Positions 1 to 64,000 of a DNA stretch of 64,000 nucleotides are shown piece after piece. The stretch's first letter is position 1; each line of letters starts with the position of its first letter. A program made the translations under genes and the position numbers. The notes under the pieces were generated by a model. The model had not been told where the DNA came from. It did not search any database and worked only from the letters and a program-made list of their open reading frames with translations. Origin of the DNA: Chiloscyllium plagiosum (Eukaryota); the NCBI RefSeq assembly GCF_004010195.1, contig NC_057746.1:2060324-2124323 (forward strand), read 5' to 3'.

Positions 1-80
1 TTATGCCCGAAACGTCGATTCTCCTGCTCCTTGGATGCTGCCTGACCTGCTGCGCTTTTCCAGCAACACATTTTCAGCAC
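1..80 (+). mobile_element. Penelope-like terminal repeat fragment (3' half of hammerhead motif)
   Basis: GCCCGAAACGTCGATTCTCCTGCTCCTTGGATGCTGCCTGACC is the same unit seen at ~5240, 30860, 33830, 35460, 45130, 50630, 53035 and 63050; at 5240 it adjoins a Penelope-type endonuclease fragment. Confidence 0.7.
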
Positions 81-1395
81 TGAGAGTATTGCAGATATTA
101 CTACCCTTGAGGACCTCCTTTTTAAATTCCGGCCTGACTCCCTGTATTCTCTCCTCAGAATCTCGTCCTTTTCTCTTCCTATTTTGAGTGTTCCATTAGG
201 AACAACAACCTCCTGCTGGTCCCTATCCCCTTTGGGAATACTCTGCACCCTCTCCAAGATATCTTTGATTCTGGCTCCAGGGAGGCAATTCCGATGTCTC
301 ACTCTTAGCCGCAGAATCATTTATCTGTGCCTCTGACTAGAGACTCCCCTATTACAATAGATTGTTTAGAATCTGGTGGACCCCTTGTTACATTAGAGCC
401 AGTCTCACTATCAGAAACCTGGCTGTCAGTGCTACATTCCTCTGAGAGTCCATCACCCCCCACATTTTCCAAAACAGTATACTTGTTTGAGATGGGGACA
501 GCCACAGGAGACTACTGCAGTACCTGCCTCCTTCTCCGACCTTTCCTGTGTCACGCATCTATCTGTCTGTATCTTCAATTTATTTCCCTCCTTGCAAATG
601 CCATCCAGCACACCTCCTAGCTTCTGTAAATTCCTCATTGCCTCTAACTGCCACTCCAATCATTCCATGCAGACAGGATTCGCAAACAAATAAACTTCCT
701 GCAGACATAATAATTAGTAACAAGGAAACTCTCCCTAATATCCCACATCCAACAAGAAGAGCTCATCACTCTACTAAATGCCATCTTTGCACCTTAACAA
801 TCTGCAGATCTGGAAAATAGCACCGCCTTATTGGTCTAACAACTCCAGGCTAGCTTAGTACCTATGTTTTTATATTTTTAAAGTTTAATCAAGAGACAGA
901 TCTCAATAACAACATATAATTTAAAAAAAAACACTCTACTCATTATTGTAGATTTACAAAATAAAAACAGTAATGTTACACTTTAAAAAGCCACTTAGCT
1001 GCTTTCCTGCTCTGAGCTCCCACACAGGTTTCTCCAAGGTCAGATGTGAATTCGTTGTTTGTTTATTTTTCTTAGAAGGAACTTCATGTCCAGAGATATA
1101 TGAAAACTGACAGCAAAGCCAGGAGCTGTGCAGGTTACTGCTGAGTCAGACAGTAGTGTAGGTTTCTTTTTCTGTCTAAACCTCAGAATCTCATCCTGTC
1201 TGTCTTCATCCTTTCTAAAGTGCTGTTGTTTTGATCTTCCCTCCCAAAGTTCCAAAACAATACAACAGCTTATAAAGCAGTAATCACTGTTCCTAGAGTT
1301 CATGAAAGTCAGCTCCAACACTGAAAATACCTTAAGAAAGGAACAGCTTTTCCAGCCATACTTTTTTCTCCTCCATCTTGGATTACCCAGAATCC
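81..1395 (-). mobile_element. CR1-type LINE 5' part (5' UTR and frameshifted ORF1 with esterase-like domain)
   Basis: Minus-strand peptides MEWQLEAMRNLQ..., AVPISNKYTVLENVGGD and IVIGESLVRGTD match the coiled-coil and SGNH-esterase (VIGDSxVRGTD) motifs of CR1 ORF1. Confidence 0.75.
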
Positions 1396-1489
1396 TTAAG
1401 TGGTTTAAAGGAGGAAAGCAAGACAGAGAAACAGAGAGGTACAGACCTCATATCTAGAAATTGCAGGTGTGACCACCAATTGGAGAACA

Positions 1490-2325
1490 ATATTGATTGA
1501 TTTATTGTCACGTGTGTATACGTACAGTGAAAAGCTCTGTTTCCTAACTGTACAGGCAGATTATAGTCTATTAAGAAAGGATATATAGATCATAGGATGA
1601 AAAAAATCTTGGATAGAGGCATGCATCACACAGGGCAAGATTACTTGAAGTTAGATTAGATTCCCTACAGCATGGGAACATGCCCTTCAGCCTAACAAAT
1701 CCACACCGACACTCTGAAGAGTAAACCACGCAGACCCATTTCCCCACCGACTAATGCACCTAACACTATGGGCAATTTAACCAATTCACCTGAGCTGCAC
1801 ATCTTTGGACTGTGGGAGGAAACCCATACAGAGAGAATGTGGAAACTCTACAGTCACCCAAGGCTGGAATCAAACCTGGGATCCTGTTGCTGTGAGGCAG
1901 TAGTGCTAACCACCGAGCCACCGTGCTGCCATTCATCAGAGTCCATTCATCAGTCTAATAAGCAGGGAAGAAGAAGCTGTTCTTGAATCTACTGGTGCCT
2001 ACGTTCAAGCTTCTGTATATTCTGCCTGATGGAAGAGATTGGAAGAGAGCGTTGCCAGGGTGTGATCGGTCTTTTTGTAGCAACTGGCCATTTGAATGGG
2101 GTCATGGATGGAAGGTTGGCTTCCAAGATGGTCTGGGCTGTGCACATTACTTTCTGTAGTTCTTATGGTCCTGGGCAGAGCAGTTGCCATAAAGATATCC
2201 AGCCGGACAGTACGCTTTCAATTGTGCATCTGTAAAAGTTGATGAGGGACCTTGTGGACATGCCAAATTCCCTGAGCTGTCTGAAGAAGAGGAAGTGTTG
2301 TTATGTCTTCTGGACCATCGTATCT
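1490..2325 (-). mobile_element. Rex1/Babar-like LINE 3' fragment, split by an HE1 SINE
   Basis: Minus-strand MATALPRTIRTTE...HLGSQPSIHDP...HTLATLSSNLF...GRIYRSL resembles the Rex1/Babar ORF2 C-terminus; the uninterrupted junction GAAGTTAGAGAGTCCATTCA occurs at ~43308. Confidence 0.6.
1651..1930 (-). mobile_element. HE1-type tRNA-derived SINE
   Basis: Reverse complement begins GGCAGCACGGTGGCTCGGTGGTTAGCACTACTGCCTCACAGC (A box), has a B-box-like GGTTTGATTCC, and ends in (ATCTA)n; further copies at 38952 and 44636. Confidence 0.85.
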
Positions 2326-2329
2326 CATT

Positions 2330-3180
2330 AATTTGTACACAGCAATTAAGTCACTCCTTTGTCTCCTCTAGCGTCAGGAAAAAAATCCCAGCCAACCCAA
2401 TCTTTCCTCATACATGCAATTTTCAAACCCTTGCAATATTCTTATAAATTTCCTCTGAAGTCTCTCAAGAACAATTATGTATTTCTTGTAATGTGTTGAC
2501 CAGAACTGGGCGCAAAACTCTAACTGTGACTTAACCTGTGTCTTATATAGTTCCAGCATTACATCACTGCTCTCGTTTTCAATACTATTGCCCAATGCTG
2601 GTAAGCATTTTATATGCCTTCTTCACCATCATACTTATCTGTCCAGCCATCTTCAGGCATCTGTGCATATAATCTCCGTACCTCCCATTTGCTCTACCCT
2701 TTTCAATATCCTTTATTTAATGGAAATTCCCTTTCTCTTCAAATGCAGAGCCATGGACTTCCTCAGATTGAATTTTATTGATCACTTTTCCATTCGTTCA
2801 CTCAAACCATTGAAATCACCCCGAAATTTACAGTTTTTCTCATCATTATCAACTACACAGCCAATTTTTGTGTCGTCTGCAAATTTCCCAAATGTGCTTC
2901 TGATTTTCATGTCAAAGTCATTAATATATGACACAAGCAACAAAAGGCGCAAAACTGAGCCCCAAGAAATGTCGCTGAAATCACTTTCTATTCACATAAA
3001 CATCCATTACCCTTTGTTTCCTGTCACTGAGCCAATTTTAGATGGAAAGCACCACACTCAGCTGTATGCTATAGACTTTAATTTTTCTGGTCAGTCGACC
3101 ATGTGGGATCTTGTCAAATGTATTAGTAAAATTCATGTAGAAAGCATCCAATGGATCAATGCTCTTTGTTATTCCTCAAA
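2330..3180 (-). mobile_element. Decayed CR1 LINE RT fragment
   Basis: ORF 2374..2595 LELYKTQVKSQLEFCAQFWS...LERLQRKFIRIL is the CR1 ORF2 C-terminus; KFADDTKIG is encoded at ~2860-2885. Confidence 0.8.
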
Positions 3181-3184
3181 ACAT

Positions 3185-3588
3185 TTAAGGACAAAAGGGT
3201 AACTAGGGAGTGAATAGGGCCCCTCAAAGATCAGCAAGGTGGCCTTTGTGTGGAGCCACAGAAAATGGGGGAGATACTAAATGAATATTTTGCATCAGTA
3301 TTTACTGTGGAAAAGGATATGGAAGATATAGACTGTAGGGAAATAGATGGTGACATCTTGCAAAATGTCCAGATTACACANNNNNNNNNNNNNNNNNNNN
3401 NNNNNNNNNNNNNNNNNNNNNNNNNNTCAGGTGTACCCGAGTACTCTGTGGGAAGCTAGAGAAGTGATTGCTGGGCCTCTTGCTGAGATATTTGTATCAT
3501 CGATAGTCACAGGTGAGGTGCCAGAAGACTGGAGGTTGGCAAACGTGGTGCCATAGTTTAAGAAGGGCGGTAAAGACAAGCCAGAGAA
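3185..3588 (+). mobile_element. Young CR1 LINE ORF2 fragment, interrupted by and ending in N gaps
   Basis: MGEILNEYFASVFT...LWEAREVIAGPLAEIFVSSIVTGEVPEDWRLANVVP; near-identical to the minus-strand copy at 42043-42378. Confidence 0.9.
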
Positions 3589-4149
3589 NNNNNNNNNNNN
3601 NNNNNNNNNNNNNNNNNNNNNNNNNNNNNNNNNNNNNNNNNNNNNNNNNNNNNNNNNNNNNNNNNNNNNNNNNNNNNNNNNNNNNNNNNNNNNNNNNNNN
3701 NNNNNNNNNNNNNNNNNNNNNNNNNNNNNNNNNNNNNNNNNNNNNNNNNNNNNNNNNNNNNNNNNNNNNNNNNNNNNNNNNNNNNNNNNNNNNNNNNNNN
3801 NNNNNNNNNNNNNNNNNNNNNNNNNNNNNNNNNNNNNNNNNNNNNNNNNNNNNNNNNNNNNNNNNNNNNNNNNNNNNNNNNNNNNNNNNNNNNNNNNNNN
3901 NNNNNNNNNNNNNNNNNNNNNNNNNNNNNNNNNNNNNNNNNNNNNNNNNNNNNNNNNNNNNNNNNNNNNNNNNNNNNNNNNNNNNNNNNNNNNNNNNNNN
4001 NNNNNNNNNNNNNNNNNNNNNNNNNNNNNNNNNNNNNNNNNNNNNNNNNNNNNNNNNNNNNNNNNNNNNNNNNNNNNNNNNNNNNNNNCAGTCCAGACCC
4101 TAAAGGATCGGTCTCGGTAAGTTAAGAGAAGCCGAGATACAGGGATAGT

Positions 4150-4262
4150 TAGGATCTAGCTGGGATCTATAAGAAAAAGAGATAAGCAGGATCTGCCGGG
4201 GTCCTATGAGAAAAAGATATATAGGATTGGGTGGGATCCTATAAGAGAAAAGAGAGCAATAA
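4150..4262 (+). repeat. Three imperfect ~36-bp tandem units in the putative ERV leader
   Basis: GGATCTAGCTGGGATCTATAAGAAAAAGAGATAAGCA / GGATCTGCCGGGGTCCTATGAGAAAAAGATATATA / GGATTGGGTGGGATCCTATAAGAGAAAAGAGAGCAATA. Confidence 0.6.
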
Positions 4263-4520
4263 GATTTGGTCGAATTAGCATTGTTTAAATTGGTACTTAA
4301 ATTGCCCTGTGAGATAAGGAAGTATCGCGATACATTATAACAAGATTATTGAGGATAAGAAAGTTGAGAAGGGTCTGTGGAAGTCGGCAGTGTGTGTTGA
4401 CGGGCTGTTAAATAGTAAAGGTTTTGAGTCGCTACTATAAAAGGAAGGTTGTCTAAGATGGGTAATACTATATGTGTGAGAAATTTCCGGAGAAATCTGA
4501 CAGCAGGATACTGGACCAAA

Positions 4521-5310
4521 TTGAAAATCACACAACACCAGGTTATGGTCCAACAGGTTTAATTGGAAGCACTAGCTTTCGGAGCGCCGCTCCTTCATCG
4601 GGTGATTGTGGAGGGCTCGATCGTAACATAGAGTTTATAGCAAAAAATTGCAGTGCGATGTAACTGAAATTATACACTGAAGAATTGATTGTCTGTTAAG
4701 CCTTTCATCTGTTAGAATACAGTGATAGTTTCACTTCTTTCATGTGTAAATCACAAAACCTTTTTTTAAAGTTGCATTCTCGGGTTAGCTGTTAACAATG
4801 GTGATAGCTAGACAATATGTTGAAGGTGTTGCCCCCCTGTGTTCTCTGTCTATGCCATGATGTTTAGATTGATNNNNNNNNNNNNNNNNNNNNNNNNNNN
4901 NNNNNNNNNNNNNNNNNNNNNNNNNNNNNNNNNNNNNNNNNNNNNNNNNNNNNNNNNNNNNNNNNNNNNGAGAGAGTGTGTGTGTAGGAATATCTGTGTG
5001 TGTGTGTGTGTGTGTGTAGTGCAATGGTGATCACCTGTAATGTGACATGAACCCAAAGTCCCGGTTGAGGCCCTCCCTATGGGTACCGAACTTAGCTATC
5101 AGCCTCTGCTCAGCCACTTTCCTCTGCTGCCTGTCCCGAAAGTCCACCTTGGAGGATGGTCACCCGAAGGTCCGAGGCTGAATGTCCTGGACTACTGAAG
5201 TGTTCCCCAACTGGGAGGAACCCTCCTGTCTGTCGGGCCTGAGCCCGAAACGTCAATTCTCCTGCTCCTTGGATGCTGCCTGACCTGCTGCGCTTTTCCA
5301 GTAACACATG
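4521..5310 (-). mobile_element. Penelope-like element fragments (terminal repeat with hammerhead core, endonuclease C-terminus, GT microsatellite, N gap) inside the ERV gag region
   Basis: AAAATCACACAACACCAGGTTAT...CTAGCTTTCGGAGCGCCGCTCCTTCATCGG terminal repeat; minus-strand LPVGEHFSSPGHSASDLRVTILQGGL is typical of the region after the Penelope GIY-YIG domain. Confidence 0.8.
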
Positions 5311-7922
5311 ACTACCCTACTGTCAGTTTCTAACTAATCTGTTTTATCCTTACATAAAAGCCAACATTATTCGATTTCAAATCAGGTTAATACGGAGGAA
5401 GACAATATTCTAAATTATTTTTTGTTTCAGCCTCGTTTGTTTCCACATAATTTTGAGGCTGCTGTGTTTCACTGGTAATTATGATGTGCCAGTTGTAGCT
5501 TTATTTTATATCAATTCCCCTCCCTCAATGACAATTGAAGTTTCAGTTCAACATTATGTTGTGAGAAATCATGTCACAAAACTAACATCCTATTATTAAT
5601 ACATGTGTATTTGGATTCGGCCATTATTCGTGCATTAGACTTTTTTTGTTATCATCTGAGTAGACAAGATCTTTTAGGGCAGCTACAGTCATTTCACGGC
5701 CTATAGCATTGTAAATGAGCAATGACTGGTCAGGACCACTTAAAGAACCTAATCTGGGATTTACATTAAGGAACTAGAACCAGGTAATTATTGTGGATTT
5801 CAAAGTTGGAAACTGTATACATTTTAAATATTGAATACTGAATAAATGAATTTCCAATTTATATTGATGACTTTTAAAATTTTTAGTCACTTGTTCAGTT
5901 TCCACCTCTGAATTACAGATAATGATTATTTTATTTATTATTTTTAATAATCAACTGTATTAGCCCGAATCATAAAATCAAAATTAATTGGCAGAATTGT
6001 TTGGTTTTATTCCTTTACACATTGTCGGTGACCTGTCTCATTGCCTCATGGTTAATTTGAAGCATGGCGAATTAATTCGTTATGGGAATGAGAAGATACC
6101 TTATTGGCCAGTAGAAGGAATTCTGCATGTTAATGGGGATAGAGGTAGCTATTGTAGATGGAACTCCCAAAAGATGGGAGATGACTGTGAATGGGTATAT
6201 GAAAAATAAAAGGGACATGAGATAAAAAAATAATAAAAGGGACATGAGAAACAGTGAAAGGCCACTAAGTTTGAGGAATATAGAAACAGGATTAAAGCAA
6301 CAATGCTGTAAAATAAAGAACTTAGATTCTATTCAGAATCCCGAGCCTATATCTGGCATACTGACCCTTTTTTTGAGGATGAGGATTTTGTTCCTGAATA
6401 CCTGCTGAGTCCCTAACATCTCCTGATTGTCCCCAGCATGCCACCCATTTATTACAAACCTTTCCTTCTTTTGAAAATGAAGCATCTAGCCTTTATAGCC
6501 AATATCATGGGGATGAATGGCCTGTGCCATCCTAAATCGTGTCCCATCCTGGAAATTGGAGTAATGTTAATGAAGCATACCCCTGACCGCAAGCCCAAAC
6601 TGGCCCAATTTGCTCAATATGTCCAAGGATGATACAAATGTAAAATGCAGTGAAATTCTGGGAGCAGCCTGAATACGAACGGCTTGTGTTAAAATACTGA
6701 AAGATGTGGCTATCTGTCTGACGGAAGTTATATACAATTGAACAATAATTAATGAAGCTCAATTACCTTTGTTTAACCCTATACTTTTGCAATATTTACT
6801 GCCTGGAGTCACTGACTTCATCCAGACCAACAATACAAACCAATCCAGGAATTTCCAGTCGCAAAAGAGGTAAGCACTGTTTTTCTATTGGGATGGCCAG
6901 AACCAGACTGAACCATGATGCAAGTTATAGGTAAAACTGATTATATCCAGCACCTTCGTGACCCCAAATACCATACTTCAGCCCTGATAGGGTTGATTGG
7001 AACCAGGATACCCACTGGGGGTGGAACCTACCTCAGGTGCCCACCTGACGACCACTGCTGAGCAACCTTTTCCCGAGGGGATCCTGAAAATGGGGACAGG
7101 CAGACCTTTGAGACTGGGAACAAAACAGCAAAATCCCCCAGAGACAAATAGCTGACCCTTGCTTTAACTTTTGAAATGTGGCCACTGGGGAGTGATGTGT
7201 CTTTAATGTTATCTTGGAACTGATGTGGGGAATCAACATGCTTTTGTCCTAGCAAAAGGAAAATCTACTAATATACACAGACTCTTCATTGTGCTTTTAG
7301 TATGGTGCATGATTTTGGAGTCTTGTGGGAACATTGAAGATTCTTAACCCCCAAGGGGCAGCGTTATAGTAATGCTGTTTTGTCCAATCAATCTGGCAAT
7401 TATCAAGATGTTCGGCTCACGCTGAGGAAACTGATACTGTTTCCAAAGTAGTGGGGAGGTAGATGCAGCTGCCAAGCAGGCAGCCTTACACCCTAAACCT
7501 CTGGTCCTATTGGATCCCCGGCAAAACCCGGTTAGACACAGTATAAGGATGGGTATGCCAGACCTGGGTAAGGTACAGAATTCACAGGGGAAGCCCCTGC
7601 TGAAGAGCACAAGCTATGGCCTCAAATAGGGTACTCCCTTGACACTCAAATCAAAATGTGGGCGACCCCTACTGGACAAGTTTGTGCTCCTTCTTTGCTG
7701 CTGCCTATTTTAATTGATTATGTGTATTTTGTATACACTTGGGCAGGGAGGAAATGGTTTATACTTTATTACAATGGACACTCCGCGATCTCCAATCTTG
7801 TTGGGAAGGACCCTTCCAGGTTCTCCCCACCACCTCTACTGCTGCTAAGATCACCAAGCGTTCCGCCTGGGTTCACCTTCATCATTGCAGGCTCATCAGA
7901 TGAGCCCCTTGCAAGGGGGGAG

Positions 7923-9606
7923 ATGATGAAGATCGAACTTGCCCTGCTGTGTGGACTTGCCATTATCAGCATTGGTGCAAAAGGAGGGACAGTTTACCTG
8001 TGCGATCCTGATCAGCCAGAGACTGTGTACCAACCACGCCGAAAAAAAATCCTTGCCTGCTGAGAAATTGAACGTTACCAAGAATGACTGTTGTAGTGGT
8101 CAACTGCATCAAAAAGATGGAACAGTTCAATTATAGAACAAGTCTAAATGGTCTTTACCCTGTAAAGGTGTTGTGTGCCAGTTTGATTTCAGTTGTGCTA
8201 TGGATGACCCTGGTAAGCTTTGCCCCCATCCAAATTGGTAACTCCGCAAAAGAGAAGATAGGGAAATGTTATCTTTCACTAACAATTTGTTTCTCCAAAG
8301 TCACAATAGAATATTTGGCAGGGATGAAGTGGTCTGTTACGCCCTTACTTCAGCAAAAGACTCTTTGGCCTCTTTTCTCCTCCCAAATCCTAACAAAGGA
8401 GTATAGAACGCTACTAAAGCGTTGACTGGACATATCATTCTTTTGATTATTAACCATCCCCACCTACTAGCTGCTTATGAACTTTCTTCCAATAAGTCCA
8501 GAGTAGCCTATTTGAATTGTCACAATGGTAAAGGATAGAGGTGTACTTAGGTTAATGCGACAAGATTATTCCCTGCGCAATGATTAAATGTGCCAGTCAC
8601 CACTGCTCCCCTGTAGGACCTCGCATCTCATGTGTATGCCTCGGGGAAGAGTGTGACTCTGTTATCGTTAGTATTCAGGCCCTTTGTGGAATGGGTCATA
8701 GCACCCACCTTCATTATGAGACCCCTAATGGCACCCACATCTTCCCAATGATGGGATGGAAGGAACCAATCTGGGACAATAACTGTAATCTTTCCGAAAG
8801 ACCCATCTCTTTCTATTGAACAGCTTTCACCCCAAACACTCAGGACAGCTGTCCATGGACATCCATATGTTCCGGGAAGTCACAAAGACAGGCCCACTTC
8901 TTATTGGGAAGCTCCCTCCATTATCTATAGTAAACCTGGTGCTCTAACTGTAGGAACACTTTTTCCAACTACTGTTCCCTGTCTGATTACTTGGGAATGA
9001 GATTAGGATTTCCCTGTCAAATGTTCAGTCTCACCTGAGTTCTGCACATGTTGGAGGAATGCTAAGGCTTTGGGCAGCACTAAGACTCACTCTATAGGAT
9101 ATGCATTCTTTAGTACCTTTTCCTTAGGAGGGTCTGCAGGCATCATTAGCCATCAAAACCAAAATTATCTCATCTGCTGTCTCAATCTCTTAGGTAATGA
9201 GACAACTGCTGCCTTGGCAGGAATTAAGGACATGCTTTCAGAATTGCACCTATTTTCCCAACAAAACTGATTCGCCCTCAGTTACACACTTGCAAAGGAA
9301 TGTGGAGTTTGCACCATAGTCAAAAGCAAATACATCATGGGGGTCACTGACCTCATCAAGAATATTACCAGGCATGTGGGTAATATCCGCACCTTCGTCA
9401 GCCAAATGACTGAAGGCGCAGGATGGTGAGATTGGGGTTTCAGCTCATGGTACAACTGGCTGATCAATATGGCTATGTATGCTGCTATTGTTTTAGTTGG
9501 TCTTTTTGTTGGCATTGCTATTATTAAGTGTATTATTGCTAAAATATTAACTTCTACTGACAGCATCGGTTCCACCAGAGAAGATGCTTCTTCTCTAATC
9601 AGATGA
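7923..9606 (+). pseudogene. env: Retroviral envelope (env) pseudogene
   Basis: Signal-peptide-like MMKIELALLCGLAIISIGA, then Cys-rich SU fragments. A single frame from 9013 reads PVKC (decayed furin-like site), fusion-peptide-like IGYAFFSTFSLGGSAGI, heptad, ISD-like QQN*FALSYTLAKECGVC, Trp-rich GW*DWGFSSWYNWL and TM MAMYAAIVLVGLFVGIAII; there are in-frame stops and SU frameshifts. Confidence 0.85.
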
Positions 9607-10659
9607 AGGATAGGAGGCGCCATTGCCTGCCCCTGCTTGCTCCCTGGAAGAGGAGGAAATATGGCAGTCTCTAGCGTCCACTTGATTGGACTAATCTAAC
9701 CTATGCCGTCACATCCTATGGTGTGGTGATGGAATGACCTAAGCGAGGAGATGAGCATCTAAAATCTGGACTTAGGCTGTTGTCAGGAGCAACCATTTAA
9801 TGCATGCCTTTACAAACTATAAAATGGCTTTTTAATGCAAGTAACATGAAGTAACGTAACAAAATGGCTTCTGGGGGAAAATCAACAATTTTGTTTATAA
9901 TGGCATCTAACTCTGCTGAAAATTGCATTCCTGAACTACTTGAAAGAGATTAGCAAACAATGCCCTGTTCATAGTATGAATTAACTAAGTAAGACATGAC
10001 ATTATTAAAATATGGATGAAGAATGCCATTCTCACACTAGAAATCTCTGTCAAACATTAACTAGGGGAACTGAGACAGTGATAGGGTTAGTGAGATTTTA
10101 AGTCAGTTATGACAATGACAAATTTAAATCTGCTGCTGATCTGCTGCTTAAAGTCACCTCCATTTCACCGGTCAGTATCTCAAGCTTCAAGAAACCCATG
10201 TTGCTCCAGACGTGTTTGCAGCAACTTGGATTTTAAACAATATCCAATGTGGTATCTAAAATGGCCCCTGACCTCACACCTTTATTTATATATAATGACA
10301 TCAGTGGTCACATAAGTATAGGAAGTCACAGTGAATAAAAGAATATATTCAACATCCCTCTTTATATAAAGGAAAAAAGATAGCTTCCACTATTCTTTGT
10401 AAGCTACTCCACATATGTAGCCCATAATGGAAATTATCATACATTAAATAAAAAAACTTTGATTTTTCTGGTCTATTCCAATTTTGTCTATCAGATATTA
10501 CACAATTTTTAAAGCATTTAGAACGTCTTATGGTATGCACACAAGTTTCTTTGGCAGTTCATCTGGTTCCTGAAGTAACTCTGTCTTTTTGTGGAATGTT
10601 GCTTTTGCTGTGGCCAATGATCTACTGCATTTGTTGGGGAATTGTTTGGCTCTGTCCCT

Positions 10660-11010
10660 TACTCATAGAGTCATTGGGATATATAGCAAGGAAACAGACC
10701 CTTTGGTCCAATTTGTCCATACCAACCAGATATCCTAAATTAATCTAGTCCCATTTGCCAGCACTTGGCCATATCCGTCTAAACCCTTCCTATTCATAGG
10801 CCCATCCAGATGCCTTTTCAATGTTGTAATTGTCCCAGTCTCCACAACTTCATCTGGCAGCCCACTCTATACATGCACCACCCTGTGCCCCTTAGGTCCC
10901 TTTTAAATCTTTTGCCTCTTACCTTAAACCCATGCCCTCTAGTTCTGGACTCCCACACTCCAGGGAAAAAAACCTTGTCTATTTACCCTTTCTATGTCCC
11001 TCATGATACT
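10660..11010 (-). mobile_element. CR1 (HER1-like) LINE 3' end
   Basis: Reverse complement of the CR1 3' terminus seen on the plus strand at 23340-23685. Confidence 0.8.
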
Positions 11011-11039
11011 CAGTTGGTAAAATCAGATCTGCCTGAATA

Positions 11040-11600
11040 GATGCCTGCTGTGAAGGAACAACATCACTGATTTCATGTCTGTGGTCGTGATGATACATCT
11101 AATTGTTCACTTGCACTATGTAAAATTAAGATTCTTCAAATGGTCCCAAGTGAGTTGACTTTTGTTCAATGCATTGAATGCTTGTACTCTGACCAGCTCT
11201 CCAACTCTTCGCTCTGACAATTAGTTGGGAGCTTTATCAAATTGACATTTGGCTTTCTGTTGTTTTACTTTGAACTTGTGACACATTCCTGGTCTATTTC
11301 AGTAGTACTTTAGCTGTTGGGTGTGATATGACTGGACAACTTTCCAAGCAACTAGTTGGCCTTTTTCTCCATTCCAAGACTGCCTTGAACACATCTTGGC
11401 TGGGTTTGAGTTGTTTTTTTAAATGATCCACATGGCAATTTTCACTGCTTTCTCAGTCTTCTCATTCGACAAGAGATAACATTCAGATGATTGCATGCAT
11501 AATGCTGAATTTCCCAATTATTCCTACTTCTTGTGGCTGAAGAAACTATCCCAGAGACACATATCTCGTATAAACAGGAGTTTCCATACATTTTGATTCT
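11040..11600 (-). mobile_element. Gypsy integrase C-terminal remnant, paralogous to ~24950-25400
   Basis: Reverse complement contains TTTGATAAAGCT...AGAGTTGGAGAG...CATTCAATGCATTGAACAAAA, matching 25210-25280. Confidence 0.55.
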
Positions 11601-12619
11601 TTCTTTGGGTGTTGTTTGGTGTTCTAATTAAATGGCCTGTTTAGAATGATTGGCCAATTGGTAGGAGAGCCAGCAGCTGATGGTCAGATTCCATCAGAAA
11701 CCTGGCTTGAGAGACCAAACGCTTTGTCTCCTTTTTGCTCACCATGGTGATCAATCACTGAACATACTTACAAGAGGCTGCTAATGTACTTTTAACAAAA
11801 AAAAGTTTAATGCACACAAAGGAAAAACACAAATTATATTACACTATCAATTACTTGAAATGATCTTAACACGAATATATAAAAAAAATTCAACACCAAC
11901 AGATCTCAGTAAATAGTCATCTCTGTCCCCATAATAAAGCTCCTTATTCAGCTGACACGGCTGTAAGAAATTCTTTTTGGCAAATTTCTGCATTCATTCA
12001 ATGCTATTTTCTTTAGTTAAGGTCTCTTCCTGAGATCCTTCACCAAGCTACTAACACAGCTCACTTACTACCTAACATGTGTTCCTTAAACTCATGTTTT
12101 CAACAGCTTTCTGCTTCTGGCTTTTTATTTTAAGCAACATAGGACTCCTTCCTTCTGCCCTGACTGTTTAGTGACGGCTAAACTAGCCTCACCCATGGTG
12201 TTAAAAACCTGACCTTGCTGACTAAACTGGCTCCTATCTGAATGGACTTTCTTCTGTGACTATCTTCTATCTCCAGGTTGTAGACATCAAGTCAGCAAAC
12301 ACTGGCACAATTAACGTCCGGGGATCTTGCTTGTCATTTTTAAAAAATTGTTTGAATACTTGGAAATGCTTTCACTTTAGCGATTGTTCAAGATGACTTT
12401 CTGACTTCCTAAAAAGGCAGATCTTATCAGAAATGAAAATTATAATTCATTTTTCTGCTTCCTTCAAACCCAAATTTCCAAGTAATAATATATTATGAAC
12501 CTTCATCACACTACTTTCTCTTTCTTTTCTTTCTCCCACTCAGGCGCTGGTCAAAAAGTTCACCATCAAAGACAATAGTCAGAATCACTCTCTTGATCTG
12601 AGAATAGCATAATTTAATT

Positions 12620-12845
12620 TGTGTTAAACTCTGGATGCAAACACAACTGGTTGTTCTTCCTGTTTGGAAGTCACTTCACATGTAGTTTCAGTGGCATCAC
12701 AGGCATCACCATCACACCTCAGCTTTGGTGTTCTCGTCACTTGTTTGATGTGAGTAAAAGATGCCACATCCTTCACAGCTCGCTTGTGTAGAAGTATATG
12801 CCCCCTGATAACACACTGTGGAAGAACTTGGCTACGTAGTTCTAG
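12620..12845 (-). mobile_element. Gypsy RT-end/RNase H remnant directly 3' of the ZNF-A decayed fingers
   Basis: HIKQVTRTPKLRCDGDACDATETTCEVTSKQEEQPVVFASRV resembles the Gypsy RNase H motif CDASxxGLGxxLxQxxxPVAFASR; paralogous to 21860-22130. Confidence 0.7.
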
Positions 12846-13056
12846 TTCACTGATGTTATGGTAGGTGCAGCAACTTTGTGAAGGCTTTATTACAGAAATC
12901 ACACTGATTGGGTTTCTCCAATGTGAATGTGTTGATGGACCGGGAGATACGCTGTTTGAAAGGCTTGTTACACAATCACATCTGAGTGGTTTCTCAACAG
13001 TGTCAACAGGTCGAAGACATCACAAAATCTTCATCACAAACTTCACTCCAAAAGGG

Positions 13057-13824
13057 TTATTTATCTGTGTGGATCCTTAGATGAAGAAGAAGGATCGATG
13101 ACCGTGAGAATGATTTTTCACAGACACTGCACTTGAATGGTTTCTCCCCTGTGTGAATGCATTTGTGTCTGCGGAGATTTGATGACCCAGAGAATGATTT
13201 CTCGCACACGTTGCATGTGAATGGCTTCTCCCCTGTGTGAGTACGTTGATGTATGCGAAGGGTGGCTGACTCCGAGAATGATTTATTGCACATCTCGCAC
13301 TTGAATGGTTTCTCCCCAGTATGAATGCGTTGGTGTACGCGGAGGGCTGATGTCCACGAGAATGACTTGTCACATACATCGCACTTGAATGGTTTGTACT
13401 CTGTATGGACAGGCTGATGGACCAAGAGTTTTGAAAATTTTGTGAAGGCTTTGTCACACGTATTACATTTGAATGGTTTCCCCCCAGTGTGAGTGCACTT
13501 GTGTGCATAGAGAGTTGATGACTGTGAGAATGATTTGTCACACAACTCACACATAAATGGTTTCTCGCCTGTGTGAATGCGCTGGTGTCTATGAAGACTT
13601 GATGACTGTGAGAATGATTTGCAACATACCTCACATGTGAATGGTTTCCCCCCTGTATGAATCCTATGATGTGTCAGGAGATTGGAAGCCTGGGTGAAAG
13701 CTGTGTCACAAACCTCACACATAAACGCTTTCTCCCCTGTGTGCTTTCTCTGGTGTCTCAGGAGGGTGGAAGATGTCACAAAAGCTTTATGACAAGCCTC
13801 ACACTTGAAGGGTTTCTTTTCCAT
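13057..13824 (-). CDS. C2H2 zinc-finger-only protein, 9 fingers (ZNF-A)
   Basis: 255-aa ORF with 9 CxxC-x12-HxxxH repeats and TGEKP-type linkers, starting MEKKPFKC; decayed fingers continue at 12845-13056. Exon 1 appears deleted, so it may be a pseudogene. Confidence 0.85.
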   Translation of the reverse strand: MEKKPFKCEACHKAFVTSSTLLRHQRKHTGEKAFMCEVCDTAFTQASNLLTHHRIHTGGKPFTCEVCCKSFSQSSSLHRHQRIHTGEKPFMCELCDKSFSQSSTLYAHKCTHTGGKPFKCNTCDKAFTKFSKLLVHQPVHTEYKPFKCDVCDKSFSWTSALRVHQRIHTGEKPFKCEMCNKSFSESATLRIHQRTHTGEKPFTCNVCEKSFSGSSNLRRHKCIHTGEKPFKCSVCEKSFSRSSILLLHLRIHTDK

Positions 13825-15109
13825 AATGCTGCATGTGTGTTGCAGATCTTACAGAAGGTACGCCTTATGGTTCAAGAGATCTTATGACCCTGTAGAGTTT
13901 TCCTCACACACCTCACACTTGAACAGTCCCTCCATTGTAGGAATGAGTCAGTGGTTCATGAAGCTAGCTGAATGAATGTAGCTGTCACCATACTTGGAGC
14001 CACTCACACTTCTTCCCAGCCTCACCCTGACCAATCACCCACAGCCAAACCTTCAGAAAGGTTGGTTCTGATGGAAGGCTGCACACCACTGACCAGTTTC
14101 AGATCTGATGATATGTCAAGTTCCCCAGACCCAACCAATTTCCAGATGATAATTTTAACTGCCCAAACTTCTCCATGTTGAGCAATGCTGTGAAGGGACT
14201 GGATGTCTTCCAACAGTTGTGCAGTTGTTCCATGGGTGACAGTCAGGATCTATCTGCAGTGTCTATCCTCTCTGTATTCTCTGGTGTAGTACAATGTAAT
14301 CCTTCTGTAAAACAGGAAAAGTAAACATGATTTCCTCCAACTGCCACTCGTTATTTGCTGAAGTGGTTGATTCTTCAGTTCGAGACTGTTCCACAGTATG
14401 TGTTAGTCTGCTACTCCCCAAGTGGGAGTATGCAAGTTTTTTCTATTTCCTCACTTGACTGTCACATATCCTCTGTTGTGAGCATGGACATGGGATATTG
14501 ACCAGGATTAGACAATATGGCTACTTTGTTTCCTCTGTCCAAACAGCATTTTCCAAGGCACTGTGTAGGCAATGGAAAAGACAGTTAAGTGGAGTGTAAA
14601 ATGGGATATCAATTTACTATGAACCCGTGTTGTGCTGGAGTAGTCCTGTTTTACCTTTACAGTATGTACTTAAGATAATACAAACTGAGGAGACATATTG
14701 GTTAGTGGAGATATTGATTTCTCCTCCTTCTTTTCCAAACTTATTTTGCTCAGGAAGTATAAAAAAACTGAGGAAAATATTTCTTCAGTGTAACAGATTG
14801 AAGGGTTCTGGTTTATACACTGTGTTCACGCAGTCTGCACATTTCCAAATTCAGATTTCAGCCTCAGTACTGGGCAAAACTATCAAAGCTAAGCCTTGAC
14901 TTTTGGGAAAAGCCAAGGCCAACAGGTATAATAGTTAAAGAAGGCATTAAAACACAATTCAATGGATATTGTGCATTCAAACTTTGCTCCTTCACTCAGC
15001 ACCTCCTCATTTTGTTTTCTGCTGAAAGAAAGTGAAGTTTCAGCAGAAAAAGGAGACAAATGAGTAGAGTAGGAGTTCAACTATTCCCCATATTTATTCA
15101 CATTTTAGA

Positions 15110-16230
15110 CTTTAGGATAGGAAACCAGATCTTCAAATTTGTTGGTGATACAAAATGGACAGTGGTGGAAGCAACATGCATAGAGACATAAAATTACAAA
15201 GAGAAATTGATGGTTTAAGGAATTGGACAACACTGTGGCAAATAAATTCCTATGTCAGCACTTTGCACTGACAAATAATACAACAAGGTACTGTATAAAT
15301 GGTGAAAAACAAGACACAGTGGATGTTCAAAGCAACTTCAAGACTCAGGCACAAAGATCATTAAAATGTCATGAACAGGGTGAAAAAATAATCAAGAAGA
15401 CTCATTGAATGCTGGCCTTTTCAAACTGAGGACAAGAATACAAAGGGCTAGTCTTCATATTTCAATTATGCGAAGCTATGCCTTGACTACACTAAGAATA
15501 TTGAGAGCAGTTCTGGGTAACGCACAAAAGGAAGAAGATGTTAGTCTTAGAGGGAGTGTAGTGTAGATTTACTAGAATAATCGCTGGATTGTACATGGTT
15601 GAATTAGGTTAAAAAAAATCACACAACACCAGATTATAGTCCAATAGGTTTATTTGGAAGTACTAAACCATGACACTATGATCTTGTGCTCTAAATTCTG
15701 TGTCTTATAATCCTACCCCATGAGCTAACTGACGAAGGAGCAGCACTCTGAAAGCTAGTACTTTCAAATAAACCTGTTGGACTGTAACCTGGTGTTGTGT
15801 GATTTTTAACTTTGAAAACTCCAGTCCAACACCGGCATCTCCACTGGTTAAATTATGAAGAGGGATGAAACAAACTTGGGTTATAATCCCCAGATTTAAG
15901 AACGTAAAGTGTTCAATATGTTAAGAGGAAGAAACAAGATGAATGTAGATAAACTATTTTCACTGGGTGGATCATTCAGGACCAGGCACATGCTGTAAAA
16001 AATTTGACCTAGATCTTTTCAGAAGTGAAACAAGGAAATATTGAGTCACCAATGGTGGGGGAAGATTGGAACTCACTTCCACTTAAGAAATCAATTGTTA
16101 ATAGTAAATATAAGATTTTTGTTTCATAAAATTTTGTATGGATCTGGAAAAGGGAGGAATATGGAGTTCAATTACAGATGCACCATGATCTCACTGAATG
16201 GTGGAACATATTCAAGTCACTAAATGGTAC
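15110..16230 (+). mobile_element. Old CR1 LINE RT/3' remnant in the ZNF-A intron
   Basis: Decayed KFxxDTK, LEYxxQFW and LExVxxRFT motifs in the order of CR1 ORF2. Confidence 0.6.
15605..15845 (+). mobile_element. Penelope-like fold-back fragment with hammerhead core
   Basis: Inverted arms AAAATCACACAACACCAG... / ...CTGGTGTTGTGTGATTTT; CTGACGA-AGGAGCAGCACTCT-GAAA at 15729-15753; flanked by TGGTT(G/A)AATTA direct repeats. Confidence 0.75.
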
Positions 16231-16369
16231 AGCCCTAAAGCTATGTACTGACCCTCAAAAGAAGCAGCTCTCCTTCTGTACTGTCTCTCTGACAGGGCAA
16301 CCTTCGATTCGAGAAACTGTACAGAGACCACAAGATAATACCCAGCTCCCAACACAGACATAATGTGAC

Positions 16370-16676
16370 AATAGGAAATCAGTGCGAATCCTCAGGCACT
16401 CTGCACCACCCAGATCATTACACTTCACATATTCAGGAATGAGCCATCAACAAAACTCAGCCTGGAAATCAGAGGGAAATGCTGCCAATAAACACACTCA
16501 ATGTTCAACACACAGCTCCAGTCAAACAGTTCAGCACAAAGCACCGAGTAAACAGCTCTCTCAGCTGGATCTTCTCACACAGCATAAGGGACATTTCCAC
16601 CCCAGATTGCCCACAGGATAGTCAGACTGCCTGAAGATTGGTGTGGATATTATGGGATACAATTTGTATAAAAGCT
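16370..16676 (-). repeat. Conserved ZNF 5'/intron-1 module, copy 1 (truncated by Tx1)
   Basis: Near-identical inverted match to 17892-18205 and direct match to 39420-39730. Confidence 0.9.
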
Positions 16677-17604
16677 TTTTTTTATTTCAAAAATATACTT
16701 TATTCATAAAATAATTTGATGGTCTGTACAATTGGTCATGCCATACTTATGTAAACATGTACATACAGAGATCAGAATTTATCATTTTTATATAGGTCTG
16801 TACATTTTTCTATCATATGCCCATATAATTAGCTGAGGCGTCAGCAGAGCCCAAATGACTGCATGGGCCCCCTGTTCTTTGTTAGGCAGGCAGACTTTAC
16901 ACAGTGGTCTTTCCCCACTGCGCCTTGGCGGCAGCTGCCCCAAGCTTCAGCGCGTCCCTCAACACGTAGTCCTGGACCTTGGAATGTGCCAGTCTGCAAC
17001 ACTCAGTCGGGGTCAACTCCTTCAGCTAGAAGATCAGCAGGTTTCGGACCACCCAGAGAGCGTCCTTCACTGAGTTGATGATCCTCCAGGCACAGTTGAT
17101 GTTCGTCTCGGTGTGCGTCCCGTGGAACAGGCCGTAGAGCACGGAGTCCCGCGTCACGGCGCTGCTCGGGACGAACCTCGACAAACACCACTGCATTCCT
17201 CTCCAGACTTCCTCTGCATAGGCACATTCCAGAAGGAGGTGTGTGACAGTCTCATCCCCCCCACAGCTGCTTCGATGGCAGCGTGCAGTGCGGCTGAGAG
17301 TCTGGGCGTGCACAGAGGATCTCACAGGCAGAGCCCTTCTCACCACCAGCCAAGCCATGTCTTGGTGCTTGTTGGAAAGTTCTGAAGATGGCCCGGGTGA
17401 CTGCAGCGGCACAGGTTCTGGGAATAGGTTCTGGGTATAATAGCAATGACAGTGCCTCACACCTGATGACCAGGTTTTTTCCCGCAATGGAGAGCAGCCA
17501 TAGCTTCCATCTGCCCAGTTTCTGCCTCACTTTGCTGAATCGCTCCTCCCAAGACTTGGCGCACGCCCCAGCCCCCCCCCCGAACCAAATACCCAGCACC
17601 TTCA
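16677..17604 (-). mobile_element. 5'-truncated, internally deleted L1/Tx1-clade LINE
   Basis: Minus-strand LKVLGIWFG...LSIAGKNLVIRCE..., ELSNKHQDMAWLVVRRALPVR, C-x4-C-GGDETVTHLLLEC (zf-RVT) and WRIINSVKDALW; A-rich tail appears as the T-run at 16676. Confidence 0.85.
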
Positions 17605-17626
17605 GAAATATGTGGATTGATTGTGA

Positions 17627-17762
17627 TGTGGAGGTGTCGGTGTTGGACTGTGATGGACAAAGTCAAAAATCACACGACACCAGCTTATAGTCCAATAAGT
17701 TTATTTGGAAGCACTAGCCTTCAGAGCGCTGCTCCTTCTTCACGTAGCTAACTGACGAAGGA
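17627..17762 (-). mobile_element. Penelope-like terminal repeat fragment with a 13-bp TSD, inserted in the ZNF-B promoter
   Basis: Flanked by GGATTGATTGTGA (17614-17626) and GGATTGGCTGTGA (17763-17775); the ZNF-C paralog carries this sequence only once. Confidence 0.8.
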
Positions 17763-17883
17763 GGATTGGCTGTGAGAGACTTCAATCAGAGAGCCCACCC
17801 ACTCTGCCCATTGTCTCCTTTTCCTCTTCCAGAGCTGGTTCACTTCCTATAGGGACTGAAAACCAAGTGAGGAGATGGTGAGT
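17763..17883 (+). promoter_or_regulatory. Putative promoter and first exon of ZNF-B, ending ATG|GTGAGT
   Basis: CCAAT-like boxes (ATTGG, CAATCAG), pyrimidine-rich start region, Ets-like CACTTCCT, ATG at 17875-17877 followed by a consensus donor; matching acceptor TTTCCTTTTCCTGTTTTACAG ends at 19702; conserved in ZNF-C. Confidence 0.6.
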
Positions 17884-17891
17884 GAAGGAGC

Positions 17892-18205
17892 AGCTTTTAT
17901 ACAAATTGTATCCCATAATATCCACACCAATCTTCAGGCAGTCTGACTATCCTGTGGGTAATCAGGGGTGGAAATGTCCCTTATGCTGTGTGAGAAGATC
18001 CAGCTGAGAGAGCTGTTTACTCGGTGCTTTGTGCTGAACTGTGTGACTGGAGCTGTGTGTTGGATATTGAGTGTATTTATTGGAAGCAGTTCACCTTTAA
18101 ATGTTCAGGCTGAGTTTTGTTGATGGCTCATTCCTGAATAGGAGAAGGTGAGGTGTAATTATCTGTGTGGTGCAAAGTGTCTGAGGATTATTAGTGATTT
18201 CTTAT
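17892..18205 (+). repeat. Conserved ZNF 5'/intron-1 module, copy 2
   Basis: Inverted repeat of 16370-16676 and of 39420-39730. Confidence 0.9.
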
Positions 18206-18494
18206 TGTTGAGTTCTAAGTTTATTCTGTTTATTAGTCTGTGAATGTTACACGGTCAGTTCTCTGTGTTGATATGTTTGAATATTTCCCATCTTTTCAAT
18301 CCTTCCAAGACCTCCAAATACCCTGTCTCTATGACATCCCCAGAAAAGAAAGACAGACTTGCATTCATGCAGAATTAATTGTGGAAAACAAAAACGATAA
18401 AATGAACAGAATGTGTGGGTACTTTGACTGACATCTCTTAAAACTAATCAAAATATTTCTGGAGCTATATGAGTTTCTTGAAGCTTGTGAAACT

Positions 18495-18685
18495 GAGAGA
18501 GAGTTGCACTGTCTGAATGGGGTAACCGAGGGAGAGCCACACTGTCAAAATGGTGTTACTGAAGGAGAGCTGTACAATCAGGTGTCACTGAGGAAGGACT
18601 TGGCAGTCTGATGGGGGACACTGAGGCTGGGTTGCACTGTCAGATGGAGGGACACCAGGGGTGAACTGCACTCTGAGAGGAATGG
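18495..18685 (+). repeat. Degenerate ~30-bp minisatellite
   Basis: About six units resembling ACTGAGGGAGAGCTGCACTGTCAGATGG. Confidence 0.5.
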
Positions 18686-18779
18686 CAGGCAAAAGTGAAC
18701 CTAATCATCTCCCCATGACATAGTGAAATTTCAACAATCAATGTTCTGGGTATAACAGTTGTCCAGTAGCAGAATTGAA

Positions 18780-19340
18780 CCAGCCATATAAATACTGTGG
18801 CTATAACTGTAGGTGAATAACACACCTCTAATTACCCCAAAGCCTGTCCGCCATCTATAAAGCACAAGTTAGGCATGTGATAGAATATTCTCCACTTGCT
18901 TGGATGAGTGTAGTCTCAACAGTACTCATGAAGCTTGACACCATCCAGGACAAGACAGCCTACTTGACTGTCACTCATCCACCACCGCCAACATTCACTC
19001 CGTTCTTTAGGACACACACTGGTAGCAGTGTATACCATCCACAAAATATACTTCAGTAGATCACCGTGGCTGCTTCAACAGCACCTTTCAAATCTAGCTT
19101 CTAACAACGAGAAGGACAAGGGCAACAGATGTCAGCACAAAATACCTGGGAGCTCCATTCCAACATCAGACTATCTGACTTGGAACTATATCATTGTGCC
19201 CTGACTATTAGTAGGGAAAATTCCTGGAACTCCTTTCCTTACAGCATTGTGGGTCTAACTTACCAATACTCCTCCCTTACCCCACCCCAAGAAAGCAGTT
19301 CATGACAACCTTCTCCAGAGCAGTTAGAGGTAGGTGATAA
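18780..19340 (+). mobile_element. Old CR1/L2-group LINE 3' remnant
   Basis: YKAQVRHVIEYSPLAWMS...KLDTIQDK is an RT C-terminal motif; related pieces lie on the minus strand at 32240-32710 and 35980-36700. Confidence 0.6.
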
Positions 19341-19349
19341 TTACTGAAG

Positions 19350-19577
19350 ACAAAAATTGCTGGAAATCATAGTGGGTCAGGCAACATCTGTGGGAGGGTG
19401 GGGAAGAGAGAGAGAGAGAGCTCATGTTTCATGTCTAGATGACTCTTCATCAGAACAGAGTCACCTAGACTTGAAATGTTAGCTTGCTTTCTCTCCACAG
19501 ATGCTACCTGATCTGTCATGATTTTCAGCACAGTTTGTTTTCAGTGCACATTCCAGCATCTGCAGTAATTTGCTCCT
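19350..19577. mobile_element. Small Penelope-like fold-back element
   Basis: Inverted arms around a minus-strand CTGATGA...GAAA core (19427-19453); flanked by GGTGATAA-like direct repeats. Confidence 0.6.
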
Positions 19578-20142
19578 ACAGTGGGTGATAAGTGTTGGCC
19601 TGGGCAGTGATGCCCATATCATCTGAAAATATATCGAAAGAGTTAGCCTTTTCAGCAAAGAAGGAGAAGGAGGAAATCATGTTTCCTTTTCCTGTTTTAC
19701 AGAAGGATTGCCCCGTACAACACAAAAGAGGACAGACAATCCAGATAGATTCTGACACTGACCCAAAGAACAACTGCTTAACTGTGGGAAGATATCCAGG
19801 TCCTTTCGCAGCATTGCTCAACACTGGAGACTGAAATCATGATATGGAAATCAGTTGGGTGAGGGGAGCTTCAGTATATTATCTGATCTGAAAATGGTCA
19901 GTGGTGTGGAGCCTAACCTGCCCAAATGTTTAGCTGTGGGTGATTGGTCAGAGTGAGGCTGGGAAGAATTGCGAGTGGGTTCCAAGAGTGGTGAGAGCTT
20001 AAATCATTCATTGAGCCTCATGAACCAGTGATTTGTCCTTGCAGGTTCAAGCTGTTCAAGTGAGAGATGTTTGAGGAGAATTCTACAGGCTCATACGATA
20101 AGGTGCATCTGTTAGAAACACTGCTAATACACAGACAGCTAT

Positions 20143-21594
20143 ATGGAAGAGAGACTGTTTAAATGTGAGGTCTGTGACCAAGGTTTTACCAAGTCATCAA
20201 TGCTTGTGAACCACCAACACATCCACACAGGGAAGAAACCATTTATATGTAAAGTGTGCAGCAAATCATTCTCAGATTCATCAACCCTGCGCAGACATCT
20301 ACGCATTCATACTGGGGAAAAGCCATTCATGTGCAAAGTGTGTAAAAAATCATTTTTGACATCATCAACCCTTTATAAACACCAACGCATTCACACACAG
20401 GAGAGACCATTCAGATGTAAGGTATGTGACAAATCATTCTCATGGTCAGAGAATCTCTGGAGACACCAACGCATCCACACAGGGGAGAAATTATATAAGT
20501 GTGAGGTGTGTCACAAATCATTCTCTGACTCATCAAGACTTCTGCTCCACCAGAGGATTCACACAGGGGAGAAACCATTCGCGTGCAAGGTGTGTAACAA
20601 ATCATTCTCAGTGTCATCGCGCCTCCAAGTACACCAACGCATTCACACAGGCGAGAAACCATTCACATGTGAGGTGTGCAACAAAGCATTCTCAAATTCA
20701 TCACATCTGCGTGTACACCAACGCATTCACACAGGGGAGAAGCCATTTTCGTGCGAGGTGTGCAACAAATCATTCTCATCATCATCGGAGCTCCGTGTAC
20801 ACCAGCGAATTCACACAGGGGAGAAACCATTTGCATGTGAGGTGTGTGACAAATCTTTCTCGCAGTCAGAGAACCTCCGCACACACAAACGCATTCACAC
20901 AGGGGAGAAACCATTCGGATGTGAGGTGTGCAACAAGTCATTCTCACAGTTAGGGAACCTCCGCACACACCAACGGATTCACACAGGGGAAAAACTATTC
21001 AAATGTGAGGTGTGTGACAAATCATTTGCAGACTCATCAAGACTCCTGCTTCATCAGAGAAGTCACACAGGGGAGAAACCATTCACATGTGACATATGTA
21101 ACAAAGCATTCTCGGTGTTATCAACCCTCCACAAACATCGAAATGTTCACATAGCAGAGAAACCATTCAGGTGCAATGTATGTGACAAATCATTCTCGGA
21201 TTCATCATACCTGCGCAGACACCAACGTGTTCACACAGGGGAAAAACCATTCACGTGTGATGTGTGTGACAAATCATTTTCAAGGTCATGCAACCTGCTG
21301 CTACATCAGAGGATTCACACAGGGGCAAAGCCATTCACTTGTGAAGTATGTGACAAATCATTTTCTTCATCGTCAAACCTCCGTGTACACCAACGCACCC
21401 ACACAGGGGAGAAACCTTTTATGTGCAAGGTGTGTAACAAATCATTTTCTGAGTCAGGGATCCTCCGCAAACACCAACGTATTCACACAGGGGAGAAACC
21501 ATTCATCTGCAAGATATGTGACAAATCATTCTCACGATCAGACAGTCTCCACAGACACCAACGCACTCACACAGGAGAAACCATTCATGCATGA
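20143..21594 (+). CDS. C2H2 zinc-finger-only protein, 17 fingers (ZNF-B)
   Basis: 483-aa ORF starting MEERLFKC with 17 intact fingers; it ends by a frameshift in the next linker (TGETIHA*), and decayed fingers continue to ~21855. Confidence 0.92.
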   Translation: MEERLFKCEVCDQGFTKSSMLVNHQHIHTGKKPFICKVCSKSFSDSSTLRRHLRIHTGEKPFMCKVCKKSFLTSSTLYKHQRIHTQERPFRCKVCDKSFSWSENLWRHQRIHTGEKLYKCEVCHKSFSDSSRLLLHQRIHTGEKPFACKVCNKSFSVSSRLQVHQRIHTGEKPFTCEVCNKAFSNSSHLRVHQRIHTGEKPFSCEVCNKSFSSSSELRVHQRIHTGEKPFACEVCDKSFSQSENLRTHKRIHTGEKPFGCEVCNKSFSQLGNLRTHQRIHTGEKLFKCEVCDKSFADSSRLLLHQRSHTGEKPFTCDICNKAFSVLSTLHKHRNVHIAEKPFRCNVCDKSFSDSSYLRRHQRVHTGEKPFTCDVCDKSFSRSCNLLLHQRIHTGAKPFTCEVCDKSFSSSSNLRVHQRTHTGEKPFMCKVCNKSFSESGILRKHQRIHTGEKPFICKICDKSFSRSDSLHRHQRTHTGETIHA

Positions 21595-21859
21595 TATATG
21601 CAACAAGTTAGTCTTGAGCTCATGGGACACCTGCTCTATCAGATGATCCACACAGGAAAGTAACCATTCAAATGTGAGGTTTGTGATCAACCACCACAGA
21701 ATTTGCAGAGGGAGAAATTTTTCAGGTGTGATGTTTGTGACAAACCTTTTCAACAGTCACTGCATTTCCAAGTCCATCAACCTTGTCAAAAAGGTGAGAA
21801 TAATGGTGTGAGGTCTATAACAAAGCTGTTGTTGAATCTCCTAGTACATCAGTGAACTC

Positions 21860-22400
21860 ATATGAGGACTGCCTGAGAAAGTTCTTCACAGTCTGTCCTC
21901 ATAATTGTTTACCTGTACACAGTCTCATTCTGCAGGATGTTCAGTGGGACTGGGACACAGAACAAGAAGCAACTTTCACTCCCATCAAACATCTAGTGAC
22001 GACATCATCAGTACTGAGGGATTATAATGTCAATAATGGAGTCACACTGCAGTGTGATGTCAGTGAAACAGGACTTGGAGTAACCCCCAGGCAGTGAGGA
22101 CAACCCGTTGTGTTTGTGTCCAGAGCATTAATAAACTGAACAACACTGCACAGTTTAAGGAAGATAGATGGGATGTTGTTTTTGCTCATGAACTTTTAAG
22201 CCAGTGCCTGTTTGTAGAGTTTGACCACCATCAAATTCAAACCTCCTTTCTCAAACTACCTCAACCTGCTCATGCAAAGGATGTGATTTTGCTTTTAAAA
22301 ATATCATTTGGAAGTGAAGTGCAAGCAAGGGAAGAATATGAACATCACTGACATTTTGCTGAGAGCTGTACCCTCTGTGAAAAAAGTTGATTGTACAGTG
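21860..22400 (+). mobile_element. Gypsy RT-end/RNase H remnant directly 3' of the ZNF-B decayed fingers
   Basis: LQDVQWDWDTEQEATFTPIKHLVTTSSVLRDYNVNNGVTLQCDVSETGLGV..Q*GQPVVFVSRAL, later GKNMNITDILLRA. Confidence 0.8.
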
Positions 22401-22409
22401 TGTAAAATC

Positions 22410-23688
22410 TTCTTAGAGATAGTCAGCATGGCTTTGTGTATGGGAAATAGTGTGTCACAAACCCTGATTGAGGTTTTTGAGGATTTGACCAAGAAGATAG
22501 ATGAGGGCAGAGTGGTAGATGTTGTCTACATGGACGTCAACAAAGCCTTTGACATGGTTGCGCGTGGTAGGCTGGTTAGTAAAGTTAGATCACATGGGAT
22601 TCAGGGAAAGCTTGCCAACTGGATACAAAATTGGCTTGACAGAGGATGCTGACAGAGGGTTGTTTTTCGGACTGGAGGCCTGTGACCAGCAGTGTTCCTC
22701 AGGGTTCAGTGCTGCGTCCACTGTTATTTGTTAATCATATGGATGATTTGAATCAGAATATTGAAGAGTGGTTAGTAAGTTGATAAATTACATCAAAAGT
22801 AGTGGTATAGTAGACAGTGAAGGAAGTATTCTAAGAGTACAAAGGGATATTGATCAATTGGGCCAATAGATCGAGGAGTGGCAGATGGAATTTAACTTAG
22901 ATAAATGAAGGTGTTGTATCTTGGTAAGACAAACAAGGGCAGAACTTATACAGTTAATGGTAAGGCCCTGGGGAATGTTGTTGAACAGAGAGACCAAGAG
23001 GTTCAGGTATATCGTTCCTTGAAATTTGCATCACAGGTAGTCAGGGTGGTAAAGGCAACATTTGGCACACCATTGCTCAGACCATTAAGTATAGGAGTTG
23101 GGATTTTGGGACTGTTGCGTTTTTACAGGACATTGGTTAGGCAACATTTGGAGTACGTATACAGTTCTGGTCACCCTGCTATAGGATGGATATTATTAAA
23201 TTAGAGAGGATGCAGAAAAGATTCACAAAGGTGTTACTGGGACTGACAGGTTTGAGTTATAAGTAGGGGCTCGATCGGCTAGGATTTTTTTCACTGGAGC
23301 ATATGGGGTTGAGGGGTGACCTTATAGAAGTTTATAAAATCATGAGGGGTACAGATATGGTGAATAGCAAAGATAGTTTCCGTTGGGTAGTGGAAACTCA
23401 AAACTAGAGGGCATCATTTTAAAATGAGAGGAGAAAGATTTAAAAGGAACCTGAGGGGCAACATTTTCACACAAAGGATGGTTTGTATGTGGAATGAACT
23501 GCCAGAGGAAGTGATAGGTGCAAGTATGGTTACAACAGTTAAAAGACATTTGATCAGGTACGTGAATACCAAAGGGTATGGGCCAAACACAGGCAAATGG
23601 GAATAGTTTAGTCTGGGAAATCTGGTTGACATGGATGAGTTGGACCAAAGGGTCTGGTTCTCTGCTGTGTGACTCTATGACTATGACG
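22410..23688 (+). mobile_element. CR1 (HER1-like) LINE 3' ~1.3 kb, inserted in the Gypsy remnant
   Basis: LIEVFEDLTKKIDEGRVVDVVYMDVNKAFD...WIQNWL, VPQGSVL and FFTQRMVCMWNELPEEV motifs; tail GACTCTATGACTATGAC. Confidence 0.9.
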
Positions 23689-24329
23689 CTATTCAACTAA
23701 AAGAAACAGTATGATATTGACTCAGCTTTCCCAGTTTCTAGATTGTTGAGGCAATGACACCACGACATTTGCTAATGCTCAGGAAGCTTAAGTTTCTGAC
23801 AGGCCTTTCCTTGGCTCTGAAAACATCTGCAACCCTGATTTAGAGTCTGAGACTTCAGTCAGTTCTGATTACTTACCTAGGAAATGGTGGGCAAGCAAAA
23901 AAACAAATCTAACTCCTAACACCATACATCTGCAACCGGTCACTCACCTCCCACTCTCACTTCTGACCGCTTGACTGCCATCCTTGCATCCACCTTCCCA
24001 ACGCAGTTGAACCTGATCACATTACCTGACCTGACTTGACTAGCCTACACCTAAAATATTAACCAATCAATGCCCCAACACACCTAACTTCACCCACATC
24101 ACACCTTCCACCCTCCCCATCTACCACTGCACCCAATTAAATCATGAACACTGCCCACTTACCCGCCCTATTTCCAATCCATCTGTCTGTCCACATTGGT
24201 CATTTATCGATGGTAACTAGTGCTGTAAACAGGAGACATATCTTCACTGATTTTCTTCACTGCTGTGAGCATGGATTTCTGCACTGAGGGAGTGTTTTTG
24301 GCCAGAACAGTCATATCCAGGTAAATGGG

Positions 24330-25400
24330 TAGTTTTCTATCTGCTTCACATCGGACACAGGTTTTCCAATTCCAAACAGAAACTTTTGAATGAATTTGTT
24401 CAAATCAAGCAGACTTTTCCAACAAAATGCAACTCTTCAAATGTTACAGAAAGTTGTGATGAAATGATGGCTTGAAACTATCAAGAAACCCTTGTTACTG
24501 TAAGAGTATTGGACAGAGATGAGGTGATTGCCCGAGATGGCATCCTGTTCAAAGGGAGCAGGGTCATGATGCCTAAAGAGATGAGAAAAGAGATGCTGAA
24601 ACACATCCTACACAAATTATCGAGGAATTGAGTCTAGTCTAAGGAAGGTTACAGAAGTATTCTACTCTCCAAACATGAGCAATGAGATGAAGGACCACAT
24701 CAGCCAGTGCAGAGATCGTAACGAACATCAAACTAAATAAGATACAGAGCTGTTCTTACATCCCAAATAGCCCAGGGATGAAGCTTGGAGTAGAGCTCTT
24801 AACTCCCACTGGAACTGATTTTCTCATCACAGTCAACTACCATTCAAACTGTGCAGTGTTAAAGCAGCTGACATCAACGACTTTCTGAAGGAATACTTCA
24901 GTGGTCATGAAATTCCTGACATTATGAATGTCACGGTAATGACCTCAATTCACGAGTGAAGAATTCAGACACTTCCTGAATGATTGGAAAATTCAGCACA
25001 TCATCTGCACGCCAGTCAAATGGAAAGGCTGAGGCAGCAGGGAAAGAGGTGTGTTTAAGACAAACTTAGCACAGAATCTCACTTACTGGGACATGTTGTT
25101 ATCTAAGGTCATACTGAACCCAGACTATTCTTCCAATGGATAAATTATAGAGGCCAGAAGGTGTCATAGGAGTGAGTGATAAGATCAAAATGAAGTATTG
25201 GAAAAACAGTTTGATAAAGCTGTCACATTGTTGAGAATTGGAGAGTCAAAGTGCAAACATTCAATGCATTGAACAAAATCAGCATACTGGCAACTTGGAA
25301 CCCACAAGAGAGGAATTTTCACCCTGATCATGCATTGGAGAGTGAATGACTTGATCCATCACAGCAAATGCAGCCACCTATCTGCAACTAGTGAAGTGAC
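24330..25400 (+). mobile_element. Gypsy integrase remnant
   Basis: RDEVIARDGILFKGSRVMMPKEMRKEMLKHI...GIESSLRK...KDHISQC, PQFTSEEFRHFLNDWKIQH and QSNGKAE motifs. Confidence 0.8.
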
Positions 25401-25544
25401 GTGAGTGTGACTACCCTTGATATCAAGGCCAGATTTGACTGAAAGTTTCTTCAAAGAGCCGACAAAACTGGGAATCAGGGAAGACTTTCTACTGGTCTTC
25501 TCCTGACTATTGTTTGCAATTACTCTAAATAGTGTACAAAGGAG

Positions 25545-26315
25545 TTCAAAGTTTGTGAGAAGATTTGTAGCTCGGGTGCTCGTTGTTGTGGTTCTGTTCA
25601 CCGAGCTGGGAATTTGTGTTGCAGACATTTCGTCCCCTGTCTAGGTGACATCCTCAGTGCTTGGGAGCCTCCTGTGAAGTGCTTCTGTGATGTTTCCTCC
25701 GGCATTTATAGTGGTTTGTCTCTGCCGCTTCCGGTTGTCAGTTCCAGCTGTCCACTGCAGTGGCCGGTATATTGGGTTCAGGTCAATGTGTTTGTTGATA
25801 GAATCTGTGGAACACTACGTTGGTTTTGCTCATGCTGGGTATCGGGTCCTTTGTTCTGATGAGTTGTTGTCTGAGAGTGGCTGTTGGTTTGTGTGCTGAT
25901 ATGAGTCCTAGTGGTCGTAGTAGTCTCGCTGTCAGTTCTTGATGTATGGTAACGAGGCTAGTCCTTTGGGTTGTGGCATGTCCTCATTCCATTGTCTTTC
26001 CCTTAGGCACCTGTTGATGAAATTGGGGGGGGTTCTGTTTTTGGCGTATACATTGTAGAGGTGTTCTTCTTCCTCTTTTTTGCAGTTCTGGTGTGCTGCA
26101 GTGTGTTGTGGCCCTTTTGAACAGTGTCTTGATGCAACTTCTTTTGTGTTTGTTGGAGTGGTTGCTTTCACAGTTCAGGACTTGGTCTGTGTGTGTGTGT
26201 GGCTTTCCTGTATACCTTTGTGGTGAATTCTCCGTATCATGAACACCAATTAGCCACGAAACGACACGACCAGCTATCCTCAGTAGCCACACATGCGGAT
26301 GACAAGCAACATGAT
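25545..26315 (-). mobile_element. Penelope-like element (RT C-terminal part and terminal repeat, with an inverted 5' segment)
   Basis: THTDQVLNCESNHSNKHKRSCIKTLFKRATTHCSTPEL; hammerhead-like CTGAGGA...CGAAA on the minus strand at ~25626-25655; related to 43370-44480. Confidence 0.85.
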
Positions 26316-27309
26316 TTCTTCATCAATGCAGTGTTTAAGCATCCACTAGATAATTTTCTAAGATTAAAGATATATTTTCAGACTGTATTTGTTGCCCTTG
26401 TCATTGCCATTGCAATTGCAGGGGATGCACTCTTCATCACTGTGCCTGCAAATAAAATTGCTCACTCCCTTACATCTTGAACTAGATCTTAACTTTAGTA
26501 ATTTATGTACTAAAATGTATGTTTTGTCATGGTTTTTCTATATGAATAAGCAACTTTAAATGGCTCTTAAAAATCCTGTGTGTAGAAATGGACAAAATGC
26601 TGGTTGAAGAGATGAAGACAGCAGTGAGTGGAAAAATCTACAAAGTGACCACTACTTCGTGGACTAGGGTCAAAAAGATGTGTATTACTGCATTAAATGT
26701 CTGCAAGATCTTGTTAGTTTTCTGACTGGACCTAATAAAATGCTTACTGAGACTTTTACCTTAAGAAGGCCTTGGATAATAAGTGCAGAAGTTGTTTTTT
26801 CTAACTGAACCTGAGAACACTGATTTAATATGACAGAAAGTACAAGCTGAGAAGGAAAAAAGATGTTATCAACTCTCTGCAAAATGAGAGCGGATTGGGT
26901 AAATATATTTGTCACCTATATCCAATATCCTAAGGGGACGTGAGCATCGCTCTGAGTGACATAATTCATACATTTAAACATTGAACCTTGAGAGGGTCAG
27001 CGTGATCATCGAGGAATGTGGCCTGGTTAATCACTGAGATTGTAAAAAGATCTCATTCAGCATTTTGACAAAGGATGGACCCTTACCACACAAGAAAACC
27101 AAATGTCAGTCTTGTGAGTTACTTGTAATAGCTCCATATGCAAATATGTGTATGTATACTCAGTAAAGAAGTTTGATTAACTACATGATTGTTTTGCACT
27201 GTTATAAATCCATAGTAAGACCAGAACCTGGAAGGTAGATATTCCTAAAATTCACAGTCAGCCCATTGTGCCTGCATTCACTCTGAATAATCATTATGAT
27301 TTAGTACCC

Positions 27310-27690
27310 TTACGCTGCTTTTCTTCCTGTAAACCTATACAAATAATGATGTAATGGCCTCATCAATGCCTCAAATGAACATGCCTCTACCACACTTCCA
27401 GGCAGTATATTTCAGATCTCAAATGTTTGCTGTGTGAATTTTTTTTCTCCACATTGTACTTAATTCTTTTGCAAGTTACTTGAAGTGAATGCCAACTTGT
27501 TCTTGATTTTTTTTATGAGTGGGAACAGCTTTTCCCTATCAGTACAGACCCCCCCCCTAATGATCTTGAAAACTTCTATCAAATCTCTTCCTAACCTTCT
27601 CTCCATCAAGGAAAACAGTCCCAACTTCTTTGATCTATCCTCAAAGCTTAAGTTTCTTATCTGGGGAACCATTTTGGTAAACTTTATCAT
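27310..27690 (-). mobile_element. Old CR1 3' remnant
   Basis: FTKMVPQIRNLSFEDRSKKLGLFSLMERRLGRDLIEVFKII. Confidence 0.8.
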
Positions 27691-27844
27691 TTTGCATCAT
27701 GCTGTTTTTCAACAAACTGGTCAGGGGTGAGGTGGGATAATTGTGCCCAGAGTCTAAGTAATTCTTTGTGTGATCATGGTGACAACTTTAATTAATAATC
27801 ATGCAGTCATCCACCTAGAATTGTGCTGGAGCCCACAACCTTTT

Positions 27845-28230
27845 CTCTAAGTCAGAAGGTTGTGGGTTTAAGTCCTACTCCAGCTTGATACTCAGTGCAG
27901 TATTGAGAGGTGGAAGAGATTACAGTAATAGAGAGAGGCAAAGCCATGATGGGATTTGAAAACAAGCTCCATAAACAGTGGGTTTTTCCTGGAGTTTCTG
28001 ACACATTTTTAGAACTGTGTCTAAACAATAGAGCTTTCCTGAGTGAATGAAAGCAGAATGGTCCATCAGCAATGCTGATTGAAGACAATCCCTTAAGATG
28101 TCCATTCCAGCTGACATCAGGAACTTTACGTTTCACACGTTCAGGAACCCAGACACAAAGGGATACCTGCAGCTCCAACTAGTTACCACTTTAAATCAAA
28201 TCAAACTTCCAGGCTGCCAGTTTATGTGGG
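27845..28230 (+). repeat. Segment paralogous to the joined flanks of the Gmr1-like Gypsy (56490-56708 plus 62624-62830)
   Basis: ATTTGAAAACAAGCTC matches the left flank; TTAGAACTGTGTCTAAACAATAGA...GAAAGCAGAATGGTCCA...AAATCAAATCAAACTT matches the right flank. Confidence 0.8.
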
Positions 28231-28321
28231 GAGGAATTCTGGACACAAGCCTTCAGACTTGACTCCTTTGAATTGATTACAAAGATAATAAGTAGTCAGT
28301 CCTGATTGACTAAACATTCAT

Positions 28322-28652
28322 GTCTCTGAGTTAGAAGTTCGAGTCTCTCCAAAAACTTGAGAACTGAGACTGAGTTCAATGCTAAGGAAATTCTGCACTG
28401 TCAAATATTCCATTTTTCAGATGAGTTAATCCAAAGCCCCATCTACCTTCTCCAATGAAAGTAGTAGAGCAGGGGAGTTATTCTTAATATCCTAGTTAAT
28501 ATGGATCCCACAACAATTGTTACAAAACAGATTATCAGGTCATAATCATATTTCTTATGGGAGCTTGCTGTGCACCAATTGGCTGCCATGTCTCTTACAT
28601 TACAAAAGTGACAATTACAAAAAGCACTTAATTGGCAATACATTTGGGGGCC
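28322..28652 (+). mobile_element. SacSINE1/DeuSINE-like SINE
   Basis: AGAGCAGGGGAGTT...AAACAGATTATCAGGTCAT...TGGGAGCTTGCTGTGCACCAATTGGCTGCC...ACATTACAAAAGTGAC resembles the shark DeuSINE consensus as I recall it; partial heads at ~27845, 32720 and 56480. Confidence 0.6.
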
Positions 28653-29859
28653 TGGAATTTTTGTCAGTTGATATTTTCTTCAGTAGGGAATCCCATTGAT
28701 TGAGAAAGAACCTCAGCCCACATCAGAAACTCACCTGGATGTTGAAGATAACATTGCTGACCAATTGTTTAAGGAACGTAGGAATAGAGTAATCGCTAGA
28801 GCCTATTACACCATTGAATTAAATCATGGCTGATCAGTATCTTAATTCTATCCAACTGTAATCCTTAATCCCTTTGCCCAACAATAAACCTATCAATCTC
28901 AGTTTTGAAATTTTTGATTGACCTCCAGCTTCAACCTATTTTTGTGGGACCAGTGTTCCAGATTTCATCCTGAACAACCTCGCTCTAATTGTAATATCCT
29001 GCCCCTTGTCCTGCAATCTCGCACTAAGGAATCCTTTTCTCTAGTTTCCTGATATTTTTTTCCTGTTTTTTTATCCAAAAGTGCTCTTACACACAACTGA
29101 ATGCTTTTTTCTCTCATCACTAAATCGTCCACAATACTTTTTCCATCTGTTTACCACCATCAGTCAATCACCCATGTTTCCAATTAACTAATTTACATGC
29201 AAAGCCTGCAAAACAAAACAACAAAATATTAGGAAGAGGAGGAGGGGGTTAAATCAAAACAGAGTTGGAAGGAGAGATAAAGCACTGCACCCACTCCAGT
29301 GCCCACCTCTTGCTAAGAGCATCGGAAGTATTGGCGGACACTGCATGCTCCCTCTCCAAGTAAACCTGGGCATAAATGTTAGTGTGTTTAGGGGCAGAAT
29401 GTCAGTAGCTATGAATCCTCCAAAGACACTGCCTGTACCTATTAATAGATAACTTGACCAGGCCCAGGGGCAGACCCACAAGGAAATCCTCTGATTTGCC
29501 CGCCTCCGTCCGCAATGGATGACCAATGATCAGGATTGTGGAGCTGAAGTATAACCAAAAGCACAACAAAAGATTTTTCAAATTACTAAAAAGGGGTCAA
29601 TCACCCATAAGCAATACTGTTTGCACACCTCACTATCATATACATGATCCATGTACTCTACAGCACTGCAAAATAAACAGTTGGACTGGGAGACCATGAA
29701 TCATCTAAATCTGTGGTTACATAGATAGCTGCATGCAAGACCCTCCACCAAGATTCACAATGGAAAGTGGGAGGAGTCCTGTGTAGACAGTCCCCCATTG
29801 GGGATTCACAGCAGTCTCTAATTATTCAATCAACTCAATTAATCATTGAAAACATGACT

Positions 29860-30585
29860 AGAGTTGATGACAGTGCAAATCCCTTTACATACCTCACACT
29901 TGAACAGTTTCGCTCCAGTGTGCATACATTGTTGAACGCAGAGACCCCCCTCCCCCCAAGTTCAAGAAGGTTTGGTCACACACCATTCATTTATAAAGTT
30001 TCTCCCAGTGTAAATTCTCTAGTGTATTAGCAGGTCAGAGGAGCAGGTAACATGATTTTCACACAGCTAACACATGAAGGACTTATCTCGTGTATGATCC
30101 TCTGGTGTATCAAGAATTCATAGAGGTTTTCCTTCAAATCTCACACTTGGACAGATCCTCCCAGTGACTGTGTATGGAGGTTCAATGACATTGAAGATCA
30201 TTCTTTGCATACCTCACAGTGAACAGTTTCTCTCCTTTGTAAATATGCCCGAACTTCACCAGGACTGGTGATTGTGCAAAGCCCTTGTTGCACACTTTAT
30301 AGCTTCTGCCCTGTGTGAATGAGTTGGCAATACTTAAGTATTGATGACATTGCAAAACTTCAGTTCTATACCTCACACTCAATGTTTTCTATTCCATGTA
30401 GGTGTCGTGTTCACAGTTGCACAACAGATGCATCTTATGTTTCGGAACTTGTACTGGGTGTACCACGACCTTGAATGTTGTGAGTCTTCTTTTTTAAAAC
30501 ACATCCAAGGAATCACATTCCACACTCATGTTATCAGTTTGAAAGCCTCTGAGGATGAAAATGCTATTCCTTCAGTAGAAATCTC
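29860..30585 (-). pseudogene. Decayed C2H2 ZNF paralog (ZNF-psi)
   Basis: Fragments KVCNKGFAQSPVLVKFGHIYKGEKLF, H*RIYTGRN and LFKCEVCKGFALSSTL with stops and frameshifts; a decayed copy of the family exon-2 acceptor sits at ~30560-30580. Confidence 0.8.
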
Positions 30586-30999
30586 AAGAAATTTGCTGTG
30601 ATAGATCAAGTCATTTATCAGGGAACTGAGACGGCAGCTGCAACAGGTGAGGCATTAATCAGATGGGCCAATGACAAATTTAAAACCTCATCTAATATCC
30701 AAGCTTCAGGAAACTCCAGAAATGTGTGGAGTAATTTGAAAACTAAACTATGTTGCTGTAGTGTGTAAAATGGTGACGGCCCTCAAAATGTTTATTTACA
30801 AATGATGCCTTATGCCTTCTTCACAATGTACTTTCTGATCTATCTTGGTTCTGGATTAGAGTGGTGCTGGAAAAGCACAGCAGTTCAGACAGCATCCAAG
30901 GAGCAGGAAAATCAACATTTCGGGCAAAAGCCCTTTATCAGTATGATCTATCTTGGTGTCATCTGTGAATTTAGCTCCCACACCTTTGCTCCCATCATC

Positions 31000-32090
31000 T
31001 AAATCAATAATGGTTTATTCCTCACCATCTAAATGGTTGAGGGCTCAGCACAGACCCACATGGAATTCTATCAACCAAAGAGCCATTTACGCACAATCCC
31101 TGTTTTCTGCCAGCCAGCTATATTTTATTCAAGCAGATAAGTTACTGCCTACATTATAGACTTTATTTTCTGCAATAACATTTGCTATTGCACCTTATAA
31201 AATGCCTTTTGGAATTCCAAGTGCCAAACAGCAATAGATACTTGTTTATCCACAGTACATGTTATCTCTTCAAGGAACTCCAACAAATTAGTTAAACATA
31301 ATTTCCCATAGACAACACCCTGCTGAACCCTCCCAAATATCTTGAGCTTTTCTGAGTGCACAGCTGTAACACATTCCCATGACAAAGAGTCTATGATTCT
31401 ATGTCAAGCTAACTGGTTATAGTTTTCTGTTTCCTGTCTCCCTCCCTTCTTGAGGTTGTATTTACTACTTTCCAGTCTGATGGAATCCTTCTTGAATTAA
31501 GGAATTTTGAAAAATTAACAACAATGCATCTACTGCTTCTCCAGCAACTTCTTTTAAGACTCTAGAGTGAAGTTGATCTCAAGCCAGAGACTGGTCTGAA
31601 CACTGCTCCATCAATTTGCTTAGTTGTGCTTATCTCAGGATTGTAATTTTGCTAAGTTTCTCTCTCCCTTCCATTTTCTGATTCACAGCTATTACTGGAA
31701 TGTTTATTGTATTCTCTATAGTGGAGAAGCAAAATATATGTTCATTTCATTCACCATTTCCTTACTATCCGCTATTAACTCCTTATTCTCACACTCTCTA
31801 ACACTCATTTTACTTAGTTGTTTCTTTTAAAAATACCTGTAGAAATGCTCACTATCCATTTTTACATTTGAACTTACTTCCTCTCAAACTCTAAGTTCTT
31901 CCTCCTGATTATTTTTTGTTCTCTGCTCTTACTTATAGTTTAACCACTCTTCTGATCTGCCAGTCATCTTTTGACAGTTATATGTCTTTTCCTTAAGTTT
32001 CAGGTTTTCCCTAACTTCTTGAGTTAACCACAGATTGTAGATCCTTCCTTTTTCTTTATAGCAGGAATATACTTATTCTGAGTGTTCTGA
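31000..32090 (-). mobile_element. Old CR1 ORF2 remnant
   Basis: GKLCLTNLLEFLEEITCTVDKQVSIAVWHLEFQKAFYKV. Confidence 0.7.
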
Positions 32091-33819
32091 ACCGTTCTCA
32101 AGAGTACTGTATAGCTCCATGACTGACCGAGTTGGCCAAATCCTAAAAGATGTTATTGCTAGATTGGATTTGTGGCAAACAGCAAGGGAACTAACAAGAG
32201 GAAGAAACCTTAGTTGGCCTCACTCTCACCAATCTGTCTCCAAGCTTCTGACCTGCTCTAGTAACCACAGTACTTAAATGGCTAGTCCACTTCAGTTTTG
32301 GGTCAACAGTAACCCCAAGATGTTGCAAGTGGAAATTCAATAATAACGACAATATTGAATATCAAAAGGCGATGGTTAGATTGTCTCTTATGACAGACAG
32401 TCATTGCCAGGCATTTGTGTGGGACAAATATTACTTGGCACTTTTCAGTCAAATCCTGGTTATTGTCCAGGTTTTGCTACACTTAGACATATATTATTAT
32501 CATTACATTGAGGAGTTGCAAAGTGGTGCTGAACATTGTGGAAGCATCGTCAGTACAAATCTCCAAAATTGACTTTATGATGGAGGAAAGGTCATTGACG
32601 AATACGCTTGGGCCTAGGACACTACCTCAAGGAATTTCCACAGAAATGTCCTGGAGTTGATGTAGCTGACCTCCAACAATTACAACCATCTTCTTACATG
32701 CCAACTGTGACTTAGTTAGTACTCTCACTTCCAAGTCAAAAAGTTCTCAAGTCTCAGTCCCAAGCATTAAAGCTCACAATTTGCTGTTTGTGGGAACATA
32801 AGACCTAAGAAATCAGAGATTCACCAGACTACAATTCAAAGTGGACTTTATTAGCTCTACTGTGCTTTTAAGATTGGGAAAATCAATACATAAATACAAG
32901 TCACTCTTTTCTTCCTTAGGGAAATTACATCCAACATAACAAATGGAAAGTATAAACCCATTGGTGGAGAAAGTAACATAATCAACAGTGACATTGATGA
33001 ATATGCCATACACAGGATTCTTATTTGCAGCATTGGCAGCTGTTTCGGTTTTTACAGGATTCTTACTGTTGGCTCCCGAGTGTTTCAGCGAATAAGAACA
33101 CATCATGCTGACAAATCAGTCAGTTTGGATTAAAGTTAAAAATGAATTTATTGTGAGTTATAAATGTGTACAGATGATTGATAAAACAGGCAAAAAAACG
33201 CTGAACGTATACCTAACTTTGAATCAACCAAAATAACAAAGCATTTGAAAATGACTCAAGATCTTTCCCAGAACATGAAATCTTGGAATAGTGTATAGTG
33301 AATATATCACAACATTATGACATCAATCAATGATGGACTTAGGGAGCTCAGGTCTGTAGAAACTCACCCCCATTTACTCAACGTACTCAAGATAGTAGTC
33401 CTCCCAAATAGGAGAACCACAGGGCACAGACTTAAGGTGATTGGTAAAAGAAGCAACAGAGAAATGGGGGAAGTCTTTTCACACATTGTATGGTTAGAAT
33501 GTGAAATGATTGATTATTTGAAAAAAAAAAGAATGTGTTGTGGATAGAAGGCTGAAAAATGGTCCAAGCTGTGTGAAGACTCAGTTTCATATCTCATACT
33601 TGAAAGGATCCACTGATGACTTATGAGGGTCAGACACCAATAAAATCTTTAACACAAGTCTCACAAATCTCTTCCAAATAGCACTCCTGTGTTACAAGTA
33701 CTAGTGGCAAATACCTCTTGGATCTAAACAGTGTTAGAATTCTGTAAACCTTTCTGCATCTTTATTTCTTCACCTTAGGATTCCCCTTAAATCTCACTTC
33801 TTCGTCTAAATTTGTTCAT

Positions 33820-34025
33820 TGTTGAAGAGTGTGGCACTGGAAAAGTACTGCAGATCAGGCAGCATCCAAGAAGCAAGAGAGTCGAGCAGGAATTCTTAAA
33901 GGAGGGTTTATGGGAGAAACGTCGACTCTCCAGTTCTTTGGATGCTGCCTCACCTGCTGTGTTTTTCCAGTGCCACACTTTCCAACTCTGACTCTCCAGC
34001 ATCTGCAGTCCTCACTTTCTCCTTT
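33820..34025. mobile_element. Penelope-like fold-back fragment with TSD
   Basis: Inverted arms GTGTGGCACTGGAAAA / TTTTCCAGTGCCACAC; flanked by ATTTGTTCAT direct repeats. Confidence 0.75.
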
Positions 34026-35450
34026 ATTTGTTCATCCCTCCTAAACTCTCCTTGTCTATCTCAGTGTTAACATTTGTCTGGTCACATCACAATGAAACAC
34101 TTTGAAATGTTTTACTACATTAAGGCACTCCAGAAATCCAAGCTGTTGTCCTCTCACAATTCCTCCAATGCTCAAGGTACTGATCTGGAGACAGAATATG
34201 GACATTGACTGGCCTCCAGTGCTCTGTTTGTGTGGCCTTTCAGTATGTGGAGAGCTAGTCAGTGAATGTTGTGAGACAATGGAGACTGTCAAAGTGGAGA
34301 TACATCCCACCTTTCCCCTGACTTCCCAGCTGGTCTCATTGATGAGGAATGGGATTCCTGGCTGATTCTCCTCCTCCACAGACCAGAGTTTCACAGGATG
34401 ACTGAAGTGCCTCCATTACTAATGGCTCCCCCACCTGCTGGTGCTTGTGCTGGAAAATCAGTGGCTGAACTACTGAGTATCTGATTGCTTTCTTAGCCAT
34501 AATGCAGGGAAATTCATGGTTCATGATTAGTTTAGATTTTATCAAAGTACGCACACTGTTGTGCTCAACAATAACTTACTTAAACTTTGGTTCTTTAATA
34601 TAAATCTACTGAGCTTCGATAGACAGGGAGATGCACCATAGGGTTTTAAATATAGGACAGAATATAAGTAACACACTAATGAATTAAATACAGCTCAAAT
34701 GCCAACAGCTTTTTGTTTAACTTATTTCCATGTTACAGAGCCACATTGTGAGAATTTGCAACCTTCAAAGTTAATGGTAAAGCTTATATAGACTCTTGTC
34801 ATTATAATACTTATCTACAACCTGGTGTTATGAATAGAGGAATTCGCAGACCAATCTAGAAGGGATTTGTTACAAGGGAAGTACAGCTCTATTCTATACT
34901 AGCTTGGTTTTAAATCGCAATGTTTCAGAATAGAAACAATTAGAGTTGGCTAAATGGATTCTTAGTTAACTTTTGTAACAATATGTATTTAAGTTTGTAA
35001 CTGTATAATCCTTTTAAGACGTTTATACCACTAGACTGATAGACTGAATGTATAAGAACATCTCATTACTCCATCTTTATAGACTGCCCATGAGGCACAT
35101 ATTTTATACATGCACTATTTTTTAACTGCTACCTACTTTGTAATTTCTTTGTATTAGTACTTGGTGGTCTTCTGTATTAATTTTATATAAGTTTAAGTTT
35201 ACAAGCAACTCTGCTTTCAAGATCAAATAACACACTCCAAGCACCCAGAGAGAGAGAAAAACATGACCTAATATATGGTCTATAAAACCTAGTCATTGGT
35301 ACAGTTAGTTCTGCTATAATACAGCTCTCATGCAAACCAATGTTTAAAGAAAATCATGCAATTGCATCACCATTTAAATTATTGGAATCGTGTTTTAACC
35401 AATAGTACTTTAAAACTTCATGCTTTAGAAACAGTGTTTCCAATTTGTCA

Positions 35451-35744
35451 GAGCTTAAAAATGTGTTCCTGGAAAAGCGCAGCAGGTCAGGCAGCATCAA
35501 AGGAACAGGAGAATCGACATTTCGGGCATAAGCCCTTCTTCAGGAATGAGGAGGATATGCCAGGCAGGCTAAGATAAAAGGTAGGGAGGAGGGACTTGGG
35601 GGAGGGGCGTCGGGAATACGATAGGTGGAAGGAGGTTAAGGTGAGGGTGATAGGCTGGAGAGGTGGTGGGCGTGGAGAGGTTGGGAAGAAGATTGCAGGT
35701 CAAGAAGGCGGTGCTAATCTGCACCTGCAGTCCTCACTTTCTCC
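35451..35744 (-). mobile_element. Penelope-like terminal repeat fragment with a 14-bp TSD
   Basis: TTTCCAATTTGTCA on both sides; hammerhead-like CTGAAGA-AGGGCTTATGCCC-GAAA on the minus strand. Confidence 0.8.
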
Positions 35745-36789
35745 TTTCCAATTTGTCAATCATGTTATAGCAAATTTGTGTTAACAAAACATATGTTATA
35801 GCAGAACGACCATTTGACTTAAAGAGAAACTCTCACCAATTAAACAAAACGAAGACAATGAGGATTATGATGGTATACATTCCCTATTCTATACAAATAG
35901 GCAAGGATGTACCATAAAATTTCCTTGTATCTTCACAAGAAGTCATAACATAACAGAAACTAACTATAATAAGAAGGGTTTTTTAAAATTCATTCACTGG
36001 CTGAACAAGCATCTATTACCTATCATGAACTGAGAAAGTGGTGGTGAGCTGCTTTCGTGAACCAATGCGGTCCAGATGGTGAATGTATCCCCACAATGCC
36101 ATTCATGGGGGAAATGCAGGATTTTGACCCAGTGATATATTTCCAGGTCAAGATGGTGAGTGGCTCTAGAGAGTTTATTTTTATTGTTTGATGGAAAGTG
36201 TCACTAGCTCAGCCAGCATTTATTGCTTATATCTGATTGCACAGAAGACAGTTAAGAATCAGCTACTGTGCAGTTGTATGTCAATCATTTGAATGCAAGA
36301 CTAGGATGGTAGTTTACTTCCCTCAATGAAATTAGTAAACCAGTTGCATTTTTACAACAATCGCTTCTATTCTTAATTCCAGATTTTTATTGAATTCAAA
36401 TTTCACCATCTACATGTTGGGTTTCAAACGGAGGTCCCAGAACATAAGCCTGAGGTACTGGATCACTAGTCCAGTGACATTACAACTGTGCTCATGCCTT
36501 CCCATAACTCACAGGGGAAACTGCAGGTAGTAGTGTTCCCAAATGGTAGGAACTATGGGTTTGAAAGATGCTAAGTAACCTTGGTGAACTTCTATATACA
36601 TCTTGTAGATGGTACACACTGTGGTTGTACATCAATGGCAGAGCCAAAGAATGTTTGAGCACGTGGCCTCAATTATTCAGACTACTTTGCCTGAGATGCT
36701 GGCATGCTTCTTTATTGTTCTGCAGGAGAAGGAGGGGAAACAATCCTGATACACACCATGGCAGAAAAGACTCCTGTGTCTGTTCACTG

Positions 36790-37350
36790 TTCCAGTAGGT
36801 CTAACAACTGTGTGAAGGCTTTATGATGGGGCTCCCACACCAAACGGGTTTCTCCCCATGTGAGTGCATTCATGGACCAGGATGTACACAGACTTTGTGA
36901 ACGCCTTGTCTCATGAATGCTTTTTTCCTACAGGGATCCTCTCATATCTTATGAGAGTTGAATACTTCAGGAAAACTTTATCTTAAATCTCAGACTTGGA
37001 TGATTTCTCTTTGTGGCGATTTTCTCAGACAGGAAGCTTCAATGAGCTTGTTGAGGATTTGTCACGCACTTTATCTAGTTTCTCTTCAGTGTGAGTATGC
37101 CAAAGATACATCAGGCCTGATGAGAGTGTGCAAAGCTTTTGTTAACAAATTCACACTAAAACAGCTTCTCGCCTGTATGAATGCATTGGTGATTCATGAG
37201 TGTTGCAAAGAGTGAAGACTCAGTCACACATCTCCCAATTCAATGGTTTCTCATCTGCATAAAACAGATGGTGTATCAGAAAGGGGGTCTTTCTTGTGAA
37301 GCCTTCAACACAGACCTCACAGCTTTTCCTCAATGTGGATGTATCGGTTT
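36790..37350 (-). pseudogene. Decayed zinc fingers 3' of the ZNF-C stop codon
   Basis: HQCIHTGEKLF, LVHECTHMGRN and other finger remnants with stops and frameshifts. Confidence 0.75.
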
Positions 37351-38046
37351 CTAAGGAGCATTACTGACTGTGTGAATACGACGGTGATCCAACATGCCCC
37401 ATAACTGTTCAAACTCCTTATTACACACCTCACATGTGAATATTTTCTTCTCGCCTGTGTGAACGCGGCGGTGACTCACCAGGCCTGGCAATTGCGCAAA
37501 TCCCTTATTACACACCTCACATTTGAATGGCTTCTCCCCAGTGTGAAGACGTTGGTGTTCACGTAGAGTTGATGACTGAGAGAATGATTTCTTGCAGACC
37601 TCACACTTGAATGGTTTCACCCCAGTGTGAATACGTTGATGTGTCCGGAAGTGAGAGGAGCGTGAGAATGATTTGTTGCACACCTGACACCTGAAGGGTT
37701 TCTCCCCGGTATGGATGCTCTGATGTTCCAGGAGCCTTGTAGATGTCGGAAAGGCCTTATCACAAACTTCACATTTGAAGGGTTTCTCCCCCGTGTGGAT
37801 GGTCTGATGGACCAGGAGGCTCGATAACTGTGTGAAGGCTTTGTCACACACTTCACATCTAAATGGCTTCTCCCCTGTGTGGATACGTTGGTGAACACGG
37901 AGGGTCACTGACTGCGAGAATGATTTGTCACAAACATCACAGGTAAATGGTTTCTCACCTGTGTGGGTGCGTTGGTGTACGAGAAAGTGAGATGAGCATG
38001 AGAATGATTTGTTGCACACCTCACACTTGAATGGTTTATCTTCCAT
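37351..38046 (-). CDS. C2H2 zinc-finger-only protein, 8 fingers (ZNF-C)
   Basis: 231-aa ORF starting MEDKPFKC with 8 intact fingers; exon-2 acceptor AG at 38475-38476. Confidence 0.9.
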   Translation of the reverse strand: MEDKPFKCEVCNKSFSCSSHFLVHQRTHTGEKPFTCDVCDKSFSQSVTLRVHQRIHTGEKPFRCEVCDKAFTQLSSLLVHQTIHTGEKPFKCEVCDKAFPTSTRLLEHQSIHTGEKPFRCQVCNKSFSRSSHFRTHQRIHTGVKPFKCEVCKKSFSQSSTLREHQRLHTGEKPFKCEVCNKGFAQLPGLVSHRRVHTGEKKIFTCEVCNKEFEQLWGMLDHRRIHTVSNAP

Positions 38047-38951
38047 TGAACTGGCCTTTTGTTAACTGCACTTTGTATATTATAAGGTCTTATGAGCCTG
38101 TAGAGACTACCTCACATGAACAGCCTCTCATCTTCAGGAATGATTCAGGGATTCATGAGACTTGATGAATGTTTGGAGTTCTTACTACACTTGGAGCCAC
38201 TCACACTTTTCCCAGTCTCAGCCTGACTGATCACTCACAGCCAAACCCTTGAAAAGGTTGGTTTTGATGGAATGCTCCATACCACTGACCAGTTCAAATC
38301 TGATGATATGTCAAACCTGCAGTGACCCAACCAAATCCCAATTTCTCTGGGTTGAGAATGCTGGAAGGGGACTGGAATGTGTTCCAACAGTTGTGCAGTT
38401 GTTCTTGGATGATGATCAGGATCTACCTGCAGTGTCTAGCCTCTTTGTATTCTCTGGTGTACAATGCAATCCTTCTGCAAAATAGGAAAAGGAAACATGA
38501 GTTCCACCACCTCCCTCTTCTCCTTTGTTAAAGAAGCTTACTGTTCATTCAGAGACTGTTCCACAGTGAGTGCCAGTCTGCTATTCCCTGGTGTAGGCGG
38601 ATCAGATACAAGTCCTTTTTCCAGCAGGAGGAATATTAATTCAGTGGAGACTTTAAAGTTTCTCCCCTTGTTTTTCAAAATTATTTGAGGAAAGCACACT
38701 GGACAACGTGCAAGAAGCTGGGGAAAAGTTTGCTTCAGTATAGCTGATTAAAAGGTTCTGGTTTATCCTGGGAAATTAGATACACTTGCACTCACTCAGT
38801 CTGCAAATTTAGCTGTCAGCCACAGCACTAGGCAAAACTATCAAATCCAAGCCCAGGCTTTTTGAAAAGTGCAGGAATATGAAATTAGGTGCATTGTGAT
38901 CTTGCTGAATAATAGAACATACTCAAGGCACTGAACAGCTTCAGTTAGTCT

Positions 38952-39287
38952 GGGTGGCAATGGTGGCTAGCACTGCTGCCTTACAATACCAGGGACCTGG
39001 GTTCAATTCCAATATTGGGTAACTGTCTGTATGGAGTTTGCACATTCTTCCTATGTCTATGTGGGTTTCCTCTGGATGCTGTGGTTTTCTCCCACAATCC
39101 AAAGATGTGCAGGTTAAGTGAACTAGAGATGTTAAATTGCCTATAGTGGTCAGGGATGTGTAGTTTAGATGCATTAGTCAGGGGTAAATATAGGAGAATG
39201 GGTCTGGGTGGTTACTCTTTGGAGGGTTGGTGAGGACTTGTTGGGCTGAAGGATCTGTTTTCACACTATATGGATTCTATGATTATA
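38952..39287 (+). mobile_element. HE1-type SINE in the ZNF-C intron
   Basis: TAGCACTGCTGCCTTACA...GGGTTCAATTCC...TGGAGTTTGCACATTCT...CCAAAGATGTGCAGGTTA; tail GATTCTATGA. Confidence 0.85.
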
Positions 39288-39419
39288 TGTACCACCTGCT
39301 TTGAACAGACAACACTCCTTCAATCTTTCCAAAAATCCTCATTTCCTCAGAGGAACTTTCAAAATTAAAATCCACAGGATAATAATCAGTTTCCAACTTA
39401 CACATAGACAACTGAACAA

Positions 39420-39870
39420 TAGGAAATAAGCAAGAATCCTCAGACACTCTGCACCTCCCAGATAATTACACATCACCTTCTCATATTCCGGAATGAGCCA
39501 TCAACAAAACTCAGCCTGGAAATCAGAGGGAAATGTTTTCAATAAACACACTCAATATCCAACACACAGCTCCAGTCACACAGTTCAGCACAAAGCACCA
39601 AGTTAACAGCTCTCTCAGCTGGATCTTTTCACACAGCATAAGGGACATTTCCACCCCTGACTGCCCACAGGATAGTCAGACTGCCTGAAGATTGGTGTGG
39701 ATATTATGGAATACAATTTGTATAAAAGCTGCTCCTTCACTCACCATCTCCTCACTTGGTTTTCAGTCCCTATAGGAAGTGAACCAGCTCTGGAAGAGGA
39801 AGAGGAGACAATGCGCAGAGTGGGTGAGCTCTCTGATTGACGTCTCTCACAGTCAATCCACATATTTCTG
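39420..39870 (-). promoter_or_regulatory. Conserved ZNF 5' module, complete copy 3 (putative promoter, exon 1 ending ATG|GTGAGT, intron-1 start) of ZNF-C
   Basis: On the minus strand, ATG at 39747-39745 and donor at 39744-39739; CRE/CCAAT-like GACGTCAATCAG and TGCGCA upstream; matches 17604-18205. Confidence 0.7.
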
Positions 39871-41721
39871 GAGCAACATGCGTTTCATGAAGGTTGAGTG
39901 AAAATAAAATCGCACTTGTTGCAGCTGCTGATTCGGTTTCCAATATAAATGTTTGACAGATGTTTAGTGTGGGAATAGCATTCCTCATTCTTGGAGGCTT
40001 TCAAACTGACAATAGCATGGGATCTGTTTCTTCGAATGTGTATGACAGCAAATCAGAAGAGGAAGATCCACAGCATCTCGGCAGTAATGACATGCAATGG
40101 TGGGACGAATACCTGCACAGGAGGGATGAATACATGAGGGAAATGCGTACAAAAGGGAAAAAAACACTATAACTTTCACAAAACACCCGTATTGGACTGA
40201 CGACTTGCGTACTTCAAAATTGTGCTCCAGTACACCAGTGCCTTCATTTGTTTATTTCCATCTCGGCATGGGAGAAAGGGTCATAGCAGCGAGTGACTCA
40301 AGGCGGAGGAATGACACAGGCAGGAAGATATGAGACGGGGGAACACTGGAGAACCATTGGGACTGGGGGGGGGGGGGTGACTCAGTGACTTAGAGATTGT
40401 CTGTTGGGTGACCAATGCTGAAAAACTAAAATAAGGGAAACTTCAACCAAGGAACCTAAGATTGGTGCTTGTGAGAGGGTGTCACTGCTGGTGAGAGTTG
40501 AGAGGCTGTGAGAGAGAGATGTTCGGTTTTGGTGTGAGTGGAAGGGTTGTGAAAGACAAGAATTCAGTGCTGATGAGAATGGAGAGCTCCTGGCATGTGG
40601 GACAGTGCAGATATAAGCAGGGCGAACCAAGAGAGTGGGAAACTAAGTTGGGTCAGTGTTTGGGGAGTGACTCTTGCAACTCAGGAAGTTAATTTAGGAG
40701 CTGGACAGTAAGTCTGTGATTCAGGGAATAGACTTGTGTTTGTGAAGTACTACAGGATAGATTCTGTTCTTTGGAGTTGATACTGTTCTCAGAGAGTAAT
40801 ACAATGCCTTGTGCAGCAACTGTACACACGCTCCTGGCATTTACTCTGTGCCTGGGAGTGACCGTGAATCAGAGATTGACTCTAGGATAATCAACACTGA
40901 GGAAACAGGGGGACATCTGAACTCTGGGAGGAGTCTTCCTGGTGAGGGTGTTCAGTGGTGAAAGCTCAGGAACCATGCTGATGAGTGTAGGAAGGCTGTG
41001 CAGGGGAGAACAGAGGGGTGTGTTCTCCAATAAAAGAAAGAGCTGCCCAACATCTCAACTCATTTCTGTTGAAGGGTTATCTTGACCCAATACTTCATTT
41101 GTTTCTCTCCACAGGTGACCAGCTCAGCATTTCCAGCACATTTTGTTTTTATTTTAGATTTTAAAGCACAGAAATAGATCATTGGCCTAACTGATTTCAC
41201 TTGATGCTTCCGCTCCACATGAGCTTTCTCCCTCCATATCATCTCTCACCCTCTCAGCGGATCCTTCTATGCCATTCACCCTCATAGACCTACCCAGTTT
41301 CCCATCAAATGTATTCAATTTTATTCCTCAACCATTTCCAATGGAAGCAAGTTCAACATTTTTATCATTCTATTAGTGAAGACATTTCTTCTGAATTCCT
41401 AATTGGATTTATTATTTACCATTTCATACTGATGGACTCCAGTTTTGAACTCTCCACATAAATAAGAAATATCTCTCCATTTATCTGAAAGTTCTTGATA
41501 GACGATGGGAAGCTGTACGGGGGAGCATTGGAATGGTGTACTTGAGTCTAGAAGTAACAACAACATGAATGAGAATTTCATCAACAAGTGGACCGACAGG
41601 GGGAAGAAGGGTGGAGAGGAGAAGATAGTGGTTGTTGGGAATGTTTGATGTTACAGAGGGGGAAATAGGTCGTCTTTGTGATAGAGAGAACATGGGGTCA
41701 GAAGCTCAGCTGATGCAAATA

Positions 41722-42780
41722 GAGTCATTGAGTCATAGAGGTGTACAGCACAGAAGCAGATCCTTCGGTCCAACTCGTCCATGCCGACCAGATATCCCTG
41801 TATTTCATGAGAGCTAACCTTGCTACCCAGTCTCCCACGGGGAACGCCTTATTGAAGTACATATAGACCACGTCCACCACTCTGCCGTCATCAATCCTCT
41901 TTGAGTTTTTTGAAAAAGTAACAATCAAGTTTGTGAGATATGATTTCCCACACACAAACCCATGTTGACTATCCCTAATCAGTCCTTGCCTTTCCAAATA
42001 CATGTACATCCTGTCCCTCCAACAACTTGCCCACCACTGATGTCAGCTCACTGGTCTATAGTTCCCTGACTTGTCTTTACCACCCTTCTTAAACAGTGGC
42101 ACCACGTTTGCCAACCTCCAGTCTTCCGGCACCTCACCTGTGACTATCGATGATACAAATATCTCAGCAAGAGGCCCAGCAATCACTTCTCTAGCTTCCC
42201 ACAGAGTTCTAGGGGACACCTGATCAGGTCCTGGGGATTTATCCACTTTTATGTGTTTCAAGACATCCAGCACTTCCTCCTCTGTAATATGGACATTTTT
42301 CAAGGTGTCACCATCTATTTCCCTACATTCTATATCTTCTGTCCTTTTCCACAGTAAACATTGATGCAAAATACTCATTTAGTATCTGCCCTATCTCCTA
42401 CAGCTCCACACAAAAGCCGCCTTTGAGGGGCCTATTCACTCTCTAATTACTCTTTTGTCCTTAATGTATTTGTAAAAACCTGTTTGATTCTCCTTAACAC
42501 TATTTGCCAAAGCTATCTCATGTTCCCTTTTTGCCCTCCTGATTTCCCTCTTAAATATACTCCTATTGTCTTTATACTCGATCTAACTGTCTATACTTGA
42601 CATATGCTTCCTTCTTTTTCTTGACCAAACCCTCAATTTCTTTAATCATTCAGCATTCCCTATACCTACCAGCCTTTCCTTTCACCCTAACAGGAATATA
42701 CTGTCTCTGGACACTCGTTATCTCATTTCTGAAGGTTTCCCATTTTCCAGCCACCCTTTACCTGCGAACATCTGCCCATA
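41722..42780 (-). mobile_element. CR1 LINE, internally deleted, with 3' end
   Basis: HITEEEVLDVLKHIKVDKSPGPDQ...DWRLANVVPLFKKGGKDKSGNYRPVS and LIRDSQHGFVCGKSYLTNLI, joined directly to the 3' tail at 41722-41795. Confidence 0.9.
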
Positions 42781-43369
42781 TAACTTGTGCAATGTCATAA
42801 GGATCAGCCTTAGAGTCTCAGTTATTTAAGGTCTGTACTAATGATTTGGAGAAGGGCTGTAATGCATCCAAATTTGCTTACAATACAATAGTAAATGGGC
42901 GAATGTGCTACAAAGACATAAGGGGATACAGACAGGTTGAATCAGTGAGCAAAAATCTGGCAGATGGAATTTAATGTAGAACACTGAGATCACTTTGGCA
43001 GGAAGAATCAAAAGGTAGACTATTTAAATGGAAAGACATTCCAAACAAGCACAACACAGAGGGATCTGGGTGTTCTTGTGCATTCAATTCAAAAACATTA
43101 GGTGCAGCAGGTAATTAAGATGGTAAATGGAACCTTGGCATTCATTTCTAGGAGGTTAGAGTTTCAATAACAGTGAGGTCTTGTTGCAACTGTGCATGAT
43201 GTTTGTTTCACTTGATTTATTGTAGTCATATATACCTAAGTACGCAAAAAGTTTGGTTTTACTAGCAGTACAACTGCACAGGTGTGCAAAGGAAGATCAA
43301 CATTTTCGAAGTTAGAGAGTCCATTCAGCAGTCTAATAGCGGCATGGAAGTAACTGTAACTGCTATCTG

Positions 43370-44480
43370 ATATGAGGGTTCTTAGCAGAGACAGTAATGC
43401 AGAGACTCAAACAAACAGCTCTGCCAACCATCCAACCCAAACTTTGGGTCCGCTACGTGGATGACACCTTTGTCATTACTAAAACAATTAGAGGAAACCT
43501 TCAAGACCATCAATAATACCCTTACTGGCATAAAATTCACTAAAGAGGAGGAAAACAACAACAAACTGCCACAGTAGCGTGAACAGCCAATGGGGAACTT
43601 CAAACCAGCATCTACAGGAAAACAACACATACGGACCAAATATTGAACTACAGAAGCAATCATCCCAACATCCACAAACGAAGCTGCATCAGAACATTAC
43701 TCCAATGAGCCACAACACACAGCAGCACAGAGGAACTATGAGGAGCAGAGGAAATTCACCAATACAGTGTATTAAAAAAGAACAGGTACGCAATGAACAC
43801 AGTCCACAGATTTCTCAGCAACAAACTCAAACAAGTAGACAAAACCCATCCAGAAACCCTAGCCACTCTCCCCTACATCAAAGACATCTCGGAAATGACT
43901 GCCAGACTACTCTGACCACTTGGCATCATGGTAGCCCACAAACCCACCAACACACTAAAACAGCAGCTAATGAACTTGAAAGACCCTATACAGACAACAA
44001 GCAAAACTAATGTCATTTACAAAATACTGTGCAAGGACTGTATCAAACACTACATTGGACAAACAGGCAGAAAACCAACCACCACGATACATGAACATCA
44101 ACTAGCCACAAAACAACATGACCCTCTCTCACTAGGAAGGACACCACTTCGACTGGGACAACACATCCGTTCTAGGACAAGCCAAACAGAGACACACACG
44201 AAAATTCCTAGAAGCATGGCATTCCAACTGGAACTCTATCAACAAACACATTGAGTTAGACTCCATCTACCCCTGAGAAAAAGAACAGGAAATGACATCA
44301 CCACAGGAAACGATGTCACCACAGGAAATGGCATCACCAACCCAAAGAAACCCAAACATATAAATAGAAAGCAGGAATTATAAACAGTGCTTCACCCAGA
44401 GGCCCACCGAAGATGTTACCAAGTAGGGAGATGAAACGTCTGGAAATGAACCTCCAGCTCAGCGAGCAAACCTACATCCA
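43370..44480 (+). mobile_element. Penelope-like element (RT with YVDD, GIY-YIG endonuclease, 3' repeat), frameshifted
   Basis: PKLWVRYVDDTFVI; HTDQILNYRSNHP; NVIYKILCKDCIKHYIGQTGR; three 18-bp tandem units at 44287-44340; hammerhead-like remnant at ~44407-44440. Confidence 0.9.
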
Positions 44481-44635
44481 TTGTCATTGTATTACTGTTC
44501 TAGTATTGCAAAGTAAAGTTTATTGTTGTTTGCTGAAAACCATAGAATATTTTGGAGCTATCCTCTTAGAAAAGTTCTCTGGATCTCACTTTTGTCTATT
44601 TAAAAAAAAAGTCTGAGACTGGCACAATTGGGAAA

Positions 44636-44950
44636 GATTAGATTAGGTTAGATTAGATTCTCTACAGTATGGAAACAGGCCCTTTGGCCCAACAAGTCCA
44701 CACCGACCCTCCAAAGAGTAACCCACCCAGACCCATTCCTCTTCCCTATTTTTACCCCTGACTATGGGCAATTTAGCATGACCAATTCACCTAACCTGCG
44801 CATCTTTGGACTGTGGAAGGAAACCGGAGCACTGGTGGAAACCCATGCAGACACAGGGAGAATGTGCAAACTCCACACAGTCAGTTACCAAAGGCGGGAA
44901 TCAAACCTGGGTCCCTGGCGCTGTGAGGCAGCAGTGCTAACCACTGAGCC
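44636..44950 (-). mobile_element. HE1-type SINE
   Basis: Same sequence family as 1651-1930. Confidence 0.85.
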
Positions 44951-44951
44951 A

Positions 44952-46070
44952 AAAGGAGCAAGTCAAACAGTCAGGGCAGGCAGAAACAAAGCAGAGAACA
45001 AGGTAGGGCTGATAAATTAAACTGCATTATTTCAATGCAAGAGACCTAACAGGAAAGGCAGATGAACTCAGGGCATGGTTAGGAACATGGGACAAGGATA
45101 TCATAGCAATTACAGAGGTGTGGCTCGTGGTCAGGCAGCATCGAAGAGCAGGAGAGCTGATGTTTCGAGCATAAGCTCTTCATCAAGCTTTTCCTACATC
45201 ACACTTTTTGACTCGGATCTCCAACATCTGCAGCCCTCACTTTCTCCCTGTGGCTCAGGGGTGGACAGGACTGGCAGCTTATTGTTCCAGGATTCAAATT
45301 CTATAGGAAGGATAGAGAGAGGGGCAAGAGAGGAGGGTGAGTGGCATTTTTGATAAGGAATAACATTAAGGCTGTACATAGGGAGGATATTCCTGGGAAT
45401 TTGACCAGGGAAGTTATTTTGGTGGAACTGAGAAATAAGAAAGGGATGACCACCTTATTGGGATTGTACTACAGATCCCCACCCCCCACCCTACCAACAA
45501 TCAGCAAGAAATTGAGAAACAAATTTGCTCTGGGGATTTCAGTTATCTGCAGGATAAAAGTGTGGTTATGGTAGGGGAATTGAACTTTCCATACATAGAT
45601 TGGGACTACCACAGTGTTAAGTGTTTAGATGGAGAAAAATTTGTTAATTATGTATAAGAAAATTTTCTGATTCAGTATGTGGACGTATCTACTATAGAAT
45701 ATGCAAAACTTGACCTACTCTTGGGAAGTAAGACAGGGCATGTGACAGGTGTCAGTAGGGAAGCACTTTGGGGCATAATTCTATTAGTTTTAAAGTAGTG
45801 ATGGAAAAGGATAGATCAGATCTAAAAGTTAAAGTTTTAAATTGGAGGAAGGCCAATTTTGACAATATTAGGCAAGAACTTTCAAAACTTGATTGGAAGC
45901 AGATATTCGCAAGTAAAGGGAGAGCTGGAAAACGGGAAGCCTTCAAAAAAATGAGATAACGAGTGTCCTGAGACAGCATGTTCTTGTTCGGGTGAAAGGC
46001 AAAGCTGGCAGAGTAGGGAATGCTGGATGACTAGAGAAATTGAGGTTTGGTCAAGAAAAAGAAGGAAGCA
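44952..46070 (+). mobile_element. CR1 ORF2 endonuclease remnant with a Penelope insert (45128-45248, TGTGGCTC TSD)
   Basis: LNCIxFNAR, IIAITExW, ILVELRNKKGMTTLLGLYYRSP and VLNWRKANFDNIRQEL motifs. Confidence 0.85.
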
Positions 46071-46074
46071 CCAC

Positions 46075-46765
46075 AGCTCTGTATACCATGTGTTTGGTGT
46101 CAGATCTGATGTTGTTGTCCTCAAACACCCTTTCCTTCAGGCAGCTGAAGGATGTGCTAGCACACTGTCACAAACTTTATGGTGCAGCCAAAGCAGAGGC
46201 TTCACTGTTGACGGTATCAAAGGCATATGTAAGGTTAAAGAAGGCATTATATAGGGGTAGGTTCTTGTCTCTGAATTTCTTATGTGACTGTCGTGTGGTG
46301 AAAATCATTCCATTGTGCCCCTTTATGGCTAGAAGCCACACTGTGATTCCAGGAGGAGTTCCTCAGCCGCAGGGAGGAGAAATTTGAGAAGAGAAATTTG
46401 AGAAGAACCTTGATGATCGACATCAGGGAGGTTCCCCTGTAGTTACCACAGTTGGACTTGTTCCCTTTTTTTGAAAAATCTCACGACTGTGGCATCTTGG
46501 ATGTCTCTCAGGATGCTCTCCTCTTTCAACATAAGGTAGACCAGGTTGTGTAGCTGCAGCAGGAACTATTTGGCCCTGCACTTCAATGTCTTAGCGGTGA
46601 TACCATCTGCTCCAGCAGCCTTGTTGTTCTTAAGTTAGTGGATGGCCTTCTTTATTTCATGCAGGGCTGAGGTGTTGCTGAGCTGTGAAACATGATCAAG
46701 GATGCTCTGATCGACAACAGAGCCCTGATTGAGGAGATCTCTGAAGTCCTCCCCCCAGCATCGTT
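46075..46765 (-). mobile_element. RTE-clade LINE RT remnant
   Basis: Minus-strand IFKKGNKSNCGNYRG, ESQCGF and LPLYNAFFNLTYAFDTVN motifs. Confidence 0.7.
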
Positions 46766-46786
46766 TAAATTGTTTCTTTGTCTTTG

Positions 46787-47433
46787 TTAAAAATTACACA
46801 ACAGTTCAAAAAACGCACAATCTTTAGGCAGGTAATCCATGTGACATTTTATAAATTCCTACTTTGGAAATAGAACAATTCTGACTCAAAATTGGGATAC
46901 AGACAGACTCTAACCTCACACCTTTAATGCACTGCCTGAGCTGAGATGTCACTTTTTTTTTTATAAAACCTTAAGTTATCTCGGGAATGTGACTGAAAAG
47001 CAGTTCTGCGATTTACGTATTAATGAATTGATACCTGCAACCCATTCTTAAAAAATGAAAGACTAAACAGCAATCTAGGTGTGTTCAATATATCGTATCA
47101 GTTGCATGGCACTATGATCTTTTGCTATGAATTCTGTGACTTATGATCCTGCCCCATTAGCTATTAGCGCTCCGAAAGCTAGTACAGGGCAAACCCCGGA
47201 TCTGCAGAATTGTTTACCTGCGGTTTACCATGACCTGAACATGTTATAGGGAACATTCCGGAACCAGGGACCGCTTCTATCTGCGGTTTCGGGTTTCCAC
47301 GATAGGTCCTGGAACATAACCCCCGCGAGTATACGGAGGACGACTGTACTTCCAAATAAACCTATTGGGCTATAACCTGGTGTTGTGTGAGTTTTAACTT
47401 TGTCCAACCCAGTACAACACTTGCACCTCCACA
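46787..47433 (+). mobile_element. Penelope-like 3' fragment with a 12-bp TSD
   Basis: TCTTTGTCTTTG on both sides; terminal repeat AAATAAACCTATTGG...CCTGGTGTTGTGTG. Confidence 0.75.
47185..47346. mobile_element. Tc1/mariner (Tigger-like) MITE nested in the Penelope repeat
   Basis: CAG...CTG termini with imperfect TIRs and TA on both sides, splitting the consensus GCTAG-TA-CTTCCAAATAAACC. Confidence 0.7.
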
Positions 47434-48959
47434 TCTTTGTCTTTGATAAGACTAACTCTATGCTTGGCCACCAGTGGATGGGGTCTTTGATGTTTGGGCT
47501 GCAAGTGGTCTGAGACAGCGTAAAAGAAACCCTGCACATCAGGGTTGTCAGCCGTTTGTTGGGCCTCTAGTACTTTCTACACCTGTCCTTTATGTTGTGA
47601 ATTCATTATTAGACCTTGGCCTTCAATTGCCTGTAGGTCTGCCTTTTCTCTTCCAATGATCAGAACTGGGCTGGAAGGGCACCTTAGATTGCCAACCTTG
47701 ACTGGGTCAGGGATTGAACAGAAGACAGAACCTTTGGCCAGTGAGGGAGATGTATTTTAAACTGGAAACACCAAACTTTTATACTTTTACTCCATAGTCT
47801 TGAGAAAACACAGTCATTAGGTACAGAAAACAAATTTAGAATGTGTGCACAGATTATTCTCTCAACCAATTTGACAGGGGCCTTGGTTCAGCTAAATAAC
47901 AGGCATTGGTAGAATCACATGACAATGCCAATATGCAAGGTTATCTTGGTTTCTTGACATCTTCTTTCTCCTCGATACCAATGGTGGGAGATCTACAGTA
48001 TGCACAGTCTGATCACAATTTGAGAGATTCAAACCATGGTGCACAGAGAAAATTACATCCTTGAAATGGATTATTTCTCCAAATTTCCCATTGTTCAGCA
48101 AATTAGCAACAAATGTTACTGGCACATAAATGAGGACTCTTGTTTTCCGTTTCTCCAGTATTCCGCTACGATGATGGTGCAGCAGGGCTTCTGAACCTTG
48201 GGTTCATCCACTTCATTTTGTTCCTTTTTTAGTCTCTTTTTTCCATTTCCTTTTTTCAAAGAAAAAAATTACCTCTTCACGAAGAGCTAGGTTGCAGGAA
48301 TGACATCGGCGGTGACGAATGAACCCTGTAGCGCAGACACGAGCAGGCCCAGCAGTGCGGATCCCTGGTGACAGCATCAGAGGCACGTTTGGGTTCCCAG
48401 TGACGTCTGTGTTGTCAAAGTTCTAGCAACAATTCATGGCAGTTGTGGCAGAGGTGAATACAAGACCTGGCGGCATCAGCGGTAGCTGAGCTCGAAGTGG
48501 ATTCATAGCGCCCATGGAGTTGAGTTTGGGCCAGTGCAGTACCTGTATGCATCAATGGCATTTGCATTGGCAAGGTCCATTTAAGACTCATAGTGGTGAG
48601 GGTGTCTGTGGAGGCAAGATGGCACCGATAAGTGGTGACTTTCATTCAAGCATTTCATTTTTCTGCCTTCATGCTTTTGTTTTCTTCTTCCTGTGTTTTA
48701 AGATGGTGCCTGGAGAGTCACGACACCACACATAACATGTTTCACTGTATTTTATGACCTTTTGTAACAAAATACATGTGACAATAAATAAATCAGATCA
48801 AATAAATCAGTTCTGGGATTTCAAAGTCACGGAAGCCTCTTTCTGGTGATCACTTGAAGCTTAACACATTAACAGAATCATGCTACTCAGTATAACTTAA
48901 CAATTTAACTTTAGTCCAGAAACTGATGTACTGTGAATGTATTTTTTTACATATTCGTG

Positions 48960-49440
48960 AGAACAAAGAACAATAGAGCACAGGAACAGGTCCTTCGGTT
49001 CTCCAAGCCTGCAACACCACATTTTGCCCTTCCATACTTAAATTGTCTTCACTTACAGGATCTGAATCCATCTTTCCCCTTCCTATTCATGCATTCATCC
49101 AGGTGCTTCTTGAATGCTGTACTTTGTCTGGTTCCACCACCTCCTCTGGCACTCGCATCCTTTGCATGAAAAACCTCCCTCGCACATCTCTTTTAAACTT
49201 CTCCCCCTCGCATCTTAAACCTGTATCTCTTTGTAAGTGGCTGCTCCATCCTAGGAAAAAGCCACATACTTTCCGCTCTATCCATGACATTCACAATCTT
49301 ACAAACTTCTATTAGGTCGCCCCTCAACCTCCTGCATTCCAGTGAAGACAAACCAAGTTTAGCCAACCTTTCGTCATCGCTAAAATCCCCCATCCTGGAA
49401 AACCTTTCTGTACCCTGTCCAAAGCATCCGCGTCCTTTTG
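48960..49440 (-). mobile_element. CR1 3' end
   Basis: ERLAKLGLSSLECRRLRGDLIEVCKI and GEKFKRDVRGRFF. Confidence 0.85.
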
Positions 49441-50626
49441 GATGTGAGCTTTAATAAATGTGCTTGGATCCTACAATACTATGTTATTCACATTTAGTTT
49501 CTTATGCTACAAAGGATAATTGAATCATTGGAGGTAATTACCACATCAGGTGACAGTAGGTATTTGCTCTAAATTAAATGACACAGAATCACGGAAGCTG
49601 CAAATCACTGCTCACACCTTTTTGTCCTAAGAACTGCTTTGCTGTGACGGTTGGACTGGGATGGATTAAGTTAAAAATCACACAACATCCAATTATAGTC
49701 CAATAAGTTTATTTGAAGGTACAAGCTTTCAGAGCGCTGCTCCTTCGTCAAATAAACCTGTTGGACCGTAATTGGTGTTGTGTGATTTTTACCTTCAACA
49801 TGCCTTGATAAACTGATACAGTTTTCAACCAGATTGTACTGGCTGTTTATATTAATATCAATCACTATTTTTTCAACTCAGAGATGTAATTCTTGCAAAT
49901 CCATGCCCATTCAACGCCTGCACGATGAGTTATAAACTGTCCTGAATACAGCTCCTAAGATCATTATAAACAACAGAAATTCCAGCGAGCATTTGTATTG
50001 TTAGTTATAGTATCTGTAAGTAACTACTATACATCATTTATTAAGTGGGAATGAACAGGAAATCCACAAACGTTCAATTGTTAAACTCTGCAAGTTCCAC
50101 ATAATAAAATAATTGCAACTGCGACCACTTTATGAACAGCCATGTAATATATCCAGTTGGGACTGTAGTGATGACTTTACAGTCCATGTATTATTATAGC
50201 CAAATCAGGGTGAAAAACACCTGAACTGCTGGATTCACAGAGGTTCCCAAATGCAACAGGATTTGACTACAAAATAAAACAAAATGCCTTACTGAACAAC
50301 TTTTCGTCATCGTTGTGGTACCCCTCGAGGTCAAGGATCATGGTCTTTACTCCGTTGATCTATTTATGGGCTCTCAGGTGGAAAACTTTTATCTTGTTGA
50401 ATAAAGAAAAGAGGTACATTTGGGAATGAAGTGCTCAAAGATCTGAACAAATTTAACAGCAATTTCTACTTCAGACAAATTAAGATTATATCAAACAAAT
50501 TAATTCACAAGCTGATTTCCAGTTACAAAGCTCCTGTGCAGATTCATATGCAAGAAATCTTTTATACAGTGTCCAATGGGTTTATAATGTCTTCTGAGGG
50601 CTCTTAAAATGAATGCTCTGGATTAT

Positions 50627-51157
50627 AGTTGAGAGTGTGGTGCTGGAAAAGCACAGCACGTCAGGCAGCATCTGAGGAGCAGGAGAAGCAATGTTTCGGG
50701 CATAAGCCCTTCATCAGGAATGAGGCTTGTGAGCTAGGGAGGGCTGGGAGACAAATGGGAAGGGGATGGGGCTTGGGGGAAGGGAGCTGGGAATGTATAG
50801 GTAGATGAAGGTGAGAATTTCCCCTCCCTCCCACCTTATCCCAGCCCCAAGCCTCCAACTCTGCACCTGTCCTTCTTCCTTTCCACCTATCTGCTCCACC
50901 CTCCTCTTTGACCTATCATCCTTCCCCCCCCCACCACCACCTTCATCTACCTATCACATTCCCAACTACCTTCCCCCAAGCCACACCCCCTCCTATTCAT
51001 TTCTCAGCCCCCTGGCCCACAAGCCTCATTCCTGGTGAAGGGCTTATGCCTGAGACATCAATTCTCATGCTCTTCAGATGCTGCCTGGCTTGTTGTGCTT
51101 TTCCAGCACTTCACTCTCAACTCTGATATACAGCATGTGCAGTCCTCACTTTCTCCT
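50627..51157. mobile_element. Penelope-like fold-back element (inverted arms of ~190 bp) with TSD
   Basis: 50627-50810 is inverted relative to ~50940-51125; GCTCTGGA(T/A)TATA on both sides; intact hammerhead core on the minus strand at 50694-50717. Confidence 0.85.
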
Positions 51158-51169
51158 GCTCTGGAATAT

Positions 51170-52230
51170 AAAACCATAAGACACAGGAGCAGAAATCAGG
51201 CCATTCAGGCCATCAAATCTGCTCTACCATTCAATCATGGCTGTTAAGTTTCTCAACCTCATTCTCCCACTTTCTCCCATTAATACTCAAGAACCTAACT
51301 ATCTCAGTCTTAAATATACTCAGTAACCTGGTCTCCACAGCCTTCTCTGGCTATGAATTCCATAGGTTCATCATTCTCTGGTTGAAGACATTTCTCCTTA
51401 TCTCCATTCTAAAAGGTCTTCCCTTTAGTTTAAGGCTTTGCCCTCGGGTCCTAGTCTCTCCTACCAATGTAAACATTTTCTCAACATCTACTCTGGCTAC
51501 TCAGTATTGTGTATGTTTCAATTAGATTCCCCGCTCCCCCCCACCGAGAAGTACATCCCTGCTCTTGCATTCAAGTCCTCTCAAAATCAATGCCACATTG
51601 CATTTGCTTTCCTAACTCATGACGCAACCTACAAGTTCATCTAGAGAGAATCCTGGTCTAGAACTCCCAAGTTACTTTGCACTACAGACTTCTGAAATTT
51701 CTCCCCATTTAGAAAATAGTCCATGCCTCTATTCTTCCTACCAAAGTGCATGACCTCACTTTTCCACATTGTACTCCACCTGCCACTTGTTTGTCCACTC
51801 TCCGAGCTTGACCAAATCCTTCTGCAGCCTCCCTGCTTCCTCAATGCTATCTATCTCTCTACCTATCTTTGTATTGTCTGCAAACTTAGCCAGAATGACC
51901 TCAGTTCCTTCATCTAGATTGTAAATGTATAAAGTGAAAAATTGTGGTCTCAACACTGAACCTTATGGAACACCACTTGTCACAAGCTTGCTATCCTGAG
52001 AAGGACCCTTTATCCCCACTCTCTATTTTCTGCCAGACAGCCAACCTTCTATCTATGCTAACACCTTGCCTCTGAGACAAAGGGCCCTTATCTTACTCTG
52101 TAGCCTCCTGTGCAGTACTTTGTCAAATGCCTTCTTGAAGTCCAGGCAGATAACATCCATTGGCTCTCCTTGGTCTAACCTGCTTATTATTTCCTCAAAG
52201 AATTTTTACAGATTTGTCAGGCATGACCTA
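51170..52230 (-). mobile_element. CR1 RT and 3' end, decayed
   Basis: PQFFTLYIYNLDEGTEVILAKFADNTKIG...LQKDLVKLGEWTNKWQVEYNVEK. Confidence 0.85.
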
Positions 52231-53029
52231 AACTATTCAAACAAAATAAGAAGGATTTGACAGTTTCCTTTCCCCCTCAGTGTTCTCTGAATCAGTGATT
52301 GATTTTGTAATAAATATTGACCACATTTCATTCCCTAAATCAATTTGACATTGGACATCTTTTCACTGCTCTGATTGGTTCACCTTTCAGTGTCCTGATT
52401 GATTACTTGATCACAATGCTCTGCTTGAATAATCAGGGATTCCGGGACATGCTCGTGTGACGAGAGTCAGAACACATTCTCGTGCACGTGGCAGAGGGTG
52501 AAAGAAATTACTGACTTGACCAAAGTGTGTACATTCAGGAAATCAGCTCAGAGTAAATAATCACTCTGAAAGAGAAGGAGAAATGTTTAAGAGAGAGAAT
52601 CAGAGGAAAAGGAAATAGTGGGAATTTGTGATGATCACATGGTTAACCTTTTGAGTGAGAATAGGAGTGGCCAGGATGAGTTCTCAGAGTGGCTTGAGGT
52701 GATCCACAAGAGATGCAGAGGGAATCATTGAGGTGATCTATATAATTGAAAACATCTTTGTGCCAAGGTTTCTGATGGACAATCCCATAAGTTGGGATTT
52801 CAGATCAGTAAAGATCAGCAAATGTTATGTTCATATTTGGAAATATTTAGATTTGGTTAACAATAGACTCACTATCCAATGAACTCCAAATGTGAAAATG
52901 TTTCTTGATTCTGAAAAGTTGACCTAAAAACAAAGGAAAACAAACTAATTACCAATATTGAAAGTACCAGAATCTGAATAATATACAATAGTTCTCCATG
53001 AGCTGTGTAAGAGTTTGTATACCCTCCAC

Positions 53030-53430
53030 AAAGTTGAAGAGTGGTGCTGGAAAAGCACAGCCGGTCAGGCAACATCTGAGGAGCAGGAGAATCAACATTT
53101 CGAGCATAAGCTCTTCATCAGGAATGAGGTTGTGGCCCAAAGGAACTGAGAGGTAAATGGGAGGGGGGTGGGGCTGGGGGCAAGGTAGCTGGGAATGTGA
53201 TAGGATGAAGGTGGGGGTGAAGGTGATAGGTTGGAGAGGTGGGTGGAGCGGGTAGCTGGGAAGGAAGATCGACAGGTCAAGAGGATGGTGCCAAGTTGGA
53301 AGGTTTTGCACCTCTTTGCACCACAGGGGAAAGTGCCTGGAGAAGAGAGTGGTTGGTGGGGGGGCATGGACCCAGCATCTATAGTCCAACTCTGATCTAC
53401 AGCACCTGCAGTTCTCACTTTCTCCTAGTT
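53030..53430 (-). mobile_element. Penelope-like terminal repeat fragment
   Basis: Same family as 50627-51157; hammerhead core CTGATGA-AGAGCTTATGCTC-GAAA on the minus strand at 53098-53121. Confidence 0.8.
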
Positions 53431-54099
53431 GACTATACTCTCCGCAAATCCAAGATGTAAAATCCAGGATTGTGGTGCACTCCTTCCTGCCATGCTCTGT
53501 ATCTGGAGACCAAACCAACCAGGATTCAGCTTCAAACCCCACCTTGCTATGGAAATTACTGAGAAGTCAAAATGACACATTAACCATAAAGCCTCATCAA
53601 CATATTGTTGGTTTCTATTGAGCCACTAACATGGGGATGTAATTTATCTGGTGGGACAACAATAGCCATTGGACACTATGTCTCTATAAAAGCTGTGTCC
53701 ACAACTTCCACATCACAGTGACCACTGGAGTGGGTTTTACACAAAATAATCCAACATTTCAACTCCTTCCTCACAAAAATATTCCTGTAATTAGTGTTAA
53801 AATGGTTTATCTTGAGACGGTTATATCTCCAATAGAAGATCAGATATCAACAGTTATCAGGTCTGACCGAAAATATTGTGAAAACCCAACATCTTCACAA
53901 ATATCTCGGACATTGCAGCAAAAACTCACAATTGCTGAGAAAATGTTGGAGAGATTTTCTCTGGCAGTGCCTTCCTGAGTTTGACGGAGGGAGGGACAGG
54001 CCATCTTCTCAAACATGACTGAATTACAGCCCCAAGTACAGAAAACTCCCCCTTCACTGAGGTTGTTTAAACCCCCCACAGGGACTCAGCTCAATTCAT

Positions 54100-54340
54100 C
54101 CAAACCGCTCACAATCCCGCTCCGAACTACATTACCCATGCTGCATATGGGCTACGCGCCTGCACGGGAAGGGGCGGCAGAATGGAGTCAGTGAGAAGGA
54201 CCCGCGATGCCTGACGGGAATTGTAGTTCTTATCCGCGCGTCGACGGTTGGCGCCCAGCGTTCGGAAATTCAAATCTGAGAGCCCGCGATCCCGAGTGGC
54301 TGTCGCGTGGGCGGTGCTGGAATTGGAGGTACGCCCCTGG
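54100..54340. promoter_or_regulatory. CpG-rich bidirectional promoter with two opposed ZNF143/SBS-type motifs
   Basis: ACTACATTACCCATGCTGC (54126-54144, +) and GGGAATTGTAGT (54216-54227, ACTACAATTCCC on -); GC box GGGGCGG at ~54171; local CpG enrichment; candidate donors GAG|GTACGC (+, ~54329) and GTGAGC (-, ~54111). Confidence 0.75.
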
Positions 54341-55689
54341 TGGCAGTAACCAGGATTTCAGCCTCTCACCACCCCGACCACGCCCCACCCCACCCCAACC
54401 CAATGGCCTCCCTCAGCCATTCCCCACCTTCAGTGTCCAATATTGCTCTACATTCCCTTTCTCCCGCTCCTTCACCTCATCGCCATGGTCAAATAGATAA
54501 TCTCTGAGTACATTCTACATTTATTCACTGTGGCTAGTGTTAGACTGTTTTGTCAAAGCTTTGAAGTAAAAATATAAAAGTTTGAGGTTTCCCAGATTCG
54601 AAAGTATCTTCTTCCCTGATGCTGAAACTCCTCTCCTTCATTCAGTCCCTTGTCCAACTTAAACAAATTGGAGGTCCGCCGCTCCATAGCAATTAATTTC
54701 TCTCCCTCAGTTCAGTTCTGATTGAATAGTGACATTAAGGAATTAGAGAAGATGCAAACATTAATCAGGATGAGATTGAGAACTAATTGTATCTGTCAGA
54801 ATGACTGAATAGTCCAACACTGTTCCCCAGAAAAGAGAAGGCTGAGGGCTGACACAATCAAAGTCTTACCAATGAGGAATGATAACATTAAGAATTTGGG
54901 GGTAAATTCAGAGAAGATGACATCACTTGTGTGGGGAAGAGCCCAAAGGGCCATGATTAAAACAAGTGTGTAATAAATACAAAGAACAATTAAGGAGAAA
55001 CATTTTCACCAAGAGAATGATCAGAAAGTGGAACTTGTCCCACAGGGAATGGTGGAAGAAATAGGCCTTGAATTTTGCAAGTATATAAAGCATCTTTGCC
55101 ATGAAGAAAGTGCCAGAAAAGGTCAAGAATCACAAGTCTCCCTCCGAAACCTGGGATTTTGGTGGGATCGATGTCTGGGTGCGAGATTACTGAAATCCAT
55201 TTAAAGGGAACTTTGGCATCACTAGCATTTGGAACTTGGAGTGGAGATTGGACCAGGTGAGAGCAGTTCTGTCCTGAGAGCATTGTTGTTGAGGGAACCC
55301 ACTTACACTGCTGAGGTTCTTTTGTGGATATGATCCCAGGTCACCTTGGGGGTGAAGGTCAGGGCATACTTTGCAAGGGGGCCACTTTTGAGAAACTTGA
55401 TAATTGAGAAGATTTGCATAAATGGTGCACAGACCTCGTGAAACTGTTCATCTTGTCAAGACCTGTTAACAATTGTCAACAGGTATGCACGTCAACCAGT
55501 GTAGAATTATCTAGAAGTCTCAAAATGTATATTTATAAATGAGAATACATTTGTCTGCTGAGTACTTTTCTCGTATGTGCATGAGTACTTGGATTTTTAA
55601 AATTCATTCATGTGGTTTGGGAGTCCCTGGCTAATATTTGACCACTTTTGAAGAGGTAAAGTGTTTCTTTGGATCTGATCCTCTGACAC

Positions 55690-55860
55690 CTCGATGTGCA
55701 AAGATGTACAGGTTAGGTGAATTGGCCATTGCTAAATTGTCTATAATGTTCAGGAATATGTAGGTTAGGTGCATTAGTCAGGGGTAAATGTAGATTAATA
55801 GGGTACGGGGCAAGATACACTTTGGAGGAGTGTGGATTGTTGGGCTGAAGGGCCAACTTG
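55690..55860 (+). mobile_element. HE1 SINE 3' fragment
   Basis: CAAAGATGTACAGGTTAGGTGAATTGGCCAT...GGTGCATTAGTCAGGGGTAAATG. Confidence 0.7.
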
Positions 55861-56708
55861 ATTCTTGGTGGACATAAGGAATTGTGAAAAGTCATGCTTC
55901 TATGTAAAGTATTGCAATTCAACTCATTGGTATTGTCAAGAAACTGTATAAAATACATGCAGTTAAAGAAAAATACGGCTATCTATTCCAGAGTGCTTGG
56001 TGATATAAAACCATTATAGGATTTCTGCTGCATTACTGATTTAGAAAATGATCATTTTCACAGTGGGCTGCCAATTGATGAATAACTCCAACTTTTTACA
56101 GAGTAAAAATGTTCATTGATGTAAGACGTTTTGTACACGTGAGGTGTTAACATAAGGTGAAAGAATGTAATATTTAATGATATTAAGGATGAGTTGAAGC
56201 AATTTCAATGCATTGCGTTGTTTGTATCAACTAGAGTGTGTTTTTATTTTCAGTAGTAACATGGTCAGAAGACAAATTTAATTTCTTTCAAGATGCACTT
56301 GCACAAACTGAAAATTGCTGTATAGGTGGGCATTTTTTACAAGAGGGTTCATACAGTGGGCATGTCCCCAGACTCTGCACACCAGACCTCATAATGAAAA
56401 GCCCTGTCAATTTGGGTCTGACAATTTTAATCCATATTTATGGAATAATCCATCCCTGAAATTGGACTCAAAGCCACAACCTTGTTCTCTGAGTCAGAAT
56501 GTTGTGGGTTCAAGTCCCACTCCAAAATTTGAGCACAGACAATCAGGCTGACATTCCCGAGCAATACTGAGGGGTAGGAGAGATTACATTGATGGGGAGA
56601 AGTGACATCATGAAGGAATTTGAAAACAAGCTCAAAATCCTGATTAAAACCAACATAACTTTCCTGGGAAGAGTGGGTTGTTCCTCAGGTTTTAGTCCTG
56701 ATACACCG

Positions 56709-57350
56709 TGTTATGGACAAGGCCAGACCACTCAAAACATTTTAAGCAGGCAGCCCCAGACCATAACTTTGCAATTTGTTTCGGTCAGTATACAGTGAAA
56801 ATTACCCAGGCAAGATAGCTGGGTTGACTACTAGATTTTAAAAAAGTCAAAAATTTATTCACAAAATTACACAATGAAACACAAAGAACAGAATAGAGAG
56901 CCTCTACAGAACTCAACCTATCCAACTATACTGACTTATGCTGTTCCAAGTATACACAACAGTCCCAATAAGCAAACTCCCTTTAAAAACCAGTATAAAT
57001 GGAACACATGCTTACAGGTTGAAGTTGAACGGCAGAAAAAAGAGAGAATTTCCACACAGTTCCCTGTTGAACTTCCTAGTTCAAGACTGAACTAAAACTG
57101 CTCAGCCCAGCTAAAGAGCTAACCACTCTCCTTTCATTATACAGGTCACTTCTTAAACATGACCATTTTGGCCTGAAGTCTCATCTGTTTACATATAAAC
57201 AAAAGGCTTCTCAAAATCCTTTTCATTTCTGTACCAAACCAGATTGATCGGAGCCCGACCCAGTTTATTGCCCCTCTGAAAAAATCAAGGACAGAGTCTC
57301 CTTGAGCCAAGTAACCACTTTTAGTAAAAAAAGGGACTAGCTTTGTGACA
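56709..57350 (-). repeat. 3' LTR of the Gmr1-like element
   Basis: Direct repeat of 61982-62623; preceded on the minus strand by a polypurine tract (plus-strand CCTTCTCCCCCCCCC, 57351-57365). Confidence 0.95.
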
Positions 57351-60300
57351 CCTTCTCCCCCCCCCACACACATAAACACACACACAACCACTGAAAAAAT
57401 AAACCATCAATACCACAGATGGCTTCATTTTTAACCTTTCAAAATCCAGTTAGTAGTCTAAACACAGATATACACTATACTAAGGATAAACATGCAAACA
57501 TGCACAACCACATGCAAATTCAGGCCGCTGTACACCCGCCACCAAATGCCCCCGTATCTCATTCGAGTCTTGATAACACATTGGCAATCACGATTTTGCG
57601 ACCTGCCACATGCACAATTGTCAAATAGAATGGCTGCAACAACAAGCTTCATCTAAACAGTCTGGCATTTCTGTCCTGAAATTTTTCCACAAATGTCAAT
57701 GGGTTGTGATCAGTGTGAACAATTGTCCCAGATTCATTGCTGATAATATAATCACTGAAATGTTGTAAGGCCAACACCAAGTTTAAAGTCTCTTTCTCCA
57801 CCGTTGAATATTTCCATTGATGAACATTTAACCTCCTGAAAAAATACCTGATGGATCTTTCTATTCCCTCTTCATCCTCCTGCAGGAGCACCACACTGAC
57901 ACCCACATCACTGGCATCAATTACTTTCATTTTTGCAAGTCGTGGGGCCATTTGTCCATGACCAATAGGGACAGGAGGGTGACTTGAGCTTTGGAAAATT
58001 CACTTTTAGCTAGTTTTACCACCGAGCCTGTCTTCTGAAGTCGATTGAACAAGGCTGATAAATGCTGTAAATATTCCTTCCATGAGTGACTAAAAATCAC
58101 CAGGTCATCAATATACACACAGTGACCTGGCAATGACCTTATTAGCCAGTCTCTGAAATGTGGCTGGAGCGTTTTTTATAATAAATGGCATGGCTTTGAA
58201 CTGATATAGTCCATTTGGCATTATGAAAGCCGAAATGGCCTTTGCTCTCTCTGACAGAGGTACTTGCCAGTAACCTCTGAGCAAGTCCAACTTAGAAATG
58301 TAAGTTGCTTATCCCACTTTTTCAACACAGTCCTCCAACTATGGAATTTTATGCATCAGTCTTCGTAACAGCGTTGACTTTGCAATAGTCCACACATAAC
58401 CATTGGGTACCATCTGGCGTTGGCACCAAGACTATGGGTGAACTGCAGTCACTGTAACTCACTTTAATTATGCCATCTTGGGGCATACGCTCTATTGCCT
58501 TCTGAACCTGGGCCAACTTGAGAGGGTTATGCCTGTGAGGATGTTGCTTAATCGGAACGGCATCTCCTATATCTACATCATGCACAATTAAGTTAGTACT
58601 TCCCAGTTTATTTCCGCATATCTCCCCATGTGATAGTAATAACTCTTTCAGGTCATTTTGATTTTCTTGTGGAAGGTGACTTATAATTTATCCCAATTTT
58701 TGACAATTTCCTCATTGTCCAATTTGATTTGAGGAATGTCCAATTCAGAATCCTCTGAACTTGGTTCTTCCTTCTTTACTGTACTCATGAACACCTTCTC
58801 CTCTTGCTTTCCTTCCCTATCAAAACACCTTTTGAGCATATTCACATGACACACTCTGTCTGGAGTCCTTATCAGGCAGTTCACCTCACACAACTTTCTC
58901 TCAATTTGATATGGTCCACTAAACCTTGCTTTTAAAGGCTCACCTGTTACTGTATGTAACACCAATACCTTATCCCCAATTGCAAAATTGTGAATTTGTG
59001 ACTTCTTATCCGCTTCTTGTTTCATTGTATGCTGTGGTACTTTTAATAGCTGTCTAGCCAATTCTCCAGCTTAACTTAATCGTTCTCTAAAATTTGACAC
59101 ATGTCCAAATTGGTGGTCTCTGAATCCTGGCTTGTTAATTTCTCCTTAATCAATTTTAACGGTCCTCTTACTTCATGCCCAAAAGTTAATTTAAATGGAC
59201 TGAATTTGTTTGATTCATTCAGTGCATCTCTGATTGCAAAAAGTACAAACAGAACTCCCTTATCCCAATCATCTGGATAATTTTGAGCGTAAGCCCTTAA
59301 CATGGTCTTTAGTGTTTCATGTCAGCTCTCTAGCGCTCCCTGAGATTCCGGATGTTATAAAGTAGATTTGAATTGCTTTATTCCCAGGTCATCCATGACC
59401 TCCTTGAATAGTTTGGATGTGAAGTTTGATCCTTGATCTGACTAGATCTCTATTAGCAGTCCATATCTAGTAAAGAATTTAAGTAATTCTTCCAAAACCT
59501 TTTAGCTGTGATGTTGCGTAATGGGATTGCCTCTGGGAATCTAGTTGATACATCCATTAATTGTTAAGAAATACTTGTTCACACTTTTTGTTTGAGGTAA
59601 TCAATCAAGACACTTGTGAAAGGTTCCTCAAATGCAGGAATGGGTATTAAAGGTGTAGGTTTTATTACTGTCTGTGGGTTTCCAATTAGCTGACATGTAT
59701 GACACATCTGGCAAAATTCAACTACATCTTTGTGTAGTCCAGGCCAGTAAAAATGTCTTTGTATTTTTGACTGTGTTTTCCTCACCCCGAAATGACCTCA
59801 AAGTAGTTCATGTGCCACTCACAGCATGTCCTTTCTATACCCTACTGGCAAAACAATTTGATTAATTTCTGCCCATTTCTCATCTGCTTGAATGTGTGAT
59901 GATCTCTAATTCCTCATTAAGACATCATTTATTAAGTAATACCATGCAGGAATGCATTCACTTTCTTCCTTTGTAAATGGCTTTTGATATAACTGTTTTA
60001 ACTCCTCACCTTTCTGCTGTAATTCAATCAGCTTAGTAGAGCTAAAGATGCTTGTATATTTAGCTATTTACTCCTTCTCTGCTCCATTATCTGATCAAAT
60101 AAAGTTTTGGATAACGCTACGTCAGCTTCCTTATATGTGTCTTTTGATATCTCCTGCTTCAGCTTGTGCCTCTGTGATCTTATGATCACACAATCAGGGA
60201 AAATTCCTGGATAAAGGTCCTTCATTTCTTCAGTTGCCTGCGTCTCCACTGGCTTTTCAATTAGAGTAGGCAGCACGCCTACTGGTGAATCAGCTATATC

Positions 60301-61959
60301 ATTTGCAAGGACAAATTGTATTCCTGGAGCTCAGAGTCTGTCCAGTATTCCTACCACAAATTCTCCACTCTTCTCTGGACTCTCTAGCCTTACTTTACAT
60401 AACTGAGCACTTGTTATCTCAGCATGAATTCCTGTTACTGGTACCTTCTCTGGCAATAGTCTCTCAGGAGTGCATATCTCCTCATCCTTCAGCATTACAG
60501 ACTGAGAGGATCCTGTGTCCCTTAATACTGTAACTTCCTTACCTATTACTCCTGGTCTATGTGAATAAATCTTACCCTTGCATGTATATTTTTTTCAGCA
60601 GATCTGGCACTTCCTCCTTAACCAACCTCTGATTATCTTGTACACTCTGACGCGGTTGTCTAACTTCCCTTGTGTTTTTTGTTACTAGTCTAACAAAACT
60701 TCCAGGTTTGTCTGGTTTTTCTACAACTGGCTTTCTCCTAGCCTATCAACACTGTGATTTTGTGTGGCCCACTTTATTACAATGAAAACACTGGAACTTT
60801 TTAATTTCTTTGTCCCCCTTTTACCCTATGGTAAGTTATCCTCATGATCTTCACTGAGATCTACCTTTCCCTTTACACATGAGGATTTCTCTTTGCCCCA
60901 GTTTCTATCCCTCATGGACTGAAATTGATTCTGGAAGCCAAACCGTGTTTTATGGACCAGCTCAAAATCATCAGCCAATTCAGTTGTTAACCATGATGTT
61001 TTAACTCTCTGCTCTTCCACATGCACTACTTCAGACAGTGAATTTTTGAATTCCTCTGAAATAGTTACCTTTCTCAGGGCATCATAGGTTTGCTCGATTT
61101 TCAAAGCTCTTATCCATCTATCAAAATTACTTTGTTTGATCCTTTCAAACTCAATGTAGGTTTGACCAGGGTTCCTCCTTAGATCCCTGAAACGTGGTCT
61201 GTTTGCTTCTGGTACAAGCTCATATGCACTTAAAATAGCTTTTTTCACCTCCTCTCTACTCCCCGAATACCTCACTAGCCCTATCTGGAATGTTCATTTG
61301 GATCAACAAAACCCACCATTGCCACTGCATTTGTTTAGTCACCTTTTCAAATGAGATGAAAAAGGCTTCCACATCCTTTTCATCAAATTTAGGCAATGCT
61401 TGAACATACTTCACCAGTTTCTCACGAGACTTCTGACTACCAGGGGCTTGCTCACCCTCACACTCTTCCTCACTAAGTCTACCTTTTTTAAGTGTCAGTT
61501 TTTGAAGTTCAAAAGCTCTCTTTTTCTTCCTTTACTCTCTCTTTTTCCTTCTCTTTTGCTGCTCTCTCTTTTCCCCTCTTTTCTGCTTCTAATGGTAACT
61601 CAAACTGTTTCATTTCTGCTGCCCTTTCCTTACCTCTCACCTCTAAGTCCAGCTGCTTCGTTTGCAATTGCATTCTTGCCATCTGTATGGATGCTGATGG
61701 TTTCTCTAATAAGTTTAAATGCTAAGCTACTGCTGTAATTATCTCTCCTTTCCTCACAGAAGTAGGCCATTCCAATTCCAGTTTCTCTGCTAATTCTTGC
61801 AACTTGGACTTATTCACTTTTTGCAAAACTTCCAGTCATCACATCCACATCCAGAAAACTCTTGGCGACTGATAGAGCCATTCCTATCCCAAGGTTTGTC
61901 TACCTAACTAAACCAACACCCGAAATAAAGACACTAGCACCTACCACTCGCTGTTTAAA

Positions 61960-61978
61960 ATCCCGCACAGAACCCCCA
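61960..61978 (-). promoter_or_regulatory. Primer-binding site, tRNA-Pro-like
   Basis: Minus-strand TGGGGGTTCTGTGCGGGAT compared with the canonical tRNA-Pro PBS TGGGGGCTCGTCCGGGAT; 3 nt from the 5' LTR. Confidence 0.8.
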
Positions 61979-61981
61979 GAC

Positions 61982-62623
61982 TGTTATGGACTAGGCCAGA
62001 CCACACAGAACATTCTTAAGCAGGCAGCCCTAGACCATAACTTTGCAATTTGTTTCGGTCAGTGTACAGTGAAAATTACCCAGGCAAGACAGCTGGGTTG
62101 ACTACTAGATTTTAAAAAAGACAAAAATTTATTCACAAAATTACACAATGAAACACAAAGAACAGAATAAAGAGCCTCTACAGAACTCAACCTATCCAAC
62201 TAGACTGATTTATGCTGTTCCAAGTATACACAACAATCCCAATAAGCAAACTCCCTTTAAAAACCAGTATAAATGGAACACATGCGTACAGGTTGAAGTT
62301 AAAAGGCAGAAAATAGAAAGAATTTCCACACTGTTCCTTGTTGAACTTCCCAGTTCAAGACTGAATTGAAACTGCTCAACCCAGCTAAAGAGCTGACCAC
62401 TCTCTTTTCATTATACAGGTCACTTCTAAAACATGACCACTTTGGCCTGAAGTCTCATCTGTTTACATATAAGCCAAAGGCCTCTCAAAATCCTTTTCAT
62501 CTCTGTACCAAACCGGATTGATCACAGCCCAGTCTGGTTTATTGCCCCTATAAAAAAAATCAAGGACAGAGTCTCCTTGAGCTAAAGAACAGCTCTTAGA
62601 AAAAAGGGACTAGCTTTGTGACA
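61982..62623 (-). repeat. 5' LTR of the Gmr1-like element
   Basis: TGTTATGGACTAGGCCAG...GCTTTGTGACA; about 9 differences from the other LTR in the first ~200 bp by eye. Confidence 0.95.
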
Positions 62624-63039
62624 ACTGTTAGAACTGTATCTAAACAATAGAACTATGCTGAGTGAGTGAAAGCAGAATGGTCCACTAGCAGTACTGATTG
62701 ATCCATTCCAGCTGACAGCAGAGACTTTACCACCATCAAGTCAGGAACCAGACACAAAGACAGCACTGACACCCAAAGTTCAAACTAGCTATCACTTCAA
62801 ATCAAATTAAACTTTCAGGCTGCCAATTCACAGGAAACTCAATCTAATATAACAGAAGCATCATAAGTTATTGTCAGTCATGGGAGAGCTAGATTTTCAT
62901 TGGCATGTCAGTGAGGAAGTTTGAAAGCCAAAAAAGGATCAATTCCATTTTTCACTTGTTTTTCATGGCATACTGGGGACTCAAGGGTTAAACATTCGAC
63001 TGCTAAAAGGACTCTCTGCAGTATGAATTGCATACCTGT

Positions 63040-63142
63040 CCGGATTTCGAAGCTCCTCGGATGCTGCCTGAACTGCTGTGCTCTTCCAGCACCACTCATC
63101 CAGAATCTGGTTTCCAGCATCTGAGTCATTGTTTTTACCTCT
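63040..63142 (+). mobile_element. Penelope-like terminal repeat fragment
   Basis: GCTCCTCGGATGCTGCCTGAACTGCTGTGCTCTTCCAGCACCAC, same family as 1-80. Confidence 0.65.
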
Positions 63143-64000
63143 TACAGAATGAGACAGGACATCTCAGCAGGGGGGAGCTGGCTGACTCTCAGAGAACTGA
63201 TTTCTCTAGAGCCATACATGTGGATCCCACTTGCAGCCTCAGACGCACACAAATGGCAGTTGGCAGGGAATAACTTGACCTTATTCAGGGACTGATATCA
63301 ACCTAATTACAACCAATCGCATAGACCTCCCTCCCTTGTCGTTCTCAACAACACCATCGACTACACCATTTGTTTCAGGCAGGAAGGGAAACCCTCTAAA
63401 GGTACTTATATGGGGACGAGTAAGTGCTGTTTTGCTATCCCCTGGGTTGAACCTATTCACAATTTAACAGAAAATGGCTACTTTGTATTTGATGGTCTGC
63501 TGTCCCAAACAGAATATCAGACTGCCTCTGGAATAACCCTGCTCCTAGGTTGTGGGAGGCACAGTTTCCACCTTAACAGCTTTCAGTGGCACATATTTTA
63601 CTTGCAGGTTGAAAGCCTACCCCGGCTTCCCTCCGATCCATACATGTGGATTCCACTTGCAGCCTCAGACAAAGGTATTTGCCCTCCCTGGACAAGACTG
63701 ATGACCTTGGCCATAACCCTATTAACTGCCTCCTGCTCCCACTATCATGCTTCCCCTTCCTATTAACATAGGTATATGAATCCCACACTGAGAACAATCA
63801 AAGTCCTTCTGTTTAAATCTCTTCCCATCAACACATGATTATGAAGAATACGATAACCAGTCCCTGTAATCCATCCACTAGTTATCACAGGACACCGACA
63901 ATCACCAGGGCTTGTAAAATTACAATTGCCCATCTTAAACAATGTAACGACAATCAACCATGTGACTTATGGACTTTTTGCATTATTCCTATAAAAAGTA

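Follow-up and report, generated by a model that had tools for sequence, protein, structure and literature searches.

A near-identical 220-bp non-coding island of Gypsy origin in a tandem zinc-finger gene cluster of Chiloscyllium plagiosum

Large tandem clusters of multi-finger C2H2 genes, set amid transposable elements and immune genes, are known from the KRAB-ZNF and FiNZ-ZNF families; in the accessible part of the paper describing them, the terms shark, Gypsy, UTR and gene conversion have 0 occurrences each (PMC10547256). In sharks and rays, zinc-finger arrays lie near MHC-Ia-like genes, and the available portion of that report proposes recombination inhibition for them (PMC10751288). Non-coding copies derived from a transposable element, which undergo non-allelic gene conversion and form mosaic haplotypes, are exemplified by the ISX Helitron-derived dosage-compensation sites of Drosophila miranda; as far as the accessible text of the two papers goes, these sites are young, were spread by transposition and have a known binder (PMC4384637, PMC6598467). 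What controls and diversifies large ZNF families that have neither KRAB nor FiNZ domains is an open question.

Here we describe a ZNF family in which the finger arrays run into a remnant of Gypsy pol, using as reference three genes (ZNF-A, ZNF-B and ZNF-C) in the window, the whole stretch of 64,000 nucleotides analyzed. With guarded confidence, we favor the explanation that an old truncated Gypsy insertion follows the stop codon in about 40-50 paralogs, and that an island within it is kept near-identical, likely by gene conversion and likely also by cis-regulatory selection.

A Gypsy remnant behind the finger arrays

In ZNF-A (minus strand) and ZNF-B (plus strand), decayed terminal fingers lead directly into same-strand Gypsy pol sequence, an arrangement noted in a sequence-only reading and now confirmed by Pfam, protein alignment and DNA similarity. 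Just past the ZNF-B junction, Pfam detected RT_RNaseH_2 (E 3.5e-9), and positions 24252-25499 gave a weak Integrase_H2C2 match (E 0.0018, below the cut-off). Alignments of intact pol proteins to ZNF-B begin at 21852-21873 and continue downstream, at 26-45% identity to the remnant. The ZNF-A remnant, for which no Pfam match was obtained, was recognized through its DNA similarity to ZNF-B and a weak tblastn match. The remnant thus preserves the Ty3/Gypsy pol order of RT, RNase H and integrase. As the sequence-only reading had stated, gag, protease and the RT core are absent between fingers and remnant, and no LTR was found at the unit. The ZNF-B remnant is interrupted by an insertion that we take to be LINE-type; it had no Pfam match in the single frame tested.

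The finger protein ends 266 nt (ZNF-B) and about 210 nt (ZNF-A) ahead of the Gypsy junction, so that the "fusion" in these genes exists at the DNA level only. ZNF-C had been read as ending in the same decayed finger without Gypsy. The finger is present and no further Gypsy sequence follows, but about 25-30 nt of the junction are retained, and ZNF-C therefore probably once carried the Gypsy part and lost it. Within the three finger ORFs themselves, all listed Pfam matches were finger-type.

Table 1. Features of the three ZNF genes (positions within the window)
Feature	Position	Strand	Remarks
3' tail common to the ZNF-Gypsy unit	10014..10333	-	holds inverted copy of promoter-upstream flank
ZNF-A integrase remnant	11040..11600	-	
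ZNF-A Gypsy remnant with degenerate island	12530..12845	-	68% identity to ZNF-B, several deletions
ZNF-A finger-only ORF	13057..13848	-	9 fingers
ZNF-A 5' island	16328..16676	-	first ~130 nt missing, LINE piece in their place
ZNF-B 5' island: presumed promoter, exon 1, intron 1 start	17763..18120	+	role inferred: CCAAT-like words, splice donor near 17880
ZNF-B finger-exon splice acceptor and untranslated leader (inferred)	19703..20127	+	~80% identity among paralogs
ZNF-B finger-only ORF	20128..21594	+	17 C2H2 fingers
ZNF-B decayed fingers	21595..21860	+	3' of stop codon
ZNF-B Gypsy pol remnant	21852..22410	+	RT C-terminus to RNase H; stops and frameshifts throughout
ZNF-B 3' island, non-coding core	21922..22145	+	divergence minimum near 22000-22060
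Presumed LINE-type insertion interrupting the ZNF-B remnant	22410..23690	+	
ZNF-B Gypsy integrase remnant	24330..25420	+	~70-77% identity among paralogs
ZNF-C last decayed finger and junction stub	36745..36790	-	stub ~25-30 nt, Gypsy otherwise absent
ZNF-C finger-only ORF	37351..38061	-	8 fingers
ZNF-C 5' island	39366..39859	-	

The unit is not restricted to two ZNF genes but recurs in about 40-50 loci, and the view of the duplicated unit as a ZNF-Gypsy chimera is supported. One contig (C37) holds 41 of its 45 matches. A 29-mer from the core of the island had 43 matches (37 exact; control 0), 40 of them on C37, three on small contigs and none on other chromosomes. Paired LTRs and copies scattered over several chromosomes, the features of an intact or mobile chimera, were not found. 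At least four same-strand fingers lie upstream of the unit in 26 of 30 fetched loci, and opposite-strand fingers in none of the 30. The cluster of finger-only ZNF genes spans 1.6-6.0 Mb of C37, where MHC class I genes (29 of 50 matches on this contig) flank it on both sides and also lie within it; a search for the MHC class II family gave no match, though neither did its control. Against the favored explanation, just 26 of the 98 promoters listed lie within 25 kb of a listed core, and among 12 sampled intact genes lacking a core, eight had no visible Gypsy sequence and four a truncated or decayed core. The core is also multi-copy in a second organism, at about 4% divergence.

The 220-bp island and its counterpart at the presumed promoter

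The main feature of the unit, a near-identical island of 220 bp, had escaped the sequence-only reading. Median pairwise identity is 0.933 in the core, as compared with 0.672 in the 150 nt before it and 0.685 in the 200 nt after it (35 copies), and 0.796 in the leader (31 copies); individual cores differ mutually by 0.4-15%. The island is non-coding, and a 1-nt gap shifts the frame in 29 of the 35 cores. No relative above 56% identity appeared among the 150 best protein matches. The core matched no Rfam family above chance and showed no outstanding fold (z 0.33 and -0.67), and we discarded a structured non-coding RNA on these grounds. Searches of the openly accessible literature listed no paper on this element.

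Variants within the core are shuffled among copies. All four gametes occur at 80 of 105 informative site pairs, 43 of them with each gamete in at least two copies. The tree of the flanks is near star-shaped (median end branch 0.24), and measured against it, four of six core variants require nearly one change per carrier. Rare changes per 20 core columns number 35, 22, 15, 12, 9, 11, 6, 13, 20, 22 and 41, a smooth, U-shaped profile with its minimum at the island center. Together, the shuffled variants and the central minimum indicate non-allelic gene conversion.

The only other island found, over the presumed promoter, has the same shape, with four gametes at 103 of 136 site pairs. We rejected its identification as an LTR, since none of ten dispersed Gypsy relatives contains a match to it and it is not repeated in full 3' of the integrase. 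An arm of about 345 bp upstream of the promoters recurs inverted in the 3' tail. We also set aside the idea that such arms are the terminal inverted repeats of a unit resembling a DNA transposon, because their outer ends fade rather than end sharply. As a candidate poly(A) signal in the tail, AATAAA was present in 7 of the 16 stretches compared.

Selection, passive exchange and other explanations

In gene-conversion theory, exchange between copies continues until they diverge past a homology threshold. The island may accordingly be a passenger remnant in which one stretch, perhaps a GC-biased recombination hot spot, stayed similar enough to exchange among about 45 copies while the rest diverged past that threshold, an alternative that we consider possible but rather doubtful. 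The smooth profile agrees with it, as do changes within the core that are near-Poisson (mean 0.72, variance 0.83) and form no invariant motif blocks. Seven copies in which the finger array is broken or missing retain the core at a mean identity of 0.92-0.96, as in intact genes, while six genes with 7-19 fingers have the integrase and lack the core, the remnant resuming at five or more different points; in ZNF-A, the core has decayed although the finger gene is intact. That broken genes keep the island and intact genes lose it speaks against a function. Truncated cores decay to 68-87%. Moreover, the core has a GC content of 0.474, against 0.414 for dispersed copies. Strong-to-weak changes in the core are down by roughly half, with no such reduction in weak-to-strong changes, and GC-biased conversion could therefore look like constraint.

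Passive exchange fits less well with the rate of the core, which is below that of the integrase, whereas unbiased conversion should leave the rate neutral. In the direct pairwise test, used in place of a projection-based one that we judged biased, the branch to the dispersed relatives is 0.174 vs 0.232 for the core and 0.249/0.212, 0.181/0.179 and 0.230/0.210 for three integrase pieces. A multiple-alignment estimate put core minus integrase at -0.116 (sd 0.038; a value of 0 or more in 1 of 200 bootstraps), but this test may favor many near-identical copies, and the gap is smaller in the pairwise one. GC-neutral change classes are about halved too, albeit on small counts (3.3 of 137 columns vs about 4.7%). 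In addition, the sole other island sits on a presumed promoter, and the 3' island has persisted while its flanks reached 0.28-0.40 changes per site.

The explanation involving both conversion and selection would start from a single ancestral Gypsy insertion, very probably trimmed at its 5' side and then amplified along with the ZNF genes, with ongoing non-allelic conversion between these genes very probably homogenizing the island. As may also hold for the island at the presumed promoter, it may be a site that is open and promoter-like or bound by protein. A site of this kind would draw breaks, or selection, holding it above the homology threshold, and copies losing part of it would drop out of exchange and then decay. 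The remnant itself is non-coding sequence duplicated with the genes and is probably 3' UTR. Contigs from runs presumed to be RNA span the ZNF-B remnant through the integrase, and the earlier suggestion that an old insertion was trimmed and then duplicated with the genes as 3' UTR fits.

More speculatively, and in our estimate with little probability, the pol fragment may have been co-opted as a 3' control element common to the whole family. Each gene would then possess, counting the 5' island, two sequence-locked handles that flank a diversifying array. Through these, a single protein or pool of small RNAs could regulate dozens of effector-less ZNFs, and they could drive finger-cassette exchange and rearrangement in an MHC-linked cluster.

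Sharpening an idea of the sequence-only reading, the island might be a shared target or source of piRNAs or siRNAs, which seems improbable; a single pool of RNA would then adjust dozens of ZNF mRNAs, with selection acting on inter-paralog identity. The sense-strand position, 82-1171 nt behind the stop codon, would suit such coupling, as would the retention of identity rather than structure. Raw single-cell RNA reads fall on the core in both orientations (about ten reads, depth 1-3.5) and none in adjacent unique bins, but this pile-up is expected from summing paralogs, and the library strand is ambiguous. Further, no matching active element was found, the dispersed Gypsy relatives being only 64-74% alike.

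That fingers took the place of gag-PR-RT within an LTR element, or that ZF-RNase H-integrase proteins were made, is very unlikely and is contradicted for the living copies. The shared strand, the abrupt junction and a core still scoring 37 bits for RT_RNaseH_2 are compatible with these ideas, both raised by the sequence-only reading. But the finger is in an open pol frame in 0 of 38 copies, the phases are even (12/8/12 among 32 copies), further stops occur in all 32, and the frame of most cores is shifted. None of the ten dispersed relatives has same-strand fingers, and neither an LTR pair nor a copy on another chromosome was found. A conserved open frame through the element's domain, as in a domesticated coding gene, was absent in the copies examined. 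No fused protein scored among 24 database candidates, in itself weak evidence; the top HMMER matches that we inspected were proteins built of tandem repeats, including one Gypsy pol repeat.

Finally, the pasting of one core sequence into many assembly gaps is scarcely credible: the assembly is fragmented (101,977 contigs) and two loci (L015 and L016) resemble one locus present twice, but the cores differ from one another and carry about 50-fold summed contig depth in independent runs of two organisms.

Significance and comparison with known systems

The cluster supplies a single defined candidate element of 220 bp, and genes in which the island is intact, truncated, decayed or deleted serve as natural controls. 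The island is also an unusually clear example of a short conversion island that has outlasted 30% divergence of the flanks among about 40 paralogs, and it tests whether such islands need selection; if this one is neutral, it cautions that paralogs can look ultraconserved with no function involved.

Like the KRAB-ZNF and FiNZ-ZNF clusters, as far as the accessible text describes them (PMC10547256), this is a large tandem multi-finger C2H2 cluster amid transposable elements and immune genes, but the three ORFs tested here are finger-only. As with the shark and ray arrays, a ZNF multigene cluster shares a contig with MHC class I genes; in contrast to the inhibited recombination suggested in the available portion of that report (PMC10751288), the C37 cluster shows evidence of active exchange at two islands per gene. 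The remnant has the domain order of Ty3/Gypsy pol from the RT C-terminus through RNase H to integrase (Pfam PF17919, PF17921), but lacks gag, protease, RT core and an LTR pair, and every frame is broken. Mosaic sharing of variants among copies, as at ISX, is found among the ZNF cores of one assembly. Unlike ISX, however, the ZNF island is old pol coding-region sequence spread by gene duplication, the homogenized part is only 220 bp of about 2 kb, and any binder would be putative.

Origin and copy number of the ZNF-Gypsy junction

As the sequence-only reading had described, decayed fingers of ZNF-A and ZNF-B run into Gypsy pol; in both genes these fingers lie beyond the stop codon of the finger ORF. 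For the ZNF-B remnant, Pfam searches detected RT_RNaseH_2 (E 3.5e-9) and a weakly matching integrase zinc-binding domain, and the alignment of intact pol proteins starts at window 21852-21873. Similarity between the ZNF loci and one dispersed relative (a related Gypsy element elsewhere in the genome) begins at the core, a ~220-bp piece of the remnant, or just upstream of it, indicating that gag, protease and the RT core are missing from the ZNF loci. The same reading held ZNF-C to be free of Gypsy, which is right insofar as no more than a stub is left, but ~25-30 nt of the junction are still present.

Features of the region analysed (contig C37:2060324-2124323, in a 3.56-Gb genome); positions are window coordinates unless a locus is named
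Feature	Position	Strand	Description
ZNF-A		minus	Finger-only ORF, 263 aa, 9 fingers
ZNF-B		plus	Finger-only ORF, 488 aa, 17 fingers
ZNF-C		minus	Finger-only ORF, 236 aa, 8 fingers
3' island (core)	21922-22145		Within the ZNF-B remnant
5' island	17763-18120		Present ~110 times, with almost all of the listed copies on C37; CpG-poor, variants shuffled
~345-bp segment	10014-10333, 39903-40123; L047 7052-7395 (as oriented)		Directly upstream of promoters; a second, inverted occurrence in the 3' tail, past the Gypsy remnant
LINE piece (zf-RVT)	16680-17620		In place of the first ~130 nt of the ZNF-A 5' island
ZNF-A intron	14985-15073		74% copy of part of the ~130-nt stretch
Fourth ZNF array	29860-30440	minus	Fully decayed
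Shared-tail piece	30488-30800		Directly upstream of the fourth array
Younger Gypsy element	56709-62626	minus	Separate; 647-bp direct repeats, 92% identity; gag with weak SCAN match; RNase H present

A 661-nt junction query returned at least 45 matches, at least 41 of them on C37, with 40 of 170 candidates scored. Same-strand fingers lay upstream of the junction in 28 of 30 fetched loci (at least four such fingers in 26), and opposite-strand fingers in none of the 30. The junction thus extends beyond two neighbors, and ZNF-Gypsy is indeed a duplicated unit. A core 29-mer had 43 matches (37 exact), 40 located at 1.65-5.96 Mb of C37 and three on small contigs. L015 (C101898) and L016 (C37 near 3127148) are apparently one locus present twice in the assembly. 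The ZNF cluster is flanked and interrupted by MHC class I matches, 29 of 50 being on C37 (0.45-0.59, 5.74, 5.88, 6.9 Mb and beyond). An integrase query additionally found 19 matches on other chromosomes; the ten fetched have no same-strand fingers beside them and are ~59-67% alike in their Gypsy parts, suggesting a family that appears old and dead.

Two proposed origins of the junction did not hold up. A ZF-RNase H-integrase fusion is contradicted by the absence of any finger in the open pol frame (0 of 38 copies); in the 32 copies with an array of at least three fingers, finger-to-pol phases are 12, 8 and 12, a stop codon lies 82-1171 nt ahead of the anchor, and each copy has further stops. 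As for capture of a finger array into an LTR element, nothing matching the promoter region turned up in the dispersed elements, nor was it found again at full length 3' of the integrase. With no finger-pol frame in 38 copies and no LTR, passive insertion accounts for the junction. Two runs, guessed to be RNA, yield contigs over the dead fingers, LINE and integrase of ZNF-B, at depths of ~10-15 in X3 (organism B, ~3-4% diverged) and ~3 in X1 (near-identical); this coverage, which lacks a silent control stretch, fits a long 3' UTR.

Near-identical islands 5' and 3' of the finger array

The 3' island is the main result. Identity to the ZNF-B copy climbs from ~0.7 to 0.83-0.98 across window 21920-22140, and pairwise comparison of 35 copies gives a median identity of 0.933 for the core, against 0.672 on its 5' side, 0.685 on its 3' side and 0.796 for the leader (the presumed 5' untranslated stretch of the finger exon). 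Because 29 of the 35 copies carry a 1-nt gap, the core is non-coding; it gave no Rfam match or folding signal. The island is not an artefact, since in both organisms contigs pile up over the core to a summed depth ~50-fold that of the flanks, and ~ten raw single-cell reads, in both orientations, map to it, with none on adjoining unique bins. We found no description of it in the main text of open-access papers.

The 5' island, comprising the presumed promoter, exon 1 and the start of intron 1, is 92-96% identical among the 40 best loci. In 24 copies, deviating letters amount to 1.5-4.4% over 17763-18082 versus 25-49% beyond the shoulders, and four gametes occur in 103 of 136 pairs. Inclusion of intron sequence makes cDNA-mediated copying unlikely. 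The best 40 matches of the ~345-bp segment all fall within the ZNF cluster or on small contigs.

Function or neutrality of the core

Under unbiased conversion, the long-term rate stays neutral. With eight dispersed copies as the yardstick, the lineage of the core has the shorter branch (0.174 versus 0.232); seven of the eight are nearer to the ZNF cores than to one another, the corresponding counts for three integrase pieces being 1/10, 5/10 and 0/10. The bootstrap core-minus-integrase rate difference is -0.116 (sd 0.038), probably somewhat inflated by alignment. We lean slightly toward conversion combined with a cis function, at the DNA level or unspecified. A neutral island, which this slow rate argues against, is less probable though still a serious contender: the core is GC-richer than the dispersed copies (0.474 versus 0.414), and its strong-to-weak changes fall from ~21% to 12% with no decrease in weak-to-strong changes, so GC-biased conversion may contribute. 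Also in keeping with neutrality, seven loci whose fingers are broken or missing still have ordinary cores, and six intact genes have lost the core while retaining integrase. The promoter motif has 110 matches, and for 26 of the 98 listed C37 matches a listed core lies no more than 25 kb away; of 20 core-less promoters sampled from 65, 12 lead to arrays of at least seven fingers, four with truncated or decayed cores (74-87%) and eight with none. Intact genes without a core show that the element is optional for a single gene. We regard coupling to small RNAs through the island as improbable.

Probable non-allelic conversion among cores

Four gametes occur in 80 of 105 pairs of 15 informative core sites, and one core transversion divides the copies 18 to 17. 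The flank tree is almost star-shaped, with one strong branch among its 28 inner ones and end branches of 0.24; on this weak tree, with no shuffled control, six core variants take 10, 5, 12, 8, 6 and 7 changes for 10, 5, 14, 10, 10 and 13 carriers. Rare changes along the core follow a smooth U, lowest at mid-core. Conversion among cores is thus very probable. At deletion junctions in L037 (C37 near 2134531) and L038 (C37 near 2141145), half of the 3' core is joined directly to the first 57 nt of the promoter island or to part of the leader.

One study places breaks at stable promoter-like sites in vertebrates without PRDM9-directed recombination, and mentions a partial PRDM9 in some cartilaginous fish (PMC5519329). 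Given that preference, an open, promoter-like 3' island would plausibly seed conversion. The mosaic of variants in the core resembles the pattern that two reports describe for conversion between TE copies (PMC6598467, PMC4384637).
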